This document shows, one piece after another, positions 1 through 64,000 of a stretch of DNA of 64,000 nt. Position numbers and translations under genes: made by a program. Every line of letters starts with the position of its first letter. Position 1 is the stretch's first letter. The DNA is taken from the NCBI GenBank assembly GCA_964430875.1, contig CAYSHP010000005.1, positions 8,740 through 72,739 of the forward strand, written 5' to 3'. The notes under the pieces were generated by a model that did not search any database, had not been told where the DNA came from, and saw only the letters and a list, made by a program, of their open reading frames with translations. The stretch comes from an uncultured Halanaerobiales bacterium. Its GTDB lineage: Bacteria > Bacillota > Halanaerobiia > Halanaerobiales > M55B127.

Positions 1-1830
1 TACTGCTTTAGTAAATAATGAATCTAGATTGTCTGATTTTTTTAGACCTGTTTTTGCATATTCTAATGCTTTTTTATTTTTACCTTCAAAAGAAGCAATT
101 AATGAAAGTAATAAAACTGTTTCTCGATGGGCGCGGCCCACCTTTTTATCATCTTCTACATCTTCTTTTTTTAGTTCTGTTTTTAAGAGGTCTTCTGCTT
201 CTTTTAATCTACCCGTTCTAATTTTTACCCGGGAATCTAAAATATTACTTGCATTTTCCTCATCTAATTTATTTAGTTTTTCCTGCATCTCTTTTGCCTT
301 ATCTACATTACCTCTATTTAAATAGTTTTCAGCCACCAATCGTAAAAGTACTGATTCATCCCAGTAACTCTCTTTTTCTCTTAATTCTAAAGCTTTCTTT
401 AAATATTTATCAGCTTCTGATGGTTGCACGGTATCAAGATAAATCATGGCCATTTTTTGATAAGCCATACTAATACCTTTATCATTATCATTTTCTTTTA
501 AATATTTTCTGCCTTTACGATACCAATCTAAAGCATCATTATAATTACAGGTAAACCTGTCTATATCACCTTTATATAAGTAAAGTAAAGGGAAGTTTTC
601 TAATATTCTTTCCGGTAATTTTGCAAACCAACTCTCAAAAACAGTAAACCGGCCTGCATTCATCAATTTATTAGCCTTTTCTCTCAATATTTTTGCTGCT
701 GTAAAGTAATCACCACTTTTAATATTGTGATATACTGCTTCTTCAAATTGTCCGTTTTTTTGATAGTATTCTGCAATATCTTTTTGTAATAATGAAATAT
801 TATTTAATTCTTCTTTAACTCTTTTTTGTAAAAAATCATGAAATAAATGATGATATCTGTATTTATTATCATCTAATTGAATGATGAAAAGATCATTTTT
901 AACTAAATACTTTAATATCTGATCACTATTGTTTTTTTCTCTAATAAAATTACAAACTTCTGGAGTTAATATTCTTAAAATTGAGGTTTTAATAAGAAAG
1001 TTCCTTACCTCTTCATTTTGTTTAGATAAAATTTCCTTAGCTAAATAATTAAATAAGTGCTCTAGTGAATCCATGGACTTCTCTTTAACTAATTTTAATT
1101 TGCTACCTTCTTTAAAACCCTGTCTAATCATTTCAACTCCAATAATCCAACCTTCTGTCAGATTATAGATAGTATCAAGTTGTTTTCCGTTAATCTCATA
1201 ATCATAATGTTCTGTATAATATCTTTTTATTTCATCTTTAGTTAACTTCAAATCATCTTCATCTATTTCTAGAATTTGATCTTTAACTCTCCACATGCTT
1301 AAGGATGTTAAATCTGGTGTTTTGCGAGTTGAAAAGATAAAATGCATATTAGGTGGTCTATGGTCAATAAAATGTCCCATTAATTTATTGACTTTCGGAT
1401 GATTATTTAACAAATGATAATCATCAATTATTAGATACACTTCATCATAACGATATTTATCCCATAATTCATTAATTAAAGAATTCAAAACAGGCGTCCA
1501 TTCCTGATTTGTCTCACCTTTTTCTTTAATGAAATTTAAAGTTTTTTCACCTATTTCAGATTGCCTTGTATTAAAGGTATATATTAGATTAATTAAAAAG
1601 GTTAATACATCTCCATCACCTTTGCTTACATTATACCAAAAGACATTTTCTTTATTTCTAAAACCAAAAGTAAGATAAGCACTCTTACCATACCCTGGAC
1701 CTGCTTTAACCATGGTCACAGGATATTTAGAAGTTCTATCAAACAAATCTTTTAAATGTTGCCGGGAAAATATTTTGCTTTTATAATAAGGTGGAAGAAA
1801 TTTTGTCCTAACTACAATATTTCCAAACAC
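1..1830 (-). CDS. MalT-like STAND ATPase transcriptional regulator (N-terminal part; continues beyond window start)
   Basis: Not in the ORF track. Manual translation from GTG at 1830 (RBS AAGGAGAGGT) gives MFGNIVVRTKFLPPYYKSKIFSRQHL...AGPGYGKS (Walker A)...YLIIDDYH (Walker B). The frame is still open at position 1. Confidence 0.75.
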   Translation of the reverse strand, partial: MFGNIVVRTKFLPPYYKSKIFSRQHLKDLFDRTSKYPVTMVKAGPGYGKSAYLTFGFRNKENVFWYNVSKGDGDVLTFLINLIYTFNTRQSEIGEKTLNFIKEKGETNQEWTPVLNSLINELWDKYRYDEVYLIIDDYHLLNNHPKVNKLMGHFIDHRPPNMHFIFSTRKTPDLTSLSMWRVKDQILEIDEDDLKLTKDEIKRYYTEHYDYEINGKQLDTIYNLTEGWIIGVEMIRQGFKEGSKLKLVKEKSMDSLEHLFNYLAKEILSKQNEEVRNFLIKTSILRILTPEVCNFIREKNNSDQILKYLVKNDLFIIQLDDNKYRYHHLFHDFLQKRVKEELNNISLLQKDIAEYYQKNGQFEEAVYHNIKSGDYFTAAKILREKANKLMNAGRFTVFESWFAKLPERILENFPLLYLYKGDIDRFTCNYNDALDWYRKGRKYLKENDNDKGISMAYQKMAMIYLDTVQPSEADKYLKKALELREKESYWDESVLLRLVAENYLNRGNVDKAKEMQEKLNKLDEENASNILDSRVKIRTGRLKEAEDLLKTELKKEDVEDDKKVGRAHRETVLLLSLIASFEGKNKKALEYAKTGLKKSDNLDSLFTKAV

Positions 1831-1869
1831 TTTTACACCTCTCCTTATTTTTATTCCTGTAGAAAATAA

Positions 1870-1894
1870 CTTCAAGAAATCAAACAAAATTCCT
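1870..1894 (-). promoter_or_regulatory. SigH-like promoter candidate (AGGA-N17-GAAG)
   Basis: Same spacing as four other AGG(A/T/G)-N17-GAAT motifs upstream of genes in this window. Confidence 0.35.
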
Positions 1895-1973
1895 CTAATT
1901 ATACCAAGATATTCCTTATAAATTTATAGATAATCACTAAATTTAACTTTTTATATCTTCTTAACTTTTTTTC

Positions 1974-2002
1974 TTGACATTTTTTTCACAATACGTTATC
2001 AT
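1974..2002 (+). promoter_or_regulatory. sigma-A promoter TTGACA-17-TATCAT
   Basis: Perfect -35, 17-bp spacer and near-consensus -10 upstream of the 2045 gene. Confidence 0.7.
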
Positions 2003-2044
2003 TAAAGAAAGTTGAGTATTATTATCATAATAGGAGGAATTACA

Positions 2045-2542
2045 ATGAAAGTAAAAAGTTTTGCAATTTTATTAATGGTTTCAGTTCTAATATTAGTACC
2101 TGCGGTAGTTAGTGCTCAGGATGGAACCTCAGCTGCTTCACAACCACAAAACGATGAGCAGTTAATGGAAGCAATGAGTGCAGATGGTACCTGGATTATA
2201 ATCTTCAATGAAGATTATAAGACTGACAAAGAATTGGTAATGGCAGGCGAACACAAAAACCGCGGTGAAGTAGACCGCAAATTAGCTCTATATGCTTCAG
2301 ATAGCGACCATAACGTAACAGATAGATATACCCTTGAAGCTCCTAGTATTACAGTTAAAAGCCCTAAAACAAGATTCCAAGTTGGTACCTTTGTTGGTGA
2401 CGTATACGTGGAAGCCAATAACTTTAGTTTAAGACAAGGATTTACTGTTGACGGAAATGTTTACTTTGCAAACGAAGAAGCTCTAGCTACCTTCACAATT
2501 CAAGGTGGTGCAGAAGTAACTGGCGATTTAACTTTAGAATAA
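2045..2542 (+). CDS. Secreted protein with C-terminal beta-helix/bactofilin-like repeats (uncharacterised Firmicute family)
   Basis: ATG 2045 follows RBS AGGAGG. Sec signal peptide ends VVSA-Q. GDVYV/GNVYF/GDLTL repeats; acidic. Confidence 0.65.
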   Translation: MKVKSFAILLMVSVLILVPAVVSAQDGTSAASQPQNDEQLMEAMSADGTWIIIFNEDYKTDKELVMAGEHKNRGEVDRKLALYASDSDHNVTDRYTLEAPSITVKSPKTRFQVGTFVGDVYVEANNFSLRQGFTVDGNVYFANEEALATFTIQGGAEVTGDLTLE

Positions 2543-2567
2543 ATTAAATTATTATATCTGTAATTAT

Positions 2568-2610
2568 AAACCGGCTTGTCATTCAATTGAATGATGAGCC
2601 GGTTTTTTTA
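2568..2610 (+). terminator. Intrinsic terminator
   Basis: AACCGGCTTGTCATTCAATTGAATGATGAGCCGGTT hairpin followed by a T run. Confidence 0.85.
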
Positions 2611-2772
2611 TTTACTTTCTCATTATTTTCCTATATTATATTTATTGAGTAATCATTTTATAGATGATATTTATATAATTTTGCTTTGCAACTATATTGT
2701 AACTTGTGGGTAACAAATGTTTATTACAATATATATTAGAAATGATTACATATAAAAATAGGAGGGATTCTT

Positions 2773-3951
2773 TTGAAAGAAGTTGTTATAGCTAGTGCAA
2801 CACGTACTGCTATTGGTTCTTTTGGTAAGGGGTTAAAAGATGTTCCTGTTGTTGATTTGGGTGCTAAGGTAATAAAATCTGTTTTAGATAGATCTAAAGT
2901 AGATCCTAAAGTCGTTGATGATGTAAAAATGGGTATAATTTTACAGGCAGGCCAAGGTCAAAATCCAGCCCGCCAAGCTTCCCTAAAAGCCGGTTTAGAT
3001 GTTGATGTTCCTGCCATGTCAGTAAATATTTTATGTGGATCTGGTCTAAAATCTGTTAATCTAGCGGTTCAAGAAATACTATTAGGAGATGCAGATGTTG
3101 TAGTAGCTGGTGGGATGGAAAGTATGAGTAGAGCACCCTATCTTTTAGATAAAGCTCGTTATGGTTATAAGATGGGAGATGGAAAAGTTGTAGATTCTAT
3201 GATTAAAGATGGCTTAACTTGTGCTATTAATGAATATCATATGGGAGTTACTGCTGAAAATTTAGCAGATAAATATGATTTAAGCAGAGAAAGTCAAGAT
3301 GAGTTTGCAGCTAAAAGTCAACAAAAGGCAATTGAAGCTATTGATAATGATCGTTTCCAGGATGAAATTGTTCCAGTTGAAATTCCTCAGCGTAAAGGAG
3401 ATCCAAAAGTATTTAATAAAGATGAATACCCGCGCAGAGGTGTAACTAAAGAATCTTTATCCAAATTAAGACCTGCCTTTAAAAAAGATGGTTCAGTAAC
3501 TGCTGGTAATGCTTCTGGTATTAATGATGGAGCTGCAGCTTTATTAGTAATGAGCAAGGAAAAAGCAGAAGAATTAGGGGTTAAACCTTTAGCAAGAATT
3601 GTTTCCTATTCTACAGCTGCTGTAGATCCAAAAATTATGGGAATTGGACCTGTACCTTCTGTTAAAAAAGCACTTAAAAAATGTGATTGGAACTTTGAAG
3701 ATATTGAATTAGTTGAATTAAATGAAGCTTTTGCTGCCCAATCATTAGCTGTATTAGAAGAATTACCTTTTGAACCTAATATTGTGAATGTAAATGGAGG
3801 TGCAATCGCACTTGGTCATCCTATTGGAGCCAGTGGAGCAAGAATCTTAGTAACTCTTTTATATGAAATGGAAAAAAGGGATTTAAATAAAGGACTTGCC
3901 TCACTTTGTGTAGGCGGTGGTATGGGTGTAACTACAATTGTAGAAAGATAA
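2773..3951 (+). CDS. thlA: Acetyl-CoA C-acetyltransferase (thiolase)
   Basis: Catalytic motifs [23 protein letters not shown] and SLCVGGGMG; 392 aa. Confidence 0.95.
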
Positions 3952-3988
3952 TCTAAATTTAAAAATATAGATATTTTTATATAGAAAT

Positions 3989-4026
3989 AAAAAAACCTGT
4001 TTGGCTATAAACCAAACAGGTTTTTT
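3989..4026. terminator. Bidirectional intrinsic terminator
   Basis: AAAAAAACCTGTTTGG-CTATAAA-CCAAACAGGTTTTTT between convergent thlA and csp. Confidence 0.85.
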
Positions 4027-4046
4027 CTATCCATAATCTTTTAATT

Positions 4047-4075
4047 AAAAAACCCGACTTACTTTGAAGCCGGGG
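4047..4075 (-). terminator. Intrinsic terminator of the cold-shock gene
   Basis: Minus strand CCCGGCTT-CAAAGT-AAGTCGGG-TTTTTT. Confidence 0.7.
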
Positions 4076-4103
4076 ATTAGTTGCTATATCTTATAATAAT
4101 ATA

Positions 4104-4307
4104 TTATAATTTAACAACATTCTCAGCCTGTAGGCCGCGGTCGCCTTCAACGATTTCAAATTCTACTTCTTGGTCTTCATTTAAAGTCTTGAAACCATCA
4201 TCTTGAATAGCTGAAAAATGAACAAATACGTCGTCTCCATCTTCTCTTTCAATAAATCCATAACCCTTTTTCTCATCAAACCATTTTACTGTTCCTGTGT
4301 AAGTCAT
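4104..4307 (-). CDS. cspA: Cold-shock protein (CSD)
   Basis: RNP1 KGYGFI and RNP2 VFVHFS; 67 aa. Confidence 0.95.
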
Positions 4308-4374
4308 TAAAATAAATTCCTCCTAAATTTCTTTATTGAGCATTCTTACTTGTTTTTTTCTGCTCAACAGGTTT

Positions 4375-4403
4375 AATATACCACAATATGCCTTAGTTGT
4401 CAA
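4375..4403 (-). promoter_or_regulatory. sigma-A promoter of csp (TTGACA-17-TATATT, TG just upstream of -10)
   Basis: Minus strand TTGACAACTAAGGCATATTGTGGTATATT. Confidence 0.8.
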
Positions 4404-4419
4404 CAGTAATAGCGGATAT

Positions 4420-4686
4420 TTAACCTTTTTTATCAGATATTGACATTTTTACTAATTTTGCATCAACCCTCTTAATATTATCTAATTCTTTTATTAGTTC
4501 ATTTATATTATCTTCAGAACCCTTTACATTTAAAAATATGAGTCCTTCTTCTGCACAGTTACTGGTTTCATGCATTCCCAATCTAGTTTTAATAATACAG
4601 CCATTTTCTGTTAAAATTTCTTGTACTTTTAAAGCCGCATCAGTCCTTTTGTCAATAAGAATTAAAATTACATTAGTTTTATCCAT
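4420..4686 (-). CDS. Small ACT-like fold protein (TM1266/NikR C-terminal-like family)
   Basis: 88 aa with pattern KVQEILTENGCIIKTRLGMHE...GLIFLNV; RBS GGAGA. Confidence 0.55.
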   Translation of the reverse strand: MDKTNVILILIDKRTDAALKVQEILTENGCIIKTRLGMHETSNCAEEGLIFLNVKGSEDNINELIKELDNIKRVDAKLVKMSISDKKG

Positions 4687-4702
4687 ATTACCATCTCCTT
4701 TT

Positions 4703-5905
4703 TTAAAAATTAATGTTATCAGTTTTAATTATTAGCTTTTTTGCCCTTAAATATTCCATGAATATATCGATAGCTTCTCTTATCTTTTTATTGATATCTG
4801 AGTTTGCTTTACAATCTGATTCCCACCACCAATTTTTAACTGTGAATACTTTTGTTTCTTTATCATATTTCGGTTCAAAACGACCAATAAATCTATCTCC
4901 ATATAAGACTGGTAGTACATAATATCCATATTTTCTTTCATCAATTGGTTTATATACTTCCCATTTATAAGCAAAGTCAAATATATCACTAATCATATTT
5001 CTATTCCAAATCAAATTATCTAGAGGTGCTATAAAAGAAACTTTATTTTCATATTCTACACCTGAAATTACTTTATTTAAAAGATTTTCTTCCTCTTTTC
5101 TAATATAATAAGTTCTTTTTAAACCTTTTATATTAATAGGTATTAGTTTATTTGCTCTTTTTAATTTATCAATAGCCTGGTTTCTGTGTTTCTTTTTCAT
5201 ACCTTTGATACCTAACCAGGTAGTTTCTGATAAATTTCTTATTAAACCAATACTTCCGGTTCTCCTTAATAGATGCCAAGTGAAATAATCTTGTTTTGAA
5301 GCAAATTCTTTTTCAATTGAATATATTTTATCAGGTAAATATTTATAAGCTAAACCATATATTTTTTTGGTACCTTTTCGATGATGAATTATTAATTCTC
5401 CCCACTTGTACATCGACTCTAAGATTACTTTACTTATTCTAGCCGGAGACCAGGACCAATTTACTTTTGTATCAAAATTTAAATCAGTAGAAGATAGAGG
5501 ACCTTTTTTATTTAATATATCCCTAACTTTTGGAATTAAATTTTTGACTTTATTATTAGCTTCCTTATAATATTTTTGATAAGCTTCTTTACGATATTTT
5601 GCAAAAAAGGGGCGATCATTTATTGAATATATGGACTTGTTTTTATCCCATCCTTCTATTAACTTTCTTTCTTTGTACATAATATGTTCCGCCATCGCTT
5701 TTTTATAATTTTTTACTCTAGCCTGTAAAACTAAATGATGGTTTTCTCCTACTTGATCAAGAGGATCATATTGAATACATCCCACTTTATTTATATAATT
5801 TAAAACGCCCTTTTCTCCTTTAAGTTTTCGGGGAAAAAGCAAATTTTGATGACTTAATAAAAACTCTCTAGCTTGATTTTTATTTATGCTGTATTTAATA
5901 TTCAT
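4703..5905 (-). CDS. ycaQ: YcaQ/AlkZ-family DNA crosslink-repair glycosylase (winged helix)
   Basis: IQYDP (QxD motif), FIAPLDNLIWNR and YKWEVYKP...RKYGYYVLPVLYGDRFIGR. Confidence 0.85.
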   Translation of the reverse strand: MNIKYSINKNQAREFLLSHQNLLFPRKLKGEKGVLNYINKVGCIQYDPLDQVGENHHLVLQARVKNYKKAMAEHIMYKERKLIEGWDKNKSIYSINDRPFFAKYRKEAYQKYYKEANNKVKNLIPKVRDILNKKGPLSSTDLNFDTKVNWSWSPARISKVILESMYKWGELIIHHRKGTKKIYGLAYKYLPDKIYSIEKEFASKQDYFTWHLLRRTGSIGLIRNLSETTWLGIKGMKKKHRNQAIDKLKRANKLIPINIKGLKRTYYIRKEEENLLNKVISGVEYENKVSFIAPLDNLIWNRNMISDIFDFAYKWEVYKPIDERKYGYYVLPVLYGDRFIGRFEPKYDKETKVFTVKNWWWESDCKANSDINKKIREAIDIFMEYLRAKKLIIKTDNINF

Positions 5906-5922
5906 CTAAAACATCCTTGCTG

Positions 5923-6717
5923 TTATTTATTTTTTTCAATAGTAATTTGTGCTCTATCATTAAAGAAACTATTCATACCCCACTTTACCATTAAGTAAAC
6001 TGTTAAAGTTACACTACCTAATATCCCCATCATAATAGCAATTTGGTATTTAATTGCTGTTAATGGGGCTGCCCCTGCCAGTATTTGACCGGTCATCATA
6101 CCAGGTAAAAAAACTATCCCCATGCCTATCATGGAATTAATAGTAGGTAATACTGCATTATAAAAAGATCTATTTTGAATTTCTTTTGTGGCTGCTTTAG
6201 GAGTAGCTCCTAACATCAAAGCATTTTCAATTCTTTCTTTATTATCATTTACACCGGTAATTAATCCTTGCGCACCTAATGAAATTCCAGTCATAGAATT
6301 ACCAATTAACATCCCTGATATAGGGATAAAATACTGAGGCATAAACCAGGGATCAATATTTATGACAATAAATAGGAAGAATAAAATACTAGTTAAAGTA
6401 CCGCCGAACATTGAAATACCAATGATTAATTTTAAGTTACTTGATAATTTTCTTTCTACCCTTGAATAAATATTAAAGATCGCAAATATTTCCATAACTA
6501 ATAAAATCAAAATAGTAATATAGGGATTAGGGTTTTCAAAAACATAGGTTAAAACATAACCAACTAAAACCAGCTGAATCGTCATTCTAAAAGAAGCAAT
6601 TATTATCTGTTTTTCATGGCCAATCTTTTCATTTTTAACAATAAATAATAAAATCATAACAAAAATATAGGCTATCACCAAATTTATAATAGATATATCA
6701 AATATTGTGTCTGTCAT
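5923..6717 (-). CDS. fetB: ABC transporter permease, UPF0014/FetB family
   Basis: RMTIQLVLVGYVL, IPISGMLIGNSM, LPGMMTGQILAG and AIKYQIAIM motifs. Confidence 0.9.
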   Translation of the reverse strand: MTDTIFDISIINLVIAYIFVMILLFIVKNEKIGHEKQIIIASFRMTIQLVLVGYVLTYVFENPNPYITILILLVMEIFAIFNIYSRVERKLSSNLKLIIGISMFGGTLTSILFFLFIVINIDPWFMPQYFIPISGMLIGNSMTGISLGAQGLITGVNDNKERIENALMLGATPKAATKEIQNRSFYNAVLPTINSMIGMGIVFLPGMMTGQILAGAAPLTAIKYQIAIMMGILGSVTLTVYLMVKWGMNSFFNDRAQITIEKNK

Positions 6718-6732
6718 AAAATACTCTCCTTT

Positions 6733-7368
6733 TTAATTTATCTTATCAAGTTCACCTTCATTAATAGTTATAATCTGGTCCCCATATTTATTGGCAATTT
6801 CTTTAGAATGGGTAACCATAATTAAAGTACCATTTTTTTCTTTGATACACTTTACTACCATCTCTATTATTAATCTTTCAGTTTCTTCATCTAAAGCTGA
6901 AGAAGGCTCATCTAAAAGTAATATATCCGGATCAAGGATTAAAATGCGAGCTAATGCTAATCTTTGTTTTTCTCCTCCCGAAAGTTTTTCTGCATCATCA
7001 TCTAAATTTTGCTCTTTTAAACCAACTTTATCGAGAATTTTATTATACTTTTCATCTGACATAGCATATTCATCGTTATAATTTAAAGTCACCGTGAAAT
7101 TATATCTTATAGTACCTGAAAAAATTATTGGATTTTGCGGAAGCATAAGTACTTCTCTTCTTAATTTTATAGGATTATATTCACCTATACTTTGACCTTT
7201 AAATTTTATCTGGCCACTATCTGGACTCACCATATTATTTAACAACCTTAAAAAAGTCGATTTTCCTCCACCACTACGTCCCACAATACAAGTTATTTTT
7301 CCTTCATTAATTGTAAGATCATCTATCTTAAGAATATCTTTATACTTAACATTATATAATTCAAACAT
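6733..7368 (-). CDS. fetA: ABC transporter ATP-binding protein, FetA-like
   Basis: GRSGGGKST, LSGGEKQR and LLLDEPSS. Start moved to ATG 7368, which follows RBS GGAGGG. Confidence 0.85.
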   Translation of the reverse strand: MFELYNVKYKDILKIDDLTINEGKITCIVGRSGGGKSTFLRLLNNMVSPDSGQIKFKGQSIGEYNPIKLRREVLMLPQNPIIFSGTIRYNFTVTLNYNDEYAMSDEKYNKILDKVGLKEQNLDDDAEKLSGGEKQRLALARILILDPDILLLDEPSSALDEETERLIIEMVVKCIKEKNGTLIMVTHSKEIANKYGDQIITINEGELDKIN

Positions 7369-7413
7369 ATAAACCCTCCAATTCAAAGGTGATAGAACTT
7401 ATCAATATTTATT

Positions 7414-7438
7414 ATTCTATAACTTATTGTATATTCCT
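7414..7438 (-). promoter_or_regulatory. SigH-like promoter (AGGA-N17-GAAT)
   Basis: Matches the B. subtilis SigH consensus spacing upstream of fetA. Confidence 0.5.
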
Positions 7439-7440
7439 CT

Positions 7441-7475
7441 AAAAAAAGAAAAACTTCAGCTTAAAAAGCTGAAGT
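7441..7475 (-). terminator. Intrinsic terminator after DUF4914
   Basis: ACTTCAGCTT/AAGCTGAAGT stem with a T run on the minus strand. Confidence 0.75.
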
Positions 7476-7491
7476 CTTGATATTTTTTAAT

Positions 7492-9387
7492 TTATTCCTC
7501 TTTTATGACCGGATAATCAATTAAAGACATATAATCTTGTAAAGTTCCTTTAGATAAGAAACAATCAATTATTTTTTTACCTAAAGGTAAAAGCTCATCT
7601 CGATCATAATTTTTTAAGTAATCTTCAAAAAATTCTCTTAAGATTTCTGCACCTTGATCAAAAGCCTTTTTACCTACTTCAGGCTGATTTTGTACCTTTA
7701 ATAATTCTCTCTCAATCATCTGACCTTCTACCATGACATCTTTTAAAGCATAACCTAAAAGTGGTAATCTGGCCGGTTCAATCTGTTTTTCAGTAAACCA
7801 GGCTCCTCCTCGACGGGCTAAATATTCACGGGCAATCCATTCAGGCATAAAGCCAACATTCCAGGAGCCAATATATTGATTTGGGCATAAAATATACTTT
7901 ACTTCGGGTGAATCTACTATTTGTTTCAATAGGATATTAGCCTGATCAATTTTACGCCCTGTTGCAAAAGGCCAGTAAGAACCTACCCCTTCTGAACTCA
8001 TGCCTTCCGAATCATTGATACTTGGATTCCCATGTCCTCTAGGAGATACTAATCTCCAAAGCCAAGCTAAAGCGGGTGGTAAAACATGAAATAATCCTAA
8101 AATTCCATAGGTAGGATTTTCCTTAGTACAAGGGGGAGTTCGTACTCCAAACCCTCTCACATCTATATTTACTTCTCCCTCAATTACACCCGGTACATCA
8201 TCTCTAGGAATAACTACTCTCGGATTAGGACAAGATTTACCTGGTTCATCTTCTATATGTTCCCATATTAAAGCAGTACTATTTGGTGCAGCATCAATAT
8301 TTAAAAATAATAATGGGCTTTCTGGATGACAGGTAATTGATTCCAGATGAGGATCTACCCCATACTGTTCAATATGGTCTACTCTCACAAACCAAGCATT
8401 TTCTGCATCTTTTAAAGTTAATTTACCATTACCTGATTGCAGATAAGAAGGGGTTACTGCCATATCATCAGCAATTGGTCTTAAACTACAACCCTGAGGT
8501 AATGTTATTTTATATTCATCACCAGTTACAATATTTTCACCAAGCTTAATTCTACCGCTTCTTTCCCGATGCATATCCTGCAACATCTCTGATTTGCCGG
8601 CACCACTGGCACCTTCATAAGCTATATTTAATTTATTATCATAAGGGGTAACGACTTGTACAGCGGAACAATGTAAAGTAGGCCATTCATTTTTCTCCCC
8701 CAAATTAATTAACATACTATATACACCTTTTTTAGCACTAGGACCAGGATAAAGATTATAGCTAAAAAGTTCGTAGTTATTTTTTAAACGATTATGTACT
8801 ACTACCTGATCTCCTTCAAAGTGAGTATATCTAAAGGGAGGAGCCACAAAGATATATCCTTTCGGTTTAATTTCTTTTTCTATATTATCTAATTTTTTTA
8901 TCCCCTGTAGTAAAGAAAGTCCAAAAGCAAAAAAGCCTGCATTAGCAGGGGCAATAGCCATTACCGGATAATTTAAATTCTCCGGACCAGCTTCAAATAA
9001 AAATGCGACAAGGGATTGATTTTTTAACCATGCAAAGGTTTCCTGCCTAATATTTTCAAAATCTTCATCAAATCTTTCTTTGAATCTTTCTTTATCAGTA
9101 GGATAATCATCTGCTATCACCATACAATCAGGGTCCCTTCTTCTCATATAGGGTTCAGTGAAATTAGCAGCTATACCATTTCTTGCTTTACAAACCCTAG
9201 CATCAACCACTTCTTCTCCATTCTCTAGATGATAAGTTACATCTTTTTGACCATCCTGACTGTTCTTTAAAGATAATTTTCTTAACGTTTCAACTTCATC
9301 TACAATTTGAAAATCAGAACATTCTTCAATAATTTTTTGCATTGGTTGTGATAAATTAAAATCATTTAAAATTTCTTTTGTCTTCAT
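7492..9387 (-). CDS. DUF4914 family protein (PEP carboxykinase-like, P-loop)
   Basis: RRRDPDCMVIAD, YEGASGAGKSEM P-loop, IADDMA and CPNPRV. Start ATG 9387 follows RBS GGGAG; the track's extension to 9435 runs into the IS end. Confidence 0.75.
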   Translation of the reverse strand: MKTKEILNDFNLSQPMQKIIEECSDFQIVDEVETLRKLSLKNSQDGQKDVTYHLENGEEVVDARVCKARNGIAANFTEPYMRRRDPDCMVIADDYPTDKERFKERFDEDFENIRQETFAWLKNQSLVAFLFEAGPENLNYPVMAIAPANAGFFAFGLSLLQGIKKLDNIEKEIKPKGYIFVAPPFRYTHFEGDQVVVHNRLKNNYELFSYNLYPGPSAKKGVYSMLINLGEKNEWPTLHCSAVQVVTPYDNKLNIAYEGASGAGKSEMLQDMHRERSGRIKLGENIVTGDEYKITLPQGCSLRPIADDMAVTPSYLQSGNGKLTLKDAENAWFVRVDHIEQYGVDPHLESITCHPESPLLFLNIDAAPNSTALIWEHIEDEPGKSCPNPRVVIPRDDVPGVIEGEVNIDVRGFGVRTPPCTKENPTYGILGLFHVLPPALAWLWRLVSPRGHGNPSINDSEGMSSEGVGSYWPFATGRKIDQANILLKQIVDSPEVKYILCPNQYIGSWNVGFMPEWIAREYLARRGGAWFTEKQIEPARLPLLGYALKDVMVEGQMIERELLKVQNQPEVGKKAFDQGAEILREFFEDYLKNYDRDELLPLGKKIIDCFLSKGTLQDYMSLIDYPVIKEE

Positions 9388-9422
9388 AATATACTCCCTA
9401 CTTTCTACTTTTTTGGTGTTAT

Positions 9423-9770
9423 AGATTTTGTACATAAAACCTGATGGGCTTACTCTCAGGATGTAAGTGCTATTTTAAAAATAATTCGATATTATTTTTT
9501 AATATGATATATTACTAATAAGTTAAGGTGAATCTAAAAACTGAATATATGGAGTTGCAATAGGAATTGAAGCGATAACCAAGCTCCTCTATTGCGTAAA
9601 ATATTCAAGGTATCAGAATTCCTTAATCGTCAGTACCGTAGGGCATACGGGATTTTAAGCCTCTAGAGAAACTGTAAGACCTAATTTTTACTTGATACTT
9701 AATATCAAATAAGAATAGGCTCGTTTCTAGGAATGAAGAATCCTCGTGGGCTTGCCCCGAGGAAAGTCAA
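9423..9770 (+). mobile_element. Non-autonomous IS200/IS605-family element (internally deleted tnpB derivative)
   Basis: Left hairpin CCTGATGGGCTTACTCTCAGG (9440-9460) and right hairpin CCTCGTGGGCTTGCCCCGAGG (9742-9762). GAAT at the right hairpin foot and TCAA terminus (9767-9770). TTAT target motif at 9419-9422. Residual TnpB C-terminal codons TVGHTG at 9635-9652. Confidence 0.8.
9485..9513 (+). promoter_or_regulatory. IS-internal promoter candidate (TTCGAT-17-TATATT, extended -10 TG)
   Basis: Points toward the right end and is followed by the relic RBS AAGGTGA. Confidence 0.45.
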
Positions 9771-9790
9771 TAAAAAGATTACCATCTTGC
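9630..9790 (+). ncRNA. Putative omegaRNA/reRNA scaffold plus flanking guide
   Basis: TnpB-3'-end-type sequence ACCGTAGGGCATACGGG...GCCTCTAGAGAAAC...GTAAGACC...AGGCTCGTTTCTAGG...GAAGAATCC with complementary segments, ending at TCAA. Boundaries are approximate. Confidence 0.5.
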
Positions 9791-10720
9791 TCTATAACCT
9801 CTGGTGTCTATATGAATAAAGGGACTATGAGATACCGTTTTACGATAAGAACTCAAACCCCCTATAAACTCTTTGTACTCTCTTCTTTGAGAAGATTCTT
9901 CAACTGTCTCGTAAAGTATATCCGCATCTCTTAAGTTTACTTTGCCATCTCCATTTAAATCATCCATCTGACCATCTTTAGGTCTAACATCAATATAGAT
10001 ATCAGCAGCATCTCCAAAAATATGTCTACTGTATTTCACATTACCTAATGAACTGTTATAAAAAGGGGTACGATAACCACTCATGATATGAAATGTATTA
10101 GCATTAAATCCTTTTTCATTAATTTTAAGTAATAAATATTCTAATTTGTTCAGTAATAACTCCTGTATGACTATATATTTTGGATAATTACTCGGTTGTT
10201 TACAAATAAATTGTCTTAATTGAAAATGAGGAGTTAAATAAGTATCTTTATTTTGTCTAGTTACTTTTATAAAACCCTTTGGCAAAGTATAATTTTCACT
10301 TTTACTTGCTGGTATTCTGGGATAATATCCAATTCGATAACCATTTAGATAGCCATTCTTTAAATTATTATAGGGTTCTAAAACAAAAACATTAATTTTT
10401 ATTTTTTCATTAGTTTTTTCATCAGTAACCCAAATATTATAATTTCCAACTTTGTTAGGGGTTTTCATAACCCATTCATCTTTGTTTTTAATGATCATCT
10501 TTAAATTATTGTGACTGACCTTATAATTATCATTAAATTTAGGATTATATACATTCAAGGTAATATTCTCACCCGGTAATACAAAAATACTATAAATTTC
10601 ATGAGAAATTAAAGTATTATTATAAACTAATCTAAAGCTAGAATTTCCTTCATTAAAAGCTGCTGCTGGTATTGATAGATAAATTAATATAAATAAAGCT
10701 ATTAATATTTTTTTAGTCAT
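9779..10720 (-). CDS. Peptidase M15 family D-Ala-D-Ala/L,D-endopeptidase (YcbK/MepK-like, long exported form)
   Basis: MSGYRT, SRHIFGDAADI and FIHIDTRG zinc motifs; signal peptide. Confidence 0.85.
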   Translation of the reverse strand: MTKKILIALFILIYLSIPAAAFNEGNSSFRLVYNNTLISHEIYSIFVLPGENITLNVYNPKFNDNYKVSHNNLKMIIKNKDEWVMKTPNKVGNYNIWVTDEKTNEKIKINVFVLEPYNNLKNGYLNGYRIGYYPRIPASKSENYTLPKGFIKVTRQNKDTYLTPHFQLRQFICKQPSNYPKYIVIQELLLNKLEYLLLKINEKGFNANTFHIMSGYRTPFYNSSLGNVKYSRHIFGDAADIYIDVRPKDGQMDDLNGDGKVNLRDADILYETVEESSQRREYKEFIGGLSSYRKTVSHSPFIHIDTRGYRARW

Positions 10721-10722
10721 TA

Positions 10723-12360
10723 TTAACCTCTTTCTATATTATAGTAAGCATCAATTAATCTTTGATCGCGGTTATAGATGTCATTTCTAAAATGTATTTT
10801 ATAATTGTTATTGACCCAAGCAGTCATGTAAACTATATGAATAGGTATTTTGTTTTTTAAGTATATAATTTGTTCATTATTTTTTGCTAATTTTTGCTTA
10901 ATTTTTTTTTCATCCCATTGTTCATCTTTTTTAAGTATATATTCTGCAAGTTTAAATGGTTCTTGTACTCTTATGCAACCAGAACTAAAGTTTCTTTGTT
11001 CTGCTGAAAATAATTCTTTACTGGGAGTGTCATGTAAATATACACTATATTTATTTGGAAACATGAACTTGATCTGTCCAAGTGCATTATTAGGGCCAGG
11101 TTGTTGTCTTAAAAAGTAATTAAAATTATCTTCATTTAAATTATCCCAATTTATTTTTGTATAATCAACTTCAACTAATTCTCCATTAGATACTTTTAAT
11201 ACTTTATAATTATTTTCAGGAAGATAGTTTATATCTTTTTTTATTAATGGTAATTTATCTAAAGCTGCAATTTTTTTGGGAACTGTCCAAGAAGGATTTA
11301 ATACAATGTAACTTATTTTTTCGCTAAAAACAGGTGTACTTCTCTGTCTTTGACCTACAATTACTTTTAAATTAAATAATTCTTCTTTATTTTCAATTAC
11401 CCTTAACTTATAATCGGCTATATTAACCAAGATATATGGATTACCTAAAGACTGAGGCAGCCAACGTAATCTTTCCATATTTATAATTATTTTTTTAATT
11501 TTTTCTTTAACACTAATATTTAAAGCGCTTTTTGTTTTGGGGCCAACCACCCCATCTGGATTTAAACCATTTCTTTTTTGAAAATTTATAACGGCTTTTT
11601 CTAATAGTTGACCAAATTCTTCATCCATAATCCCCTGAAAATCTTGGGTCTGTTTAAGCCTCTTTTTTAAATTAAGTACATCTTCCCCATTCATCCCTTT
11701 ATCGATTACTCTAGAGCCTGTAAATGTTATAAAACCCCCGTTTTTTTTAATGGTTTTATATTCTTTTAATTTATTTCTAAGTTTTATATAATTTTCTGAT
11801 TGGGGCAATAATGAATACAAAGACTCAATAACATTGTTGTTTTGAACAGTATTATTTATAAAATTATAAAGTTCTGTATCATTTTGAGTAATTTCCCAAT
11901 CTCTTTTTAAAGTTTCCGGATTTAAAATTCCCTCTTTAAAATGAGATCTAAGCAATAAAAAAGAGTTTGTCATAAGAATATCAATTAAAGCTAATTCTTG
12001 TCTATTTAATGTCGTTTTATGGAAATACTCTGATAAAAAGTCATAGCGATAATCTTTTGGATTTAAACCTTCATTTTCTATATTCTTTATTACCTCCATT
12101 AATTGATAGGCTGAATCTTTAAACCAAACCTCTCCAAACCAAAAAGGGTTATAATTGTTTATTTCATATAAGCTGTTCAGCTTATTCAAAAAATATGGAG
12201 GGCTAAACTTTAAATTATTTATTTCATATTCTTTAAATGTTGAAAGTTGTTCTTTAATTTGATAATTAAGATTAGTCTGAGCAGATAAATGTACTGGCGA
12301 CATTATTAAAAAAGAGAAAAACAATATTAAAATTATAAAATACAAATAAATTTTTTTCAT
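10723..12360 (-). CDS. L,D-transpeptidase, YcbB/LdtD-like, with peptidoglycan-binding domain
   Basis: INMERLRWLP, PG-binding FQKRNGLNPDGVVG and catalytic YLHDTP...SSGCIRV. Confidence 0.9.
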   Translation of the reverse strand: MKKIYLYFIILILFFSFLIMSPVHLSAQTNLNYQIKEQLSTFKEYEINNLKFSPPYFLNKLNSLYEINNYNPFWFGEVWFKDSAYQLMEVIKNIENEGLNPKDYRYDFLSEYFHKTTLNRQELALIDILMTNSFLLLRSHFKEGILNPETLKRDWEITQNDTELYNFINNTVQNNNVIESLYSLLPQSENYIKLRNKLKEYKTIKKNGGFITFTGSRVIDKGMNGEDVLNLKKRLKQTQDFQGIMDEEFGQLLEKAVINFQKRNGLNPDGVVGPKTKSALNISVKEKIKKIIINMERLRWLPQSLGNPYILVNIADYKLRVIENKEELFNLKVIVGQRQRSTPVFSEKISYIVLNPSWTVPKKIAALDKLPLIKKDINYLPENNYKVLKVSNGELVEVDYTKINWDNLNEDNFNYFLRQQPGPNNALGQIKFMFPNKYSVYLHDTPSKELFSAEQRNFSSGCIRVQEPFKLAEYILKKDEQWDEKKIKQKLAKNNEQIIYLKNKIPIHIVYMTAWVNNNYKIHFRNDIYNRDQRLIDAYYNIERG

Positions 12361-12459
12361 ATAATATCCCTTCTTGTAAAGATAATATTATAGTATGCCA
12401 AATTATCACAGTAATACCAGATTTAAGATATATTTATTTGTATTCATTATATATATACA

Positions 12460-12488
12460 ATAGTAAATAATTTTTATCACTAAGTCAA
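12460..12488 (-). promoter_or_regulatory. sigma-A promoter TTGACT-17-TACTAT
   Basis: Upstream of the ldt gene with 17-bp spacing. Confidence 0.6.
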
Positions 12489-12544
12489 ATGTATTTTATT
12501 CCAATTAAATCAATCTATGGATTTTCTTAAATATTTTTGCATCT

Positions 12545-13612
12545 TTATATACCTAAAAACCATAAAACAAATAATAATAACATTAAAATGTTTAAAAATA
12601 ACATTCTTTTCCTGTTAATTTCGGAATTTATCAAATTATATAACTCATTTACTTTTTTAATTCTATTTTCAACTAAATTTTTCCACCGATTTATTTGGAA
12701 AGCACTATTTGCTAGATAATATAGACGGGCTAAATACCACTGCCCTTGAAATTTTTCAAAATTATCCATTACATCAATAACTCTTTCTAATTCAACCCGT
12801 AAATCAGCAATTTCTTTAACCTTTTTACTCATACCTGATTTTATAAATGGTATAAACCTTAATATACTTTTATTATTACTTAACAAATATTCAGAAAGAT
12901 AATCATCAATAAAACTATCATAGGTCTGAAGCTTATTAAATTGTATATTAGCTAACTCGATTATGAAAAGTTTCTCTGTATAATTTTCTTTATTATCTAG
13001 AATAAAAGCATTATTCCAATGAACAACTATATAATCATTTTTTAAAAAACTATTGCTGTAACGCATCACAGCTTCTTTTTGCTGCTGGCTGAAATTTATA
13101 TCTTGATACTCATCAGATAATAAACTTACAATAATTTTTTCGTTATTTTCTAATAATTCTTTTTTGTCTATATTACCCTTATTATCAATACAATATACAG
13201 AATAAAGATGATTAAATTTACTTAAGATATTATCATTTAAACCTTCAAATTTATCTGATATCTTTTGGTAAATTTCGTCAAAATCTTGTTCTATTTGGGG
13301 ACGAGGGTCATATTTTTTTATCTCTTCATGAAATTCTTCTAATGAGTTTACTTCATATTTAACTTCATACATCATTGACATAGCGCCATAATCATATACT
13401 TTAGCTGTAACCTCTTTCTCTTTTTCTTTACAATCATAAGTAAATTCAATCGGTTCAGGGTAAGAAACAAAAGATGGGTTTTCAAGATTATCATCAAAAT
13501 CATAGGTTCCCATATATTTAATTCCAGATTCTTTTAAATTTTTCATTATCTCTTTTTTTCTTAAAGTAGTACCAAGATTATAATATTTATATACCTTCAT
13601 ATATATATCCAT
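12545..13612 (-). CDS. Hypothetical protein with C-terminal TM helix, RMD1/DUF155-like
   Basis: VYDYGAMS, VVHWNNAFI, ELANIQ and WYLARLY pattern; helical C-terminus with a terminal TM segment. Confidence 0.45.
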   Translation of the reverse strand: MDIYMKVYKYYNLGTTLRKKEIMKNLKESGIKYMGTYDFDDNLENPSFVSYPEPIEFTYDCKEKEKEVTAKVYDYGAMSMMYEVKYEVNSLEEFHEEIKKYDPRPQIEQDFDEIYQKISDKFEGLNDNILSKFNHLYSVYCIDNKGNIDKKELLENNEKIIVSLLSDEYQDINFSQQQKEAVMRYSNSFLKNDYIVVHWNNAFILDNKENYTEKLFIIELANIQFNKLQTYDSFIDDYLSEYLLSNNKSILRFIPFIKSGMSKKVKEIADLRVELERVIDVMDNFEKFQGQWYLARLYYLANSAFQINRWKNLVENRIKKVNELYNLINSEINRKRMLFLNILMLLLFVLWFLGI

Positions 13613-13685
13613 AACATACTTCCTCCAAAATATTATTAATTTATTATAAGATTAAAACAAAAAATATGATAATGCAAACTTCACC

Positions 13686-14318
13686 TTAAGTTTTTTTCAT
13701 CAATATGCTTTTTTCACAATCTGTCTTTATTATTTGCAAAGGATAATTATTTTCAATATATTTAAAAGTGTTTAAATTATAGAATGTAATATGAGTACTA
13801 TCCCGACGGTACCACCAGTCTTTAAAATGATCTATTTGGTTGTGAAAAGAAGTCATCACAGCTAGATAGGCGTTAGGCTTCATTAACTTAATTAGCTTTG
13901 TAATCTCTTCCTTGGGATCTTGGAAATGTTCAAATACTTCTGTCGAAGTAATTAAATCATATTGTTGATCTTGAAACTTAAGATCCGGATAGAAAAAAGG
14001 GTCATACTTAGTAACATTTAAACCCTTGTTTTCTAATATATCAGCTAAAACCGGGCCGGGGCCACATCCATATTCTAAAACTTCATTTATTTCATCAAGG
14101 TGTTCAATAAATAACTTTTTTATAAACTCTTTAAACATATTAATATAACCTTCGTTTTCATGTGTGTTTTCATGAGTTTTGTAAATCTCAAATTCTTGTT
14201 TTTCAGAAGGTTCAGCCCCTTTTTCAATAAAAATCAATTCACAATTAGTACAAAAATAATAATTTTCTTCAATACTAATCTTTTTAATTCGCTTACTTCC
14301 ACATAATTTGCATTTCAC
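13686..14318 (-). CDS. Class I SAM-dependent methyltransferase with N-terminal Zn ribbon
   Basis: CKLC...CTNC, LEYGCGPG, YDPFF, ITSTEVFEHF and THITFY. Confidence 0.85.
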   Translation of the reverse strand: MKCKLCGSKRIKKISIEENYYFCTNCELIFIEKGAEPSEKQEFEIYKTHENTHENEGYINMFKEFIKKLFIEHLDEINEVLEYGCGPGPVLADILENKGLNVTKYDPFFYPDLKFQDQQYDLITSTEVFEHFQDPKEEITKLIKLMKPNAYLAVMTSFHNQIDHFKDWWYRRDSTHITFYNLNTFKYIENNYPLQIIKTDCEKSILMKKT

Positions 14319-14345
14319 AATTTACACCTCTGATCTCTAAAATAT

Positions 14346-14831
14346 TTAAATCGCAAGAATTAAAAACCATATGATTACAATAGTTAAAAGAAAAAATTTT
14401 ACTACTCCACTCCCAACAAAAGCAAAAACAGTTGAAAAAGCTATTTTTAAGGGCTCATTATAATTTTTTTGTTGACTTCTATAATATTCTGCTAAAAATA
14501 TCGCTGCAAAGGGCCCAATAATAATACCTAGTGGTCCAAATATTACCAAACCAATTGCCAAACCTATTAAGGCTGCTATTACAGATACATTACTTCCCCC
14601 AGATTTTTTAACAGCAATTGCATTTGCTAAAAAGTCTGATAAGACGGTAATAATAGTTACAATCACTAAAACTATCCAGAAAATAGTTGGTAAATTAAAG
14701 GGAAATGGTCCATACTGATAGATTATTACAGCCACCCAAACTGGAATAATATCAGGAATCATCGGTATAAAAACACCGATTAAACCCATTATAAATAGTA
14801 TTATAATTAAGATCCAATATATACTAAGCAA
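14346..14831 (-). CDS. DUF456 family membrane protein (YqgC-like)
   Basis: GVFIPMIP, KKSGGS and GIIIGPFAAIFLAEY; all hydrophobic. Confidence 0.8.
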   Translation of the reverse strand: MLSIYWILIIILFIMGLIGVFIPMIPDIIPVWVAVIIYQYGPFPFNLPTIFWIVLVIVTIITVLSDFLANAIAVKKSGGSNVSVIAALIGLAIGLVIFGPLGIIIGPFAAIFLAEYYRSQQKNYNEPLKIAFSTVFAFVGSGVVKFFLLTIVIIWFLILAI

Positions 14832-14887
14832 AGTTATTCTCCTTTCACTTTCTTATATTATTATTTTATCATTAATTCATAAAATAG

Positions 14888-14917
14888 AAAAATTCCCCAT
14901 AATGGTATGAGGAATTT
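14888..14917 (-). terminator. Intrinsic terminator
   Basis: Minus strand AAATTCCTCATA-CCAT-TATGGGGAATTT followed by T-rich sequence. Confidence 0.6.
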
Positions 14918-14974
14918 ATTTATTATATTATAACATAATGGTTTAACATATTTCTATACTAACTTTTTTAAAAA

Positions 14975-15739
14975 TTAAAATCCTTTTTCTAAAAGCCACT
15001 CTGATAGTTCTGCTTCTCTCCTCTTTATATCATTTTTGGTTCTATCAAATTTACCTAATATATATTCTCCTTCAATATTTCCATCTAACATAAATAAAAC
15101 TCGTTCCGATTGAGATGCAACCTTCACATCATGTGTAACCATCATAACTGTTGTACCCTCTTCATTTATAGAATGGAATATATCCATTATATTGGATGCT
15201 GCTTTTGAATTAAGAGCACCAGTTGGTTCATCACCAAATAGAACCAATGGATCATTAATTAAAGCCCGACAAATAGCAGCTCTTTGAAGTTGTCCCCCCG
15301 AAGCCTGGGTTATATCATTATCTGCTAAATCTTCAATACCTGTCTTTTCCATTAAAGCTATAGCTTTCTTATTTATTTCATCTTTTTCAAATTCATCGGC
15401 CATATAAGCTGACAAAATAATGTTATCTATAATACCTAAATTTTTCAATAAATTAATCTGTTGGAAAACAAATCCCATTTTCTTTAAACGTAACTTTGAT
15501 AAGTCTTTTTCTGATAGTTCGTTTATTTTAGAACCGGCAAATATAACTTCTCCTTCTGTCATTTTATCCATACCGCTTACATTATAAAGTAAAGTACTTT
15601 TACCAGAGCCCGAAGGACCCATCACAGAAACAAATTCACCTTCTTTTATAGATAAATCTATACCTTTTAAAACTGGTTTTGTACGCTCATTTACTAAATA
15701 TGATTTAGATAAATTTCTTGTTTCTAAGATATTTTTCAT
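14975..15739 (-). CDS. ABC exporter ATP-binding protein (MacB/LolD/BceA-like)
   Basis: GPSGSGKST, ASGGQLQR, FGDEPTGALN and MVTHD. Start 15739 chosen by RBS spacing. Confidence 0.9.
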   Translation of the reverse strand: MKNILETRNLSKSYLVNERTKPVLKGIDLSIKEGEFVSVMGPSGSGKSTLLYNVSGMDKMTEGEVIFAGSKINELSEKDLSKLRLKKMGFVFQQINLLKNLGIIDNIILSAYMADEFEKDEINKKAIALMEKTGIEDLADNDITQASGGQLQRAAICRALINDPLVLFGDEPTGALNSKAASNIMDIFHSINEEGTTVMMVTHDVKVASQSERVLFMLDGNIEGEYILGKFDRTKNDIKRREAELSEWLLEKGF

Positions 15740-15754
15740 AATTATCATACTCCT

Positions 15755-18085
15755 TTATTCGAAATTAATGTCTTCAATACTGTATTCTTTTATTGAATTA
15801 ATACTTAATACAGTAGTAATTGTCACTATAGCCATCAAAATAACTGGGGTTAAAATATATGCCTCTATAGGATTTATTATAAAATCAATTTGTGAGGCTC
15901 CAACTATTGATAATAAACCACTTAGTAATTTTTCGCCTAAAATATTTGCTATTACTGTACCAATAATTATACCAAGATTTAATATGATAAGAGCCTTTGT
16001 AATATATTGATTTTTAATATCTTTTAAGGAAATTCCAATACTTTTCATAATAGCTATTTGTGATATATCTTTAGCGACTAGCATTTTTAAAAATAAGGAA
16101 GTAATCAGGATTGAAATTAAGATTGCTATGGTAATAGCAGTTACTGTTAAAAGCTCTAGTTGTTCAATTGTATTAACAACAGTCTGATCAATATATTCTT
16201 CTATACCAGTTACTTTGACATTTTGAAATCTATCTTTATACTCCCATACTTTTTCATCTACAGAAGTATTGACATTAAAATTTATGTTATACCAGGCAGC
16301 TGTCTCATAATTTGGACTTATATTTGCTTTAGCTGTTTTACCGCCATTAGTAATATCCTGATAGATCCCCGTTAATATCATCTTTCTCTGTTTTCCATTA
16401 ACCACTAATTGAAGATTATCACCAACCTTTTTATCTAACTCATCCGCACTTAAATAAGATAATGCCATTTCATCTTTTTCTTGGGGGGCTTTGCCCTCTA
16501 AATAATCAATGGGAAACACTGTAAAATCACCTGTTTCCACAAACATACTTTCCGGTAAACCTTCCTGGTTAATAATGTCATATTTACTAGTTATATAAGC
16601 AGCATACTTTGTTACTTCAGGATCATTTTCTATATAAGTCTTTAAATCATTAAAACGCTCTTGTATTTGTTCAGTATTCCTTAAATCTAAAATAATATCA
16701 CTTTTCCCAATCCCCATATATGTAATGAACTCAGGAGATTGAATTGTATTTAAAAAATTAAGTGGTACTATTATAATAAAAGTTGCAAGTACAAATACTA
16801 TAAATAAAATAATATAGGTTTTAAATCTCAAAACTACATCTCTTAGCCCTAAAAATATATTTGAATTAAATACTTTGTTTTTATACAAAGCTAACTTACT
16901 ACTGTTTGCATAACTGCCTCCCGCACTTCCCATTCTTATTGCTTCAACAGCAGAAATTTTGTTAAATCTTCTTAATACTATAAAAGAAAAAGCAATCACA
17001 ATAATCGCAATGATTAAAGAAGCTAAAAACGGCAAAGTAAGTTCAACAAAAGATAAAGGAGCAGTACCTATGTAAATCATAATATTTTCTGTAAAAAGAT
17101 TATTAATAAATAAAGAAAATAAAAATCCCATAATAGAAGCACTAACTGCTAAAATTACATACTTTAACAAATAAATCTTTTTAATTTTAGAAGGCAAGAT
17201 ACCAATTGCTTTCATAACTCCTATTTCTCTATAATCTTCTTCAAGAGTAAGTAAAATAACAAATCTTAAACATAATAGTGAAATTATACATAACAGTAAA
17301 CTAATTAAGATTACGACCGCTGCAATTAATCCATCTGTTAAACTATTGGTAATTCTCAATATATCATAATCTATGGTAGGTCCCCTTTGAGGCAAGTTTG
17401 CATTACTATATTGATTTCCAAATTTCTGTAAATTATTAAGATCATTTAATTGAAAACTAATTAAATATTCAATTTCACCAAAGTTCTTCTTTAAATTATT
17501 AAAGTCTTCATTGCTAACTACAAAACGTTTAGAAGATATTATCGAAGGATTCATCTGAACATCTCTTACAAAATCTGTGATTATAAAGGAGATTTTTAAC
17601 TGTTCATTTCCAATAACTATATTATCACCTATATTTAAATCTCTTCTTTGCTGATAATGAATTGGTACTGCAATTTCTCCTTGGTTTACTTCTATGATTT
17701 CATTATCTAAATTTAATAGGTAATCAAAATTTTTGTTTTGTTTTACAAAACCATTATCAATTAAAGAATCCTTTTCGGCTGTATCACTATTTATATAGAT
17801 ATTACTTCCTGAAATATTTAATAATTCTCCTATCTGATGATCTTTAACATATTTATTTTCTTCACTCCATTTATTAATATGGTTTCGGTCAATCTGGCCA
17901 GAATGACTTTGTGTAAAATGGGGAGCAGATGAACTTTCAAATAAATAGTCTAATGAATTAACTAGATTAATTATCATATTTGTACCACTAGACATCAGCA
18001 TAGCGGAAAGCATTATAAATATAAATACCGCAAACATTATAATCTTTTTCTTAGAAAAATCGTTTTTGATAATTTTTAGTATCAT
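15755..18085 (-). CDS. FtsX-like ABC exporter permease (two FtsX repeats)
   Basis: REIGVMKAIGI and QIAIMKSIGI motifs; large extracytoplasmic loops. Confidence 0.85.
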   Translation of the reverse strand: MILKIIKNDFSKKKIIMFAVFIFIMLSAMLMSSGTNMIINLVNSLDYLFESSSAPHFTQSHSGQIDRNHINKWSEENKYVKDHQIGELLNISGSNIYINSDTAEKDSLIDNGFVKQNKNFDYLLNLDNEIIEVNQGEIAVPIHYQQRRDLNIGDNIVIGNEQLKISFIITDFVRDVQMNPSIISSKRFVVSNEDFNNLKKNFGEIEYLISFQLNDLNNLQKFGNQYSNANLPQRGPTIDYDILRITNSLTDGLIAAVVILISLLLCIISLLCLRFVILLTLEEDYREIGVMKAIGILPSKIKKIYLLKYVILAVSASIMGFLFSLFINNLFTENIMIYIGTAPLSFVELTLPFLASLIIAIIVIAFSFIVLRRFNKISAVEAIRMGSAGGSYANSSKLALYKNKVFNSNIFLGLRDVVLRFKTYIILFIVFVLATFIIIVPLNFLNTIQSPEFITYMGIGKSDIILDLRNTEQIQERFNDLKTYIENDPEVTKYAAYITSKYDIINQEGLPESMFVETGDFTVFPIDYLEGKAPQEKDEMALSYLSADELDKKVGDNLQLVVNGKQRKMILTGIYQDITNGGKTAKANISPNYETAAWYNINFNVNTSVDEKVWEYKDRFQNVKVTGIEEYIDQTVVNTIEQLELLTVTAITIAILISILITSLFLKMLVAKDISQIAIMKSIGISLKDIKNQYITKALIILNLGIIIGTVIANILGEKLLSGLLSIVGASQIDFIINPIEAYILTPVILMAIVTITTVLSINSIKEYSIEDINFE

Positions 18086-18141
18086 TGCACTTCTCCTTAT
18101 TTAGAATATTTTGCTGAAATAAATTTTATTAAAATATAATG

Positions 18142-18170
18142 AAAAATCACTTACTATAAAAGCAAGTGAT
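18142..18170 (-). terminator. Intrinsic terminator
   Basis: Minus strand ATCACTTGC-TTTTATA-GTAAGTGAT-TTTT. Confidence 0.55.
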
Positions 18171-18257
18171 ATAATATATATTTTTATAATTATACACTGG
18201 ATTTTATAATCCTCCTTTTTTTAGGGAAAATCGTTAATTTAACTTATATAAAAGTAA

Positions 18258-19859
18258 TTATATTGAAATCTTTTCAAACCTTTTATCTAAAATATTATAT
18301 AAATAATAACGGCTAATTAGATAAAGCAGAGTAAATATAATCGCTATTATTAGTAATAGTAAATTGTAATTTGTAAATTGATTACCTATTAATCTGTAAA
18401 TCCCAAATAAGATTAAGCCGAGAACAAATCTTAGTCCTAATGCCATTGTAACATTCATATTATTTTTCACAGCAGCTGTAGGATGAGACCAATTTAATAT
18501 TGGCCTAAAAATATTAATTTTAAAGTCTAATATTGCTAAAAAGAGAGTTAAGGAAACTGTAAAAAATGTGCCGATTAAAACCATATATAAATTCACTGGT
18601 AACATAATATATCCTAAGATCCCTAGTATAAGTGATCCGGTTAGATTAATTACAATTGTAGTCATAATTCGATACTTCATATTCATTTTAATGCTTATTG
18701 GTAATACCTGAGTTTGCCAAAAAGCCTTACCTTCTCTAGTAATAGCAGTAGAAGAAATATTGGAAACAATAGCCGGGAAAACCATTATTCCACTATAGAT
18801 AGGACTAATAAAAGGTTTAAGTTGGCTTGTATTCAATAAATCAAGAGAAAACTGACCGCTAAAGGTCATAATGACATAGATAATTAAGGGTACCACCATA
18901 CTTAATAAAGCATTAAGTAAAAAGGTCGGTTCTTTAATTATAATGAGCATATGTCTTTTAAACAACTGCCAACCTTTTGTAGTCACTTTATATTCTATTT
19001 TACCAGTTTTATTACCTTCCTCAGTAAAAGTTAAAAGAGATCTTTTAAAAAAGTATCTTGCTAAAAATTGTAATATAAATATAAAAACTATGTTAACTAA
19101 AATAAAATATGCTGTATTGGCAAAAGAACCTAATAACATTTTAGTCATCCAAATACTAGGTGGAAACCTTAAACCAATTAAGCCGATTAAACTTTCATTA
19201 TTTAAGAAAGCAGATTGAATTAATTCAGGGTCAGCTGCTTTTTGAGTTATACCCATCTGCATAACAATTATAACAGTTATTAATATTAAATTACCTACCA
19301 TTGTTAACAAATTTTTAAACCGGCTTTTCCTTATTAACTTATTAAAAGCTAATACCAGGATAGAAGAAATTAAAAGTGGTAATAACGGTGCTAATAGAAA
19401 AACAATTGGCCCAAAAATGATGATACTTAAACTAAAACCAGAATTAATCGCATATATAATAATACTAGGCAGAACAAAAGCTCCGCTAATAGCAAGTAGA
19501 TATATATAAACAGTACTCAACTTTGCAAATATTATCTTATCTTCTTCAATTGGAAGAGATGTTAAAAATCTAATATCCTTTGAGAAAAAGAATACTGATA
19601 CAATAATTGGTATACCTAAAAAAAACATCATTATTATGGAATTTACATACATAGAAGTAATCACAAGTTCTGGTTGATTTAATTGAGCAAAAGCCTGATA
19701 AGTAACTAAACTAAAATAAACTGCTGGTGCTATAATAGCTGCACCTAATATCATTTGTGATAAATAGACTAATTTTTTATTTTTGATATTTACACTATTT
19801 TGGGCATTATAATAAATATCCTTAATCTGAATTAATACTAAGCTTTTAAATTTATTCAT
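18258..19859 (-). CDS. ABC-2 type exporter permease (many TM helices)
   Basis: FFFSKDIRFLTSLPI and ITREGKAFW...LPI motifs; overlaps the ATPase gene. Confidence 0.8.
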   Translation of the reverse strand: MNKFKSLVLIQIKDIYYNAQNSVNIKNKKLVYLSQMILGAAIIAPAVYFSLVTYQAFAQLNQPELVITSMYVNSIIMMFFLGIPIIVSVFFFSKDIRFLTSLPIEEDKIIFAKLSTVYIYLLAISGAFVLPSIIIYAINSGFSLSIIIFGPIVFLLAPLLPLLISSILVLAFNKLIRKSRFKNLLTMVGNLILITVIIVMQMGITQKAADPELIQSAFLNNESLIGLIGLRFPPSIWMTKMLLGSFANTAYFILVNIVFIFILQFLARYFFKRSLLTFTEEGNKTGKIEYKVTTKGWQLFKRHMLIIIKEPTFLLNALLSMVVPLIIYVIMTFSGQFSLDLLNTSQLKPFISPIYSGIMVFPAIVSNISSTAITREGKAFWQTQVLPISIKMNMKYRIMTTIVINLTGSLILGILGYIMLPVNLYMVLIGTFFTVSLTLFLAILDFKINIFRPILNWSHPTAAVKNNMNVTMALGLRFVLGLILFGIYRLIGNQFTNYNLLLLIIAIIFTLLYLISRYYLYNILDKRFEKISI

Positions 19860-20580
19860 CTTCCGTCAACTCCAAAAAGATGTCTTCTAAACTTATATCT
19901 GTATTTTGTTTTAGGTTTTTTAAAGTATCACAAGCAATTAGCTGTCCTTCATCAATTATTGCTACTCGGTCACATAAATTTTCCACTACTTCAAGTACAT
20001 GGGAAGAAAAGAAAACCGTCCCTCCCTCTTGACAGTGCTCTCTCATTATATTTTTTAATATACGAGCAGATCTAGGATCTAGACCACCTAAAGGTTCATC
20101 CAAAATTAAAATTTTAGGGTTCGGTAACAAAGCCCCTATTACTAATAATTTTTGCCTCATTCCATGGGAATAGGATTTAATTTGTTGAGTTAAATCTTCA
20201 TAAATTTCAAAGTCTCTTGCATATTTCTCAATAATATTTTCTCTATCCTCTAAAGGAACTTCATACATATCTGCAATAAAGTTTAGATACTCAATACCAC
20301 TGATTGAATCAAATATTTCAGGATGATCAGGCACAAAGGTAAAACTACTCTTAGCCTTAATCGTTTCTTTAGCAATACTGTAACCATTAACTAATATGTC
20401 TCCTTCTGTAATATCCAAAATACCTGTAATCATTCTTATTGTCGTTGTTTTACCAGCACCATTTGGACCTAAAAACCCAAATATTTCACCTTTATTTACA
20501 GTTAAATTAAGATCATCTACAGCCTTTTTATTGTTTTCATAAACTTTTGTAACACTATTTACTTTTAGCATAGCACTCAC
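19852..20580 (-). CDS. ABC transporter ATP-binding protein (EcsA-like)
   Basis: GPNGAGKTT, YSHGMRQK and LDEPLGGLDP. Confidence 0.9.
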   Translation of the reverse strand: MSAMLKVNSVTKVYENNKKAVDDLNLTVNKGEIFGFLGPNGAGKTTTIRMITGILDITEGDILVNGYSIAKETIKAKSSFTFVPDHPEIFDSISGIEYLNFIADMYEVPLEDRENIIEKYARDFEIYEDLTQQIKSYSHGMRQKLLVIGALLPNPKILILDEPLGGLDPRSARILKNIMREHCQEGGTVFFSSHVLEVVENLCDRVAIIDEGQLIACDTLKNLKQNTDISLEDIFLELTEDE

Positions 20581-20595
20581 TCTTTCTTATTTGAT

Positions 20596-21096
20596 TTAAT
20601 TGAAGTAAGATTTAATATCCTCCTCCACCATTTTAGCAGTTTCTCTTGATTTGCTTCTTATTAATATCACCCTTCTATTTCTCGTCCAACTTATATTAGT
20701 AATTCCTTGAGCAGTTTGGACCCAATACTTCCCATATAAAGGTATATTAACCTCCACAGTTTTAATCATGAAATTACCAGTATGTAATTCTTTATATTTA
20801 TTAATACTATTGCGGGCAGTAAAAGGATCTTTGAATCTAAAATAAGATACTATTACCTTATCTCCATTTACCTTAATTTCCTTAATTTCTTTATTTATAA
20901 GACTATCTCTTTCAAAAGCATTAAGTGTCTTTACTCCATTATCTGTCTTATATTTAATTTGATTATAACTTGAGATATAATTACTAAATTCATTAGCATT
21001 TTCAAAAACAGGTAGGTCAATATAGATTGCCGTCCCCACCAAAATCAATACTATTATCAAAAAAAATCCAAGTAAAATTTTACCAACTAACTTCAT
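20596..21096 (-). CDS. Hypothetical membrane-anchored protein
   Basis: N-terminal TM helix, RBS GGAGG and operon context; no family recognised. Confidence 0.55.
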   Translation of the reverse strand: MKLVGKILLGFFLIIVLILVGTAIYIDLPVFENANEFSNYISSYNQIKYKTDNGVKTLNAFERDSLINKEIKEIKVNGDKVIVSYFRFKDPFTARNSINKYKELHTGNFMIKTVEVNIPLYGKYWVQTAQGITNISWTRNRRVILIRSKSRETAKMVEEDIKSYFN

Positions 21097-21122
21097 TCTT
21101 TTATCCTCCTAAATTTTTTTAA

Positions 21123-22436
21123 TTACTTCAACGGCATTACTGCTGTTAAAAGCCAAACAAAAACTAAATCATAAAAAATAATTCTTTGATATAATAACAA
21201 ATGTATTTTTTTAAAGAAAAAACCTAATATTATAATCGGTAATGTTACAATTAATATTTTAAAAAATATTAATGAACCACCGTAATTAAAAGCTGGAATA
21301 TAAACTATAAATGAATAAACATAAGTAATTATTAAGACAGTAATTAGTAGATATAAAAGATCGAAATAGAATTTATTGTAACTTTTATTGTTTAAAAAAA
21401 CATAAGTAATGATTCCAATTATTGCAACAATTAATGCTGTGACAATATATTTTGATATATTATATGGAAATGGACCAAAATAAAATAAATACTTTGATAT
21501 CGTAGCCGACCAAATATAATAAAATAAACCAAAATAAAATATTATTGATATAAATTCTATAAACTTATTAATGTGAAATAATTTCTTTAAATAATATTGC
21601 ATTATTATTACTATACCTATAAAAAATAAAAATGCAGATATTATTTTTAAAATTATGTACTTTATATTTATTTTTTCTAAAGAATAATTTTCCTTATAAT
21701 TTAAACCCACAATTTGTGTTGACCATTTAACTGCTTCTCTAATCAAATTATTATCCCAGGATTCTTTTAAATGATTCGAATTATCAGAAACATATATTGT
21801 TATATCTTCATGTTCTTTATTCTTTTTTATTTCTGATTCACTAATTTTATTTGCTACCTCATATAATTTTTCTGGTGGAACCAATTTATCATTTTTGCCA
21901 GTCCCTAAAAAAACAGCCAGATTCAAATTACCTTTCTCTTCAGGTGGAAATCTTCCTGCAATCGCCACAATTCCCTTTATCTTTTTTGGAATTTTATATC
22001 CCACCCAATAAGCTAAATTAGCACTGGCAGAATGACCTCCTATAATTATTTTATCTTTATCAACATAATCCAATTTTTTCAAATATTGAAAAGAACTTAT
22101 CATATCATCTCTGCTATCAATCCAAGGTTTCTCTTTTTTTCTTCCATAGGATGAACTTCTTAAAAGGACAACAAAACCCTGACTTACAAAACCTTCTGCC
22201 CAATTTTTATATAAAGCTTTATCTGCACCAGCTCCTGATCCAAAAACTATACCTGGAAAAGGACCTTTACCGATTGGTTTATATAAACTAATGGGATCAA
22301 CAATACCTTCAGGATATTCTAATTTAAGTTCTTTTACATGATAATCTCCTATATTATATTGATTCCACAAGGAAGGTCCTATCCACCCAATTAAACCCAT
22401 TATTATTAATATGATCGATATAATTTTATACTTCAT
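21123..22436 (-). CDS. Exported alpha/beta hydrolase with C-terminal multi-TM domain
   Basis: GPFPGIVF, GFVVL, nucleophile elbow GGHSASA, GKNDKLV and SNH; about six C-terminal TM helices. Confidence 0.7.
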   Translation of the reverse strand: MKYKIISIILIIMGLIGWIGPSLWNQYNIGDYHVKELKLEYPEGIVDPISLYKPIGKGPFPGIVFGSGAGADKALYKNWAEGFVSQGFVVLLRSSSYGRKKEKPWIDSRDDMISSFQYLKKLDYVDKDKIIIGGHSASANLAYWVGYKIPKKIKGIVAIAGRFPPEEKGNLNLAVFLGTGKNDKLVPPEKLYEVANKISESEIKKNKEHEDITIYVSDNSNHLKESWDNNLIREAVKWSTQIVGLNYKENYSLEKINIKYIILKIISAFLFFIGIVIIMQYYLKKLFHINKFIEFISIIFYFGLFYYIWSATISKYLFYFGPFPYNISKYIVTALIVAIIGIITYVFLNNKSYNKFYFDLLYLLITVLIITYVYSFIVYIPAFNYGGSLIFFKILIVTLPIIILGFFFKKIHLLLYQRIIFYDLVFVWLLTAVMPLK

Positions 22437-22458
22437 CTAAATACCTCATTTATATAAA

Positions 22459-23229
22459 TTATTTAACAATATCTTTCATTACTAAATCACTGATACTTAG
22501 ACCTAAAAACACTAAAAAATATACGGCAGAAATTATTGTCAAAACTACAATTTTATTTGACAACCCATGAGAGCTTAATAAGTAAGCAGTATTAAAGTAG
22601 TTACTTAAAACAAATGGTCTAAATAAAGTTGATATCTGTCTTAAAATATTCATTAGAAAAAATATCCCAATGGTTAATCCTACAACTGAACCACCTGATT
22701 TTAATTTAAATCCCAGAAACATAATTAGCACTCCAAAGGCTGATAAAGGTACTACAGACAATAAATATAATCCTATGGTATATAATATTCCTTGTGTCTC
22801 GGTCAAAGTAAGGTCGTTAAATTGAAAGGGTATTCCCCATTCCAAAAATAATGCCCCACTTAAATAAGATATCATCATTGTAAATATTACTAATAGAATA
22901 ATTACTGAAATTAAAGTGATTATTTTAGCTGTTAAAAGCTCTAGCCGACTTGCACTGCTTACTAAAGATAATTTCATAGTACCTTCATTATATTCAGTAG
23001 TAATTAGATCAGCCACTAAAATAGCAACGAAGATGGGAATAATCATTTCTGTACTCCATGATAAATTTTCAAGGGGTAAAGTATTTACTGTAAAAGTAAT
23101 TCCAGCATCTTCTATTTTATTAATAATAACGGGAATAAAAGCCATCGCAATAATTATTAAAGTGAATATATAAATTTTTTTCTTTTTAAAAAGTTTGTAA
23201 TATTCATTTTTGATCAAACTATATAACAT
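22459..23229 (-). CDS. ABC-2 permease (BcrB/lantibiotic-immunity-like)
   Basis: LIKNEYYKL and TEYNEGTMKL motifs; ATG 23229 after GGAGG. Confidence 0.8.
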   Translation of the reverse strand: MLYSLIKNEYYKLFKKKKIYIFTLIIIAMAFIPVIINKIEDAGITFTVNTLPLENLSWSTEMIIPIFVAILVADLITTEYNEGTMKLSLVSSASRLELLTAKIITLISVIILLVIFTMMISYLSGALFLEWGIPFQFNDLTLTETQGILYTIGLYLLSVVPLSAFGVLIMFLGFKLKSGGSVVGLTIGIFFLMNILRQISTLFRPFVLSNYFNTAYLLSSHGLSNKIVVLTIISAVYFLVFLGLSISDLVMKDIVK

Positions 23230-24136
23230 CAAACTTACCTCCTGTCTCATTTAAATAATAATCTTCTAATGACTCTTTTTCTGGTATAATATATTTAACT
23301 TTTATACCTCTTTGATTTAATAGATAGTTTATACTTTCAATTTGTTTTTCATTTGTATAAACTAATAAACCATTTTTGCTTGTCTCTATATTTCCAATCG
23401 CATTTTGTTCCTTTAAAATAGTCTTAGCTTCATTTTTCTGTCTAGTATAAATTTCTATCCATTTTTTATTCTCTTTAACATTGATGTATCTATTTGCTAT
23501 AATTCTACCTTCTTGTAGAATTGCCACTCGATTACAAATCTGTTCAACTTCATTTAGCTGATGTGTGCAGATAAAAAAGGTGATATTTTCAGTTTCAGCT
23601 AAGTTTTTAATTAATTCTCTAATTTCTTTTTTACCTTGAGGATCAAGCCCACTGGTTGGTTCATCTAAAATAAGTAACTGAGGATTATTTAATAATGCTC
23701 TTGCTAATCCTAATCTTTGTTTCATGCCTACTGAATAAGTTTGAACTTTATTATCTTTCCTCTCTTTTAAACCAACTTTTTTTAATAAATTTTTGATATC
23801 TATATAGCTTACTTCTTTATACAAATTTGCTGATAGTCTCAAATTTTCATAACCGGTTAGATATTCATAAAAACTAGGTGTTTCTACCATAGTCCCTACT
23901 TTTCTTAAAGCTATTTTAAAATTCTTTTTAACATCTAACCCATCAATTGTAATTTTCCCATCATCTGGTATGACAAGTCCTAATATCATCCGGATTGTAG
24001 TCGATTTACCGGCACCATTTGGACCTAAAAATCCAAATATATCTCCTTTTTTAACCTCTAGATTTACGTTTTTAACAGCCTTATGGTTACCAAAACTCTT
24101 CTGTAAATTTTCAATTTTTAAAATAATATCTTCCAT
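23219..24136 (-). CDS. ABC ATP-binding protein (BcrA-like)
   Basis: GPNGAGKST, YSVGMKQR and LDEPTSGLDP. Confidence 0.9.
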   Translation of the reverse strand: MEDIILKIENLQKSFGNHKAVKNVNLEVKKGDIFGFLGPNGAGKSTTIRMILGLVIPDDGKITIDGLDVKKNFKIALRKVGTMVETPSFYEYLTGYENLRLSANLYKEVSYIDIKNLLKKVGLKERKDNKVQTYSVGMKQRLGLARALLNNPQLLILDEPTSGLDPQGKKEIRELIKNLAETENITFFICTHQLNEVEQICNRVAILQEGRIIANRYINVKENKKWIEIYTRQKNEAKTILKEQNAIGNIETSKNGLLVYTNEKQIESINYLLNQRGIKVKYIIPEKESLEDYYLNETGGKFDVI

Positions 24137-24186
24137 AAAAAAAATACCTCCAGTATTTGATCTTAAATTTATAATACTAGAGGTAT
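24137..24186 (-). terminator. 13-bp hairpin plus U8 tract overlapping the RBS of the BcrA-like gene
   Basis: Minus strand ATACCTCTAGTAT-N17-ATACTGGAGGTAT, then a T run directly before ATG. Confidence 0.55.
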
Positions 24187-24224
24187 CTTAAGTACTAATT
24201 ATGAAATTATTAAAATTTTATTAA

Positions 24225-25640
24225 CTATATTAATGGAAGTTTGAAATAAAATGTTGAACCCTCGCCACGTATGCTTTCAACACCTATTTGGCCATTATGT
24301 GCTTCAATGATTTCACTACATATTGCCAAACCAAGACCAGTACCACCAAACTGGCGGGAACGAGATTTTTCTCCCCGATAAAATTTATCAAATATATTTT
24401 TTTCATCTTCTTTTTTTATTCCTACCCCATTATCAGTTATGTAAACAATAAAGTAATTTTGATCTTTATCAAAATTAATTTCAACCTTACCTTCTTTATC
24501 AATAAACTCTCTGGCATTTTTAATTATATTATCTACTACTTGACCAATACGATTTTTATCTACCTTTATTTTAGCATCAGGAATAGGTTTTTCAATAATT
24601 AATTTTTGACTTATTTCTTCAAATTCCAATTTATATGGATTTAATATTTCATTAAAGACTTTTCTACTGCTGTATTCGTTTTTTTCAATATTTAATTTGT
24701 CTAACTCTAATTTTGAAAAATAAAAAAGATCATCAATTAAATGGTTTAGCTTTATAGACTTATCTTTGATAATCTGTAAATATTTATTAAAAGATTCTTC
24801 ATCTTTAGGAATACCATCAATTAGACCTTCTACATATCCCTGTATAGAAGTAATTGGAGTTTTTAAATCATGTGAAATACTGGCAATTAACTCTTTGCGA
24901 TTATTTTCATATAACGATTGTTTCTCTAGAGATTCTTTTAACTTTAAACGCATTGTTTCAAAAGCACGACAGAAGTTACCTAATTCATTTTTACCACAAT
25001 AATCTATTTCATAGCCTAAATTACCCTCAGCAATATTTTTTGTTGCTTCGTTTAATTCTTCTAAAGGAATCAAAATCTGTCTAGATATGATACGGCTAAA
25101 ATAATATACCAAAAAACCTAACAGAATAATTGAAATTCCCACACCAATAACTACATAACGCATTACAGTCCCCTGAACAGATTGAAACATAGTTGTTCTA
25201 TTAAAAACCAAAGAATAGATATACTTTCCATTATCAGTTTCTAGCTCTTTAAGATATGTAAAATAATCGGAATTTAAATTTGAACTTATATTCAAATTAC
25301 CATAGTCAAATTTTCTTGGATGTGAATTAGTATCAAAAATAATCATATCATTTGTGGGATCAATAATTTGTAAATCTCCCTGATACTTTCCTAATAAAGG
25401 ATTTAAAGAAGTTGAAAATTCTTCTTTATTATTTACTTGATTAATATTATCTTTAATTTTTTCTTCAAATTCATTTATAACAGTATCTACTTCTGTTAAT
25501 GTAGAACTATTATTTAAATAAACTCCTAAAATATTAAAAAAAACAAAATAAAAAATTAAGGGGATTATAACTATCAATATAAAATAAATAATTAATTTCT
25601 TTCTTAAATTCATTTTGAACAGGCTTTTAAACCATTTCAT
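24225..25640 (-). CDS. Sensor histidine kinase (HAMP-HisKA-HATPase)
   Basis: ISHDLKTPITSI, NIIKNA, DNGVGI and GTGLGLAI; two TM helices. Confidence 0.95.
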   Translation of the reverse strand: MKWFKSLFKMNLRKKLIIYFILIVIIPLIFYFVFFNILGVYLNNSSTLTEVDTVINEFEEKIKDNINQVNNKEEFSTSLNPLLGKYQGDLQIIDPTNDMIIFDTNSHPRKFDYGNLNISSNLNSDYFTYLKELETDNGKYIYSLVFNRTTMFQSVQGTVMRYVVIGVGISIILLGFLVYYFSRIISRQILIPLEELNEATKNIAEGNLGYEIDYCGKNELGNFCRAFETMRLKLKESLEKQSLYENNRKELIASISHDLKTPITSIQGYVEGLIDGIPKDEESFNKYLQIIKDKSIKLNHLIDDLFYFSKLELDKLNIEKNEYSSRKVFNEILNPYKLEFEEISQKLIIEKPIPDAKIKVDKNRIGQVVDNIIKNAREFIDKEGKVEINFDKDQNYFIVYITDNGVGIKKEDEKNIFDKFYRGEKSRSRQFGGTGLGLAICSEIIEAHNGQIGVESIRGEGSTFYFKLPLI

Positions 25641-26338
25641 CTTTTGTCACCAACAAACTTATATCCAACTCCCCAAACAGTTTCAATATATTGAGGATTA
25701 GAGGAATCTTCTTCAATTTTTTCTCTGATTTTTCTAATATGTACAGTAACAGTATTAATATCACCAAATTCATTAAATCCCCAGATTTGATCAAATATTT
25801 GTTCTCGACTGTATACTCTTTCGGGATTTAAGGCTAAAAATTTCAATATTTCAAATTCTTTAGCAGATAGCTGAATTTTTTCACCGTTTAAATGAACATT
25901 ATAACCATCTAAGTCTATCTTTAGGTCTTTAAATTCTATATTATTATTATTAAAGTTTGCTTTAGAAAGTTGATTATATCTTCGTAGTTGTGCTTTTATG
26001 CGAGCAACCAGTTCCTTAGGACTAAACGGTTTTGTCATATAATCATCAGCACCTAAACCTAATCCCAATACTTTATCAACATCACTTTTTTTAGCACTTA
26101 ACATTAAAATGGGAATATTGGATTTATTCCTAATAATTTTACAGATCTCCATCCCGTCTATCTTGGGTAGCATAATATCCAATACGATAATATCAGGTTC
26201 AAAAGATTCAAATAATTCTAGACCTTCCTCACCATCTTCGGCCATACTTACCCGAAAACCTTCAACTTCTAAATAATCTCTTATTAATTCTCTAATTTCC
26301 TTTTCGTCATCAACAATCAAAACTTTTTCTTCAGACAT
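25637..26338 (-). CDS. OmpR-family response regulator
   Basis: VDDE, LDIMLP, GADDYMTKPF and YIETVWGVGYKF. Confidence 0.95.
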   Translation of the reverse strand: MSEEKVLIVDDEKEIRELIRDYLEVEGFRVSMAEDGEEGLELFESFEPDIIVLDIMLPKIDGMEICKIIRNKSNIPILMLSAKKSDVDKVLGLGLGADDYMTKPFSPKELVARIKAQLRRYNQLSKANFNNNNIEFKDLKIDLDGYNVHLNGEKIQLSAKEFEILKFLALNPERVYSREQIFDQIWGFNEFGDINTVTVHIRKIREKIEEDSSNPQYIETVWGVGYKFVGDKR

Positions 26339-26400
26339 TATTTCACCTCATTCAAAAATTATTATATTACTATAATTAATTAAATATTAAAATATTCCTT

Positions 26401-27393
26401 TTAAAAATTATCTATTATCTCTTCTAAATTCCCATTTAGCTCAAATCCAGCCTTAATGCCCTTATCATTTGTTATAATATTATTATTTGATTTATCAATT
26501 AATTTTACTGATATATTTGCGTTTAAACTTTCTTCGACATTCTTTACCATATCTGTTTTAAATGGTCCTTTTAATAAAGCTCCTTTTTTATAATTAGCTT
26601 TAATGCTCAAAATATATTTATTATTTTCTACTTCAATTTCAACATTTTCATTTATTTTTTTGAACTTAATAATCTTTGCATTATTATATGTAGTAAATTT
26701 GTAAAGTTTATCTTTATGGTGAAAACCAATTATAAAACCACGAAATTCCCTGGATAACCAGGGAATTGTTGCTATAGATACCATTAAGGAACTACTTTTT
26801 TCATTAAAATGATTAGTTTGTAGCCAAAGCCAAGCACTAGGAAAGCGACTACCCCAATCCTTTTCTATGTATCCTTTACCATTATTAAAATCTATTTTTT
26901 TATTATTAATTGTTAAAAATCCAGTAATATTATGATTAAAACTTAAAACACCATGATTACATTCCATAAATGGAATAAAGCCATACCATCCCATTGCTCC
27001 AGGAGAAAAAATTTTAACCGGCCAGGGTTTGAGATCATCAAATTTTAATTTACCCTCTATATTAATCTTTTTATCTTTAATATTTAAACTAATTTCCTCT
27101 TTAGAAAATATATTTTTATCAATTTTAACATAAAAAATATCTTTAGTTGCTTGAAATCTATTTACATCATATTTGATAAAATAAGATTGGTTTTTAGTAC
27201 CATCCAATATCTGAATAAAAGAATGGTCTTTTCTTTTGGATTTACTTTTAAATATTCCTGGAATAAAAGCAAAAATATTTTCTGCATTTTTGTCAGCAAC
27301 TTTAAAATACCAACCTTCAAAAAAATCTTGTTGGTCTTTATTTTCGCCATGATATACTTCAGGATGGTAGATAGTTTTTAAACTCTTTAACAT
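26401..27393 (-). CDS. Tocopherol cyclase-like family protein
   Basis: FFEGWYFKV, PGAMGWY, CNHGVLS, GYIEKDWGSRFPSAWLWLQ. Alternative GTG start at 27402. Confidence 0.8.
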   Translation of the reverse strand: MLKSLKTIYHPEVYHGENKDQQDFFEGWYFKVADKNAENIFAFIPGIFKSKSKRKDHSFIQILDGTKNQSYFIKYDVNRFQATKDIFYVKIDKNIFSKEEISLNIKDKKINIEGKLKFDDLKPWPVKIFSPGAMGWYGFIPFMECNHGVLSFNHNITGFLTINNKKIDFNNGKGYIEKDWGSRFPSAWLWLQTNHFNEKSSSLMVSIATIPWLSREFRGFIIGFHHKDKLYKFTTYNNAKIIKFKKINENVEIEVENNKYILSIKANYKKGALLKGPFKTDMVKNVEESLNANISVKLIDKSNNNIITNDKGIKAGFELNGNLEEIIDNF

Positions 27394-27410
27394 TATTATC
27401 ACTTCTTTAT

Positions 27411-28391
27411 TTATAATCTATCATTATTCTTACCTGAATCGGTAAGATCTATTAGTTCTTCCGGAAAAGGATTAATAAAAGTTTGTTCTTTTAGATAATC
27501 TATATCATATTCAATAATCCAGGATCTTAAGAGGTGAACTGGTACTGAAAGTGGTATCTTGTTATCTCTATATTTTTCAATAATATTTAAAAAGAAATTT
27601 TTCTCTTCAGTGGTAAGTTCCTTCTTAAAATAACCATAAATATGTTGTAGTACATTTATAATAGCTTTATAGTGTGGTGGTTCATCTAATATATCGTTTA
27701 ATTTTTCTTCATAAATATTATATACTTTATGAATAGGTAAATCTTTATGGTTAGCCACTATTCTACCCATTTCTCTTAACTTTTCTTGATCATAAGCCAT
27801 TAAAAGATACTTATTATTGGCATGGTAATTCACTAAGTTTTTCATTTTTCTTTTCTCAGTACTACTAATACTCCTAAAATTAGCTAGTCCAAACAGTTTT
27901 GTTAAAAAATGCTCTCTTAATCTTAAATTGTTTAATCTGCCATCACTCTCAACAGCAGTGTGGGGAAATAAATCAAAAGCTTTTTGAGCAAAAAAGCCCA
28001 CTCCATTATGATGTATAACCTGACCTTCAATTCCAGAATATACTTTTATATCTTTATGACCACAGGAAGGAGAACGTTCTTTAAATATAAAACCATCAAT
28101 TTCATCAAATTCTGATAAAAACTGTTCAGAAAAACTTCCCATAGCTTTTGTTAAATCTTTTTTAGTTCTAGGTTGAATTAATTTAAGTTCATATGTTTCT
28201 TTATCCCGCACTATACGAATTGTTTGGCGGGGAACTCCTAAACCTATTTCCATTTCTGGACATACTGGAAAATATTCTACAAAATCCTCTAATTGATTTA
28301 AAAAATCAATGTTAAACATTTGTCCACTATAATAACAATGAGCAAAACCTAAACATTTACTTATTACTACCTTTGGTGTAGCAAATCCCAT
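27411..28391 (-). CDS. DUF523 (TudS)-DUF1722 fusion, RudS/YbgA-like [4Fe-4S] desulfidase
   Basis: SKCLGFAHC, CPEMEIGLGVPR and SPSCG, then DUF1722 motif HANNKYLLMAY. Confidence 0.85.
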   Translation of the reverse strand: MGFATPKVVISKCLGFAHCYYSGQMFNIDFLNQLEDFVEYFPVCPEMEIGLGVPRQTIRIVRDKETYELKLIQPRTKKDLTKAMGSFSEQFLSEFDEIDGFIFKERSPSCGHKDIKVYSGIEGQVIHHNGVGFFAQKAFDLFPHTAVESDGRLNNLRLREHFLTKLFGLANFRSISSTEKRKMKNLVNYHANNKYLLMAYDQEKLREMGRIVANHKDLPIHKVYNIYEEKLNDILDEPPHYKAIINVLQHIYGYFKKELTTEEKNFFLNIIEKYRDNKIPLSVPVHLLRSWIIEYDIDYLKEQTFINPFPEELIDLTDSGKNNDRL

Positions 28392-28403
28392 TTTTATTCT
28401 CCT

Positions 28404-29321
28404 TTATTTTTTAATTAACTCTAAAAATACTTGATGTAAGGTTGCCTCTCTAGTATGAATACTTAATACATTAAATTCAGATTTGATTTTATCAATTTTA
28501 CTTCCCAGCCCATTTTTTTCTAAGGGTAATTCAATGATGACTCTCCCCTTTTCTTCTTTAATAATATCCTTATTTACAATATTCAAAAGCTTATCTAATT
28601 TGTTATCTTCTTTTCTTATAATAACCTCTACCTGTTTAGTTCCATAACGGCTTTTTAATTCTGAAGGAGGTGTTATTGTAACAATTTCACCTACATTGAT
28701 AAAGGCGATTCTATCACATAAACGATCTGCTTCCTCCATAAAATGCGTACTTATTAAGACAGTTTTCCCTTGCCCTGCAAATTCTTCAATAGCTTGATGA
28801 ATCATTTCAACAGATTGAGGATCTAAGCCACTGGTAGGTTCATCTAATATTAAAAGTTGGGGGTCAGTTAATAATCCTCTTGCAATTAATAGGCGCTGAC
28901 GCATCCCCTTAGAATAATTTTTAACCTGTCTATCACCAGCTGGACTTAAATCAAAAAATTTAAGTAGGTCTTCAACTTTTGTATAATTAACATTATATAA
29001 GTCAGCAAAAAATTTGAGATTTTCGCGACCTGATAATCTTTGATATAAATTATTTGTTTCAAAGACAACTCCAATTTTTTGTTTAGTTTTTTTACTTAAA
29101 TTATTCGACTTTTCTCCAAAAATATAACTATCTCCTTGGGTTGGTTTTAAAATTCCAGTTAAAATATTTAAAGTAGTACTTTTACCCGCTCCATTTGGGC
29201 CTAAAAAACCAAACACTTCACCTTTGTTAACTTTAAAAGATATTCCCTTTAGGGCATTAACCTTATTATATTCTTTTTTTAGACCATCAATAACAATCGG
29301 ATAATCAGATAATTCCATCAA
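28404..29321 (-). CDS. ABC ATP-binding protein (DrrA/CcmA-like)
   Basis: GPNGAGKST, YSKGMRQR and STHFMEEADRLCDRI. Confidence 0.9.
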   Translation of the reverse strand: MMELSDYPIVIDGLKKEYNKVNALKGISFKVNKGEVFGFLGPNGAGKSTTLNILTGILKPTQGDSYIFGEKSNNLSKKTKQKIGVVFETNNLYQRLSGRENLKFFADLYNVNYTKVEDLLKFFDLSPAGDRQVKNYSKGMRQRLLIARGLLTDPQLLILDEPTSGLDPQSVEMIHQAIEEFAGQGKTVLISTHFMEEADRLCDRIAFINVGEIVTITPPSELKSRYGTKQVEVIIRKEDNKLDKLLNIVNKDIIKEEKGRVIIELPLEKNGLGSKIDKIKSEFNVLSIHTREATLHQVFLELIKK

Positions 29322-29339
29322 TAAACACCTGCTTCAATT

Positions 29340-29822
29340 TTATTTAATAATGTTTGGGTCCCATAATAAGTAATTATTATTATGATCTCTTGCTACATAA
29401 GTCTTTTTTTCTATAATCTTCTCTTTTTCATTTCCAGCTGATTTATAAATAGTCTTATATTTTATCTTTATTTCAAAAAGTTCATTTGTATCTTTCTCTT
29501 TTATTATTTTATTAAAGGGTTCAACCCATTCTTCTAATTTGTTTATTTCTAAAACTTCAACTTCCGTAATTTTTAAATTATATTTATCAGTATTTTCTTT
29601 TTGAAACTTTAGGTATTCTTCTTTATTTAATACATCCTTAATATCAGGATGCATAAATTCATATACTTCAACAAATTTATTTTGCTGGTAATTTTCATAT
29701 ACTTTGAGTATAAATTCTTTTATAATTTTATTTGATTTCTCTTCATTTTCTAAAGCCAAAATTGGCATAGTAAAGGCAAAGATAATTAAAACCAAAAATA
29801 TTAATCTTTTTTTATGTCTCAT
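29340..29822 (-). CDS. Hypothetical exported protein
   Basis: Signal peptide ending PILA; start overlaps the permease stop. Confidence 0.55.
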   Translation of the reverse strand: MRHKKRLIFLVLIIFAFTMPILALENEEKSNKIIKEFILKVYENYQQNKFVEVYEFMHPDIKDVLNKEEYLKFQKENTDKYNLKITEVEVLEINKLEEWVEPFNKIIKEKDTNELFEIKIKYKTIYKSAGNEKEKIIEKKTYVARDHNNNYLLWDPNIIK

Positions 29823-30850
29823 CGGTTATACACCCTCTTAAATACATAAAATAATATACTTGCTAAGATTACTGCAAATACCAAAAGAATAAATAAATTA
29901 TACCAGATAAGTGAAAAATTTGCATCTATACTTAATAAATTATTAACAATCTGGAATAAATAATAAGTAGGAAAAAATTTGGCTAAAATTTCTGTGAAAT
30001 CAGATAAATTATAAATTAAAGTTGGGAAAAGTAAAGGAAAATATACTATAGTTCCAATTGATCTTGCAGCAGACTGTGAGTCAGATTTTGCTCCTATTAT
30101 TAATCCAATTAAATTAAAAACTAAAGAAGCTAAAAATATAGCAATAAAAACTGTTATAATATTTTTTAAAGGTTGTCTGTAAAACCCATTAATAAAAAGC
30201 ATAATTAAAGCTGTAATAGTAGATAAGATAACTCCAGATAATATTTTGCCTGTTAGAAATAATAAATTAGAAGCAGGGGTAATATAGACTGCATCCATTG
30301 TTTTATTTTCTTTTTCCTCAGCTAAATTACCGGAAATAATTAAAACACCTATCATTGTAATCGTAATTGTTAACCAAATAGGTAGAAAACCTAATTTACC
30401 TTCAATTCGATTAACGGCTGTTACCTTTAAATTAAACTGTAAAGGTATATTAAGATAACGTTCGATAAGATTTTCTAACTGGTTTTGTAAAAAGAAATAA
30501 CTGCTTGTATTTCCAGCATTAAGATATAATTCAAAGTCCTTTTGTCCCTGGATATGAACTACACCTGCAACTCTTTTACCAATCTCTTTATTAGCTTCTT
30601 CTACCTTTTGATATTTAATCGGATTAATATTTGCAATGTTTTCATTGATATAATTGCTGAAACTATTATTTTCTTCAACAATACCAATATTAAACTGCTT
30701 ATTTAAACCAGCATCCTCAATTATGAGAAAAAATAAAGAAGCTAACAAAGGTAATATAATCACTATAATAATAGTCTTATTTCTTAAAAATTCTTTCATA
30801 TCTTTTTTTATTACAGAACTAATTATAGATAAATTATTCATTTCAGTCAC
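29819..30850 (-). CDS. ABC-2 exporter permease
   Basis: LAEEKENKTMDAVYITP and KFFPTYY; six-TM layout with a loop. Confidence 0.8.
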   Translation of the reverse strand: MTEMNNLSIISSVIKKDMKEFLRNKTIIIVIILPLLASLFFLIIEDAGLNKQFNIGIVEENNSFSNYINENIANINPIKYQKVEEANKEIGKRVAGVVHIQGQKDFELYLNAGNTSSYFFLQNQLENLIERYLNIPLQFNLKVTAVNRIEGKLGFLPIWLTITITMIGVLIISGNLAEEKENKTMDAVYITPASNLLFLTGKILSGVILSTITALIMLFINGFYRQPLKNIITVFIAIFLASLVFNLIGLIIGAKSDSQSAARSIGTIVYFPLLFPTLIYNLSDFTEILAKFFPTYYLFQIVNNLLSIDANFSLIWYNLFILLVFAVILASILFYVFKRVYNR

Positions 30851-30941
30851 CTACGAATCTAATATTTATTTATAAAAATAAAAAGGAAATACAGAAAATA
30901 AGTAAAATATATTAATTAACAGTATAAACAATTAAAAAGGG

Positions 30942-31829
30942 ATGTTCACTATGCAGAAAATTAATAAATTAAAAATAATATTAGCTTCAATTCTCTTATT
31001 AATAATCATATTAACGCCAACAGCTACTTCTGTCAATATTAATGATAACATATTTATTAATAAAACAGAACTCAAACAAGGTGATATTATTGTTATTAAA
31101 ACAGAAGACAATAACTCAACACATCATATTTTATTTAATAATCGAAAGTATAATTTTAAACTTCTAAATGATAAAAATATAGCAATTATTCCAATTTCCT
31201 ATTGGACTAATGCAGGCAAATATGAACTACAAATAATAAAAAATGATAAAACATTCAAAACTCAAATAAATATTTTATCGGGGGACTTTAAGAATAGTTA
31301 TATAAAAGTTGATGAAGAAAAGGAAAAAATAATAAAACCTAAAAAGGAAGAAGTAATTAAAAGAAAAAAAGAAGACCAACAAATGATAAAACAAGCCAAA
31401 AATAGCAGTGTACAAAGTATGCTTTTTGAAAGCAAGTTTATTTGGCCTGTTAAGGGGCCTATTAGTACAGACTTCGGCGCAACACGCTTTGTTAATAATA
31501 AATTACAAAGCAGACATTCTGGTATTGATATTGCTGCTGATAAAGGTACAAAAATAGTAGCTCCAAATGACGGAATAGTGAAATTAGCAGCAAATTTACT
31601 TGTTACAGGTAATACTATCATTATTGACCACGGCTTTAATATATTTTCTTCCTATTCCCATCTTTCAAAAATAACTGTCAATGCAGAAAGTAACGTACAA
31701 AAAGGTGAAAAAATTGGAGAAATTGGTTCTACGGGTTTCTCTACTGGCCCACACCTACATTGGACAATAACAGTCGGAAGTGTTTTCGTAAATCCCAGAA
31801 ATTTTATTAATAATGATATATTAAAATGA
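30942..31829 (+). CDS. M23 family metallopeptidase
   Basis: HSGID, YSHL and GPHLH zinc motifs; signal sequence. Confidence 0.9.
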   Translation: MFTMQKINKLKIILASILLLIIILTPTATSVNINDNIFINKTELKQGDIIVIKTEDNNSTHHILFNNRKYNFKLLNDKNIAIIPISYWTNAGKYELQIIKNDKTFKTQINILSGDFKNSYIKVDEEKEKIIKPKKEEVIKRKKEDQQMIKQAKNSSVQSMLFESKFIWPVKGPISTDFGATRFVNNKLQSRHSGIDIAADKGTKIVAPNDGIVKLAANLLVTGNTIIIDHGFNIFSSYSHLSKITVNAESNVQKGEKIGEIGSTGFSTGPHLHWTITVGSVFVNPRNFINNDILK

Positions 31830-31853
31830 TAATTTACTAGACTAATATAACAA

Positions 31854-31888
31854 AAGAAGGGAAATAAAATTTCTTTATTTCCCTTCTT
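31854..31888. terminator. Bidirectional terminator
   Basis: Perfect 15-bp inverted repeat AAGAAGGGAAATAAA-ATTTC-TTTATTTCCCTTCTT. Confidence 0.8.
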
Positions 31889-31900
31889 CATAAAGATCTA

Positions 31901-31972
31901 TTAAGGAGTCATATTATTTAAATAATATACAACCGCCCAAATCACAACTATTAAACCAATGATTTCTAACAA
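31901..31972 (-). CDS. Putative 23-aa single-TM small protein (MLEIIGLIVVIWAVVYYLNNMTP)
   Basis: Below the ORF-track cutoff. RBS GAAGGGAG 8 nt before TTG, hydrophobic core, terminator 12 nt after the stop. Confidence 0.55.
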   Translation of the reverse strand: MLEIIGLIVVIWAVVYYLNNMTP

Positions 31973-32091
31973 AAATATCACTCCCTTCTTAATAACTCTT
32001 TTTATTTTAAAATCAAATTTTTTACTTCCTTTTTATTACCTTATATTTTATCATAATATCCAGTCTTAAAAAAGTTAAAAAATAACATACT

Positions 32092-32523
32092 TTATTTTTC
32101 TATTTTTTCAACTGCATTTGCGCCACATTCAGGGCATATTTTCCCGTGGTTTCTTCTTCCATGTCTTTTATGATGTTTATTGATCTTTAACAGAAATTCA
32201 GTGCCGCATTTTTTGCATCTATAACGACCTTTATCTAATTCATAGTCCCCACCCTCAAATCTTAATGCTTTACCTTCTAATAGTGCTTCTGCCACTTTTT
32301 GATGGGTTTTTGTTAATATTCTTTGAAAAGTTGGTCGAGAAATATTCATTTTTTCAGCACTTTCAGTTTGGTTTAAACCTTCCACATCCTTTAGCCTCAA
32401 AGCTTCTACTTCTTCTAAACTAAGTAGTACTTCTTCTAATTCTCGGCCAGGTATTCCCGCTGGTTTAAAAAATCTAATATATGGTATGTTTTTTATTCTT
32501 CGCCTTTTAGGAGGCCTAGGCAT
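32092..32523 (-). CDS. DUF134 domain DNA-binding protein with C-terminal Zn ribbon
   Basis: MPRP..., EEVEALRLKD and MNISRPTF; CKKC...CPEC. Confidence 0.85.
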   Translation of the reverse strand: MPRPPKRRRIKNIPYIRFFKPAGIPGRELEEVLLSLEEVEALRLKDVEGLNQTESAEKMNISRPTFQRILTKTHQKVAEALLEGKALRFEGGDYELDKGRYRCKKCGTEFLLKINKHHKRHGRRNHGKICPECGANAVEKIEK

Positions 32524-32597
32524 TTAATCACTCCTTACTTATTTATCTTGTTATTTATATTCTATCATTAATTTAATTCTATTTAAAGAAAATTTCT

Positions 32598-33329
32598 TTA
32601 ATCCTCTTTATTACGGGTAATGATTAAGGTATATTCACCTTCAAATGGTCTTAATTCTCCTTGAAAAAGATCTGTTATCCACTCCATCCTATTTGGAAAA
32701 GGACCTTCCCCCGGATATTCTGGTAAAATTTCACGCATTTTTAGGGCCATTCTTTTGGCAAAATCTTCATCACTTTCAGCTGGTTTACATTTTGAAAATT
32801 CACCAATATTAATTTTAATTGGATTTCGAAAAGACAGTTTTTTCGTACCACTAATTGCTATGGGTAAAATGGGAACATCTAATTTTTTAGCAACCGAAAA
32901 AACTCCTAAATAGAAAGGAAATATTCGCCCTTCAGCATGTCCTAACCTACCTTCTGGAAAAACAGCTAGATTATCACCATCTTTTATTATTCTCAGCATA
33001 GAACGTACTGCTTTAATTCTTGATTTTGGATCATCCCGATGAATAGGGGCTATTGGTTTTCCCATAGTATCTATAAATTTCTTCTTTTTCTTATTATCAT
33101 AAATCCCTTCATTTTCAGCAATAAAAATAATCTTGGGGGCTGGAGGAAAGATCATTAAGATAAAAAAAGGATCAATCCAATTTAGATGGTTTGATATTAA
33201 AATGTAATTTCTGTCTTTTGGTATATTATCTTTACCTGTTACTTCTATATTAAATAATGAATGAATTAACCCAGTTGCAAAAAATCTTGTAATATAAAAG
33301 GGAATTGGTGGTTTAGTTATAGTAATCAC
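32598..33329 (-). CDS. plsC: 1-acyl-sn-glycerol-3-phosphate acyltransferase
   Basis: NHLNWID (HxxxxD) and FPEG. Confidence 0.8.
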   Translation of the reverse strand: MITITKPPIPFYITRFFATGLIHSLFNIEVTGKDNIPKDRNYILISNHLNWIDPFFILMIFPPAPKIIFIAENEGIYDNKKKKKFIDTMGKPIAPIHRDDPKSRIKAVRSMLRIIKDGDNLAVFPEGRLGHAEGRIFPFYLGVFSVAKKLDVPILPIAISGTKKLSFRNPIKINIGEFSKCKPAESDEDFAKRMALKMREILPEYPGEGPFPNRMEWITDLFQGELRPFEGEYTLIITRNKED

Positions 33330-33360
33330 CTCACAAAAAATTTATCTCTGTAATTATATT

Positions 33361-33385
33361 ATTCAATATATTTTTTAATTACCCT
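33361..33385 (-). promoter_or_regulatory. SigH-like promoter candidate (AGGG-N17-GAAT)
   Basis: Upstream of plsC. Confidence 0.4.
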
Positions 33386-33457
33386 TCTTAATAATACTCT
33401 TGATATATTTTAAATATATTCATATAATTAAGTCATATAACAAAAAGGTGGTTAATA

Positions 33458-34891
33458 ATGACCAAAGAAAAAGTCAAACTAAAAAATATAGTTTCATACG
33501 GATTAGGAGATATTTATGGAGGCGGAGCTTTCTTACTATTAGGTACTTTATATTTGATTTTCTTAACCGATATTGTTGGTTTAAACCCTGCTTTAGCAGG
33601 GGCAGTTGTTGTAATAGGTAAAGTATGGGATGCAGTATCTGATCCGCTTATGGGCTATATCTCTGATAATATAGATACCAAATATGGTAGACGGAGAATC
33701 TTTTTTCTAATTGGAATAATACCGATTACAATTAGTTTTATTTCATTATGGATTCCTCTGAATACAGATAATAATATGTTATTATTTGGCTATTACTCGT
33801 TTGCTTACATCTTTTTCTCTACCGTCTTTACTATGGTTATGGTACCTTATTCTGCCCTTAATGCTGAAATGTCGGAAAACTTTGCAATAAGGACTAAGCT
33901 ATCAACAGCACGCATGGCATTCTCTCAGTTTTCAGCTTTAATATCAGGAGTATTACCAAAGTATTTAATAGATTTCTTAAATAAAGGAACTATTGTATCA
34001 GCAAAATATAGTTATTTAATAATGGGGATTGTCTTTGGTTTACTTTATGCTCTACCTTGGTTTATTGTCTATAAAGGAACCTGGGAAATACCTTATGAAG
34101 TAGACAAAAAGACTAAATTAATAGATAAGATTAAAAAATATAAGACAGTTTTATATAATAAGTCTTTTAAAATTCATCTGGGAATGTATATATCTGCTTA
34201 TCTAGCAATGGATTTTTTAATGGCACTTTTCATCTATTACCTTACTTATTATATTCAAAAACCGGATATCTTTCCCTTTTGTATGTTAGCAATTTTGTTA
34301 AGTCAGATTATTATGCTGCCCGTATATATGAAAATCAGCAACACTAAGGGTAAAGGCCTTGCCTATTCAATAGGTCTTTCTATATGGGGAATTGGCATGT
34401 TTAGCCTTTTATTTTTATCGGCCAGTACTCCCCTTTATCTAATATTATTAATCTGTATTGTTATTGGTTCCGGTTTATCAGCAGGAGTAATGATTCCCTG
34501 GGCCATTTTACCAACCATTTCGGACATAGATCAGGTTATAAATATTAAAAGAAGAACCGGTATATATTCTGGATTAATGACCTTTATAAGAAAGATAGCA
34601 CAAGCAATAGCACTTTGGTTAGTGGGTATAATATTAAGCCTCATAAATTATGTGCCTAATAAACCCCAGTCACCTCAGACTCTTTTTTATTTGAAGTATC
34701 TATTTGTTTTCGTTCCTATAATATTAATTATAGCTGGTATATTTTTTAGTTACAAATATAAGGTTACTCCTCAAAAACAAAAAATCTTAATTGAAGAAAT
34801 TAACCGGATAAAAAGCGGTGGTAAAAAAGAAGAAGCTGCTCCTGAAGTGAAAAAAGTTTGTGAAGAACTTACTGGTATTAAATATAGATAA
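33458..34891 (+). CDS. GPH-family (MelB/TogT-like) sugar:cation symporter
   Basis: YGLGD, WDAVSDPLMGYISD, GRRR and PYSAL; about 12 TM helices. Confidence 0.85.
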   Translation: MTKEKVKLKNIVSYGLGDIYGGGAFLLLGTLYLIFLTDIVGLNPALAGAVVVIGKVWDAVSDPLMGYISDNIDTKYGRRRIFFLIGIIPITISFISLWIPLNTDNNMLLFGYYSFAYIFFSTVFTMVMVPYSALNAEMSENFAIRTKLSTARMAFSQFSALISGVLPKYLIDFLNKGTIVSAKYSYLIMGIVFGLLYALPWFIVYKGTWEIPYEVDKKTKLIDKIKKYKTVLYNKSFKIHLGMYISAYLAMDFLMALFIYYLTYYIQKPDIFPFCMLAILLSQIIMLPVYMKISNTKGKGLAYSIGLSIWGIGMFSLLFLSASTPLYLILLICIVIGSGLSAGVMIPWAILPTISDIDQVINIKRRTGIYSGLMTFIRKIAQAIALWLVGIILSLINYVPNKPQSPQTLFYLKYLFVFVPIILIIAGIFFSYKYKVTPQKQKILIEEINRIKSGGKKEEAAPEVKKVCEELTGIKYR

Positions 34892-34919
34892 AGCAGAGGA
34901 GAATCCCTCTGCTTTTTTT
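34890..34919. terminator. Intrinsic terminator
   Basis: AAAGCAGAGG-AGAATC-CCTCTGCTTTTTTT. Confidence 0.85.
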
Positions 34920-34926
34920 AATCTAT

Positions 34927-35946
34927 TTAATATTCTTTTATTTCGTCTAGTTTTTCCTCAACTTTAATTTCTTCTGTAGCTACTTTTTGAGCTATATCTT
35001 CAATCCATTCATTTGTCTCATTACTTACATTATTAACAGGTAAATTTAAATACCTACCTTCATCTGCTCCATATTCCATATTATATAGTCCTGAAGTTTT
35101 ATTTTCATTTCTTATTTTTTTTACAATCTCAATTATCAAATCATTATATCTAAAAAGATCAGCTGTCAAGAAATGTTCGGGTGCTAGCTCAGTTTTATCA
35201 GTGTAAATACTTGTTACATAGGTGGGTCTATTTGCACTTTCTACTGCTCTAAACATCCCGTAGTTACCAAGATTAACACCACTCATTATAACATCAACAT
35301 TCCTATTAATAAGAGACTCAGTAGCTTGTTTAGTTTTTAAAGGGTCATTGAAACTACCTACATATATATATTCAAATTCAACCTGAGGATTATGCTCTAC
35401 TACAGCCTGCTGAATAGCATTTACTACTCCAATAGTCCAAGAAATTTTCAGCCCACCAACAAATCCAATTTTGCCTGTTTCTGTAATTTCACTAGCTAAT
35501 GCACCTAAAACATAATGACCAACATAATAATTTCTTTTAATTTGGATTACATTATTAAAATCTTCCGGTAAAGGTGTATCTTGTTCAACTATAAAAGTAA
35601 CATCTGGATAGTTTTCAGCTAAATCAAAAATACCATTATTAAATTGGGTACCATGTATCCAAAGTATATTATATCCTAAAGATATATATTCTCTTACTAC
35701 CCGTGGGGCATCAGAGACTGCTACTTGTTCAGAATAAGCCACCTCTATTCCTAATTGTTCATTTACATTTTGTAAGGCTTTATAACCAATGGTATTCCAG
35801 TCTGCATCCTGAATAGAACCAGGAAAAACTGCTGCCATTTTATATTCCTTCTCTTGAGCAAAAGTCAAATTACTCCCGGTCAAAACCAGTAAAACAAATA
35901 ATATCAATGTTACTGCTACTATTTTATTATTAAAATTTATTCTCAT
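34927..35946 (-). CDS. BMP family substrate-binding protein (nucleoside-type), orphan
   Basis: FPGSIQDADWN, GKIGFVGG and YVGSFNDP; signal peptide with no Cys. Confidence 0.8.
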   Translation of the reverse strand: MRINFNNKIVAVTLILFVLLVLTGSNLTFAQEKEYKMAAVFPGSIQDADWNTIGYKALQNVNEQLGIEVAYSEQVAVSDAPRVVREYISLGYNILWIHGTQFNNGIFDLAENYPDVTFIVEQDTPLPEDFNNVIQIKRNYYVGHYVLGALASEITETGKIGFVGGLKISWTIGVVNAIQQAVVEHNPQVEFEYIYVGSFNDPLKTKQATESLINRNVDVIMSGVNLGNYGMFRAVESANRPTYVTSIYTDKTELAPEHFLTADLFRYNDLIIEIVKKIRNENKTSGLYNMEYGADEGRYLNLPVNNVSNETNEWIEDIAQKVATEEIKVEEKLDEIKEY

Positions 35947-35995
35947 ATCGTATCCCTCCTGTATAATTCTGAGTATATTTGTCAGATTTATTTAT

Positions 35996-36024
35996 ATTAT
36001 AATATAATATTGGTATAAATGCAA
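35996..36024 (-). promoter_or_regulatory. sigma-A promoter TTGCAT-17-TATAAT
   Basis: Upstream of the BMP gene. Confidence 0.65.
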
Positions 36025-36056
36025 TAAAATAGTAAAATGATTAAATTATAAATAAA

Positions 36057-36081
36057 AGGATAAAGACTTACTCTCTAGAAT
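36057..36081 (+). promoter_or_regulatory. SigH-like promoter (AGGA-N17-GAAT)
   Basis: Upstream of rlmD. Confidence 0.5.
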
Positions 36082-36122
36082 AAATTAATGAAAGGTATTA
36101 TCTTATAGGTGGTGAAATAATA

Positions 36123-37301
36123 ATGGAAAATAAGTATAAAGATGAAGTCAATATCTGTGACCATTATGATTTATGCGGTGGTTGCAGCAGTTTAGATGTA
36201 CCCTATCAAAAACAAATTGAACAAAAAAAAGAAAAAGTGAAAAGTTATTATTTGGATAATGAAATTATGGAATTTCCACTTTCAAAAGTAGTAGAAAGTT
36301 TAAATATTTATGAATATAGAAACCATATGGAATTAAGCTTTGGAGATTTAGAAATTGGAGGCAAACTTCAACTTGGATTACATCCACGTGGAAAAAGATA
36401 TGAAGTTGTTACAATTGATGGTTGTTATTTAATAGACAAAGATTTTAGAAAAATTATTAGAACTATGATCGATTATTTCCGTAATACTGATTTTAAAAAA
36501 TACCATATTAAATTACGGGAAGGATATTTAAGAAATGTTAAATTAAGAAAAGGCGTTAATACAGGAGAAATATTAATAAATCTAATTACAACCTCACAAA
36601 GAGATCCTGATTTAAGTGATTTGGTTAATAAACTAAAAAATCTGGAATATAAGGATGAATTAATAGGAATAATTCATACTATCAATGATGATTTTGCCGA
36701 TGCTGTTAAAGTTGATGAAGTCAGAACTTATTATGGTAGAAATTTCTTTTATGAAAAATTACTTGATTATAAATTTAAAATAAGTCCCCTTGATTTTTTC
36801 CAAGTAAATACAAAGACAGCTGAAAAGTTATATAAAATAATCATAGATCATATAAAGGAAAGTAAAGATGAAACTGTTTATGACCTTTATTCAGGTACCG
36901 GCTCTATTGCCCAATTAATTTCTCCTTATGTTAAAAAAGTAATTGGAATTGAACTTGATAAAAGTGCTGTAAAACAAGCTAGAGCAAACTTGCAATTAAA
37001 TAATATAGATAACTGTGAATTTATTCAAGGAGATGTGAGAGAAATATTAAAAAATAAAAAAGAACCGGTTAAAAAGGTGATCGTCGACCCACCTCGCCCC
37101 GGTTTGCATTCTGAAGTGATTAAAAGTATTATTGATATTTATCCAAATGAAATTATCTATGTTTCTTGTAATCCTAAAACACAGGCTGAAGACCTTAAAA
37201 AACTTTTATATAATAATTACCATATTGAAGATATTAAGTTAGTAGATATGTTTCCTCATACTTCCCATATAGAAAGTGTTGCTCATATAGTTAAAGACTA
37301 A
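36123..37301 (+). CDS. rlmD: 23S rRNA (uracil-5)-methyltransferase
   Basis: CDHYDLCGGC cluster, FFQVN, DLYSGTG, VDPPR, YVSCNP and DMFPHTSHIE. Confidence 0.9.
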   Translation: MENKYKDEVNICDHYDLCGGCSSLDVPYQKQIEQKKEKVKSYYLDNEIMEFPLSKVVESLNIYEYRNHMELSFGDLEIGGKLQLGLHPRGKRYEVVTIDGCYLIDKDFRKIIRTMIDYFRNTDFKKYHIKLREGYLRNVKLRKGVNTGEILINLITTSQRDPDLSDLVNKLKNLEYKDELIGIIHTINDDFADAVKVDEVRTYYGRNFFYEKLLDYKFKISPLDFFQVNTKTAEKLYKIIIDHIKESKDETVYDLYSGTGSIAQLISPYVKKVIGIELDKSAVKQARANLQLNNIDNCEFIQGDVREILKNKKEPVKKVIVDPPRPGLHSEVIKSIIDIYPNEIIYVSCNPKTQAEDLKKLLYNNYHIEDIKLVDMFPHTSHIESVAHIVKD

Positions 37302-37315
37302 TTTTATGTTATTTT

Positions 37316-39172
37316 CTAATTTGTATCGTTTAGTTTTTCTAAAAAATTTATCTGCATAAACATAACTTTATCTTCTTGTTTATCATTTGTAGTTTGAAAC
37401 CTATAATGAGGTTTATGTATTAATAATACTGCCGCCTTTATAAAAGCAAAAGACTTATTAACCCAATGTACTGGTATTAATGGTAGTATCTTCAATTTGT
37501 CTTTAAACTTAATATTCAATTTAGTCTTCAATACTTCAAAAATATTAAGAATTAAAAATAGAGAGAGATTTATAATACTAAAAAAGAATTTAGGATTTGT
37601 TAAAAATCCATTTGTCCATAAATTATTTAATATTGTTATGCTCAGTGAAATTAATAATAATACATATAGTAAGGGGATAAACAATTCTCCCCCAATTGCA
37701 AAATTATTTAATAAAATATCTCTAAGCCCATCTTCTTTTATTTTGGAGATGGGGTTTCTATTATATACTAGTAAAGTTTGCATATAACCTTTTAAGGAGT
37801 TAGTAAAATCATTAAACCAACTTTTAAAATTATCACTACTTAAGTGATAGGTTTTAGAATTTAATAAGCCAGTTATATAACCCTTTGCAACTGCTTTTCT
37901 TATTAAATCAAGATTCTCCGCAGCATTATATAAATCCCAACCCTTATATTTTTTAATAAGAGAAGTTCTATAATGATAAACCCCTTTATCCAAATAAGAA
38001 AACAACTTATATCTAAGAGTATTTTCTATACTAAGATATTTACTAAAAAGACCTTTTCTATTCATAATTGATTCTATAGGAGATTGCAAACAAAAGTAAT
38101 TTTTATTTGATTGTTCAAATTTATAAACTGCTTTTTTTAATTGATCAGTTTCCGGTATAGTATTTTCATTATATATAGTAATATACTTTCCACTAGCTAA
38201 CTTTAGCCCCAAATTATATATTTTAATCATATTCCCATCATTTTCTGCAGGTACTTTATATACGCTGTAATTTGTAGGTAAATTGCTAAGTTTATTAAGC
38301 TGATCTGTAAAATTTTTAGAACCCAGAAATATTATCTCCATTTTATGGTCGGGATAATCCATCTTTTCTAGACTTAATATCAAATTATCAAGGTTAGAAC
38401 TGTACTTTTTAACTGGAATTAAAATTGTATATTTGGGTAAATTGTCAAGTTGCAAGTTTTTATCATTAGTTGTAATCTCATTTTTAATTTTTTTATCTGA
38501 AAAAAATCGAATTATAAAACGAGTTATTATTAAAAATAAAAATAAAAAATTAATTAAATAAAATAAGATATTAGTTGTATTTTTAAGGTAAAAAAAGATA
38601 CCAGTTAAAAATAATATACCAAGTACTCCAAATATTAATAACTGATTTCTAGTAAAAACATTTAAAGCAGTTTCCTCTCCATTCCTATGAAAATCATCTT
38701 CAGTCTTATTTAAAATATTATCCTTAAAAGCAAATTCAATTAAATATTTTATTTCTGGTTGGGATAATTCTACTTTTTCAATCAAAATATCCCCGAATTT
38801 ATTTTTTAAATACTTATCAATACTTTTATCTTTAAAGTCGTAAACTAATATTTTGATTATTTCTTTTTTATAGGATATAGGTAAGAATAACTTTTTATTT
38901 AACAAAGTAGGTTTGAACTCATCTATAAAATTATAATCTATCTCTCTTTTAATATCATCAATATTAATCGAGAAGTTATTATTAATTAAATTATTAGATA
39001 GATCAGCTAAAATCTTATATATAGCTATTGCTTTAACCATGTTATTTCGAATTAAAATTTCAGACAATCTTAAGTGGGTATCAGTATGTATATCATAAGC
39101 ATTATTTAATTGTCTTTTTGTTATTAAGTTATTTTTTAATAAAGCATCACCTAATAATGAATTATTGCCCAA
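37316..39172 (-). CDS. MshEN-like domain plus GT2 glycosyltransferase fold with degenerate catalytic motifs (probable pseudoenzyme)
   Basis: Scaffold motifs YTILIP, MDYP, PETDQLKKA, WDLYN and KGYMQT are kept. The DxD, TED and QxxRW positions read NENT, AEN and DFTNS. Confidence 0.7.
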   Translation of the reverse strand: MGNNSLLGDALLKNNLITKRQLNNAYDIHTDTHLRLSEILIRNNMVKAIAIYKILADLSNNLINNNFSINIDDIKREIDYNFIDEFKPTLLNKKLFLPISYKKEIIKILVYDFKDKSIDKYLKNKFGDILIEKVELSQPEIKYLIEFAFKDNILNKTEDDFHRNGEETALNVFTRNQLLIFGVLGILFLTGIFFYLKNTTNILFYLINFLFLFLIITRFIIRFFSDKKIKNEITTNDKNLQLDNLPKYTILIPVKKYSSNLDNLILSLEKMDYPDHKMEIIFLGSKNFTDQLNKLSNLPTNYSVYKVPAENDGNMIKIYNLGLKLASGKYITIYNENTIPETDQLKKAVYKFEQSNKNYFCLQSPIESIMNRKGLFSKYLSIENTLRYKLFSYLDKGVYHYRTSLIKKYKGWDLYNAAENLDLIRKAVAKGYITGLLNSKTYHLSSDNFKSWFNDFTNSLKGYMQTLLVYNRNPISKIKEDGLRDILLNNFAIGGELFIPLLYVLLLISLSITILNNLWTNGFLTNPKFFFSIINLSLFLILNIFEVLKTKLNIKFKDKLKILPLIPVHWVNKSFAFIKAAVLLIHKPHYRFQTTNDKQEDKVMFMQINFLEKLNDTN

Positions 39173-39188
39173 ATATACACACCTACCT

Positions 39189-41741
39189 TTATTTTTCTTT
39201 TGTTTTTTGACGTGAGGTTCTATAATATATCCAAATTAGTAATAAAACTAATAAAATAATTGCCGCTAAATATATATATCTTTTATTCTCTTCTAATAAT
39301 GTTTTTAAATCATTAAGATATCCCTTATATAATTTAGGTTGTTTTTCTTTTAATATTTGAAAGGTTTGATAGTTTTCATCATTAAATACAAGAAGATCTC
39401 CATTTAAATCATTAATTCCCCCGTTTGCAATAACCTTATTTAACATACTTTCTAAACTATTTATATTATTACTGTTTATAATCATAACTTCTTTATCATT
39501 ATATTTTGTTAAATCAATATAACTTAGGTTGTTATTTGTTTTGAACTCGGTAATTATTTCTTCACTATTTTTAATGAGAAACCGGTCATTATCTAATGCA
39601 ATCTTTGAATTAAATTTACTGTTTGCTCTTTTCTCTCCAATTATTATATACCAATTCTTATTATCATTATTATCAAAATTATAATTAGAATAATAATTAA
39701 CATTAAAATTATTATAAATTGAATCCTCTTCATGGATTGAACCAAACAATAAGGCTGTTGTTTTTAATAATTTATCTGAATTATTTTCATCAACTAATAT
39801 TTGACCATTGCCTTTAAAGTTATTTACTAAATTTTCAAAAGTATTTTTTTTATACAGATTACCTGCAACTGAAAAATAACTTTCTGGATTGATATATGTT
39901 TCCATTAAGTTACTATAATTACTCAAGATTTTAGAAGGGTATTGGCTAAATTGAATCTTCAGATCATTGATTTGTTCTAATTCACTGCCTTCAATAGTTA
40001 CTAATTTATCTTTAAAATAACTGCTTTTTTCTAATTTTTCACTATATACTAATTTATTATTTATATATACTTTCAGATAAGCCGGATTATCAAAAGGAAT
40101 AAAATAACTGCCGGTTAAGTGTAAATTAAGATCTTTCGGCCAATTATTAAAAAGGTTTATTGGTAGATGGTATTGATAATTGATTTCTCCCCAACCTTTT
40201 CTATTGGCTTTAAATGAATCGATTTTAAAAGAACTCAATTTATAATCAATTTCTTGTTTTAAATTATATTTATTAACATCCAAATAATTTGCATTAATTA
40301 ACTTTAAAAAATCGGATAATATAAAATCAATATCTTCAGGTGCTATAAGTAGTGTCATGGTTTCATCTATTTTAGTTTCCTGAAAATCTTCAGATACTAC
40401 TATATTTCTAACTCTATTATTATAATTATTGAAATCAATCTCTTTCGCACTTGATTTTAAATTTATAGAAGGAGGTAAATTATTATATATTCTATTAAGA
40501 TAAGTATATAATTTTATATAGTCATGAAATTCTTGCCGACTTAATTTTCCTTCATAAAATAGGTTTATTTTTGTAGCTTCTATACCTAAAAAATTATTTA
40601 ATTGATAAGTTTGGTTATTCTTTAATTTAAATTCAACACCACTTGTATTGTCTATTTTTATCCACATATTTTCATATAAAGCTGGGCTGAAATTTTTTTC
40701 TCCATTTCGGATCTTAGCTTTGATTTCTAACTTTAAATTATTTATATCTCCAAGATTTATCGGTAATAAAAGCTTATAATTATTACTATTAGTTTTGAAA
40801 TTATACTGTTTAACATGTCTGTTGTTTATAAGAATATCGATTGCCGATAATTCATTGATAAATTTAGATGTTTCTAAATTTAATTTTAAATATACTTTTT
40901 CTTCTATGATTTTATCTGAAAGCGGTATATTTAATACAAAAGAATTTTCCCAACCTCTTAAATATATATCATTATTATATCCAAAATCCTTTAGTGTATA
41001 AAAAACATCCTGCGTGTTTTCCTGTTTAAATAAATTAACTATTTCATCATCTTTAAAGACAAGATAGTAATTACTATTATTTTGAACTTTACCATTAAAA
41101 TTATCAATAGAATAATCAACTCTAGTTCCATTTGGGTACAAAAATTTAGCATTATTTTTACCATTTTTTTCTAAGAAGGCACTTTTAATATTATATGTTT
41201 CGTTATTTTTATAATATGCTAGTTCTTTATTCTCTGTTAAAATTTCTGTTAATTTTTTTTCTGTTTTCGCTTCTTTAATGTTCTTATTATTCTTGTTTTC
41301 TTTTGCTTTTTCATTGCTGGGGTTTTCATCCTTAATTATTTCCTCATTTAGATTATCTTTTTTATCTTCATTAATTTGTGTGTTTTTTTGCTCTTTATTA
41401 ATCTCTTTTTTACCATTTTTATCTCTAACCTTATCTTCAGTAAAATTAAAATCTACTTTTCTTACATAAGCTTCCTTTACTATGTTTTGTATTTCATTTA
41501 ATATTTTTTGAGCAGAGTTATAATTAGTAAAATTACCAACAAATACAAAATATCTATTACTTTGCTTATATTTGTAAACATCTAAACCTCTCTCAACTAA
41601 TTTTTGAGATAGATTTTGTGCATTGGATTCTTTACTGAAATAACCGGTTTGTACAGTATATGTAACTGCACTTACTGTAGTTGAAGATATTATTAAGATA
41701 AAAATTATTATAAAAAAAGACTTTAATTTAATATTAATCAC
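39189..41741 (-). CDS. SPOR domain fused to a BcsB-like copolymerase with C-terminal TM anchor
   Basis: N-terminal YTVQTGYFSKESNA...VFVGNF (SPOR); TLKDFGYNNDIYLRG...ILINN...WIKIDNTS (BcsB-like); C-terminal TM helix plus basic tail. Confidence 0.65.
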   Translation of the reverse strand: MINIKLKSFFIIIFILIISSTTVSAVTYTVQTGYFSKESNAQNLSQKLVERGLDVYKYKQSNRYFVFVGNFTNYNSAQKILNEIQNIVKEAYVRKVDFNFTEDKVRDKNGKKEINKEQKNTQINEDKKDNLNEEIIKDENPSNEKAKENKNNKNIKEAKTEKKLTEILTENKELAYYKNNETYNIKSAFLEKNGKNNAKFLYPNGTRVDYSIDNFNGKVQNNSNYYLVFKDDEIVNLFKQENTQDVFYTLKDFGYNNDIYLRGWENSFVLNIPLSDKIIEEKVYLKLNLETSKFINELSAIDILINNRHVKQYNFKTNSNNYKLLLPINLGDINNLKLEIKAKIRNGEKNFSPALYENMWIKIDNTSGVEFKLKNNQTYQLNNFLGIEATKINLFYEGKLSRQEFHDYIKLYTYLNRIYNNLPPSINLKSSAKEIDFNNYNNRVRNIVVSEDFQETKIDETMTLLIAPEDIDFILSDFLKLINANYLDVNKYNLKQEIDYKLSSFKIDSFKANRKGWGEINYQYHLPINLFNNWPKDLNLHLTGSYFIPFDNPAYLKVYINNKLVYSEKLEKSSYFKDKLVTIEGSELEQINDLKIQFSQYPSKILSNYSNLMETYINPESYFSVAGNLYKKNTFENLVNNFKGNGQILVDENNSDKLLKTTALLFGSIHEEDSIYNNFNVNYYSNYNFDNNDNKNWYIIIGEKRANSKFNSKIALDNDRFLIKNSEEIITEFKTNNNLSYIDLTKYNDKEVMIINSNNINSLESMLNKVIANGGINDLNGDLLVFNDENYQTFQILKEKQPKLYKGYLNDLKTLLEENKRYIYLAAIILLVLLLIWIYYRTSRQKTKEK

Positions 41742-41765
41742 CTTCTTTAGGTTTAAAACTTTTGC

Positions 41766-42710
41766 TTACTTATTTAAAAATTCTTTAACATCTTCTTTTT
41801 GGGGTAATTTAGACATGGCCCCTTCTTTTTTTACCACTAAAGCAGAACAATAGTTAGCGAACTCACAAATATCTTCTATTACTTGGTTAGACATCTCTTC
41901 TAACTTTTTATCACTATTATCAATACGGTTTAAAAAGGCTGATACAAATGCATCACCAGCTCCGGTGGTATCTACCGCCTTAACTTTTTGAGCAGGTACA
42001 TGAATTAATTTATCTTTATAAAAATATACACCTTTATCACCATCTGTAATTAAAACGAGGCTGATTTGATTTTTATTTTTAATCTGCTCTGCCCCTTCCT
42101 CAATTCCTTCAAAACCAGTAAGGAAGTCCAGTTCTTCTTTTGATAATTTAAGAATATCAACCTGTCCTAAGACAGCCTTAATTATTTTTTTAGCCTTCTC
42201 TAGATCATCCCAGAGGGATTTTCTTAAATTTGGATCATAGGAGATATACATATCCGCTTTATCAGCTAAATCAAGAGCATATAAAGTAGCTTTGCGTGAT
42301 ATCTCATTTATCATAGATATTGATCCAAAATGAAATATTTTATAATCTCCAAATAACTCTTCATCAATTTCATCTGAATTTAATAATCTATCAGCACTTT
42401 TCTCACCAAAAAAATCAAAACTACGGTCTCCATCTTCATCTAGAGTAACTATGGATAATGCAGTTTTAGCTTCCTTAGTTAATATCATATTATTTAAATT
42501 GATCCCCTCTGCAGAAAGGGTCTCATATAAAAACCTTCCTAAAGAATCATCTCCTACTTTACCAATAAAGGCAGTCCGGCTTTCTAATCTAGCCAATCCA
42601 ACCGCTACATTAGCAGGAGCTCCCCCGGGGTTTTTCCCAAATAATTTATTTTCTTTATCAACTGGAATAAAATCGATCAATGCTTCTCCAAGAGATATTA
42701 CACCATTCAT
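41766..42710 (-). CDS. PfkB family carbohydrate kinase (fructokinase-like)
   Basis: GGAPANVA, GKVGDD, YDPNLR and DTTGAGDAF. Confidence 0.9.
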   Translation of the reverse strand: MNGVISLGEALIDFIPVDKENKLFGKNPGGAPANVAVGLARLESRTAFIGKVGDDSLGRFLYETLSAEGINLNNMILTKEAKTALSIVTLDEDGDRSFDFFGEKSADRLLNSDEIDEELFGDYKIFHFGSISMINEISRKATLYALDLADKADMYISYDPNLRKSLWDDLEKAKKIIKAVLGQVDILKLSKEELDFLTGFEGIEEGAEQIKNKNQISLVLITDGDKGVYFYKDKLIHVPAQKVKAVDTTGAGDAFVSAFLNRIDNSDKKLEEMSNQVIEDICEFANYCSALVVKKEGAMSKLPQKEDVKEFLNK

Positions 42711-42884
42711 ATATTAAAACCTCCTAAAAAAAATAATTTCTCCATTATTAATTATATTATACAAAAAGACATAAAATTCCTACATTTAACTCATATTATT
42801 TTTTAAATAAAGCAGGAATTACAGAAAGTTAATTTAATATATATAAATAATAATCATTTCTATTAAGGGAGAGGTGAGTTAATT

Positions 42885-45218
42885 TTGAGTGAAAGTTTTA
42901 TTGGGAAAAAGATAAAAAGATTTGATAGTAAAGATAAAACTACTGGAAATCAAAAGTATTTAGATGATTATAAAATAAGCGGACTGCTCTATTCTGCTAT
43001 TTTAACAAGCCCTCATGCTCATGCTAAAATTAATAGCATTGATATTGAGGAAGCTAAAAAATCAAAGGGAGTAAAAAAAGTTGTAACAGGTAAAGATTAT
43101 CCAACTACATTAGGTTTATATCTAGGAGATAAACCACCCCTTGCAGTTGATAAGGTTCGCCACTTTGGAGAGCCAGTTGCAGCTGTTATTGCACAAACAA
43201 AAAAAGATGCACAAGCAGCCTTAAAAAAGATAAAAGTTGATTTTGAAAAACTAAAAATAGTTGATTCTCCTAAAGATGCAATGAGAGAAGATTCTCCAAT
43301 CTTACACAAAGACTTAGCAGATTATCATCATATACCTGATGTTTACCCAAAACCAGGTACAAATGTTGCTAATCATACTAAGATAAAAAAAGGAGATTAT
43401 GAAAACGCATTTAAAGATGCAAAATACCAAATAGAAGAATCTTTTTCATTTAAGCCAAGTGATCATGTAGCAATGGAACCAAGGTCTTCTATTGCTCAGA
43501 TTAAATCAAATGGTGATGTAATTATCCATTCTACTACTCAAGCACCTTTTGTAGTAAAAGAGTTACTTTCTTTTAACTTTGAAATACCTGCCGGCAAAAT
43601 TAATGTAATTGCTCCTCCCATTGGAGGCGGTTTTGGCGGAAAAGCAGGCTTACAATTAGAAAGTCTCGCCTATATTCTATCAAAAGCTGTCGATGGACGT
43701 CCAGTTAAAGTTGTAAATACTAGAGAAGATGATATGGTTACTTCACCTGGACATATTGGATTAGAAGCTGATGTAAAAATCGCTAGTGATAAAGAAGGTA
43801 ATATAACCGGTATGGATCTGCAGTATTATTTTGATGCAGGTGCCTATTCAGATTACGCTGTAAATGTGAGTAGAGCGGCTGCAATTTCTTGTACTGGTCC
43901 TTATCAAGTTGACAATCTAAAATGTGATTCTTACTGTATTTATACTAATCACCCCTTTGCTACTGCTTTTAGGGGTTTTGGACATATTGAGTTAGGATAT
44001 GTAATCGAAAGAAGTATTGATATTTTAGCTAAAGAACTGGATATGGATCCAGTTGAATTAAGACTTAAAAATGCAATCCAAGAGGGAGATACTACTCCAA
44101 CTCAAAGTTTAATGAATGAAAATACTGGTGACCTTAAAGCTTGTATCAAAAGAACTGCTGAACTGATAGATTGGGAGCAGGGTTCATATATTAAAAAAGG
44201 TGACAATAAAGTTATTACAAAAGGTATGGGATTATTATGGAAGTCCCCTGCTATGCCGACAAGTACCGATGCCGGTGCAATTATTACCTTTAATGAAGAC
44301 GGCAGTTTGAATTTAAATAATGCAATTGTTGAAATCGGACAGGGAACTAAAACAGGCTTAGCACAAATTGTAGCAGAAGAAATGGAAATGCCAATTGAAA
44401 AGGTACATGTTAAAACAGATGTTAATACTAATAATGCTCCACATGATTGGGCAACTGCAGCCAGCAGAAGTTTAATGATGGCTGGTAGAGCAGCTATAAG
44501 TGCTTGTAAAGATGCCAAACAACAATTAAAAGAAACAGCTGCCCAGGTATTAAGGTGCCCTGCCCAAGATTTAACAGTCGCTAATGAAAAAGTGTTTATC
44601 TCTGATGAACCTCATATTTCATTAGATGTTAAAGATGTTTGTCTAGGATATGTCTATGAAAATGGTAATGCAATTGGTGGTCAAGTCATTGGCCGCGGTA
44701 ACTATATAGCTCGTAAACTATCTAGTATTGATCCTGAAACCGGAGAGGGTAGGCCGGACCTTGAATGGACTTTAGGAGCACAAGCAGTTGAAATAGAACT
44801 TAATCTAACTGATTATTCCTATAAGATTAAAAAAGCTGCTTCTACTATGGATGTAGGTAATGTAATTAATCCAGACCTAGCCCGAGGACAAGTTGTCGGT
44901 GCTATGGCTATGGGTATGAGTTTTGCCCGTAACGAAGGTTTTCAATTTAATAGTCGTGAACAGGTACAAAATAATGTATTAAGAGATTATAAGATAATAA
45001 GATATGGTGAACATCCAGAATATTTAGTTGACTTTGTTGAAAATCCGCAAGGTGACGGACCTTTTGGGGCAAGGGGCCTCGGGGAACAGGGTATCATAGG
45101 TATGCCTGGTTCACTTGCCAACGCTGTATCTAGAGCGGTTGGAGTAGAAATAAATGAACTACCCCTTCTACCAGAACTGATCTATAAATATGTAAAGGAA
45201 GGTGATAGTAATGATTAG
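42885..45218 (+). CDS. Xanthine dehydrogenase-family molybdopterin-binding subunit
   Basis: GGGFGGK, AFRGFG, EIGQG and GARGLGE. Confidence 0.9.
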   Translation: MSESFIGKKIKRFDSKDKTTGNQKYLDDYKISGLLYSAILTSPHAHAKINSIDIEEAKKSKGVKKVVTGKDYPTTLGLYLGDKPPLAVDKVRHFGEPVAAVIAQTKKDAQAALKKIKVDFEKLKIVDSPKDAMREDSPILHKDLADYHHIPDVYPKPGTNVANHTKIKKGDYENAFKDAKYQIEESFSFKPSDHVAMEPRSSIAQIKSNGDVIIHSTTQAPFVVKELLSFNFEIPAGKINVIAPPIGGGFGGKAGLQLESLAYILSKAVDGRPVKVVNTREDDMVTSPGHIGLEADVKIASDKEGNITGMDLQYYFDAGAYSDYAVNVSRAAAISCTGPYQVDNLKCDSYCIYTNHPFATAFRGFGHIELGYVIERSIDILAKELDMDPVELRLKNAIQEGDTTPTQSLMNENTGDLKACIKRTAELIDWEQGSYIKKGDNKVITKGMGLLWKSPAMPTSTDAGAIITFNEDGSLNLNNAIVEIGQGTKTGLAQIVAEEMEMPIEKVHVKTDVNTNNAPHDWATAASRSLMMAGRAAISACKDAKQQLKETAAQVLRCPAQDLTVANEKVFISDEPHISLDVKDVCLGYVYENGNAIGGQVIGRGNYIARKLSSIDPETGEGRPDLEWTLGAQAVEIELNLTDYSYKIKKAASTMDVGNVINPDLARGQVVGAMAMGMSFARNEGFQFNSREQVQNNVLRDYKIIRYGEHPEYLVDFVENPQGDGPFGARGLGEQGIIGMPGSLANAVSRAVGVEINELPLLPELIYKYVKEGDSND

Positions 45219-46047
45219 TTTTGATTTTGACTATTACCAGGCAGCTAATGCTGAAGAAGCCGTTGAAAAATATTTAGAATTAAAAAATAAAAATAAAAAT
45301 GTATCTTATTATAATGGTGGTACAGAAATAGTTACTTATGCCAGAAAAGATAAAATGAACTTCGATGCATTAATAGATATAAAAAATATACCTGCCTGCT
45401 CTGTTTTAAAAGAAGATGACAATAAAGTAATTATGGGGGCTTCTGTTTCTCTAAATGAGATTGCAGAAAAAAATTATTTCCCACTTTTAAGTAAATCATC
45501 AGAAGTAATCGCAGACCATACCACCCGAAATCATATTACTTTGGGCGGTAATCTCACTGGTAGACTTCCCTATAAAGAAGCTCTATTACCTCTTTTAGTA
45601 GCTGAAGCAAAAGTTACTACTATAAATAAGGATGGCTATCAAACTAGGCCGATTACCGAAGTATTTGATAAAAGAATGGCTTTAGACCAGGAAGAAATTT
45701 TACTGCAAATAATTGTAGATAAAGATAAAACAAAACTGCCTTATTATCAAACTAGAAAAGTTAAGCAAAGTGAAATAGATTATCCTATTTTACACATTGC
45801 TGCCTTAAAAGAAAATGAACAAATAAAATTTGCCTTATCTTCATTATGTCCGTTCCCTTTTAGAGATGAAAATCTTGAAGAAATTATTAATGATAATTCA
45901 TTAGAAAAAACCGAAAAAATTAATGAGATTGTTAATAATTTGCCGGTTCCAATCAACTCAAACCTCAGAGGGGGCAAAGAATATAAAGAAATGCTATTTC
46001 GTAATTCTTTAGATGCCTGTTTAGACAGCCTGGGAGGTGGAAATTAA
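45211..46047 (+). CDS. Xanthine dehydrogenase-family FAD-binding subunit
   Basis: GGTE, LIDIK, GASVSL and RNHITLGGN. Confidence 0.85.
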   Translation: MISFDFDYYQAANAEEAVEKYLELKNKNKNVSYYNGGTEIVTYARKDKMNFDALIDIKNIPACSVLKEDDNKVIMGASVSLNEIAEKNYFPLLSKSSEVIADHTTRNHITLGGNLTGRLPYKEALLPLLVAEAKVTTINKDGYQTRPITEVFDKRMALDQEEILLQIIVDKDKTKLPYYQTRKVKQSEIDYPILHIAALKENEQIKFALSSLCPFPFRDENLEEIINDNSLEKTEKINEIVNNLPVPINSNLRGGKEYKEMLFRNSLDACLDSLGGGN

Positions 46048-46514
46048 TGAAAGCTTATAAAGGACATCAAGAAATTACCTTAAATATAAATAATGAAATT
46101 TATAATATTGTAGTAACTCCTCATGAAACATTATTAAATGTTATTAGAGAAAAACTAGAATTAACAGGTCCCAAACCGGGTTGTGAAAATGGTGACTGTG
46201 GAGCCTGCACTGTATTGATAGATGATAAACCTTATAAATCCTGTATGGCGCTCGCAGTTGAAATGGAAGGAAGAGAAATAACTACTGTGGAAGGACTGGA
46301 AAACACCGCTATTCAAGAGGCCTTTATTGATAAAGAAGGTTATCAATGCGGTTATTGTACATCAGGCTTTTTAGTTAATGCCTTTGCTCTTTTAGAGAAA
46401 TACGAAAAACCGGAAGAAAGTACAATTAAAGAATGGTTAAGTAGTAATCTATGTAGATGTACAGGTTATGAAGGAATTGAAAAAGCGGTTGAAAAAGTCA
46501 TTGATAATAGATAA
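46047..46514 (+). CDS. Xanthine dehydrogenase-family 2x[2Fe-2S] subunit
   Basis: GCENGDCGACTV...C, QCGYC and CRC. Confidence 0.9.
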   Translation: MKAYKGHQEITLNINNEIYNIVVTPHETLLNVIREKLELTGPKPGCENGDCGACTVLIDDKPYKSCMALAVEMEGREITTVEGLENTAIQEAFIDKEGYQCGYCTSGFLVNAFALLEKYEKPEESTIKEWLSSNLCRCTGYEGIEKAVEKVIDNR

Positions 46515-46540
46515 GTCTTAAAAAATAATATTTGATTTAT

Positions 46541-46566
46541 AAAGCCCCAAATTAATTTGGGGCTTT
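46541..46566 (+). terminator. Intrinsic terminator (perfect palindrome)
   Basis: AAAGCCCCAAATTAATTTGGGGCTTT. Confidence 0.85.
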
Positions 46567-46652
46567 CTTTATTGAATTATATATAAATATATGATATGTT
46601 TTTAATGTCAAATTAAATATAAAGTCAAAATCATCGAAAGGAGGTATTCATA

Positions 46653-47810
46653 TTGTCATTTAAAGTTTTTAATTTTATTTATTATATGACTATGGCTGCG
46701 AAATCATTTTTTAACATACATTTTAGTAATCTTGGCTATACTTCTACTCAAATTGGAACAATTAATTCCATTGCTAGAGGAGTAGCACTTTTTATTTTAC
46801 CAATCTGGGGTATGGCTTCAGATAATTTCAAAGCTAATAAAAGAGTTCTTCAGTTTGCAATATTTGGCACAATGGCATTTAGTTTAATATTTTTAACTAC
46901 TTCAAATTTTATAATAATAATTATGTTAATGGTATTTTTATCGTCTTTTATGAATCCAATCAGACCATTATATGATAGTTTATTGTTTAGTAATTTAGGT
47001 GAAGAAGGTCAAAATAAATATGGTCGTTATAGATTATGGGGTTCTATTGGATATACTATTATTGTGCCTATCTTAGGTTACTTCTTAGAAGGCACAAATG
47101 TTTCAAATACATTTTATGTAATGGCAGGACTTTTATTTTTAACATTGCTAATTAGTTTTAAATTACCAAAAAATAAAATACAAGAACAAACCAATACAGA
47201 AGATAATGAGAACGAAGGTAGATTTGCTCATATAGGTATACTATTTCAAAATAAATTATTTGTTGCCTTTTTAATTTATGTATTTTTTATGCAAATAACC
47301 ATGAATGGTAATTTAACTTATTTCCCACTTTATGTTTTAGAATATGGTGGAAAAGAGGGACTGTTTGGACTAACTAAGATGGTAGGTTCAATTAGTGAGA
47401 TATTAATTTTAATATTTTCTGATAAAATACTTGATAGATTTAATATCAAACATATTTTTGGTGTTTCATCCTCAGCTTTTGTAATCAGATGGATCTTATT
47501 GGGCCTTTTCCCAATGAAAAGTATCTTTTTAGGATCTCAAATCTTACACAGTCTATCTTTTGGATTATTTTATGTAACATGTGTTAACTTTATTAATAAA
47601 GTTACATGTGATGAAGCAAAATCCACTGCACAAAATGTATTCACTTCTGTTTATATCGGATTAGGAAGTATTGTTGGTAATATGGTAGGTGGAGTTATCT
47701 TTGATAAATTAGGTGGAGATATTATGTATCTAACCTGGGCAGCAGTTGCATTCACAGCCGGTTTAGGATACTATATTTTCTTAAATCAAACAGAAAAAAG
47801 AGTAGCCTAA
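46653..47810 (+). CDS. MFS transporter (MFS_1-like, nucleoside/sugar/HcaT-type)
   Basis: PIWGMASD, YGRYRLWGSIG and QILHSLSFG; about 12 TM helices. Confidence 0.85.
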   Translation: MSFKVFNFIYYMTMAAKSFFNIHFSNLGYTSTQIGTINSIARGVALFILPIWGMASDNFKANKRVLQFAIFGTMAFSLIFLTTSNFIIIIMLMVFLSSFMNPIRPLYDSLLFSNLGEEGQNKYGRYRLWGSIGYTIIVPILGYFLEGTNVSNTFYVMAGLLFLTLLISFKLPKNKIQEQTNTEDNENEGRFAHIGILFQNKLFVAFLIYVFFMQITMNGNLTYFPLYVLEYGGKEGLFGLTKMVGSISEILILIFSDKILDRFNIKHIFGVSSSAFVIRWILLGLFPMKSIFLGSQILHSLSFGLFYVTCVNFINKVTCDEAKSTAQNVFTSVYIGLGSIVGNMVGGVIFDKLGGDIMYLTWAAVAFTAGLGYYIFLNQTEKRVA

Positions 47811-47870
47811 TTAAACTACTCTTTTTTTATTCCTTTTTATTTTCTTTTTTATTTTTACTTTTAAGTATAA

Positions 47871-48929
47871 TCAAAACCAATCCTTCCATTTGAAATATAT
47901 CAGCATCATGACAGCAACCACAAACATCACAATCATAACTATTGGATAACCCATTTTCATATCAAGTTCAGGCATATACTTAAAGTTCATACCATAGACT
48001 CCAGCAATAAAGGTTAAAGGAATAAATATAGTCGCAACTATAGTCAAGACCTGCATCACTTCATTCATCTTATTGCTTGAACTTGACATATAGATATCAA
48101 GCATCGAACTTAACATATCTCTCAATACTTCAATTTCATCAATAACCTGAGTTAAGTGATCATAGACATCTTTTAAATAAATTTCAGTTGATTCTTTAAT
48201 ATAATCACTTCTAGACCTTATTAACTTATTATCAATCTGAATTAAAGGCCAGACAATCTTTCTTAAAAAGATCATTTCCTTTTTATATTCCTGAATCATT
48301 TCAAGATCTCCCTGTGCTGGTTCTTCAATTAACTTATCTTCTAAGTTTTCAATCATAATACCTAGGTCTTCTAAAACAGCCAGATATTTATCTACTATAG
48401 CATCTATAAGGGTATAGGCTAAGTAATCACTGCCAGAACTCCTTATCTTACCTTTCATCCTTCTAATACGTTCTCTTATTGGTTCTAAGGCCTCTGTCCC
48501 TTTTTCTTGAAATGAAACAACAACATCTTCATTTATAACTAAACTAATCTGAGCAGTTTTAACCTCTTTATTGTTTAAGTAGATAGAATTCAAAATGATT
48601 ACAAGAGCATTTTCTTGTTCTTCTAATTTAGGCCTCTGCCTGGTATTCCAAATATCTTCAAGTACTAAGGGGTGTAAATCAAATCTAACGCCCACTTTTG
48701 AAATCACTTCTCTATCATGGACGCCATCAATATCAACCCACTTTTTATATCCTTCTACTGGTTGAAATATTTCTTCAGATAATTCATCATATTTTTCTTC
48801 AATTATTTCTTCATTATTATAAGTGAAAACTCTTATAGTAACATCTTCTTCTTTTACTTTATCATCATATTGTAATAGTCCTGGTGGACTACCACTATCA
48901 TCAATAGATTTTTTATGAAACTCTTTCAA
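47871..48929 (-). CDS. corA: Magnesium/cobalt transporter CorA
   Basis: LHPLVLED, QRPK and YGMNF signature; TTG start with GGAGG. Confidence 0.95.
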   Translation of the reverse strand: MKEFHKKSIDDSGSPPGLLQYDDKVKEEDVTIRVFTYNNEEIIEEKYDELSEEIFQPVEGYKKWVDIDGVHDREVISKVGVRFDLHPLVLEDIWNTRQRPKLEEQENALVIILNSIYLNNKEVKTAQISLVINEDVVVSFQEKGTEALEPIRERIRRMKGKIRSSGSDYLAYTLIDAIVDKYLAVLEDLGIMIENLEDKLIEEPAQGDLEMIQEYKKEMIFLRKIVWPLIQIDNKLIRSRSDYIKESTEIYLKDVYDHLTQVIDEIEVLRDMLSSMLDIYMSSSSNKMNEVMQVLTIVATIFIPLTFIAGVYGMNFKYMPELDMKMGYPIVMIVMFVVAVMMLIYFKWKDWF

Positions 48930-48943
48930 TGTATATACCTCCG

Positions 48944-49741
48944 TTATTTATCAAGATGTACATCCATTTGTGGATATGGAATACCAATATCTTCTTCATC
49001 AAATCTTAATTTAACAGTTTCCTGCATATCATAATATACTTTCCAATAGTTTGCAGTATCAATCCAAATTTTTACATCAAAGTTTACAGAGCTACCAGCT
49101 AATTCTCCCACTTCAATAACCGGGGCTGGATCATCTAAAATCAAATCATTTTCAGCTACAATTTCTTTTAAAAGATTTTTCGCCTTTTTAATATCATCAT
49201 CATAGCCAATACCAAAGACCATATCAAGCCTTCTCTGTTCATAAGCAGAATAGTTAATAATATCTGAATTAGAAAGATCTCCATTTGGTATTACAATCTG
49301 TTTATGGTCAGGTGTATTTAATACTGTATAAAGAATTTGAATTTCGACAACAGTACCTCTATGGCCAACTGCTTCAATAAAGTCGCCTGCTTTAAAAGGT
49401 TTGGAAAGTAGAATTAAAACTCCACCCGCGAAATTTGCTAAACTACCTTGTAAAGAAAGGCCTATTGCAAAGGACATCGCACCTAATACAGCCACAAAGG
49501 AAGTCATTTCAATGCCTAAAGTGGCAGCAGCTGATAAGAATAATAAAACATTAAGTAAAGCTTTTGAAACAGATTTTAGAAATTTCATTAAAGTCGGTTC
49601 AATCTTATCTTTGAAGGATTTTTCAAATAAGTTTACAATATACTTAATTACTTTCATACCTATAAATATTATTATTATTGCAAAAATTAGTTTTAGACCA
49701 TATTGAATAACTAGATCCTGTAATTGACTAACATAATCCAT
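48944..49741 (-). CDS. mscS: Small-conductance mechanosensitive channel
   Basis: AIGLSLQGSLANFAGG, PFKAGD, IPNG and IPYPQ. Confidence 0.9.
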   Translation of the reverse strand: MDYVSQLQDLVIQYGLKLIFAIIIIFIGMKVIKYIVNLFEKSFKDKIEPTLMKFLKSVSKALLNVLLFLSAAATLGIEMTSFVAVLGAMSFAIGLSLQGSLANFAGGVLILLSKPFKAGDFIEAVGHRGTVVEIQILYTVLNTPDHKQIVIPNGDLSNSDIINYSAYEQRRLDMVFGIGYDDDIKKAKNLLKEIVAENDLILDDPAPVIEVGELAGSSVNFDVKIWIDTANYWKVYYDMQETVKLRFDEEDIGIPYPQMDVHLDK

Positions 49742-49760
49742 AATAATCACCCTCCTATGG

Positions 49761-49792
49761 AAAAAATTAAAGGGGTAGCTCGGCTACCCCTT
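49761..49792 (-). terminator. Intrinsic terminator
   Basis: AAGGGGTAGC-TCG-GCTACCCCTT. Confidence 0.7.
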
Positions 49793-49808
49793 ATAGCTTA
49801 TTATTTAA

Positions 49809-51455
49809 CTACTCTGTTGGAATTACAAGTTTTTGACCTACATAAATCATATTACGACTTTCCATATTATTTGTTTCTACAATTGCATCAACTTTTACAT
49901 TGAACATTCTAGAGATTTTTGCAAGATAATCTCCTTCTTCTACAGTATAAACATAGTTGCCATTTTGTTGGTCAACTTCGATAATTCTGCCTTCTTCTTT
50001 AGGAGCAACTGTACCTCTTTGGCTGATATAGTTCATTACTAATTCTTCTAATCCACCAGCTTCAATGACAGTTTCAGTACCTTTAAATACTTCATAACCG
50101 TCTCCACCAGCTGCCATAAAGTCATTTGTTGCTACTTCATAAACTGCATCATGGTCAACAGGTTCTCCATTAACTTTAAGACTGATTACTCTTTCGCCCA
50201 CAGATCTTTCGCCATCAAATACAATTTGCATTCCGGCTACTTGTGGAAAGAGACCTTCCAGTGCAGGATATTGTGATAAACCATGTTCTACAGCATCAAG
50301 AAGTTGGGCACCAGTTAACTTTTTAACTACAGTTGTATTACCAAATGGTAAGACAGTAATTACTTCACCTTTTGTAACTTCGCCTTCGTCAATAGATGCT
50401 CTAATTCCACCACCATTAGTAATTGCAACATCAGCCTCTGTTTTAGCTAACATTGAATCTGCTACTAAGTTACCTAGATTAGTTTCTCCAGATCTAACAT
50501 TAGCTCTTTCTCCATCTAATTCTACAGAAGTTTTACCTACAACAGCAGAAGTAATTTCTTCGTTTTCAGCTTGTACTTCTTCAATTACACTTAAAACAGC
50601 TTCATCTTTTTGAACATCGGCTGCATCTTCTTTTGTAATTAAACTAGCTTGAGCTGTCACTTCTCCTTCAGAGATAGAGACATCAACAACACCAAGATTC
50701 TTATCATATTCACCCGCTTGTGCGATTAAGGTTCCATTAACCATTAAACCTTCTTCTAAAACAGTGTGACTGTGACCATCAATAATCACATCAATACCAG
50801 ATACATTTTCAGCTACACCTCTACTTGTGTATTCGCTTCCTTCTGATAAACCCAAGTGAGATAAAGCAATAATCATATCAGTTTGATCTGAAAGTTCTTC
50901 TACCATTTCAGCTGCTACAGTATAAGGATCTTCAAAGGTTAATCCTTCTACATTTTTGGGATGAGTTTTGTAAGTTGTTTCTGGAGTAGCTAACCCAAAA
51001 ATACCTACCTTAACACCAGCAATTTCTTTAATGGTATAAGGTTCTACTAATTGTGGGTCTAAATTAGCAGCTAACACTGGGAAATTAGCCATTTCTTCTA
51101 GCTCTTTAATTCTTTCTTGACCAAAGTTAAAGTCATGGTTACCTAAAACCATTGCATCATAACCCATTTCATTTAAAATTCGTACAGCAGCTTCACCTTC
51201 ATTAAGGTTTACTATAGTCTGACCATGAAAAGTATCACCTGCATCTAACAATAAGACATCGCCTTCACTACGGTGTTCTTTAACTAAAGTAGCCACCTTT
51301 GGAAATCCCATACCAGCATAGCTTCCTTCTTCAATTCTACCATGTGTATCATTGGTGTGTAGAATTTGGAAAGTTGCATCTTGTGCTAAAACGGTTCCCA
51401 CCATTGACAGCACCATCACCAATACCAGAGTTGTAACTAAAAACTTTCTTTTCAT
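49809..51455 (-). CDS. Secreted 5'-nucleotidase/UDP-sugar hydrolase with C-terminal LysM
   Basis: HTNDTHG, DAGD, GNHDF, GHSH and NGGGIR; LysM YTVEEGDYLAKIS...IYVGQKLVIP. Confidence 0.9.
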   Translation of the reverse strand: MKRKFLVTTLVLVMVLSMVGTVLAQDATFQILHTNDTHGRIEEGSYAGMGFPKVATLVKEHRSEGDVLLLDAGDTFHGQTIVNLNEGEAAVRILNEMGYDAMVLGNHDFNFGQERIKELEEMANFPVLAANLDPQLVEPYTIKEIAGVKVGIFGLATPETTYKTHPKNVEGLTFEDPYTVAAEMVEELSDQTDMIIALSHLGLSEGSEYTSRGVAENVSGIDVIIDGHSHTVLEEGLMVNGTLIAQAGEYDKNLGVVDVSISEGEVTAQASLITKEDAADVQKDEAVLSVIEEVQAENEEITSAVVGKTSVELDGERANVRSGETNLGNLVADSMLAKTEADVAITNGGGIRASIDEGEVTKGEVITVLPFGNTTVVKKLTGAQLLDAVEHGLSQYPALEGLFPQVAGMQIVFDGERSVGERVISLKVNGEPVDHDAVYEVATNDFMAAGGDGYEVFKGTETVIEAGGLEELVMNYISQRGTVAPKEEGRIIEVDQQNGNYVYTVEEGDYLAKISRMFNVKVDAIVETNNMESRNMIYVGQKLVIPTE

Positions 51456-51726
51456 TTACATATTCCCCCTAAATTAATTATTAATCTATATGATTTTAAT
51501 TGTTACCTGCTTTTAACATCTTTAATATTTAAATTATTGATACAAAAATTTACATGATTTGTTTAATATGATAATAATTGTCTTCAATAAATTTCATTTC
51601 TACACTCTAAAAATAAAGTAGTGATTACCTTCAACTAATTTGGACTCTAAAAATTTGCATATACATTATTACTTAAAAAATAGACCTTAAAAATTCATAT
51701 TATTTTTGTTTATTGTATTATATATA

Positions 51727-51751
51727 ATTCAATGATTTTACTTAATTACCT
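51727..51751 (-). promoter_or_regulatory. SigH-like promoter candidate (AGGT-N17-GAAT)
   Basis: About 270 bp upstream of the nucleotidase start. Confidence 0.4.
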
Positions 51752-51813
51752 GCATGTAATTATACAATTTAACCGATTTTAGACCTCTAATTATTAATTA
51801 TCCAAAAACTAAC

Positions 51814-52347
51814 TTAGTCTTGATCTTTAAAACCTTTCCTGATTACTTTATAATCATTATTTTTAGTAACCAATTTATAAATATTAAAATTGGTTTTCAT
51901 ATCAATTTCTGGATGACGGACCGCAAAATTTATGGACGCAGAGCCTTCTTGACCAGTTCTGATTCTATGAAACACTTTAACTGAAGTTGATAAAATTGCC
52001 CCTCCATCATAAATCAATTCTCCATTTCTTTTAATTGAATGAGGGGAAATTTCGAATTTTTCAATTTTTCCATGTTCCGGAGTATATAAATCTACATGTC
52101 TAGTACCGAATAAAACTAAAAGATTATCTTCCTGGTGGGGGTGCATATACCAAGGCCTTTTAACCTCACCTATGCTACCCGGAGATAAAGCATTTTCTGC
52201 GTGAATCACTCTATCAATACCATCAACATTAGACAGATAATCCATATTTACCAGATCAAAGACAACTCCTTCAGTCTTTCTAAATACTTTAAGTGGGATG
52301 ACTTTAAACATATTTTTTTCAGCTGTAATAACTTCTTTATACTCCAT
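51814..52347 (-). CDS. Cupin-like hypothetical protein
   Basis: WYMHPHQED and FHRI motifs; RBS AAGGAGG. Confidence 0.6.
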   Translation of the reverse strand: MEYKEVITAEKNMFKVIPLKVFRKTEGVVFDLVNMDYLSNVDGIDRVIHAENALSPGSIGEVKRPWYMHPHQEDNLLVLFGTRHVDLYTPEHGKIEKFEISPHSIKRNGELIYDGGAILSTSVKVFHRIRTGQEGSASINFAVRHPEIDMKTNFNIYKLVTKNNDYKVIRKGFKDQD

Positions 52348-52371
52348 AATATTTCCTCCTTATTTTTAAAT

Positions 52372-52404
52372 AAAAAAATCCTCCCTGCTTTATAAGGAAG
52401 GATT
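52372..52404 (-). terminator. Intrinsic terminator after arsR
   Basis: Minus strand AATCCTTCCT-N8-AGGGAGGATT-TTTTT. Confidence 0.6.
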
Positions 52405-52410
52405 AATATA

Positions 52411-52704
52411 TTATTCTTTTTCAAAAATAGTATTTATTATTTTTTTCACTTCATCATTTTTAACATAGTACTTAATTTCCACTCCATTTCTTTGACCTTC
52501 TATTATATTGAGATCTTTCAGTTTGGTTAAATGTTGTGAAAGAGTAGATTGAGGTATATCTAAACAAGACTGCATTTTAGTTACATTATATCCTTCGCTC
52601 TCCATTAAGCCTTTCACTACACATAAGCGAATTGGATGTGAAATTGCTTTTAAAAGTTTAGCTTTCTCTTTAATTTCTTCCATATCTTTTATTATATTTT
52701 CCAA
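52411..52704 (-). CDS. ArsR/SmtB family transcriptional regulator
   Basis: KAISHPIRL, QSTLSQHL and RNGVEIKY winged HTH. Confidence 0.9.
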   Translation of the reverse strand: MENIIKDMEEIKEKAKLLKAISHPIRLCVVKGLMESEGYNVTKMQSCLDIPQSTLSQHLTKLKDLNIIEGQRNGVEIKYYVKNDEVKKIINTIFEKE

Positions 52705-52727
52705 AGTTAGTCCCTCCTAATCGTTTT

Positions 52728-52833
52728 CTATATCTATATATTATGAAATTATGATATTTAAGTCAAGAAATTTGTGAAAAATGATAAATTACATTTGACA
52801 AATATATTTATATATCATAATATTTAGATATAG
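52728..52833. promoter_or_regulatory. Mirrored divergent promoters (TTGACT/TTGACA-17-TAATAT) sharing a 19-bp operator-like sequence
   Basis: CTATATCTATATATTATGA (52728-52746) is the reverse complement of TCATAATATTTAGATATAG (52815-52833) with one mismatch. Confidence 0.7.
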
Positions 52834-52889
52834 TGATAAATATTTGGACTTCCAAGTGAACTATATCACACTTCAAAGGGGGATTAGAA

Positions 52890-53381
52890 TTGAATTTTAA
52901 AAGGTTTTTTTCTACACTAATTATTTATTTTATCTTCTGGTTAGCCTATACAAGTAGTTTTGCCACAGAAGAATTGTTAATAGGTATAGTAATTGCAGCT
53001 TTATTGTCTCTTTTTACATATAAAAGTTTTTCACAGATAAAAAGTGATAATAATATCTTTAAGAGAATTACTTCTTTTATAACCTATATACCTATTTTTA
53101 TCATTGAAATGGTTAAAGCTAATATCGATGTGGCTCGCCGAGTAATAAATCCAAATTTACCTATTAATCCAGGTATAGTAAAAATTAATACAGATTTAAA
53201 ATCAGATTATGCTAAATTGTTTTTAGCAAATTCTATTACCTTAACTCCGGGAACATTGACCATGGATGTTAAGGATGAAAATCTATATATACACTGGATT
53301 GATGTTGTTAGTACTAATAAAGATGAGCAAAAAGAGCAAATTGCTGGTAAATTTGAAGATACGCTTGGGGGGATTTTTTAA
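52890..53381 (+). CDS. mbxA: Mbx/Mrp subunit A (MnhE-like)
   Basis: PGIVK and ANSITLTPGT. Confidence 0.85.
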   Translation: MNFKRFFSTLIIYFIFWLAYTSSFATEELLIGIVIAALLSLFTYKSFSQIKSDNNIFKRITSFITYIPIFIIEMVKANIDVARRVINPNLPINPGIVKINTDLKSDYAKLFLANSITLTPGTLTMDVKDENLYIHWIDVVSTNKDEQKEQIAGKFEDTLGGIF

Positions 53382-53632
53382 TGTTTAGCTTTGTGTTCAT
53401 TTTAATTTTCATTTCAATAGTATTTGGAGCTTACCGATTTATAAAAGGTCCTTCCTCTCCAGATAGGGTTGTTGCCTTAGATACCTTAACCACAGTAGTA
53501 TCAGTTGCCTTAGTTGTTGGAGCCTTGTTCTTTAAAAATTATATCCTATTAGATATTTCATTTGTATTTGCTGCTCTTTCCTTTACAAGTGTTATAGTAA
53601 TTTCTCGTTATTTAGAAGGTGATAAATCATGA
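53381..53632 (+). CDS. mbxB: Mbx/Mrp subunit B (MnhF-like)
   Basis: GPSSPDRVVALD; three TM helices. Confidence 0.85.
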   Translation: MFSFVFILIFISIVFGAYRFIKGPSSPDRVVALDTLTTVVSVALVVGALFFKNYILLDISFVFAALSFTSVIVISRYLEGDKS

Positions 53633-53979
53633 TCTTTATCTCATTGATAGGTTATATACTTATTATCGTCGGAAGTATATTTTTACTTTTAGGTGCTTTA
53701 GGAATTGTTAGAATGCCTGACTTATATAATAGGATTCAAGCTGGTACTAAAGCAACTACATTAGGAGCTTTATCAGCTATTATTGGTGTAGGATTGGTTG
53801 AACCAAGTTGGTTTTTTAAAACTTTAATTATTGCTGTATTTATAGTATTAACCAACCCAATTGGTAGTCACAGCATTGCTCGTTCCGCTTATAAAAGTGG
53901 GTTAAAACCGGTTTTGAGCTCAGACATTGATGAATATGAAGAAAAAGACATCGAGAATGAAAGAAGTGATAGCGCATGA
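53629..53979 (+). CDS. mbxC: Mbx/Mrp subunit C (MnhG-like)
   Basis: PDLYNRIQAGTKATTLG and PIGSH. Confidence 0.85.
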   Translation: MIFISLIGYILIIVGSIFLLLGALGIVRMPDLYNRIQAGTKATTLGALSAIIGVGLVEPSWFFKTLIIAVFIVLTNPIGSHSIARSAYKSGLKPVLSSDIDEYEEKDIENERSDSA

Positions 53980-54218
53980 TGATTATCAGTTATTTACTTA
54001 TTTTATTAATGATTATAGGAGCATTAGCAGCAGTAATGTTTGAAAATTTATTAAATTCTATAATTTCATTAGGTTTGGTAAGTTTAATTGCAGCTGCTTT
54101 AATGTACTTTTTAAAAGCACCTGATGTAGCTATGACCGAAGCTATTATTGGGGCTGGATTAACAACTTCTATTTTTATATTTACATTATTAAAAATTAAA
54201 AGAGGTGATAACCAGTGA
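53976..54218 (+). CDS. mbxD: Mbx subunit D (DUF4040/MnhB N-terminal-like)
   Basis: APDVAMTEAIIG. Confidence 0.8.
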   Translation: MMIISYLLILLMIIGALAAVMFENLLNSIISLGLVSLIAAALMYFLKAPDVAMTEAIIGAGLTTSIFIFTLLKIKRGDNQ

Positions 54219-54967
54219 GATTTAGAGATTATCTATCCCTCTTGATGGTTATAATATTAGGCTTTATTATTTTTCAGGCTTTTACAGTCGGTAATGAAAA
54301 TAGTTTAAGTATTCCCGAATTTGGAAAAGCTAATTTAGAAAACAGAGTTTCAGAAAACTATATTAATAAAAGTGTTAATACAGAAAATGAAAGTCTTACA
54401 TTTAATGAAACAGAAAATCCCGAAAGTGGCTCAGCTAACTTTGTTACCTCAATCATTGCTAATTACCGGGCTTTAGATACATTAGGAGAAGTAACCGTCT
54501 TATTTATTGCAGCGGCCGGTTTAGCTTTTGTGCTAGGAGGAAACCAAGAAAATTATGCCTTCAAAGATGATGCCTCATTTATTGTAAGAACTGGAGTTAA
54601 AATTATTTTTCCACTCATGTTCTTATTAGGTATCTATATAGTAGTTCACGGACATTTAACTCCTGGGGGAGGATTTCAAGGTGGAGCAGTTATTGCTACA
54701 GCTGTTTTATTAAAATTCTTAGCTTATAAGGATTACAAGTTAAACCATACTGGTTTATCTTTACTGGAAAGTTTTGCAGGTATTTCATTTTTATTAATCG
54801 GTTTAGTTGGACTTTTAACAAATGGTTCATTTTTGACTAACTTTTTAAATAATGGTACTTTAGGAACCCTCTTCTCTGCTGGAATAATTCCCGTTGTCTA
54901 TATATTAATCGGGATTAAAGTAGGGGCTGAACTATCTGGTATCATCAGTAACTTAATAAATGCATAA
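54215..54967 (+). CDS. Mbx subunit E (MnhB-like)
   Basis: NYRALDTLGE and HGHLTPGGGFQGG. Confidence 0.85.
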   Translation: MRFRDYLSLLMVIILGFIIFQAFTVGNENSLSIPEFGKANLENRVSENYINKSVNTENESLTFNETENPESGSANFVTSIIANYRALDTLGEVTVLFIAAAGLAFVLGGNQENYAFKDDASFIVRTGVKIIFPLMFLLGIYIVVHGHLTPGGGFQGGAVIATAVLLKFLAYKDYKLNHTGLSLLESFAGISFLLIGLVGLLTNGSFLTNFLNNGTLGTLFSAGIIPVVYILIGIKVGAELSGIISNLINA

Positions 54968-54996
54968 ATTTCAATAACTAAAAAGGATGTGATACT

Positions 54997-55359
54997 TTGG
55001 CTTTTTTAAACCAATGGGCTTACCTTGGAGGTTCGATTATCTTAATTTTGATTGGTCTTTTTGGGGTATTGACCAGACGAAATTTAATAAAGATCGTTGT
55101 TAGTATCGGTATCATGGATACTGGCGTAAACCTCTTATTAGTCAGCTTAGGTTATATAAATAACGGAATTGCTCCAATAATGACGCAAGCTAATGCAACT
55201 AACAGTTTAAATTTTGTAGACCCTTTACCACAGGCATTAGTACTTACTGCCATTGTTATCGGGGTTGCAGTATTAGCTTTAGCTCTATCAATTGTGATTA
55301 AAATCTATGAAAATAAAAATACCCTACAAATCGATGAAATAAGGGGGTTAAACCTGTGA
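54997..55359 (+). CDS. mbxG: Mbx subunit G (MnhC-like)
   Basis: DPLPQALVLTAIVIG. Confidence 0.9.
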   Translation: MAFLNQWAYLGGSIILILIGLFGVLTRRNLIKIVVSIGIMDTGVNLLLVSLGYINNGIAPIMTQANATNSLNFVDPLPQALVLTAIVIGVAVLALALSIVIKIYENKNTLQIDEIRGLNL

Positions 55360-56807
55360 ATGCAAGCTTATTAATAGCAGTCCCTTTACTGACTGCCTTT
55401 GTAATACCATTAATTGCTAAGTTACATAAGAAAATTCCTGCATTTTTGGTATTACTAAGTACATTATTTAATGTAATTATAACCTTCTCTTTATATAGTA
55501 CAGTAATGGAAAATCCAATCGTAATTCAAATTGGTAATTGGGCTGTACCTTTTGGAATTAACCTTTATGTAGATAAATTAGCTTTGTTTTCTCTAATGGT
55601 TATCTCAGTTATTACCTTATTAATATCAATATATAATATAAGAAATACAGATGAATTAAATGAAAGTAAATTTAATACTATGTTTTTATTAGCTTTTACA
55701 GGTATAAATGGGATTATTTTAACAGGAGATATTTTTAACCTCTTTGTCTTTATTGAAATTGCAGCAATTTCCACTTATGTATTATCAACAATGAAAAGAA
55801 AAGAAAGTTATCAAGCTGCTTTTAAATATATTGTAATGGGATCAATTGCTTCTGTATTTTTACTAATGGCAATCGGCTTTTTATACAGCAGTATCGGAAG
55901 TTTAAATATGGGCGTAATTGCACAAAATGCTGGTAGTTTAAATCCCTCATTATTAAAAGTAGTCACATTATTATTGTTAATCGGAATTGGTATGGAAGCA
56001 GAACTTTTCCCGATGAATTTATGGGTTCCAGAAGTTTATGCTAAATCCTATGTAGGGGTAACTGCTTTGCTAAGTGGTGTACTTTCTGTTTCAGGCATAT
56101 ATGCCATGATAAGAGTATACTTTACGCTCTTTGGTAGTACTGATATTTTCTTTTACATTACTATAATCGGAGCTGTAACTTTAATATTTGGTGAATTCAT
56201 AGCTTACCAACAGAAAAATATTAAAAAAATGTTAGCCTATTCAAGTATTGCCCAGATGGGTCTGGTAATGGCAGTAATTAGTTTAAATACACCCACCGCT
56301 ATACAAGCCGGTTTATTTCAACTATTAAATCATTCCATACTAAAAGTACTGCTCTTTATTTCAGCTGGTTTTATGACCTATGCAGTTGGCAGTAATAAGA
56401 TTAAAGACCTTGCTGGTTTAGGTAAAAAAACACCAGTAGCTGGTTTTGGTTTTACACTCGGTGCATTAGGAATCATGGGTGTGCCATTTTTAAATGGATT
56501 TGTAAGTAAGATGCTGATTGTGCAAACTTCCCTTGGTTTGGGCAAATATTTTATTACAGGGTTGATTTTATTAGCTACTTTAATTGAAATTGCTTATTAC
56601 CTTAAAGTTATTCAAAACTTATACTTTAATGAAAATACTTTAAAAGTCAAAAAACTAATACCCTGCTTCTTACCGATTGGAGTTTTATCAGCAGCCATAC
56701 TTTATTTAGGAATAAGTCCACAAGTTGTTATTAACCTACTTAATCAAGTAGGCAATCAAGTTATTGATAATTCTAATTATATTATTTCAATATTGGGAGG
56801 GATTTAA
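55356..56807 (+). CDS. mbxH: Mbx subunit H (MnhD/NuoM/N-like antiporter subunit)
   Basis: DIFNLFVFIE, WVPEVY, KKMLAYSS and NHSILK. Confidence 0.9.
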   Translation: MNASLLIAVPLLTAFVIPLIAKLHKKIPAFLVLLSTLFNVIITFSLYSTVMENPIVIQIGNWAVPFGINLYVDKLALFSLMVISVITLLISIYNIRNTDELNESKFNTMFLLAFTGINGIILTGDIFNLFVFIEIAAISTYVLSTMKRKESYQAAFKYIVMGSIASVFLLMAIGFLYSSIGSLNMGVIAQNAGSLNPSLLKVVTLLLLIGIGMEAELFPMNLWVPEVYAKSYVGVTALLSGVLSVSGIYAMIRVYFTLFGSTDIFFYITIIGAVTLIFGEFIAYQQKNIKKMLAYSSIAQMGLVMAVISLNTPTAIQAGLFQLLNHSILKVLLFISAGFMTYAVGSNKIKDLAGLGKKTPVAGFGFTLGALGIMGVPFLNGFVSKMLIVQTSLGLGKYFITGLILLATLIEIAYYLKVIQNLYFNENTLKVKKLIPCFLPIGVLSAAILYLGISPQVVINLLNQVGNQVIDNSNYIISILGGI

Positions 56808-58679
56808 ATGAGTTTAAGTCAAATAATTATAATCCCTATCGTTTTATCAGTTATTACTTATTTGATTTCAAAAAAGATAAAAAAAGCAGGTTCTATTATA
56901 AATATAATCCTTTCAGGCTATATACTCTATACTTTAATTGATTTTTATGGACAATGGGATATCCTTAATCAAAGCTTGAATATTAGAGTACTAGGAGGTA
57001 ATTTTGAGTTTATCCTCAACAATTCTCCTTTAGCCTGGCTTTTAGCAATTATGACCGCGGGCAGTATATTTTTAATCAGTATCTTTACTGTTAATTCTCA
57101 AAAGAATGATAAAAATTCTGCAAGCTTTCACTTCTTTTTTTCAATATTATTAGGTAGTATCTTAGGAGTGGTTTTTGCAGGTGATTTAATGACACTCTTT
57201 ATCTTTTGGGAAGTTATGACTTACTCTTCCTTTTTCTTGATTTCTTCTGGTAAAAAGGAAGGGGCTAAAAAAGCTTCTTATCGTTATTTACTCTTAAGTG
57301 CTTTAGGGGCTTACTTAATGTTAACCTCAATATTTATAATCTATACTCAGACTAATTCATTGGAATTTACACAGGTAGCAAGTTATTTAGAAGGTCTACC
57401 AACTTTAAATTCAATTATTTTGATAATAATGATAGGAATTCCTTTCTTAATTAAAGCAGGTGTATTCCCCTTCCATGTTTGGGTAAATGGGGCACATAGT
57501 AATGCACCCAAGGAGTTTTCCCCTTTTCTATCCGGTTTAATGTTGAAAGTAGGTACTTATGGATTAATGCTTTTATTATACTTTGTACCACTTTATAACA
57601 TACTAGGGGATAGTATTAAATTTAGAGGTTTACCTCTATTCAATTATATATTAGCCATCTTTGGTGGAATTACAATTATTGCAGGAACAATATTAGCGAT
57701 AAGACAAGAAGATGTAAAAAGACTAGTGGCCTTTTCTTCTATTTCACAAATGGGTTATATTGTAATGGCACTAGCCATTTCAACTCCACTTGGTTTTACC
57801 GGTGGTCTGCTCCATTTGATGAACCATATGATATTTAAAACCACTATATTTTTAACAATGGCAGCTGTTATTTATAGGACACATACAACTAAGATGCATG
57901 AAATGGGAGGACTTATTTTTAGAATGCCGGTCACTTTTGCCGCCTATTTAACAGCCATTATTGCCTTAGCTGGTATCCCCCCTACAAACGGCTTTATTTC
58001 AAAGTGGGTAATATATCAAGCTTTAATCCAAAAAGGATATATTTTCCTTTCAGTAGCCGCCTTTTTTGGTAGTATTGGTTCTTTTATGTATGTATTTAAA
58101 CCATTAAGTACTGTCTTTTTAGGACAGCTCAAACCAGAACATAAAGATATTAAAGAAGTACCTTTTTTAATGCAGGTTCCCATGTATATCATGATGGCCC
58201 TGATGCTTTTATTCGGAGTTTTACCTGGTATTCAAATGAGAATTATTAATCAAATCGGTCAGTATCTAAATATTGAAACTGTCCAATCAACTCTTTATAC
58301 AATCTCCGGTGCATATGGTGCCTGGAACTCTTTAATAATCTTTAATGTCTTTGTAGGAGGCTTTATATTAGCTTTCTTAATTTTTATCTTTGCAAAGAAA
58401 TCAAAATTGGTCGGCCTAATGGACACTTACACAGCTGGTGAGTATATGGACGATCCGGAAAGTTACCATTATGCATATAAATATTATCGGCCTTTTGATC
58501 GTGTATTTGATTCTTTTGCTGCTAATAGTTTAACTAAAGCTTATGATACCTTCGCTGGAAATATAGTTAAATTAGGACAGGTATTTAGTAAATCCTTTGT
58601 AACCGGGAACGGACAAACTTATGCCTTTTATATGATCTTACTGATGATAATACTGGCATTTGCGGGGTGGATAGTATGA
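56808..58679 (+). CDS. Mbx subunit H' (second antiporter-like subunit, NuoL/MrpA-like)
   Basis: LFIFWE, PFHVWV, RLVAFSS, NHMIFK and NGFISKW. Confidence 0.85.
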   Translation: MSLSQIIIIPIVLSVITYLISKKIKKAGSIINIILSGYILYTLIDFYGQWDILNQSLNIRVLGGNFEFILNNSPLAWLLAIMTAGSIFLISIFTVNSQKNDKNSASFHFFFSILLGSILGVVFAGDLMTLFIFWEVMTYSSFFLISSGKKEGAKKASYRYLLLSALGAYLMLTSIFIIYTQTNSLEFTQVASYLEGLPTLNSIILIIMIGIPFLIKAGVFPFHVWVNGAHSNAPKEFSPFLSGLMLKVGTYGLMLLLYFVPLYNILGDSIKFRGLPLFNYILAIFGGITIIAGTILAIRQEDVKRLVAFSSISQMGYIVMALAISTPLGFTGGLLHLMNHMIFKTTIFLTMAAVIYRTHTTKMHEMGGLIFRMPVTFAAYLTAIIALAGIPPTNGFISKWVIYQALIQKGYIFLSVAAFFGSIGSFMYVFKPLSTVFLGQLKPEHKDIKEVPFLMQVPMYIMMALMLLFGVLPGIQMRIINQIGQYLNIETVQSTLYTISGAYGAWNSLIIFNVFVGGFILAFLIFIFAKKSKLVGLMDTYTAGEYMDDPESYHYAYKYYRPFDRVFDSFAANSLTKAYDTFAGNIVKLGQVFSKSFVTGNGQTYAFYMILLMIILAFAGWIV

Positions 58680-59563
58680 TTTTAACAATAATTCAGTTTA
58701 TACTTATAGCATTTGGAGCAATGGCTTTGGGTCTTCTTTTCATTGGTTTTGCCAAAAAAACTGTAGCCCGCACTCAAAAAAGAGTCGGTCCACCATTTTA
58801 TCAACCCTATATTGATGTCTTGAAATTATTCGGTAAAGACGCTATTACACACGGCTTTATCTTTGATTTTGGGGCAATAATGGCCTTTGGGGGCATGATA
58901 GCTACCCTATTTTTTGTACCAATTGCCAGTATTCAACTTTATAGTATGAGCGGCACCCTTTTATTAGTTATCTATTTGATGGCAATTGCTTATTTAGGTA
59001 TGGCAATGGCCACAGTTGGTTCAGGAAATCCTCTGGCTTCTGTTGGTATTTCAAGGGCTTTAACTCAAATGTTAGGTTATGAAATGCCATTTATAGTAGT
59101 TTTATTAACCTTAATATATAGAAGTAGTAATTCATCAATTTGGGGAATTGTGCAGGCACAACAAGGTGGGTTTTTAAACTGGAATTTAATTAATGTACCA
59201 ATTGGTACTGTTGTAGCTTTTATTGCCCTCTTAGGTTTAATGGGTAAAAAACCATTTGATGCACCTATCGCCCCCTCTGAAATTGCTTCAGGGCCGGTGG
59301 TTGAACATGGTGGTAAATATTTAGCACTATTAATGTTACAGCACGCTGTAGCAATTGTTGTTGAGACTGCTCTTTTTGTAAACCTCTTTTTAGGAGGCTC
59401 TTCCAACATAATCATTTTCATCTTGAAAATGCTTATTGTTTGGCTATTGGCTACTTTAATTGGTTCTATATTCCCACGTTTTAAAGTCGAGCAAGGTGTC
59501 TTATTTTACTGGAAGTGGCCTTTAATTGCCGCCTTGTTGCAAGCAGTCATCATTATTTTTTAA
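58676..59563 (+). CDS. mbxM: Mbx subunit M (NuoH-like)
   Basis: GPPFYQPYID, ISRAL and KKPFDAPIAPSE; ATGA overlap with the upstream stop. Confidence 0.85.
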   Translation: MILTIIQFILIAFGAMALGLLFIGFAKKTVARTQKRVGPPFYQPYIDVLKLFGKDAITHGFIFDFGAIMAFGGMIATLFFVPIASIQLYSMSGTLLLVIYLMAIAYLGMAMATVGSGNPLASVGISRALTQMLGYEMPFIVVLLTLIYRSSNSSIWGIVQAQQGGFLNWNLINVPIGTVVAFIALLGLMGKKPFDAPIAPSEIASGPVVEHGGKYLALLMLQHAVAIVVETALFVNLFLGGSSNIIIFILKMLIVWLLATLIGSIFPRFKVEQGVLFYWKWPLIAALLQAVIIIF

Positions 59564-59579
59564 TCAGGAGTGATCATTA

Positions 59580-60113
59580 ATGAAAGATAAATTTAAAAGT
59601 AGTAAATGGCAGGAGGTCATTAACTGGGCGCAAAAAAGATCCCTTTTTATGCTTCACTACTGTACAGGCTGTGGGGCAATTGAACTTCCTCCTACTATGA
59701 CTTCTAGATATGATATGAGTAGATTTGGAATCGGTCCTGCTGCTACCCCTAGACAGGCAGATATCCTCTTAATAACAGGCTATTTAAGCACTAAGACTTT
59801 AAGAAGGGTTATCTATACTTATGAACAAATGCAGGATCCCAAATTTGTAATGGGTTTTGGTTCCTGTACGATAAATGGGGGTATGTACTGGGATTCATAT
59901 AATACAATCAAACAACTTGATAAGTATATACCAGTTGATTTATATATAGCTGGTTGTATGCCTCGTCCGGAAGCAATTCTGGAAGGTTTTATGGAACTTA
60001 AAAACAAAATTGAAACTGGTAATGCTGATGGTTATCTAAGATATAAGGAAGATTATGATTTTTACAAAGAAAACCAAGAGAAAGTCTTAGGGGAGGTTAA
60101 GAGAAGACAATGA
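59580..60113 (+). CDS. mbxJ: Mbx subunit J (NuoB-like [4Fe-4S])
   Basis: CTGCGAIE, PRQAD, GSC and AGCMPRPEA. Confidence 0.9.
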   Translation: MKDKFKSSKWQEVINWAQKRSLFMLHYCTGCGAIELPPTMTSRYDMSRFGIGPAATPRQADILLITGYLSTKTLRRVIYTYEQMQDPKFVMGFGSCTINGGMYWDSYNTIKQLDKYIPVDLYIAGCMPRPEAILEGFMELKNKIETGNADGYLRYKEDYDFYKENQEKVLGEVKRRQ

Positions 60114-60592
60114 GAAATGAATCAGAAGTAATTGAACTGATCAAAAATAAATTAAATCCTCTCGATGTTAAAAAGTTAAGAACACAAAATCTGGCTGTCA
60201 CACTAAAAAAGGATGAATTAATTTCTGGATTAAATTATCTTAAAGCCCACAGTTATATTCATCTTGCTACTATAAGTTGTGTAGACTGGATAGATGATAA
60301 TGAATTCGAACTAGTTTATCATCTCTTCTCTTATGAAGATAAAATAAATATTAGTGTTAAAACAAGAATTGATAGAAAAGAATCTAAATTTGTAACCATA
60401 AAAAATATTTGGGCAGTTGCTCAATATTATGAACGCGATATACATGATTTTTTCGGTGTTGAATTTGAAGGAAATGATGATATGGATGAACTTATTTTAG
60501 AAAATTGGAATGATATTCCACCGATGAGAAAAGATTTTAATACCAGAGAATATGTAGATGAAAAATATGAATGGAGGGAATACCATGGATAA
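60110..60592 (+). CDS. mbxK: Mbx subunit K (NuoC-like)
   Basis: YERDIHDFFGVEFEG and PPMRKDF. Confidence 0.9.
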   Translation: MRNESEVIELIKNKLNPLDVKKLRTQNLAVTLKKDELISGLNYLKAHSYIHLATISCVDWIDDNEFELVYHLFSYEDKINISVKTRIDRKESKFVTIKNIWAVAQYYERDIHDFFGVEFEGNDDMDELILENWNDIPPMRKDFNTREYVDEKYEWREYHG

Positions 60593-61694
60593 AAGTAAAA
60601 TGACGGAAATGTTTTTTGGTCCTAACCATCCTGGTGTTCCAGGTAATTATGGTATAAATTATTATTATGAAGGTGATACAGTTGTATCAGCGGAACCTAA
60701 TGCTGGACACTTACACCGCGGATTTGAAAAATTAATGGAAGAAAGAGAATGGATTAAAAATACTCCTTTAGTTTGTAGAATCTGTGTTATGGAACCAGAT
60801 ATCAATGAAATGGTCTATGCTATGGGTTATGAAGCAATCGGTGAAATCGAAGTACCAAAAAGAGCCCAATATATTAGGTCAATCATCTTAGAACTGGCTA
60901 GAATTCAAGCCCACATTTTTTCTATCGGAGGTAATTCTGCGGCAATTGGTCTTTATTCAGCTATGCAGATAGGAGTTTTAGCACGTGATTATATATTAGA
61001 TATATTTGAAGAAATTACAGGTGGTAGAGTATATCATATCTACATTAGGCCAGGTGGGGTTAGACATGATATTGAAGATGAAACCTTTGACAAGATATTA
61101 GATCTATTAGATGACTTAGAAAATAATAGGATGCCGGAATTTCAAAAATTAATCTTTGAAAATCCTACTGCTCAAAAACGCTGGAAAGGTACAGCTGTTT
61201 TAAAACAGGAAGATGTACTTCGTTTAGGAGTTACCGGTCCTGCTTTAAGAGCGACTGGTCTTGAACATGATGTTAGACGACTGATGCCTTATGGAGCTTA
61301 TGATGAAGTAGACTTTGTAATTCCAACCGGCCAGGATGCTGATGCCTGGACTAGATTACAATTAAAAAGAAATGAAATTTTTCAAAGTATAAATATTATT
61401 AGACAGTTAATAAATAATATGCCGGATGGTCCTGTAAGTGTCAAATTAGGGAATGCTTTAAAGTATAAAATACCAGAAGGTGAAGCTTATGTTAAAGTTG
61501 AATCTTCTCGGGGAGAATATGGCTATTATATGGTCTCTGATGGTGGGTTAAAACCTTATAGAGTGCATGTGAGGGGTACATCTACTCCACTCGGATTATA
61601 TGGTGTAGAAGCACTCTTACCGGGTACAAGAATTGAAGATGTACCGGTCTGGGCCCATAGTTTAGGTATCTGTCCACCGGAATTTGATAGATAA
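60585..61694 (+). CDS. mbxL: Mbx subunit L (NuoD-like catalytic subunit without a full NiFe ligand set)
   Basis: GHLHRGFEKL, RICVMEPD, RVYHIY and SLGICPPEFDR; ATG 60585 after GGAGGG. Confidence 0.9.
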   Translation: MDKSKMTEMFFGPNHPGVPGNYGINYYYEGDTVVSAEPNAGHLHRGFEKLMEEREWIKNTPLVCRICVMEPDINEMVYAMGYEAIGEIEVPKRAQYIRSIILELARIQAHIFSIGGNSAAIGLYSAMQIGVLARDYILDIFEEITGGRVYHIYIRPGGVRHDIEDETFDKILDLLDDLENNRMPEFQKLIFENPTAQKRWKGTAVLKQEDVLRLGVTGPALRATGLEHDVRRLMPYGAYDEVDFVIPTGQDADAWTRLQLKRNEIFQSINIIRQLINNMPDGPVSVKLGNALKYKIPEGEAYVKVESSRGEYGYYMVSDGGLKPYRVHVRGTSTPLGLYGVEALLPGTRIEDVPVWAHSLGICPPEFDR

Positions 61695-61719
61695 TATTTC
61701 TCAAAGTGAGGTGAATTTG

Positions 61720-63516
61720 ATGAGTAAAGATAAAAAAAGTATTTTTTCTCCCACCGTTACATTTAAAAATTTATTTAAAAAACCTGAAACAGTTAAATTC
61801 CCAAAAGAAAGCAAAGAAACTGCTAAAAGATATCGTGGTTTTCATATAAATGACCTAGATAAGTGTATTGGTTGTGGAACCTGTGCAGAAATCTGTGATA
61901 ATAAAGCCATTGATATGGTTCAATTAGCTGATGTTAAAACCGAACTAGGACAACGTGATGAAAGACCTAAAATTGATTATGGGCGCTGTTGCTGGTGTGG
62001 GCTATGTGTTGATGTTTGTACTACTGGTTCTTTAGAATTTACACAAGACTATACTTATATTGATCAAGACCCTGATACTTTTTCTTATATACCTGATAAC
62101 AAAAATATTAATAAAGTAGAATTTGAAGTTGGTTATAAAAGAGATGAAGTTTCTGAACTTCTTGATTTAGATAGAGTGGAGATGGAAGAATTAAATCCAG
62201 CGAAAAGAGTCGATTCTTTTGTAGAAATTGTGCAGGGTTTTTCTAAAGAAAAGGCTGAAAAAGAAGCCTCCCGTTGTGTGGAATGTGATATTTGTACAGA
62301 AGCCTGTCCGGCTAGTATGAATATACCAGAATATATCCGGGGTATTTTTGATGAAGACTTAGATGAATCCTTAAAACAAATCTATGAAGATAATCCACTA
62401 CCCGAAGTATGTGGTAGAATATGTACTCATAAATGTGAAACGATCTGCTCTATTGGTCACCGCGGTGAACCGATCTCTATACGTTGGCTAAAAAGATATG
62501 CAGTAGATAATGTCGACTCTGCTGAATATCAAAAAGTATTAGGTACAGAAAAAATAGACCAGGTTGATAAACAGGTCGCTATTATTGGGGCAGGACCTGC
62601 TGGTCTCTCTGCTGCTCATTACTTAAGATTAATGGGATATCAGATTACTGTTTATGAAGCAGAAGAAAAAGCAGGAGGGATGATGAGATATGGTATTCCA
62701 GAATACAGATTACCATATGATCAACTAGATAAGGATATTAATTATATAAAAGAACTTGGTGTAGACTTTGTCTTTAATACTAGAGTCGGTGAAGATATAA
62801 AAATGCAAGAAATTGAAGATAAATATGATGCTGTTTTTGCTGCTACCGGTTTACATAATGGTAGGAGTACCAGAATTCCAGGTACAGATCACAATAATGT
62901 TTATCAGGCTATTTACTTACTAAAGAAAATTACTAAAGGCGAAAAAGTACCGGTTACTGAAAGAATTGTAGTAATTGGTGGAGGTAATGTTGCAATGGAT
63001 ATTGCAAGATCATTAGCTAGAATACAAAAACAAGAATTTGGAGAAGTTGATGTTATAGTTACTTCTTTAGAAACCGAAGATGTCATGCCTGCTGATGAAG
63101 AAGAAATCGAAGAAGCCCGCGAAGAAGGAGTAAAATTTGAACCGGGCCGCGGTCCAAAAGAAATCGTTGTTAATGAAGATGGCAGTATAGCACAATTATG
63201 TACAAACTGCTGTGTATCAGTATTTGATGATGATATGAACTTTAGTCCATCATTTGATAATGATGATATTAAAAACTTTGACTGTGATATGGTAGTAGAA
63301 GCCATCGGTCAAGGTGGAGATAATAGTTATATTGATGATAACTATGATATTGAATATGAAGGACCAAGAATAAAAGTTGATGAAGAACAGCAAACTTCTC
63401 TTCCCTGGTTATTTGCAGGTGGAGATATTGTGCAGGGGCCTGATGTTATTACCGGTATTAAAACCGGCCATGATGCAGCCGTAGGTATTGATAAATACTT
63501 ACGCGGTGAAAAATAA
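61720..63516 (+). CDS. MbxN/NuoI 2x[4Fe-4S] domain fused to a GltD/NfnB-like FAD/NAD(P)H oxidoreductase
   Basis: RYRG, CIGCGTC and CCWCGLC; then CVECDIC...CP, CGRIC...CE, GAGPAG, YGIPEYRLP and GGGNVAMD. Start 61720 after GAGGTG. Confidence 0.85.
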   Translation: MSKDKKSIFSPTVTFKNLFKKPETVKFPKESKETAKRYRGFHINDLDKCIGCGTCAEICDNKAIDMVQLADVKTELGQRDERPKIDYGRCCWCGLCVDVCTTGSLEFTQDYTYIDQDPDTFSYIPDNKNINKVEFEVGYKRDEVSELLDLDRVEMEELNPAKRVDSFVEIVQGFSKEKAEKEASRCVECDICTEACPASMNIPEYIRGIFDEDLDESLKQIYEDNPLPEVCGRICTHKCETICSIGHRGEPISIRWLKRYAVDNVDSAEYQKVLGTEKIDQVDKQVAIIGAGPAGLSAAHYLRLMGYQITVYEAEEKAGGMMRYGIPEYRLPYDQLDKDINYIKELGVDFVFNTRVGEDIKMQEIEDKYDAVFAATGLHNGRSTRIPGTDHNNVYQAIYLLKKITKGEKVPVTERIVVIGGGNVAMDIARSLARIQKQEFGEVDVIVTSLETEDVMPADEEEIEEAREEGVKFEPGRGPKEIVVNEDGSIAQLCTNCCVSVFDDDMNFSPSFDNDDIKNFDCDMVVEAIGQGGDNSYIDDNYDIEYEGPRIKVDEEQQTSLPWLFAGGDIVQGPDVITGIKTGHDAAVGIDKYLRGEK

Positions 63517-63528
63517 ATATATAATTTA

Positions 63529-63562
63529 AGCGGAGAGTAGAAATGCTCTCCGCTCTTTATTT
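63529..63562 (+). terminator. Intrinsic terminator ending the mbx operon
   Basis: AGCGGAGAGT-AGAAAT-GCTCTCCGCT followed by T-rich sequence. Confidence 0.8.
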
Positions 63563-63570
63563 ATAAACTT

Positions 63571-64000
63571 TTACTTCCGATGTTGAAGGGCTTTTATCGG
63601 ATCTTTTTTCGCAGCCCAATAAGCTGGAAAAATACTTGCTAAAGCAGAGGTCATTAGACCAAATGAATTGACTATAATAAATGCAGTTTGATTCCAAGAA
63701 CTATAAATTTTAGTTACTAATGGAAATCCTACATCTCCCATTACTTCTTTACCTCCACCTTCCATAAAAATCGCATAATCCATACCAAAATTAACTAAAT
63801 ACCAGATAGTTAAAGCTCCAAATATTGATCCAACTATTACCCCTATGATACCAATACCAATTGACTCATACATAAAAACTTGTACAATTTCTCTTTCCTT
63901 TAAACCTAATGCTTTCATCATTCCAATCTCTTCCATTCTTTCCAGAGCTGCTAATATTACAGTATTTATTATACCCATAGCTCCAATAATTAATATAATT
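63571..64000 (-). CDS. FtsX/LolE-like ABC permease (C-terminal part; continues beyond window end)
   Basis: ERMEEIGMMKALG and ASIFPAYWAAKKDPIKAL. The frame stays open upstream of the track's 63978 start. Confidence 0.8.
   Translation of the reverse strand, partial: IILIIGAMGIINTVILAALERMEEIGMMKALGLKEREIVQVFMYESIGIGIIGVIVGSIFGALTIWYLVNFGMDYAIFMEGGGKEVMGDVGFPLVTKIYSSWNQTAFIIVNSFGLMTSALASIFPAYWAAKKDPIKALQHRK

What the first reader, a model, noticed from the sequence alone, without database searches (positions are those of the whole stretch)
9419..9790. 348-bp mini IS200/IS605 element with intact end-recognition code and omegaRNA-type scaffold but no protein
Seen: two related subterminal hairpins; right end GAAT(9738-9741)-hairpin-TCAA(9767-9770); left end AAAA(9436-9439)-hairpin preceded by TTAT(9419-9422); relic TnpB codons TVGHTG; an internal promoter candidate. 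Known: in ISHp608/ISDra2 a GAAT guide pairs with the TCAA cleavage site, and the right end encodes the TnpB omegaRNA whose guide is the flanking DNA. Applying the IS608 pairing rule to AAAA predicts TTAT, which is present 13 nt upstream. Inference: a mobilisable non-autonomous element that may still make a guide RNA (TAAAAAGATTACCATC...) for a TnpB supplied in trans, targeting the empty allele.
Basis: partly seen in the sequence, partly recalled or inferred. Interest (0 to 1): 0.65.

Follow-up and report, generated by a model that had tools for sequence, protein, structure and literature searches.

The report
Protein-less mini IS605 carrying guide RNA
This is a 348-bp protein-less derivative of an IS200/IS605 insertion sequence (a PATE-like element) that keeps both transposase-recognition ends and the guide-RNA (omegaRNA) scaffold of its TnpB-encoding parents; it is a clear example of a kind of element that has already been described.

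Summary
Window 9423-9770 is a non-autonomous IS200/IS605 element inserted 3' of TTAT (9419-9422) between two co-directional genes of an uncultured Halanaerobiales bacterium.

- Both ends match full-length IS605 elements that encode TnpA (Y1) and TnpB, in Halanaerobium congolense and in a Halanaerobiales MAG.
- Related mini copies at other sites stop being similar exactly at GTTAT| and TCAA|. They occur in Natroniella acetigena (at least 3), Halonatronum saccharophilum and the same MAG.
- Seven related genomes have the same gene pair with only a short spacer (about 18-75 nt) and no element.
- The IS608 guide/cleavage pairing rule fits both ends and holds across 119 related right ends.
- The last 139 nt are homologous to the sequence just downstream of tnpB in the parents. 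They fold into a shared structure (29 pairs, 10 with compensatory changes).
- Relatives of the element appear in several salt-lake metatranscriptomes.

Corrections:
- 'TVGHTG' is not coding in this lineage. It is an RNA stem-loop, translated only in cyanobacterial TnpBs.
- The window copy carries private changes in the left hairpin and one broken scaffold pair.
- No intact tnpA or tnpB was found in the window or at matching depth in its metagenomes.

PATEs that carry omegaRNAs are already described, so this is a new member of a known kind.

The parts
9419..9422 (+). TTAT: target and left cleavage site (C_L), also the expected TnpB TAM. It is flanking DNA, not part of the element. A G precedes it (GTTAT) in every copy that has an intact left end.
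   Evidence: Similarity among copies and full-length elements begins right after GTTAT. One copy (L252) has GTTGT. The IS608 rule predicts TTAT from guide AAAA.
9423..9770 (+). 348-bp non-autonomous IS200/IS605 (PATE-like) element.
   Evidence: 82.6% identical over its whole length to L050:6220-6609 (Natroniella acetigena), with similarity ending at both boundaries. Absent from the orthologous locus in 7 related genomes. Metagenome contigs diverge into different flanks right after 9770.
9436..9439 (+). Left guide tetranucleotide AAAA (G_L), directly 5' of the hairpin foot.
   Evidence: Same position and sequence in L050b, L122, L252, L002 and L067. IS608 has AAAG pairing with TTAC (PMC3201880).
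9440..9460 (+). Left subterminal imperfect palindrome (IP_L): CCTGA-T-GGGCTTACTC-TCAGG, with an unpaired T.
   Evidence: Homologous to the left-end hairpins of relatives, with compensatory stem changes (CCTGA/TCAGG, CCCGA/TCGGG, CCAGA/TCTGG). The window has private changes at 9452 and 9454 that weaken the upper stem.
9486..9513 (+). Promoter-like site (TCGATA, 16-nt spacer, TG-extended TATATT). It probably corresponds to the parents' left-end promoter and here would drive the RNA.
   Evidence: Consensus scan. The -10 region is conserved in all six mini copies, including those with a truncated left end. Function is inferred.
9520..9631 (+). 5' RNA module specific to the mini family. It includes the stem 9557-9563 / 9589-9595 (GCAATAG/CTATTGC).
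   Evidence: About 95% conserved among copies from three cultured genera. L212 shows compensatory and G:U changes in the stem. Relatives carry optional hairpin modules of 42, 34 and 51 nt at fixed points. nhmmer finds no significant similarity to the tnpB 3' coding region.
9632..9770 (+). omegaRNA-homologous scaffold and right end: stem-loop 9636-9650, long-range helices 9660-9738, inner hairpin 9692-9708.
   Evidence: Aligns with the sequence that starts 13 nt after the tnpB stop codon in L067, L002, L294, L043 and L256. RNAalifold gives 29 pairs, 10 with compensatory changes; the window keeps 28 of 29. 9694/9706 is a private compensatory A-T to G-C change.
9738..9741 (+). Right guide tetranucleotide GAAT (G_R).
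   Evidence: Same as IS608. The rule g1:c2, g2:c1, g4:c4 fits 86 of 119 related right ends, against a mean of 44 and a maximum of 57 in 1000 permutations (PMC3201880).
9742..9762 (+). Right subterminal imperfect palindrome (IP_R): CCTCG-T-GGGCTTGCCC-CGAGG.
   Evidence: Exact 21-mer in more than 120 loci. DNA fold z -3.3. Compensatory changes in the mini copies.
9767..9770 (+). TCAA: right cleavage site (C_R / TEM) and last bases of the element.
   Evidence: Sits 4 nt after the hairpin foot in all GAAT-class relatives. The L067 contig ends exactly here.
9771..9786 (+). Right flank TAAAAAGATTACCATC: the predicted 16-nt guide if the RNA reads through, as in characterised TnpB omegaRNAs. It overlaps the stop codon (9779-9781) of the peptidase gene on the minus strand.
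   Evidence: Inference from the known TnpB mechanism (PMC10055086). RNA contigs of relatives run past TCAA into differing flanks.

Best explanation
Window 9423-9770 is a PATE-like, non-autonomous IS200/IS605 element.

Origin: it descends from an IS605-type element (small RHH-like ORF, tnpA, tnpB) by loss of all coding sequence.

What it keeps:
- The left end, with guide AAAA, the hairpin and a promoter region.
- A roughly 110-nt structured 5' RNA module.
- The 139-nt scaffold and right end that lie just downstream of tnpB in the parents.

Insertion (shown by comparison): it inserted as single-stranded DNA 3' of TTAT, in the short spacer between an M15-like peptidase gene and a DUF4914 gene.

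Mechanism (inferred from IS608, ISDra2 and ISGst work):
- A Y1 TnpA supplied in trans would bind the two hairpins.
- The cleavage sites TTAT and TCAA would be located by pairing with AAAA and GAAT.
- The top strand would then be excised and re-inserted.
- Transcription from the element's own promoter would give an RNA of about 250-270 nt that ends in the right flank.
- A TnpB supplied in trans could use that RNA to cut the TTAT-flanked empty site and restore the element by homologous repair.

I put about 0.85 on the identity. I put about 0.4 on this particular copy still being mobilisable or used as a guide RNA in its present host.
For: - Full-length relatives with Y1_Tnp TnpA and TnpB (OrfB_IS605, Cas12f1-like TNB, HTH_OrfB_IS605) share both ends.
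- There are six mini copies in four genomes at unrelated sites, with boundaries exactly at GTTAT| and TCAA|.
- Seven related Halanaerobiales genomes keep the peptidase-DUF4914 pair with only a short spacer (about 18-75 nt) and no element.
- The guide/cleavage rule is supported statistically and agrees with IS608 crystallography and biochemistry.
- The scaffold is homologous to the sequence downstream of tnpB, with 10 covarying pairs.
- A private compensatory change at 9694/9706 preserves a hairpin.
- DNA depth is 3-10 times higher inside the element than in its flanks, and many different flanks follow 9770.
- Several independent salt-lake and lake-water metatranscriptomes hold contigs 88-100% like 9533-9681 and 9715-9770, some at depths of hundreds to thousands. 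None covers the flanking genes next to the element (9000-9400, 9800-9900).
- The literature states that PATEs often encode omegaRNAs acted on in trans by TnpB (PMC10055086). A 271-nt PATE-like element is described in Halanaerobium hydrogeniformans (PMC7290912).
Against: - No tnpA or tnpB is in the 64-kb window.
- In the metagenomes that hold this genome, the only relatives of the two reference elements (L067 and L002) at matching depth are deletion derivatives.
- The window copy has private substitutions in the left hairpin (9452, 9454) and a broken C-G pair at 9737.
- All 8 assemblies examined (of 13 contigs on record), and the Logan contigs that reach the site, show it occupied. No same-species empty allele or excision joint was seen.
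- The RNA evidence comes from assembled contigs of related copies. It carries no strand information and does not come from this locus.
- Rfam 15 has no match.
- The 5' module has no detectable parent sequence.
Confidence: 0.8

Rival explanations
1. Same origin, but now an inert fossil. The element is fixed at this site, can no longer be mobilised and makes no functional guide RNA in this host. Its conservation only reflects a recent arrival.
For: - Private changes weaken the left hairpin, and one scaffold pair is broken.
- No intact tnpA or tnpB is in the window or at matching depth in the source metagenomes.
- The site is occupied in every assembly and run examined.
- Two relatives (L121, L212) have already lost the left hairpin.
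Against: - The guide and cleavage tetranucleotides, the right hairpin and 28 of 29 scaffold pairs are intact.
- A private double substitution at 9694/9706 is compensatory, which argues for selection on the structure.
- Relatives are abundant in metatranscriptomes.
- TnpBs more than 20% divergent from the two references used would have been missed.
Confidence: 0.3
2. A domesticated or free-riding stand-alone RNA gene. On this reading the mini family is kept for its RNA and not for transposition: a self-promoted guide RNA or small RNA used by a TnpB or a TnpB-derived protein. Alternatively it acts as an antisense RNA on the 3' end of the neighbouring peptidase gene.
For: - Interior conservation is very high across Natroniella, Halonatronum, the ASO31 MAG and this organism.
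- Indels take the form of whole hairpin modules.
- Stem changes include G:U pairs, which matter only at the RNA level.
- Copies with a truncated left end still keep the promoter, the RNA and the right end (L121, L212).
- RNA contig depth is high.
- The 5' module has no detectable counterpart in the parents.
Against: - Most copies keep complete transposition ends and sit at unrelated sites, as mobile DNA does.
- Flanks, and therefore guides, differ between copies, with no conserved target.
- No partner protein was identified.
- Contig depth is a poor measure of expression.
Confidence: 0.1
3. A host cis-regulatory leader (riboswitch or attenuator) of the DUF4914 gene, or a REP/RAYT-type repeat, and not an IS derivative.
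For: It is intergenic, structured, and lies directly upstream of the DUF4914 start on the opposite strand.
Against: - Orthologous loci lack it.
- Copies lie at unrelated loci in other genera.
- Both ends match tnpA+tnpB elements.
- Rfam has no hit.
- The hairpins are in direct, not inverted, orientation, with IS608-type guide/cleavage sites.
Confidence: 0.03

Closest known systems
PATEs (palindrome-associated transposable elements) of IS200/IS605. Examples: the PATE-like elements of Geobacillus stearothermophilus (Meers et al. 2023, PMC10055086) and the 271-nt PATE-like element of Halanaerobium hydrogeniformans (PMC7290912).
   Same: - It has no protein.
- It keeps the left-end and right-end subterminal hairpins of an IS605 family.
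- It keeps the tnpB-proximal right-end sequence, i.e. the omegaRNA region.
- It is presumed to depend on TnpA and TnpB in trans.
- It comes from the same bacterial order as the H. hydrogeniformans case.
   Different: - This family carries about 100 nt of left end with a conserved promoter-like site.
- It also carries a roughly 110-nt structured 5' module with no detectable similarity to tnpB. The H. hydrogeniformans PATE keeps 28 nt of left end and the last 58 nt of tnpB.
- It is found in at least four genomes of different genera, with modular hairpin indels.
IS608 of Helicobacter pylori (IS200/IS605 family; Y1 TnpA with guide/cleavage recognition).
   Same: - The right-end code is identical: G_R GAAT with C_R TCAA.
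- The left-end code differs by one compensated position: AAAG/TTAC in IS608, AAAA/TTAT here.
- Both have imperfect palindromes with an unpaired T.
- The cleavage site is upstream of the left hairpin and downstream of the right hairpin.
   Different: - The spacings differ. Here 17 nt separate the left cleavage point from the hairpin foot, against 19 nt in IS608. Here TCAA starts 4 nt after the right foot, against 10 nt in IS608 as given in PMC3201880.
- The hairpin sequences are unrelated.
- This element has no genes.
TnpB omegaRNA / reRNA (ISDra2, ISGst elements).
   Same: - A structured RNA is encoded at the right end.
- It starts near or in the 3' end of tnpB and would end in flanking DNA, which supplies the guide.
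- The TAM equals the transposon target motif.
   Different: - Here the RNA gene stands alone, with its own promoter-like site and no adjacent tnpB.
- No Rfam family matches.
- Binding and guide function are untested.

Membership tests
IS200/IS605 non-autonomous derivative (PATE) | Subterminal imperfect palindromes at both ends in the same orientation, with no terminal inverted repeats | tested here: met
   Direct repeat 9437-9461 / 9739-9763. Each arm forms a hairpin with an unpaired T.
IS200/IS605 non-autonomous derivative (PATE) | Insertion 3' of a fixed tetra- or pentanucleotide, without target-site duplication | tested here: met
   (G)TTAT precedes the element in the window, L050b, L122, L002 and L067; L252 has GTTGT. 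The flanks GGTGTTAT and TAAAAAGA share no repeat.
IS200/IS605 non-autonomous derivative (PATE) | Cleavage sites complementary to 4-nt guides 5' of each hairpin foot (IS608 rule) | tested here: met
   GAAT pairs with TCAA and AAAA with TTAT. The rule fits 86 of 119 related right ends, against a mean of 44 and a maximum of 57 in permutations. The rule was checked against PMC3201880.
IS200/IS605 non-autonomous derivative (PATE) | Ends homologous to an autonomous element that encodes a Y1 (HUH) TnpA | tested here: met
   L067 and L002 both carry Y1_Tnp (E 8e-42) and TnpB between matching left and right ends.
IS200/IS605 non-autonomous derivative (PATE) | No protein-coding capacity | tested here: met
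   The longest ORF is 37 aa, and tblastn with TnpA, TnpB and RHH is negative.
IS200/IS605 non-autonomous derivative (PATE) | Evidence of mobility: several copies at different sites, and empty sites | tested here: met
   Six copies in four genomes. Seven orthologous loci have no element. Depth is raised and many different flanks are seen in metagenomes. No same-species empty allele was found.
IS200/IS605 non-autonomous derivative (PATE) | Excision and integration by TnpA supplied in trans | not testable with these tools
   This needs an excision assay. No intact tnpA was found in the window or at matching depth.
TnpB omegaRNA | Encoded at the right end, beginning at or near the 3' end of tnpB | tested here: met
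   9632-9770 aligns with the sequence that starts 13 nt after the tnpB stop codon in L067, L002, L294, L043 and L284.
TnpB omegaRNA | Conserved secondary structure supported by covariation | tested here: met
   29 pairs, 10 with compensatory changes, across 4 mini and 6 full-length sequences. The window keeps 28 of 29. The right-hairpin covariation could equally serve TnpA binding to DNA.
TnpB omegaRNA | Transcribed, with the 3' end reaching into the flank (the guide) | tested here: inconclusive
   Metatranscriptome contigs of related copies cover the scaffold and run past TCAA into differing flanks. They carry no strand or end information and are not from this locus.
TnpB omegaRNA | Bound by TnpB and directs TAM-dependent DNA cleavage | not testable with these tools
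   This needs biochemistry or a plasmid-interference assay.
Rfam RNA families (all 4227, including any TnpB/IscB-associated motifs in release 15) | Match to a curated covariance model | tested here: not met
   There is no hit at gathering score in the window. There is no relevant hit at E<=10 in 9200-10000, or at E<=1 in L067, L122, L121, L212 and L256.

The most novel reading that the evidence does not exclude
The mini family is not just debris. It would be a self-promoted, structurally elaborated stand-alone omegaRNA gene: a 5' module, optional hairpin modules and the TnpB scaffold.

On this reading it spreads between Halanaerobiales genera as an RNA-only hitch-hiker that exploits both TnpA (to move) and TnpB (to home) of autonomous elements. 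It would also be retained and highly expressed after its left end is lost, which would mean it has been taken over for a host or TnpB-linked function.
Probability: 0.15. Interest if true: 0.6.

Novelty: new member of a known kind. Interest (0 to 1): 0.33.

Why it matters
- It adds a well-delimited example of a protein-less IS605 derivative that keeps a complete omegaRNA scaffold and its own promoter-like site. It is conserved across genera.
- This supports the view that the DNA ends, the guide RNA and the two proteins of these transposons are separable modules that can work in trans.
- For annotation, it explains an otherwise puzzling 390-nt spacer, and it explains why assemblies break here.
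- The family offers natural variants (modular hairpins, compensatory changes) that could help define the minimal RNA scaffold for this TnpB clade.
- It does not change current understanding.

Tried and rejected
- Rfam, at gathering score on the whole window and at permissive E-values on the region and on five related loci. The only hit on the region was a chance snoRNA-like one; the related loci gave only an unrelated tRNA and a lysine riboswitch.
- Second copy in the window: none. This was tested by mismatch search, repeat search and a covariance model built from the scaffold.
- tnpA, tnpB or the RHH gene in the window: none.
- Idea that 9520-9631 is a decayed tnpB 3' coding end. By eye it resembles VKDLKIREW...HDRDINA. 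Global alignments give z below 2.1 against seven of eight tnpB ends (z 4 for one, L286). An nhmmer profile of 18 tnpB 3' ends finds nothing. Rejected as unsupported.
- 'TVGHTG' as relic codons. It is non-coding in the Halanaerobiales parents and coding only in cyanobacterial TnpBs.
- Same-species empty allele or excision joint in 12 public runs. None was found. The one contig that skips the region (X5, 9409->9945) belongs to a related species.
- Riboswitch or leader reading, and REP/RAYT reading. Both are rejected on comparative grounds.
- Intact parent in the source metagenomes. Only deletion derivatives were seen at matching depth. This covers relatives at least 80% like L067 or L002 only.

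Full report
**Observation**

The region lies between two minus-strand genes. One is a DUF4914 protein (7492-9387, 631 aa). The other is an M15-like peptidase (9779-10720, 313 aa).
- TTAT at 9419-9422.
- AAAA at 9436-9439, followed by the hairpin CCTGATGGGCTTACTCTCAGG at 9440-9460.
- GAAT at 9738-9741, followed by the hairpin CCTCGTGGGCTTGCCCCGAGG at 9742-9762.
- AAAG, then TCAA at 9767-9770.

The two hairpin regions form a 25-nt direct repeat at 72% identity. The right hairpin is far more stable than shuffles (z -3.3). The left one alone is not (z -1.0). No second copy exists in the 64-kb window by mismatch search, repeat search or covariance model. No tnpA or tnpB is in the window either. Rfam has nothing.

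**Relatives**

The exact 21-nt right hairpin occurs in more than 120 loci of public genomes, from Flavobacteriaceae to Halanaerobiales.

The closest contexts (GAAT-hairpin-NNNG-TCAA) are in Halanaerobiales. Two of them are complete IS605-type elements:
- L067 is a 2074-bp contig of Halanaerobium congolense. It begins at GTTATAG and ends at TCAA.
- L002 is from a Halanaerobiales MAG from Salar de Ascotan.

Each encodes a small RHH-like ORF, a Y1 transposase (Pfam Y1_Tnp, E 8e-42) and a TnpB (OrfB_IS605, Cas12f1-like TNB, HTH_OrfB_IS605). Their left ends (GTTAT|AGAnTTTATCGnCAGAAAACCAGATGGGCTTGCCCTCTGG) and right ends align with the ends of the window element.

**Other mini copies and boundaries**

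The interior of the window element is not in those parents. It recurs in the following places:
- Natroniella acetigena: L050:6225-6609, L122:5297-5753 and L252:1952-2464.
- Halonatronum saccharophilum: L121.
- The ASO31 MAG: L212, from the same MAG as the full-length L002.

L050b is 82.6% identical over the whole element. Similarity starts right after GTTAT and ends at TCAA.

Both hairpins show compensatory changes between copies. Copies differ by three whole-hairpin modules of 42, 34 and 51 nt. The window copy and L212 have none of them. L121 and L212 lack the left hairpin but keep the promoter region, the RNA part and the right end.

**Insertion**

The window belongs to an uncultured Halanaerobiales bacterium that has been assembled repeatedly from salt-pond soil metagenomes and as MAG GCA_035269185.1. 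All 8 assemblies examined, of 13 contigs on record, have the same spacer of about 390 nt.

In seven related Halanaerobiales genomes (DUF4914 80-90% identical) the two genes are adjacent, with only a short spacer (about 18-75 nt) and no element. Removing 9423-9770 leaves about 22 nt between the conserved ribosome-binding region of the DUF4914 gene and the peptidase stop codon, which is in that range.

The spacers are too divergent to test the junction base by base. No same-species empty allele or excision joint was seen in the public runs. In those runs the depth rises 3-10 times inside the element. Contigs also leave the window sequence right after 9770 into many different flanks, as expected for a multi-copy element ending at TCAA.

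**End-recognition code**

From the 119 right ends in hand I derived a pairing rule. Guide base 1 pairs with cleavage base 2, guide 2 with cleavage 1, and guide 4 with cleavage 4. Cleavage base 3 is usually A.

The observed guide/cleavage classes are:
- AATG with TTAC.
- AATA with TTAT.
- GATA with TCAT.
- CATA with TGAT.
- CATG with TGAC.
- GAAT with TCAA.

The rule fits 86 of 119 loci. When guides are permuted among loci the mean is 44 and the maximum 57.

It agrees with the IS608 structure work: C-3 pairs with the first and T-4 with the second base of G_R, A-2 is unpaired, G_L is AAAG for TTAC, and C_R is TCAA (PMC3201880). Applied to the window, GAAT gives TCAA and AAAA gives TTAT. Both are present at the right places.

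**The RNA part**

The last 139 nt (9632-9770) align with the sequence that begins 13 nt after the tnpB stop codon in the Halanaerobiales parents. RNAalifold was run on four mini and six full-length sequences. It gives a stem-loop (9636-9650), long-range helices (9660-9738) and the right hairpin. That is 29 pairs, 10 with compensatory changes. The window keeps 28 of 29; C9661/A9737 is broken.

A degenerate pattern for the first stem and the following conserved stretch finds more than 119 loci in Halanaerobiales, cyanobacteria, Mageeibacillus, Succinivibrio and others. In cyanobacterial TnpBs that stem is translated as ...TVGHT(E/G)..ACGE... in the C-terminal tail. In Halanaerobiales it lies after the stop codon.

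The 5' part (9520-9631) is about 95% conserved among mini copies. It has a stem with compensatory and G:U changes (9557-9563 / 9589-9595). It has no significant similarity to the tnpB 3' coding ends, so its origin is open.

A promoter-like site with a TG-extended -10 (9486-9513) is conserved in all copies.

**Expression**

Nine metatranscriptome runs (eight from salt lakes, one from lake water) hold exact 31-mers of the element. Six of them were laid on the window. Contigs 88-100% like 9533-9681 and 9715-9770 are present, some at depths of hundreds to thousands. Nothing covers the flanking genes next to the element (9000-9400, 9800-9900). Several contigs run past TCAA into other flanks.

This shows that family members are transcribed in nature. 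It says nothing about strand, ends or this particular copy.

**State of this copy**

Twelve positions are private to the window copy:
- Two (9452, 9454) weaken the upper stem of the left hairpin.
- One (9737) breaks a scaffold pair next to the right guide.
- Two (9694/9706) are a compensatory A-T to G-C change that keeps a hairpin.

In the metagenomes that hold this genome, the relatives of L067 and L002 at matching depth are deletion derivatives. One has a tnpA-tnpB internal deletion. Another is a right end with only the last ~220 nt of tnpB. Intact-looking pieces occur only at about a tenth of that depth. Whether a working TnpA or TnpB is available to this copy is therefore unknown.

**Comparison with what is known**

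Protein-less IS200/IS605 derivatives (PATEs) are well known. Meers et al. state that PATEs often encode omegaRNAs that must be used in trans by TnpB from other elements (PMC10055086). A 271-nt PATE-like element (28 nt of left end, the last 58 nt of tnpB, and the right end) was described in Halanaerobium hydrogeniformans (PMC7290912).

The present element meets every sequence-level criterion for this class that could be tested. Activity could not be tested. It is a new member of a known kind.

The features that go slightly beyond the published cases are:
- Its own conserved promoter-like site.
- A structured 5' module of unknown origin.
- Modular hairpin variants.
- Spread across genera.
- Retention of the RNA part in copies that have lost the left end.

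**Verdict**

Interest is modest.

Noticed in passing
L122:5177-5850 (Natroniella acetigena Nacet_14): A mini-element copy (5297-5753) sits inside the lysine-riboswitch leader of a lysA-like gene (ORF 5829-7148). Rfam Lysine scores 50.1 bits over 5177-5354, and the alignment uses element left-end bases (ATAGAATT, AGTGCTATTTT) as the 3' strands of P5 and P1. The pre-insertion sequence GGTTAT|GAGGTTGTCTCATAACTTTTTT looks like the terminator hairpin, with the GTTAT target in its 5' arm. It is open whether the riboswitch still works, or works because of the element.
   Followed up: partly
L067:~185-346 and the equivalent in L002: The full-length parents carry a 53-aa ORF between the left end and tnpA (MKNVQINISIPENWKDELENLARIYSVEEESTLTYLDLMRRAIQEKYELD...). 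It weakly matches ribbon-helix-helix CopG (Pfam RHH_1, E 0.0024, below the cut-off). It could be a transposon-encoded regulator.
   Followed up: partly
L001-L120 (for example L006, L007, L018, L022): The 21-nt hairpin CCTCGTGGGCTTGCCCCGAGG is identical in more than 120 loci from Flavobacteriaceae, Verrucomicrobia, Saccharibacteria, Halanaerobiales and others. In Flavobacteriaceae it ends tnpA-only IS200-type elements and many protein-less double-hairpin repeats. The guide and cleavage tetranucleotides covary while the hairpin stays fixed.
   Followed up: partly
L020, L032, L059, L068, L087, L116 (Halanaerobium and Bacillota MAGs): This is a second protein-less class: GTGATAGArGT.A.AGTCTGCTnGCAAA-hairpin-AGGGTCAA, with no tnpB upstream. 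Its 4 nt before the hairpin (CAAA) do not fit the guide/cleavage rule.
   Followed up: no
L229, L219, L273, L304, L244 and others (cyanobacteria), compared with L067, L002 and L284: The same omegaRNA stem motif (GTNGGGCNNAC) is read as the TnpB C-terminal tail ...TVGHT(E/G)..ACGE in cyanobacteria. It lies 13 nt after the stop codon in Halanaerobiales. This is a case of one RNA element being coding in one clade and non-coding in another.
   Followed up: yes
window 9533-9669 (run X30): A metatranscriptome contig like 9533-9669 is flanked directly by Illumina adapter sequence on both sides, so it is a 137-nt insert. This may hint at a discrete processed RNA species from a related copy.
   Followed up: no
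runs X1-X3, laid on L067:1-2074 and L002:170-2215: At the depth of the window genome, the only tnpA/tnpB relatives are deletion derivatives. One has a joint from 619 to 928 in L067 coordinates. Another is an L002-type right end with only the last ~220 nt of tnpB. The IS605 population in this community looks heavily decayed, as was reported for H. hydrogeniformans.
   Followed up: partly
window 9771-9786 and 9779-9781: The element's RNA would run antisense into the last codons and the stop codon of the M15-like peptidase gene. The element also splits what looks like a two-gene operon in relatives (spacer only about 18-75 nt). Possible effects on expression of the DUF4914 gene were not examined.
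   Followed up: no

Follow-up and report, generated by a model that had tools for sequence, protein, structure and literature searches.

A bacterial MBS/Mbx-type respiratory complex with a flavoprotein-extended N subunit in an uncultured Halanaerobiales bacterium

In the MBS complex of Pyrococcus furiosus, the catalyst is the three-cysteine proximal 4Fe-4S cluster of MbsJ. Neither of the two L cysteines is a catalytic residue there, since the C85A/C385A mutant of MbsL retains wild-type activity. The related Mbx complexes were originally, before 2018, thought to act as ferredoxin:NAD(P)+ oxidoreductases, an idea still applied to bacterial clusters, and the fusion of a flavoprotein to their last subunit has been noted in the literature since 2015. 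In Thermotoga maritima, mbxA was upregulated 4.36-fold on S0 and rnfC was not (2022). The current model of sulfidogenesis in Halanaerobium assigns no reductase to the sulfane sulfur released by rhodanese. As far as the literature surveyed extends, no bacterial member of the family has been purified or assayed.

We analyzed a stretch of 64,000 nt, hereafter the window, from an uncultured Halanaerobiales bacterium, taken to be a halophilic fermenter (GCA_964430875.1, contig CAYSHP010000005.1, positions 8,740–72,739). Thirteen co-directional and mostly overlapping open reading frames (ORFs) fill positions 52890–63516 of its forward strand, forming an intact operon with the gene order mbs/mbxA-B-C-D-E-G-H-H'-M-J-K-L-N. 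Their Pfam families are, in order, MnhE, MrpF, MnhG, MbhD (DUF4040), MbhE plus MnhB and NuoK/MrpC, followed by two Proton_antipo_M proteins (483 and 623 aa), NuoH, NuoB, NuoC, NuoD and a NuoI-type dicluster protein. The E-values of these Pfam assignments range from 1e-14 to 1e-70, far beyond chance, and the top PDB match of all 13 products is the corresponding chain of P. furiosus MBS (6U8Y). We read the operon as a single transcription unit for the bacterial version of the MBS/Mbx respiratory complex; the original prediction of a complete 13-gene complex of this type is borne out, as each subunit best matches its own 6U8Y chain in the same order. The window contains no further sulfur genes, which we counted against the sulfur-reducing role discussed below.

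The membrane arm is encoded by mbxA (52890–53381; MnhE/MrpE-like, 163 aa; Pfam MNHE 1.6e-43, 6u8y_A 8e-39), mbxB (53381–53632; MrpF-like, 83 aa; MrpF_PhaF, 6u8y_B 7e-13), mbxC (53629–53979; MnhG-like, 116 aa; PhaG_MnhG, 6u8y_C 6.8e-28), mbxD (53976–54218; MbhD/DUF4040, 80 aa; MbhD, 6u8y_D 3.9e-17), mbxE (54215–54967; MbhE plus MnhB, 250 aa; MnhB and MbhE, 6u8y_E 1.4e-51) and mbxG (54997–55359; NuoK/MrpC-like, 120 aa; Oxidored_q2, 6u8y_G 3.9e-31), together with two antiporter-like subunits, the MrpD-like mbxH (55356–56807, 483 aa; 6u8y_H 1.9e-92) and the MrpA-like mbxH' (56808–58679, 623 aa; 6u8y_X 1.8e-90). In alignments to the 6U8Y chains, the helix break at MbsC P83 is retained (LTNP motif aligned), as is MbsD E58 (MTEA aligned), and Asp takes the place of MbsG E37. 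The alignment of mbxH' to 6u8y_X covers residues 5–619, the protein has the C-terminal TM15-HL-TM16, and all five charged residues of MbsH' have their equivalents (E128, K217, K248, H336 and K399). These retained positions in H', D, G and C were counted in favor of an ion-translocating sulfur reductase. Residue mapping across 54 homologs identified the TM5 Glu, TM7 Glu and TM12 Lys in mbxH, with Val replacing the TM8 Lys and Gln replacing H330. The missing TM8 Lys was counted against an ion-translocating sulfur reductase.

The catalytic region comprises the NuoH-like anchor mbxM (58667–59563, 298 aa; NADHdh 7.8e-60, 6u8y_M 1.1e-61), the NuoB-like mbxJ (59580–60113, 177 aa; 6u8y_J 7.2e-74), the NuoC-like mbxK (60110–60592, 160 aa; Complex1_30kDa, 6u8y_K 3.4e-23) and mbxL (60558–61694, 378 aa), which resembles NuoD and [NiFe] large subunits and matches 6u8y_L over its full length (5.9e-97). 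MbxJ aligns to 6u8y_J over 165 residues with zero gaps, and its Cys 28, 31, 96 and 126 coincide with MbsJ C25, C28, C93 and C123, a pattern in which one iron of the proximal cluster would be open to polysulfide. The catalytic site is presumed to lie here. The motifs reported for L, RICVME and ICPPE with Glu at the second positions, were read as VC73RIC76VME79PD, with C73 an additional cysteine, and GIC372PPE375FDR; P. furiosus MbsL has RICVPE and NCPPDIDR. C76, V77, C372 and both acidic residues are conserved in 81 of 81 family members, and C73-x-x-C76 is found in 24 of these. The two-cysteine pattern taken as the mark of MBS is therefore present, but it does not define catalysis, given the active C85A/C385A mutant, and the description of these residues as 'both catalytic cysteines' does not stand, because the catalyst is the proximal cluster of MbsJ.

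Nuo-like Pfam names and a sub-threshold NiFeSe_Hases match of mbxL (20 bits) might suggest a genuine energy-converting [NiFe] hydrogenase or a form of complex I that reduces quinone. However, two of the four NiFe cysteines of mbxL are replaced by Glu, its quinone ligands are gone (Val in place of Nqo4 Y87, Pro in place of H38), mbxJ has CxxC and lacks the tandem CC of complex I, and the scores to NuoD (218 bits) and MbhL (135 bits) fall far below that to MbsL (328 bits). We assign these identities a negligible probability and consider them ruled out at the sequence level; judged by these features, the operon encodes a complete MBS/Mbx family member, neither a NuoD-type complex I nor a hydrogenase. 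The L phylogeny proposed originally as a check agrees, with mbxL placed inside the Mbx/MBS family and a long branch separating it from NuoD.

The last gene, mbxN (61720–63516, 598 aa; Fer4_7, Fer4_20 and Pyr_redox_2), had been read as a plain NuoI-type subunit and is in fact a fusion of MbsN with an NfnB/GltD/SudA-like flavoprotein. We placed its start at ATG 61720 and not at TTG 61684, which opens a 610-aa ORF, because GAGGTGA lies 7 nt upstream and homologs are 598 aa long. In the numbering of that ORF, residues 15–124 (about 61726–62055) form the MbsN-like part (6u8y_N 1.7e-27), whose eight cysteines are ligands for two 4Fe-4S clusters, and residues 165–609 (about 62176–63510) form the flavoprotein part (4YLF_B 7.6e-75), which carries a further two 4Fe-4S motifs, GAGPAG for FAD and the NAD site GGGNVAMD...TSLE. 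Where T. maritima NfnB has Y-R-R, mbxN has S-L-E and an insertion of 5–6 aa, so that the Arg-Arg pair responsible for holding the phosphate of NADPH gives way to Leu-Glu. Under the classical Rossmann rule, a beta-2 strand ending in an acidic residue indicates NAD(H), and the Leu-Glu motif suggests that the nucleotide is NADH. That this assignment is motif-based was counted against NADH as donor. The fusion was found in 61 of the 73 informative loci, those whose N gene could be read, and this architecture is the norm in bacteria; Caloramator, Atribacteria and archaea have N-only forms. An NfnA/SudB partner is absent from both the operon and the window. The assumed Pyrococcus-like, ferredoxin-only input is not supported, given this FAD/NAD(P)H module, and both the probable donor and the energetics shift accordingly.

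Divergent from the operon lies a candidate regulator, a 97-aa winged-helix protein of the ArsR/SmtB family (52411–52704, reverse strand; HTH_20/HTH_5), homologs of which are encoded immediately upstream of the mbx cluster in eight Firmicute loci, the N-only Caloramator type included. The top promoter-like match of the region is the sigma-70-like TTGACA-17-TAATAT (52795–52823, forward strand), which is a candidate promoter by its match to the consensus (10 of 12 positions), lies 67 nt before mbxA and has its -35 and -10 conserved in Halanaerobiales relatives. Inverted-repeat detection identified an imperfect palindrome over the -10, TATCATAATATTTAGATATAGTGATA (52813–52838), conserved upstream of the operon in loci L001, L004, L005 and L006, which is operator-like and may serve as a regulator-binding site. 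The top terminator-like site of the region, an intrinsic-type hairpin with an 11-bp stem (6 GC) and a T-rich tail (63529–63554, forward strand), starts 13 nt past the mbxN stop. In four lineages, the gene for Rex, an NADH/NAD+ sensor, lies directly upstream of the cluster on the same strand, which we counted in favor of NADH; two Rex-linked loci carry a nucleotide site of the Y-R-R type, which we counted against it.

In 14 loci and in Fervidobacterium, the fused gene is followed by a rubrerythrin-like gene, and rubrerythrin (PF02915) is among the Pfam domains of several ~750-aa Spirochaete forms. The complex could be a ferredoxin-driven sulfane-sulfur reductase like that of Pyrococcus, to which the flavoprotein adds an accessory branch, either a side entry or exit balancing NAD(P)H or a supply to rubrerythrin for protection against peroxide or oxygen. 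The N-only forms indicate that the core works without the flavoprotein domain, and energetics favor ferredoxin. Nevertheless, rubrerythrin is absent at the locus in the window and in all Halanaerobiales relatives, and covalent fusion in most informative loci speaks for a place on the main electron path; we consider this alternative rather unlikely.

The family was matched in at least 586 species-level genomes, and the bacterial fused type is widespread and already known from the literature, not new as a class. In the L tree, the Thermotogota clade, which includes T. maritima, is sister to the Halanaerobiales clade. The cluster and its conserved flanks are common to several Halanaerobiales, and the GC3 of the operon (0.225) overlaps that of the remainder of the window (0.189). 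These observations weaken the suggestions of lateral acquisition and, given the genome count, of rarity. Recent transfer is not indicated; the tree would accommodate an ancient one between phyla.

Our preferred reading, to which we give a probability of about 45%, is an ion-translocating, NADH-linked and possibly also ferredoxin-linked sulfane-sulfur reductase, built from an Mrp-type membrane arm (A–G, H and H'), the anchor M, an MBS-like J/K/L pocket and the flavoprotein-extended N. Electrons would pass from NADH to FAD, the two flavoprotein clusters, the two clusters of the N part and the proximal cluster of J, where the S-S bond of sulfane sulfur would be cleaved; reduced ferredoxin may be a second feed into the cluster chain. 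The substrate could be polysulfide from S0, or persulfide or sulfane sulfur of thiosulfate released by rhodanese, with sulfide arising off the enzyme. Redox chemistry where J, L and M meet would power the export of Na+/H+ by way of H', H and the Mrp module. We infer the donor from Leu-Glu at the nucleotide site, the acceptor from the MbsJ-type geometry and the S0 induction in T. maritima, and likewise the direction and ion specificity. With textbook potentials of about -320 mV for NADH and about -260 to -270 mV for S0 or polysulfide, the reaction yields only about 10–12 kJ per 2 e-, barely enough for one ion, and ferredoxin about four times more. NADH alone would therefore be a poor driver, barring near-equilibrium operation or a contribution from ferredoxin. 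Of the ion-translocating sulfur respiration originally proposed, the sulfur link is plausible, resting on the J cluster motif and the S0-induced mbxA, and the ferredoxin-only input is not retained. Weak expression of Mesotoga Mbx on thiosulfate argues against our reading.

The flavoprotein is homologous to NfnB, whose clusters in Nfn exchange electrons with ferredoxin, and the complex might instead be an ion-translocating Rnf analog in which ferredoxin reduces NAD(P)+ at the fused flavin through the cluster chain, with a comfortable span of about 130 mV. This role has been stated for Thermotoga and proteobacterial gltD-type clusters and assumed for Mesotoga. In such a scheme, however, electrons need not reach the J/L/M pocket, where coupling takes place in all relatives of known structure, and yet all 81 members keep the pocket features specific to MBS. 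Rex-linked operons, moreover, usually consume NADH, T. maritima already has Rnf and responds to S0 with mbxA and not rnfC, and P. furiosus MBS, earlier given the same role, is today regarded as a sulfane reductase that depends on ferredoxin. We regard the Rnf-like role as unlikely, although it retains appreciable weight. The same machine might also use another acceptor of a hydrophobic or disulfide type, for example a persulfide or disulfide of low molecular weight, an organic polysulfide or some unknown compound, and might run in reverse in sulfur-storing autotrophs to make NAD(P)H. The MBS mechanism has been proposed for inorganic or organic disulfides, C73-x-x-C76 is a possible redox-active pair, and family members occur in hosts of very different physiology (Thiodiazotropha, Thiomargarita and tubeworm symbionts), where the direction is listed as unknown. 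Nothing positive favors any particular alternative, and the T. maritima response indicates sulfur; we hold another acceptor to be quite improbable.

The complex shares with P. furiosus MBS its 13 subunits with matching chains in identical order, the cysteine pattern and spacing of MbsJ, the two vestigial cysteines and acidic residues of L and an H' with all pump residues and a C-terminal TM15-HL-TM16. Unlike MBS, whose ferredoxin-fed MbsN has 208 aa, it has a 598-aa N extended by an FAD/NAD(P)H/2x4Fe-4S domain, an H lacking the TM8 Lys and H330, an L with the extra Cys73, a mesophilic or halophilic bacterial host and a small ArsR-type neighboring regulator, not SurR. T. maritima MBX and proteobacterial clusters with gltD-type N share the fused architecture and the Leu-Glu type of nucleotide site, with L identities of about 53–57%, and differ in that the window has no rubrerythrin after the operon, an ArsR-type gene upstream and a halophilic host. 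The flavoprotein part is related to NfnB/SudA/GltD (4YLF_B; the large subunit of P. furiosus NfnI, 5JCA_L; the small subunit of glutamate synthase), the C-terminal 445 aa aligning over their whole length (7.6e-75) and sharing the two 4Fe-4S motifs as well as those for FAD and, in the Rossmann fold, NAD(P)H, but it has S-L-E and an insertion at the Y-R-R 2'-phosphate site and is covalently joined to a complex-I-type subunit. As in complex I (Nuo/Nqo, NuoEFG), a flavin NADH dehydrogenase would feed a 4Fe-4S chain ending at a NuoB-type cluster over a NuoD/NuoH pocket, with coupling to antiporter-like subunits. The differences are an unrelated input module, with GltD-type FAD here and NuoF FMN in complex I, missing quinone ligands, a J with CxxC and not tandem CC, and a membrane arm that comprises a complete Mrp set and includes a Na+ path. 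With group 4 [NiFe] hydrogenases, MBH (6CFW) among them, it shares the ancestry of L, J, K, N, M and the Mrp-type subunits, but the scores are much lower (MbhL 4.4e-38, MbhJ 8.8e-30), its L has only two of the four NiFe cysteines, and it has two antiporter-like subunits where MBH has one.

Thirteen open reading frames (ORFs), all on the + strand, occupy positions 52890..63516 and mostly overlap their neighbors, by 1–35 nt. Their Pfam matches are, in order, MnhE, MrpF, MnhG, MbhD (DUF4040) and MbhE+MnhB for genes 1–5, NuoK/MrpC and then two antiporter-like Proton_antipo_M proteins (483 and 623 residues) for genes 6–8, and NuoH, NuoB, NuoC and NuoD for genes 9–12; the product of gene 13 has many Pfam matches. 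The original prediction had this order right: it is the A-B-C-D-E-G-H-H′-M-J-K-L-N arrangement demanded by the family of MBS (the membrane-bound sulfane sulfur reductase) and Mbx, and it recurs in related loci wherever the contig is long enough (best 80 loci of at least 586 genomes). The first gene is preceded, at a distance of 67 nt, by a promoter-like consensus match in which a 17-nt spacer separates a perfect TTGACA −35 element from TAATAT. No hairpin of the region is more terminator-like than the one, with an 11-bp stem and a T-rich tail, that starts 13 nt past the last stop codon. Because these two sites bracket 13 co-directional ORFs, the genes are best read as one transcription unit.

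In a search against all PDB chains, the top match for each of the 13 products was a chain of 6U8Y, the structure of Pyrococcus furiosus MBS, which together with the gene order upholds the assignment to the MBS/Mbx family. For L, the E value was 5.9e-97, versus 2e-63 for NuoD, 4e-38 for MbhL of MBH (membrane-bound hydrogenase) and 3e-30 for HycE; for J, it was 7.2e-74, versus 4e-37 for NdhK and 9e-30 for MbhJ. The remaining subunits matched their 6U8Y chains at 1.9e-92 (H), 1.8e-90 (H′), 1.1e-61 (M), 1.4e-51 (E), 8e-39 (A), 3.9e-31 (G), 6.8e-28 (C), 1.7e-27 (N, as part of a fusion), 3.4e-23 (K), 3.9e-17 (D) and 7e-13 (B). For every subunit, these scores put MBS ahead of MBH, Mrp and complex I. 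No gene is shortened relative to its MBS counterpart, and the H′ alignment reaches residue 619, including the C-terminal TM15-HL-TM16.

In the membrane arm, equivalents of E128, K217, K248, H336 and K399 of MbsH′ are kept in H′ (5 of 5), as are MbsD E58 and MbsC P83, and MbsG E37 is replaced by Asp. The MrpD-like subunit H (55356–56807) keeps E138 (TM5), E219 (TM7) and K393 (TM12), with Val at the position of the TM8 lysine K250 and Gln at that of H330. Only 22 of 54 homologs of H have an equivalent of K250, so the description of the complex as having two proton pumps may fail across the bacterial family.

Subunit L carries the motifs V-C73-R-I-C76-V-M-E79 and I-C372-P-P-E375-F-D-R, equivalent to R-I-C85-V-P-E and N-C385-P-P-D of MbsL. 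Two of the four NiFe cysteines are thus kept (C76 and C372), with Glu79 and Glu375 at the lost positions, exactly the two-Cys pattern that had been read originally. Among 80 homologs from 80 genomic loci plus MbsL (n = 81), no sequence departs from C76, V77 or C372 (81/81), and an acidic residue, Asp or Glu, occupies position 79 in all 81 and position 375 in 80. The NiFeSe_Hases match to L, at 20.2 bits, falls under the 25.8-bit cut-off, and a group 4 [NiFe] hydrogenase is ruled out by the Glu that replaces the second Cys of both CxxC motifs. On the side of complex I, alignment places Nqo4 Tyr87, a ligand of the quinone head group, opposite the invariant Val77 of L, and Nqo4 His38 opposite Pro28. 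These two replacements, together with C28-x-x-C31 in J instead of a tandem Cys-Cys, rule out complex I; no NuoE, NuoF or NuoG gene is present among the ORFs of the window. With two NiFe cysteines and the quinone ligands lost, L is not the large subunit of a hydrogenase, and it is not a NuoD that reduces quinone. A neighbor-joining tree of L, built without support values and with two NuoD sequences but no hydrogenase as the outgroup, places the entire family, including P. furiosus MbsL, on a long branch apart from NuoD; separation from hydrogenases was judged by the PDB scores instead. The window sequence falls inside a Halanaerobiales clade, the sister of which comprises Thermotogota, Mcinerneyibacterium and Peptococcaceae, all with a fused N.

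The two L cysteines had been called catalytic, which the structural work on MBS contradicts. In the MBS structure paper, the C85A/C385A MbsL enzyme had wild-type dimethyl-trisulfide (DMTS) reductase activity, as did the C25A MbsJ enzyme, and catalysis was assigned to MbsJ, at its proximal 4Fe-4S cluster. This cluster is ligated by only C28, C93 and C123, leaving one Fe free, owing to a CxxC loop three residues shorter than that of MbhJ. Because MBS catalysis sits in MbsJ rather than at the L cysteines, J is the relevant subunit to test. The window J aligns with MbsJ over 165 residues with zero gaps, and its Cys 28, 31, 96 and 126 fall exactly on MbsJ 25, 28, 93 and 123, which is consistent with an MBS-type catalytic cluster as far as sequence can support one. 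That neither of the two L cysteines ever varies across the family still argues that they matter for something beyond DMTS turnover in vitro. L (60558–61694) also has an extra cysteine, C73, which creates a C73-R-I-C76 CxxC beside the vestigial NiFe site. Its equivalent occurs in 24 of the 81 members, among them Halanaerobiales, spirochetes, Bacteroidales and DHVE2, the rest having Pro, Ala or Leu; C73 and C76 could possibly form a redox-active pair near the proximal cluster.

The last gene had been described as a plain NuoI-type subunit, a reading that overlooked a fusion visible in both the Pfam and PDB matches. Residues 15–124 of its 610-residue ORF resemble MbsN, and residues 165–609 resemble Thermotoga maritima NfnB (4YLF_B, 7.6e-75), an FAD- and NAD(P)H-binding flavoprotein, as well as P. 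furiosus NfnI-L, GltD and the N-terminal modules of dihydropyrimidine dehydrogenase (DPD). The longest ORF starts at TTG 61684, overlapping L; because GAGGTGA, a Shine–Dalgarno sequence, lies 7 nt 5′ of ATG 61720 and close homologs have 598 residues, ATG 61720 is the likely start, giving a 598-residue product. In the numbering of that product, Cys 49/52/55/59 and 90/93/96/100 of the N part correspond to the eight MbsN ligands, and the flavoprotein part contains two Fer4_20 motifs (Cys 186/189/192/196 and 231/235/239/243), the FAD motif GAGPAG at 290 and the nicotinamide-nucleotide motif GGGNVAMD at 420.

When one genome was scanned for each species, at least 586 genomes proved to have a relative of L, so the rarity implied by the original prediction was overstated. 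Among the best 80 loci, N is fused in a single reading frame in 53 complete and 8 truncated loci and unfused in 11, with one further locus unscorable because its N ORF is truncated; on these counts, the fused N is the normal bacterial form of the complex. The unfused loci belong to Caloramator, Thermobrachium, C. tepidiprofundi and two further Clostridia MAGs on the clostridial side, and otherwise to Atribacteria, DHVE2, Thermoplasmata and one Mesoaciditoga; N of P. furiosus is likewise unfused. The Mesoaciditoga locus (L010:11124-14170) encodes an unfused N, then an NfnA-like protein (DHODB_Fe-S_bind) and then an NfnB-like protein. This pair following an unfused N is found only there among the best 80 loci of at least 586 genomes, and the arrangement resembles a module that is split or has yet to fuse. 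The fused N was noted in 2015 for Thermotoga and proteobacteria, and the fused form is present in gamma-proteobacterial sulfur-oxidizing symbionts, in which a ‘putative Mrp-Mbx complex’ is co-expressed with the rTCA cycle.

The nucleotide site of the flavoprotein part differs from that of NfnB: V-Y-I-V-Y-R-R-T-E in T. maritima NfnB aligns with V-I-V-T-S-L-E-T-E in the window, and a 5–6-residue insertion directly precedes the beta strand of the site. By the classical Rossmann rule, an acidic residue ending beta-2 indicates NAD(H), and an Arg pair indicates NADP(H). Because Leu-Glu stands in place of Arg-Arg, we predict that the window enzyme uses NADH. Both types of site occur in the family (window 63061-63072 versus, for example, L015, L016, L049, L059, L077 and L080), and their split tracks the L phylogeny. 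The Leu-Glu type is found in all Halanaerobiales, Thermotoga, Fervidobacterium, spirochetes and gamma-proteobacteria (sulfur oxidizers), and the NfnB-like Tyr-Arg-Arg type in Mesoaciditoga, Bacteroidales, WOR-3, Chlorobiota, Fermentibacteria and Hydrothermota. This division is a concrete, checkable prediction on cofactor use.

The architecture is that of complex I with another input module, a flavin dehydrogenase, from which a wire of five 4Fe-4S clusters would lead to the J/L/M pocket and on to the antiporter-like subunits. This predicted pocket is MBS-like in every testable respect, and in T. maritima, mbxA was upregulated 4.36-fold on S0, with no rise in rnfC. On these two grounds, we favor a sulfane-sulfur reductase that translocates ions and is linked to NADH, although ferredoxin might serve as another donor. 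Its substrate in Halanaerobium might be S0 or polysulfide or, alternatively, the sulfane sulfur that remains after rhodanese cleaves thiosulfate; current Halanaerobium models name no reductase for this rhodanese-released sulfur. Genes for NSR, rhodanese, Rnf, hydrogenase or rubrerythrin are all absent from the window.

The main objection to an NADH-linked reductase is energetic, as textbook potentials give only ~10–12 kJ per electron pair for NADH to polysulfide. This poor yield keeps three other readings alive. Under the older idea, the complex is a ferredoxin:NAD(P)+ oxidoreductase; under the second, the flavoprotein has an accessory role only. The third, to which we give long odds, has the NfnB-type flavin bifurcate in a membrane-bound, ion-coupled NADH:polysulfide/ferredoxin oxidoreductase. 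NADH would be oxidized at the FAD; sulfane sulfur would receive one electron, downhill by way of the N and J clusters, and ferredoxin the other, uphill by way of the two low-potential 4Fe-4S clusters of the flavoprotein. Such a layout would remove the poor energetics of NADH alone, and the MBS cycle does include a high-potential [4Fe-4S]3+ state.

The cluster had also been suspected of lateral acquisition, which, if taken as a recent event, is not borne out. GC3 of the cluster (0.225 ± 0.042) overlaps that of the other window genes (0.189 ± 0.027), as does GC, and the flanks are common to relatives, so recent horizontal transfer is not indicated. Among the matches listed, the closest L (97% identity) comes from an uncultured Halanaerobiales MAG that shares the flanks; L of Halanaerobium saccharolyticum is 75% identical. 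Firmicutes are non-monophyletic in the neighbor-joining tree of L, and ancient inter-phylum transfers of the family are likely. DNA runs containing the stretch are labeled as soil, seawater, salt-lake, hypersaline-lake and food metagenomes, labels that carry no functional information; among public RNA runs, none contained the L gene.

Upstream of the operon and divergent from it lies a gene for a 97-residue ArsR/SmtB-type regulator (52411–52704), homologs of which adjoin the cluster in eight Firmicute loci, fused and N-only alike. A role as an SqrR/BigR-type persulfide sensor was dropped because the Cys positions vary among these homologs. A palindrome-like element common to Halanaerobiales promoters covers the −10 region (52813–52838) and is also present in H. 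saccharolyticum, where the flank showed no ArsR gene. Rex boxes (TTGTGAA-N4-TTCACAA, up to three mismatches) are no more frequent near the operon than expected by chance, and none lies in the promoter. In four deep-branching lineages (L038, L044, L059 and L077), a Rex-type repressor gene (Put_DNA-bind_N + CoA_binding) is located ~37 nt 5′ of mbxA on the same strand, which hints that these clusters are controlled by the NADH/NAD+ ratio. Other neighbors recur elsewhere in the family. In 14 loci (for example, L041:13155-13664, L012:12982-13485 and L043:13066-13587) and in Fervidobacterium, the gene right behind the fused N is rubrerythrin-like, and the rubrerythrin domain PF02915 is among the Pfam domains of several ~750-residue spirochete proteins (P0056, P0068, P0074 and others). 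Six spirochete loci (for example, L022:516-1511) have a same-strand gene of the DHODH family (FMN) just upstream, an arrangement that recalls the pairing of GltD-like and DHODH-like parts in DPD.

Within the window, the operon neighbors are a xanthine-dehydrogenase-type trio, transporters, CorA, MscS and a 5′-nucleotidase, and the rest of the window contains no sulfur or energy-metabolism genes. The trio (Mo, FAD and 2Fe-2S subunits) sits beside a nucleoside-type MFS transporter (42885–47810 and 49809–51455) and near the 5′-nucleotidase, which is secreted and has LysM; this region looks like an island for purine scavenging or catabolism. Between the 5′-nucleotidase and ArsR genes, 51814–52347 encodes a 177-residue protein with no Pfam family, the conservation of which is limited to the closest MAG (L001, 82%). 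Farther away are a tocopherol-cyclase-family protein (26401–27402, Pfam 4.5e-31), in a host that is apparently a strict anaerobic fermenter, and a very conserved 647-residue protein with an end-to-end DUF4914 match (7492–9435, 985 bits).

If our favored reading is true, some Halanaerobiales conserve energy from sulfur reduction, besides substrate-level phosphorylation, by means of a complex-I-like pump fed with NADH. Current models of souring in brines and fractured shale would then gain a reductase for the sulfane sulfur freed from thiosulfate by rhodanese. The family has carriers as far apart as Thermotogota and sulfur-storing symbionts, in at least 586 species-level genomes, and tests would be easier in a mesophilic, cultured one such as H. 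saccharolyticum (L005) than in hyperthermophiles.

The window complex belongs to a kind that is known but biochemically uncharacterized: the literature searched contained no assay of any bacterial member, paired Halanaerobium with Mbx by incidental co-mention only and, under the T. maritima locus tags TM1212-1217, yielded only unrelated papers (on C. elegans and others). The electron-bifurcating NfnAB/SudAB transhydrogenase has an NfnA/SudB partner (FAD, 2Fe-2S) and a Y-R-R NADPH site, whereas the window protein has neither, and no NfnA/SudB-like gene is present in the operon or window. P. furiosus MBS has a small N (~200 residues) and takes electrons from ferredoxin; in the window, N is instead part of a 598-residue flavoprotein fusion. 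No other version of the MBS/Mbx family comes close to this fused bacterial form in frequency, and the window complex is like the bacterial Mbx-like complexes of the Thermotoga type, with their gltD-fused N, in placing N and a GltD/NfnB-like domain together at the 3′ end of the cluster.

What the first reader, a model, noticed from the sequence alone, without database searches (positions are those of the whole stretch)
61720..63516. MbxN fused to a GltD/NfnB-like flavoprotein lacking the NADPH-type YRR motif
Seen: one ORF joins the NuoI-like ferredoxin domain to a 2x[4Fe-4S]/FAD/pyridine-nucleotide module. After the second Rossmann motif (GGGNVAMD) the strand ends in TSLE instead of YRR. Known: YRR marks NADP(H) use in GltD, NfnB and DsrL-2, while NAD(H)-preferring DsrL-1 lacks it; archaeal MBS takes electrons from ferredoxin. 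Inference: a built-in NADH input (NADH:polysulfide oxidoreductase) or an Rnf-like ferredoxin:NAD+ output, changing the energetics of the complex.
Basis: partly seen in the sequence, partly recalled or inferred. Interest (0 to 1): 0.65.

Follow-up and report, generated by a model that had tools for sequence, protein, structure and literature searches.

The report
NADH-type flavoprotein fused to MBS subunit
The last gene of a 13-gene, complex-I-like "sulfur respiration" operon really does fuse the usual iron-sulfur subunit to a flavoprotein that looks built for NADH rather than NADPH. The same fusion and the same motif occur in Thermotoga and hundreds of other bacteria, so this is a typical member of a known but biochemically untested family.

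Summary
ORF 61720-63516 (598 aa, good Shine-Dalgarno) joins a NuoI/MbsN-like 2x[4Fe-4S] domain to a GltD/NfnB-type module (2x[4Fe-4S], FAD, pyridine nucleotide). After GGGNVAMD, strand beta2 ends in T-S-L-E where NfnB has Y-R-R.

It is the last gene of a 13-gene operon (52890-63516) collinear with Pyrococcus MBS. MbxJ and MbxL match MBS, not the hydrogenase MBH.

It is not peculiar to this window:
- The fusion is a curated NCBIfam family (PRK13984).
- It was noted in print in 2015.
- It sits in the same 13-gene operon in every locus with enough upstream DNA, across more than ten phyla.
- Thermotoga maritima's own homolog also has S-L-E.

New here: the fused family splits into an xLE clade (this window, Thermotogota, Halanaerobiales, Spirochaetes, Bacteroidales, sulfur-oxidising Proteobacteria) and a YRR clade (Caldithrix, Chlorobi, Cloacimonadota). 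One MAG carries both.

S-L-E fits the pattern of the NAD(H)-specific DsrL-1 enzymes, and the Glu lies at the classic end-of-beta2 position. NAD(H) preference is therefore likely (about 0.7) but unmeasured.

Best reading: a built-in NADH dehydrogenase module feeding an ion-translocating, MBS-type sulfane-sulfur reductase. Direction and acceptor are inferred. It is a new member of a known kind, of moderate interest.

The parts
52795..52823 (+). Promoter-like site TTGACA-17-TAATAT, about 65 nt upstream of the first gene
   Evidence: Best-scoring sigma-70-like match on the + strand in 52300-64000. This is a consensus match only.
52890..53381 (+). mbxA (MrpE/MnhE-like membrane subunit)
   Evidence: Pfam MNHE, E 1.6e-43. 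Collinear in related loci.
53381..53632 (+). mbxB (MrpF-like)
   Evidence: Pfam MrpF_PhaF, E 1.2e-14.
53629..53979 (+). mbxC (MrpG-like)
   Evidence: Pfam PhaG_MnhG_YufB, E 6e-26.
53976..54218 (+). mbxD (MbhD-like)
   Evidence: Pfam MbhD, E 9e-20.
54215..54967 (+). mbxE/F (MbhE + MnhB-like)
   Evidence: Pfam MnhB, E 5e-24, and MbhE, E 1.4e-6.
54997..55359 (+). mbxG (NuoK/MrpC-like)
   Evidence: Pfam Oxidored_q2, E 7e-26.
55356..56807 (+). mbxH (antiporter-like subunit 1)
   Evidence: Pfam Proton_antipo_M, E 4e-54.
56808..58679 (+). mbxH' (antiporter-like subunit 2, 623 aa)
   Evidence: Pfam Proton_antipo_M, E 1e-59. A second pump subunit is the MBS arrangement (PMC7684303).
58667..59563 (+). 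mbxM (NuoH-like membrane anchor)
   Evidence: Pfam NADHdh, E 8e-60.
59580..60113 (+). mbxJ (NuoB-like; proximal [4Fe-4S], proposed catalytic cluster)
   Evidence: 250.6 bits to MbsJ 6u8y_J against 106.9 to MbhJ. The alignment is gap-free over aa 11-175 and includes C25xxC28, C93 and C123. The three ligand Cys are invariant in 53 loci, while the non-ligand first Cys is often Gly.
60110..60592 (+). mbxK (NuoC-like)
   Evidence: Pfam Complex1_30kDa, E 1e-29.
60558..61694 (+). mbxL (NuoD / hydrogenase-large-subunit-like, without a full NiFe site)
   Evidence: 328 bits to MbsL 6u8y_L against 134.6 to MbhL. The equivalents of MbsL C85 and C385 are conserved. An extra vestigial Cys (C73-x2-C76) is present, but the second C-terminal Cys is absent.
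61720..63516 (+). mbxN-gltD fusion gene (598 aa), the finding
61726..62088 (+). NuoI/MbsN-like 2x[4Fe-4S] domain (aa 3-123). Cys: C49, C52, C55, C59 and C90, C93, C96, C100.
   Evidence: MbsN 6u8y_N E 1.8e-27 (aa 3-112). NuoI models cover aa 3-123. The Cys are invariant.
62089..62208 (+). Linker between the two modules (aa 124-163)
   Evidence: No domain hit. Residues 85-147 have pLDDT below 50 in the AF2 model.
62209..62520 (+). Fer4_20 domain (aa 164-267): two further [4Fe-4S] sites. Cys: C186, C189, C192, C196, C231, C235, C239, C243.
   Evidence: Pfam Fer4_20, E 1.8e-29. All eight Cys are invariant in 30 homologs.
62587..62604 (+). FAD Rossmann motif GAGPAG (aa 290-295)
   Evidence: Translation. 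G290, G292 and G295 are invariant.
62977..63000 (+). Pyridine-nucleotide Rossmann motif GGGNVAMD (aa 420-427)
   Evidence: Translation. Invariant.
63064..63072 (+). S449-L450-E451, in place of the YRR 2'-phosphate motif, at and just after the end of strand beta2
   Evidence: Translation. Aligned to Y310-R311-R312 of 4ylf_B. Model strand spans 445-449. L450 and E451 are invariant.
63529..63554 (+). Terminator-like hairpin (11-bp stem, 6 GC pairs, then a T-rich tail), 13 nt after the stop codon

Best explanation

Its N-terminal NuoI/MbsN-like domain carries the two [4Fe-4S] clusters that normally accept electrons from ferredoxin. In this family a GltD/NfnB-type module (two more [4Fe-4S], FAD, a dinucleotide site) is fused permanently to it.

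Proposed path: NADH -> FAD -> 2x[4Fe-4S] (Fer4_20) -> 2x[4Fe-4S] (NuoI-like) -> the three-Cys proximal [4Fe-4S] of MbxJ -> S-S bond of polysulfide or organic sulfane sulfur. This is coupled to H+/Na+ translocation by MbxH/H'/M and the Mrp part.

The flavoprotein would thus do the job of complex I's N-module, but comes from an unrelated protein family. The dinucleotide site is of the NAD(H) type (S-L-E instead of Y-R-R, with Glu after beta2).

Shown here: gene structure, cofactor motifs, operon membership, MBS-type catalytic subunits, and family-wide conservation of the motif.

Inferred: NAD(H) preference (about 0.7), electron direction from NADH inward, sulfane sulfur as acceptor, and ion coupling. 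With NADH (-320 mV) instead of ferredoxin, the drive towards polysulfide (about -260 mV) is about 12 kJ/mol per 2e-. That is about what the review quotes for MBH, which is energy-conserving.
For: Architecture and cofactors.

Operon: 13 genes in MBS order with Mrp, NuoH, NuoB, NuoC and NuoD families, bracketed by a promoter-like site and a terminator hairpin.

Linkage: every related locus with a full-length fusion and enough upstream DNA has the same collinear operon, across more than ten phyla. Unfused GltD/NfnB homologs do not.

MBS-type catalytic site:
- MbxJ scores 250.6 bits to MbsJ against 106.9 to MbhJ, gap-free through the short CxxC loop.
- The three ligand Cys are invariant, and the non-ligand Cys is replaceable by Gly. 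This matches the three-Cys catalytic cluster of PMC7684303.
- MbxL scores 328 bits to MbsL against 134.6 to MbhL.

Coenzyme:
- S449-L450-E451 aligns to Y310-R311-R312.
- All solved relatives shown have YRR.
- YRR binds the 2'-phosphate, and NAD(H)-specific DsrL-1 enzymes carry S/T - L/.. - E/...
- The Glu follows the beta2 strand.
- The motif is invariant in the clade and shared by T. maritima.

Precedent for a GltD-like module as a non-bifurcating NAD(P)H plug on a longer FeS wire: the NfnABC and Stn structures are among the best matches.

Physiology in a relative: T. maritima mbxA is induced 4.4-fold by S0 (PMC9431562).

Energetics: 42 kJ/mol (MBS) against 12 kJ/mol (MBH) per 2e- (PMC8165549).
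Against: - No bacterial member has been purified or assayed. Papers call it 'putative' and of 'unknown function/direction'.
- Absence of YRR predicts loss of NADPH preference better than it predicts NADH use. A. vinosum DsrL-1A keeps residual NADPH activity.
- The AF2 model gives no confident position for the NuoI-like domain relative to the flavoprotein (pLDDT below 50 for residues 1-44 and 85-147). Cluster-to-cluster distances across the fusion are therefore unknown.
- A 60 mV drop is small for a complex with two pump subunits.
- The same operon occurs in sulfur-oxidising autotrophs and in an aerobic Rhodobacteraceae. There, NADH-to-sulfur respiration is not an obvious need, so the acceptor or the direction may differ.
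Confidence: 0.5

Rival explanations
1. Rnf-like ferredoxin:NAD+ oxidoreductase. This is the original 'Mbx = Fd:NAD(P)+ oxidoreductase' idea and the reader's second option. Reduced ferredoxin docks on the FeS domains, electrons leave through FAD to NAD+, and the free energy drives ion export.
For: Older and comparative literature assigns exactly this role to mbx-like operons and to the gltD-like subunit (PMC4758237; the Mesotoga model). Fermenters such as Halanaerobiales need to re-oxidise ferredoxin. DsrL-1A is kinetically biased towards NAD+ reduction.
Against: Both substrates would react at the distal end of the peripheral arm. Electrons would never reach the proximal cluster and three-loop coupling site, yet that site is conserved here in its MBS form. 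For P. furiosus the Fd:NADP+ idea was replaced by direct polysulfide reduction. No ferredoxin-docking evidence could be obtained here.
Confidence: 0.15
2. The same complex runs in reverse. An ion gradient drives electrons from sulfide or polysulfide up to NAD+, a reverse-electron-flow route to NADH, as complex I does in chemolithotrophs.
For: xLE-type operons are common in sulfur-oxidising Gamma- and Betaproteobacteria, including Thiodiazotropha, Sedimenticola, Thiobacillaceae and Gallionellaceae, and in symbionts. In Endoriftia the complex is co-expressed with the rTCA cycle and its direction is stated to be unknown. The small potential gap makes the reaction easily reversible.
Against: For this window the host is a Halanaerobiales-type fermenter with no evident need for it. 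No biochemical precedent exists for S-S bond formation at the MBS cluster.
Confidence: 0.1
3. The site is not NADH-specific. It uses NADPH or both nucleotides, with the 2'-phosphate held by other residues.
For: No assay exists. AvDsrL-1A, which lacks YRR, still turns over NADPH weakly. Annotations call these proteins 'NADPH/NADH' small chains.
Against: Both arginines and the tyrosine are replaced, and an acidic residue is invariant at the position that normally repels the 2'-phosphate. A sister clade in the same operon type keeps YRR, which argues that the difference is functional.
Confidence: 0.15
4. Flavin-based electron bifurcation or confurcation. The NfnB-like FAD splits the NADH electron pair between the complex and a second partner, or merges NADH and ferredoxin electrons.
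For: The closest solved relatives, NfnB and NfnI-L, carry the bifurcating FAD.
Against: No NfnA-like [2Fe-2S]/FAD partner is encoded in the operon or its neighbours. In NfnABC/Stn, and in Xfn according to the review read here, the same module is not bifurcating. The Glu ligand of the NfnB proximal cluster appears to be Lys here (my reading of the alignment, using the ligand list).
Confidence: 0.05

Closest known systems
Pyrococcus furiosus MBS (membrane-bound sulfane reductase, formerly Mbx; PDB 6U8Y)
   Same: Same 13-gene order. It has two antiporter-like subunits plus an Mrp module. MbxJ keeps the short CxxC loop and three ligand Cys. MbxL lacks a complete NiFe site. The N-terminal domain matches MbsN best.
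   Different: MbsN is a free 208-aa subunit that takes electrons from ferredoxin. Here, residues beyond about 120 are replaced by a 480-aa FeS flavoprotein with a dinucleotide site. The host is a mesophilic-type, low-GC bacterium rather than an archaeon. MbxL keeps one more vestigial Cys.
Thermotoga maritima Mbx-like complex (TM1205-TM1217 in the literature) and NCBIfam NF010590 / PRK13984
   Same: Same fusion architecture end to end. T. maritima P0274 has the same Pfam domains and the same S-L-E motif. The gltD-like replacement of NuoI was already described in PMC4758237.
   Different: The window protein scores 889.6 bits, below the family's curated cut-off of 946, whereas a Kosmotogaceae protein scores 982. 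Identity to a Kosmotogaceae homolog is 52%; T. maritima was not compared directly with the window. The window belongs to a different phylum.
NfnB / NfnI-L / SudA and GltD (NADPH-dependent FeS flavoproteins)
   Same: Same fold (TM 0.85-0.88 to 4ylf_B, 5jca_L and 5jfc_L). Same Fer4_20 cluster domain, FAD motif and dinucleotide motif.
   Different: There is no YRR, and a 5-residue insertion (QKQEF) precedes beta2 relative to NfnB. There is no NfnA or GltB partner gene. The module is fused to a respiratory-complex subunit.
DsrL-1 (NAD(H)-specific FeS flavoprotein of sulfur oxidisers)
   Same: At the YRR position it has the S/T - L - E-type triad, which correlates experimentally with NAD(H) use.
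   Different: It is not a DsrL. It has no C-terminal ferredoxin domain and no dsrAB context, and the N-terminal NuoI-like domain is absent from DsrL.
Complex I N-module (NuoEFG) and the GltD-like NADPH modules of NfnABC/Stn
   Same: Functionally analogous: a nucleotide-oxidising flavoprotein feeding a chain of FeS clusters that ends at NuoB/NuoD homologs. NfnABC and Stn show the GltD-like module used as a plug-in.
   Different: It is unrelated in sequence to NuoF (FAD-Rossmann instead of FMN). The NfnABC and Stn modules carry YRR.

Membership tests
NCBIfam NF010590 (PRK13984, 'putative oxidoreductase': NuoI-like + GltD-like fusion) | End-to-end match to the 611-position profile | tested here: met
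   aa 4-597 match profile positions 7-609 of 611, E 8e-268.
NCBIfam NF010590 (PRK13984) | Score at or above the curated equivalog cut-off (946 bits) | tested here: not met
   889.6 bits. Kosmotogaceae L020 scores 982, other xLE members 796-894, and YRR-type members 572-717. The model appears centred on Thermotogota sequences.
MBS/Mbx-type respiratory complex (P. furiosus 6U8Y) | 13 genes in the order A-B-C-D-E-G-H-H'-M-J-K-L-N, with an Mrp module and two antiporter-like subunits | tested here: met
   The order is conserved in related loci.
MBS/Mbx-type respiratory complex | MbsJ-type proximal-cluster motif: short CxxC loop, with the cluster held by three Cys (C28, C93, C123) | tested here: met
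   Gap-free alignment to 6u8y_J, with all four Cys in register. The three ligands are invariant and the C25 equivalent is Gly in at least 11 of 53 loci. This is sequence-level evidence only; the coordination itself was not observed.
MBS/Mbx-type respiratory complex | Large subunit without the full four-Cys NiFe site (MbsL keeps C85 and C385) | tested here: met
   The C85 and C385 equivalents are present. One extra N-terminal Cys (C73) is present, and the second C-terminal Cys is absent (ICPPEFDR).
MBS/Mbx-type respiratory complex | Free MbsN subunit that accepts electrons from ferredoxin | tested here: not met
   The MbsN-like domain (aa 3-112) is fused to a 480-aa flavoprotein. Ferredoxin use could not be tested.
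MBS/Mbx-type respiratory complex | Polysulfide / dimethyltrisulfide reductase activity coupled to ion translocation | not testable with these tools
   Needs biochemistry. The only indirect support is S0 induction of T. maritima mbxA.
GltD / NfnB / SudA-type FeS flavoprotein | Fer4_20 domain with ligands for two [4Fe-4S], FAD GxGxxG motif, and a second GxGxxA dinucleotide motif | tested here: met
   Pfam. Eight Cys and both glycine motifs are invariant. Fold TM 0.87.
GltD / NfnB / SudA-type FeS flavoprotein (NADPH-dependent members) | YRR motif that holds the 2'-phosphate of NADPH | tested here: not met
   S449-L450-E451 aligns to Y310-R311-R312. All five solved relatives shown have YRR.
NfnAB transhydrogenase | NfnA-type [2Fe-2S]/FAD partner subunit encoded alongside | tested here: not met
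   None in the operon or in the genes examined between 42.8 and 64 kb. The rest of the genome is unknown.
DsrL-1 | NAD(H)-type triad S/T - L/V/.. - F/E/.. in place of YRR | tested here: met
   S-L-E fits the published pattern.
DsrL-1 | C-terminal 2x[4Fe-4S] ferredoxin domain and dsrAB genomic context | tested here: not met
   The protein ends with the flavoprotein domain. The neighbours are mbx genes.
NAD(H)-specific Rossmann sites in general | Acidic residue directly after strand beta2 | tested here: met
   Model strand spans 445-449, followed by L450 and E451. E451 is invariant. Actual specificity was not measured.

The most novel reading that the evidence does not exclude
Bacterial MBS-type complexes would be a widespread, overlooked class of nucleotide-linked, ion-translocating sulfur oxidoreductases. 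They would come in two hard-wired flavours, NADH (xLE) and NADPH (YRR). Each would have acquired a GltD-type flavoprotein as a convergent equivalent of complex I's N-module. In sulfur-oxidising autotrophs and symbionts the NADH flavour would run backwards, making NADH directly from sulfide or stored sulfur at the expense of the ion gradient.
Probability: 0.2. Interest if true: 0.7.

Novelty: new member of a known kind. Interest (0 to 1): 0.4.

Why it matters
Bacterial Mbx/MBS-like operons are common in fermenters, candidate phyla and sulfur-oxidising symbionts. Published metabolic models still draw them either as ferredoxin-dependent sulfur reductases or as Fd:NADP+ oxidoreductases, or mark them 'direction unknown'.

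If the fused flavoprotein is the real entry or exit point, those models need changing in three ways:
- The physiological partner is a pyridine nucleotide.
- The available energy per electron pair is roughly that of MBH rather than that of archaeal MBS.
- A three-residue signature (xLE against YRR) would tell from sequence alone whether a given organism wires the complex to its NADH pool or its NADPH pool.

For this window the result is a confident annotation and a cheap, testable prediction. It is not a new kind of system.

Tried and rejected
- Literature: I searched for any biochemical work on the bacterial fusion. Only comparative or transcript-level mentions turned up.
- Papers not held: the 2013 FEMS review on modular respiratory complexes, which I recall (from memory, unverified) also mentions the Thermotoga fusion, and the 2015 NfnAB structure paper. 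The YRR contact is therefore cited second-hand through PMC7596348.
- Route to T. maritima: a homolog search with the Thermotogae MAG L062 protein did not return T. maritima. L062 turned out to be a YRR-type outlier. A search with Kosmotogaceae L020 did return it.
- Structure: AF2 on a 30-sequence alignment modelled the flavoprotein well but not the NuoI-like domain or linker. I could not estimate inter-cluster distances or domain packing. Coordinates are not exposed, so the E451 position is inferred from secondary structure only.
- Flanking genes: I looked for conserved upstream or downstream partners that might reveal the acceptor. Nothing is conserved upstream. Downstream there is only a rubrerythrin (Proteobacteria; fused in a spirochaete) and a DHODH-like gene (Bacteroidales), and neither is present in the window.
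- Hydrogenase reading rejected: MbxJ and MbxL score far better to MBS than to MBH, and the NiFe ligand set is incomplete.
- DsrL and NfnAB membership rejected: see the membership tests.
- Phylogeny: the neighbour-joining tree is midpoint-rooted and unbootstrapped. I do not rely on it to say whether the fusion arose once or twice.
Full report
**What is at the coordinates.**
The + strand carries one long ORF ending at 63516. The ATG at 61720 is preceded by GAGGTG at a spacing of 7 nt.

Pfam finds three domains:
- a 4Fe-4S dicluster domain (aa 43-105),
- Fer4_20 (aa 164-267),
- Pyr_redox_2 (aa 285-576).

The N-terminus matches NuoI models, and among solved structures it best matches P. furiosus MbsN (6u8y_N, E 1.8e-27, against 6.8e-13 for MbhN). 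Residues 150-598 match NfnB (4ylf_B, E 7e-75) and NfnI-L (5jca_L). An AlphaFold2 model built on 30 homologs is confident for the flavoprotein part, and Foldseek places it on 5jca_L with TM 0.87.

All sixteen Cys needed for four [4Fe-4S] clusters are invariant in a 30-sequence alignment spanning 57-90% identity. So are the FAD motif GAGPAG and the second dinucleotide motif GGGNVAMD.

**The motif.**
HMMER aligns VIVTSLETEDVMPA of the window to VYIVYRRTEREMPA of T. maritima NfnB. S449-L450-E451 therefore replaces Y310-R311-R312. All five solved relatives printed have YRR at this position: NfnA of T. sibiricus, the Nfn-ABC subunit of C. saccharolyticus, StnC, PfNfnI-L and TmNfnB.

- YRR accommodates the 2'-phosphate in NfnB.
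- YRR is present in the strictly NADP(H)-dependent DsrL-2.
- In the NAD(H)-dependent DsrL-1 enzymes it is replaced by S/T - L/V/N/R/G/A/I - F/E/H/Q/Y/S/V/A.

S-L-E fits that pattern exactly. In the model, beta2 spans residues 445-449, so E451 lies two residues past the end of the strand. From general knowledge of Rossmann folds, an acidic residue there hydrogen-bonds the adenosine ribose of NAD and disfavours the 2'-phosphate of NADP.

**The surroundings.**
The gene is the last of thirteen co-directional, tightly packed genes (52890-63516). Pfam and PDB searches identify them as follows:
- MrpE-, MrpF- and MrpG-like, MbhD-like, MbhE/MnhB-like and NuoK-like subunits;
- two antiporter-like subunits (483 and 623 aa);
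- NuoH-, NuoB-, NuoC- and NuoD-like subunits.

This is the order of P. furiosus mbsABCDEGHH'MJKLN. A TTGACA-17-TAATAT site lies about 65 nt upstream of the first gene, and an 11-bp GC-rich hairpin with a T-rich tail lies 13 nt after the last stop codon.

The catalytic subunits are of the MBS type, not the hydrogenase type:
- MbxJ scores 250.6 bits to MbsJ against 106.9 to MbhJ. It aligns without gaps through the CxxC loop, whose shortness leaves the proximal cluster with only three Cys ligands in MBS.
- Across 53 related operons the three ligand Cys are invariant. The non-ligand first Cys (MbsJ C25) is Gly in at least eleven of them.
- MbxL scores 328 bits to MbsL against 134.6 to MbhL and keeps the C85 and C385 equivalents.
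- MbxL also has one extra vestigial Cys (C73-x2-C76), but it lacks the second C-terminal NiFe ligand.

**How common it is.**
The nearest relatives (81-94% identity) come from uncultured Halanaerobiales.

Among the 80 best loci kept, full-length fusions come from Spirochaetes, Bacteroidales, Cloacimonadota, Fermentibacteria, Thermotogota, Planctomycetota, Verrucomicrobiota, Aminicenantes and many sulfur-oxidising Alpha-, Beta- and Gammaproteobacteria. Every locus with a full-length fusion and enough upstream DNA carries the same collinear 13-gene operon; unfused GltD/NfnB homologs do not.

The architecture is a curated NCBIfam family, PRK13984. The window matches it end to end at 889.6 bits, just under the 946-bit cut-off. 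Degli Esposti (2015) already wrote that in the mbx-like operons of Thermotoga and Proteobacteria the NuoI subunit is replaced by a gltD-related flavoprotein that interacts with NAD(P)(H), often followed by a rubrerythrin (PMC4758237). The fusion itself is therefore known.

T. maritima MSB8's protein (P0274, 615 aa, same domains) reads VQVLSLEGCFEDMPAD, which is also S-L-E. Thermosipho, Petrotoga, Fervidobacterium and Mesotoga have S/C-L-E as well. The motif is thus a property of the classical bacterial Mbx family and not a deviation in this window.

**What I did not find described.**
The fused proteins fall into two groups.

The xLE group (S/C/A-L-E) always has a short insertion before beta2. 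It contains the window, Halanaerobiales, Thermotogota, Spirochaetes, Bacteroidales, Planctomycetota and the proteobacterial sulfur oxidisers.

The YRR group contains Caldithrix, Chlorobi-type bacteria, Ca. Sulfidibacterium, Cloacimonadota, Aminicenantes, one Thermotogae MAG and others.

Among 327 sampled sequences, fused proteins carried SLE 133 times, ALE 18, CLE 8 and YRR 125 times. The sampling was steered by my two queries, so these are not frequencies.

A Fermentibacteraceae MAG (AUK191) carries one operon of each kind (L015 and L060). The other subunits (H, H', M, J, K, L) are about equally similar to the window's in both groups. PRK13984 scores separate the two groups: 796-982 bits against 572-717.

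The simplest reading is that the same machine exists in an NAD(H)-wired and an NADP(H)-wired version.

**Mechanism.**
The conserved parts suggest a linear wire: dinucleotide, FAD, two Fer4_20 clusters, two NuoI-type clusters, then the three-Cys MbxJ cluster in the chamber formed with MbxL, MbxM and MbxH'. That chamber is the coupling site in MBS, MBH and complex I. I therefore favour NADH as donor and sulfane sulfur as acceptor, with ion export.

The published figures are 42 kJ/mol per 2e- for Fd to polysulfide and 12 kJ/mol for MBH. Replacing ferredoxin by NADH leaves roughly the MBH amount. That is small, but in MBH it is evidently enough.

A ferredoxin:NAD+ (Rnf-like) role is the traditional annotation. 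It would, however, bypass the conserved coupling site.

Reverse operation, with gradient-driven NAD+ reduction, is attractive for the sulfur-oxidising carriers. The Endoriftia authors list the direction as unknown. It is less attractive for a Halanaerobiales fermenter.

Bifurcation lacks a second partner.

None of this has been tested in any bacterium. The only physiological hint is S0 induction of T. maritima mbxA.

**Verdict.**
- The object is a typical member of a known, widespread and biochemically uncharacterised family.
- The useful additions are that the Thermotoga homolog shares the motif, and that a YRR-bearing sister group provides a natural control for the simple kinetic test.

Noticed in passing
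L015 (4826-6613) and L060 (10001-11737), both from Fermentibacteraceae MAG AUK191: One genome carries two complete mbx-like operons. One has a C-L-E (NAD(H)-type) fusion protein and the other a YRR (NADP(H)-type) one.
   Followed up: partly
22 proteobacterial loci (e.g. L021, L023, L025, L034), directly downstream of the fusion gene; P0075 aa 608-746: A rubrerythrin-domain protein of about 165 aa (Pfam PF02915, E 2e-11) follows the fusion gene in Proteobacteria. In a spirochaete homolog (P0075, ~750 aa) the same domain is fused to the C-terminus; other ~750-aa spirochaete homologs carry the same precomputed Pfam label. The window has no such gene or domain.
   Followed up: partly
L009, L010, L012, L014 (Bacteroidales/Bacteroidetes), 3-26 nt after the fusion gene: A conserved ORF of about 330 aa that looks like a class-1 dihydroorotate / dihydropyrimidine dehydrogenase FMN subunit follows the fusion gene. 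This recalls the GltD-like plus DHODH-like pairing of dihydropyrimidine dehydrogenase. Judged by eye from the sequence; not scanned against Pfam.
   Followed up: no
window 60774-60785 (MbxL C73-R-I-C76): The window's MbxL keeps a CxxC pair at the N-terminal hydrogenase NiFe-ligand position, where P. furiosus MbsL has a single Cys. Proteobacterial homologs have Pro at the first position, and some have Tyr in place of the C-terminal Cys.
   Followed up: partly
window 59655-59666 (MbxJ C28-x2-C31) and related loci: The first Cys of the MbxJ CxxC motif (equivalent to the non-ligand C25 of MbsJ) is Gly in at least 11 of 53 related operons, while the other three Cys never vary. This is independent evolutionary support for the three-Cys proximal cluster proposed from the MBS structure.
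   Followed up: yes
window 52411-52704 (-): An ArsR/HTH_20-family regulator (97 aa) is transcribed divergently from the operon, with the promoter-like sites of both in the 185-nt gap. It is a candidate local regulator. Conservation could not be judged because related contigs are short upstream.
   Followed up: partly
window 42885-46514 (+): A three-gene xanthine-dehydrogenase-type molybdoenzyme: MoCo-binding large subunit, FAD_binding_5 subunit and [2Fe-2S] subunit. It appears unrelated to the operon.
   Followed up: no
window 51814-52347 (-): A 177-aa ORF between the 5'-nucleotidase-LysM gene and the ArsR regulator has no Pfam match at E 1e-5 or better.
   Followed up: no
L068, L071, L073, L075, L077, L083, L086 (Acidobacteriota and a Limnocylindrales MAG): These unfused GltD-like proteins of 650-690 aa carry C-L-E (C-I-E in L077, S-L-E in L071) instead of YRR, plus an insertion of about 30 aa right after the GGGNVAMD helix. 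This resembles the roughly 32-aa insertion described for DsrL-1A. In a rough NJ tree, L068 and other unfused C-L-E proteins sit next to the xLE fusion clade.
   Followed up: no
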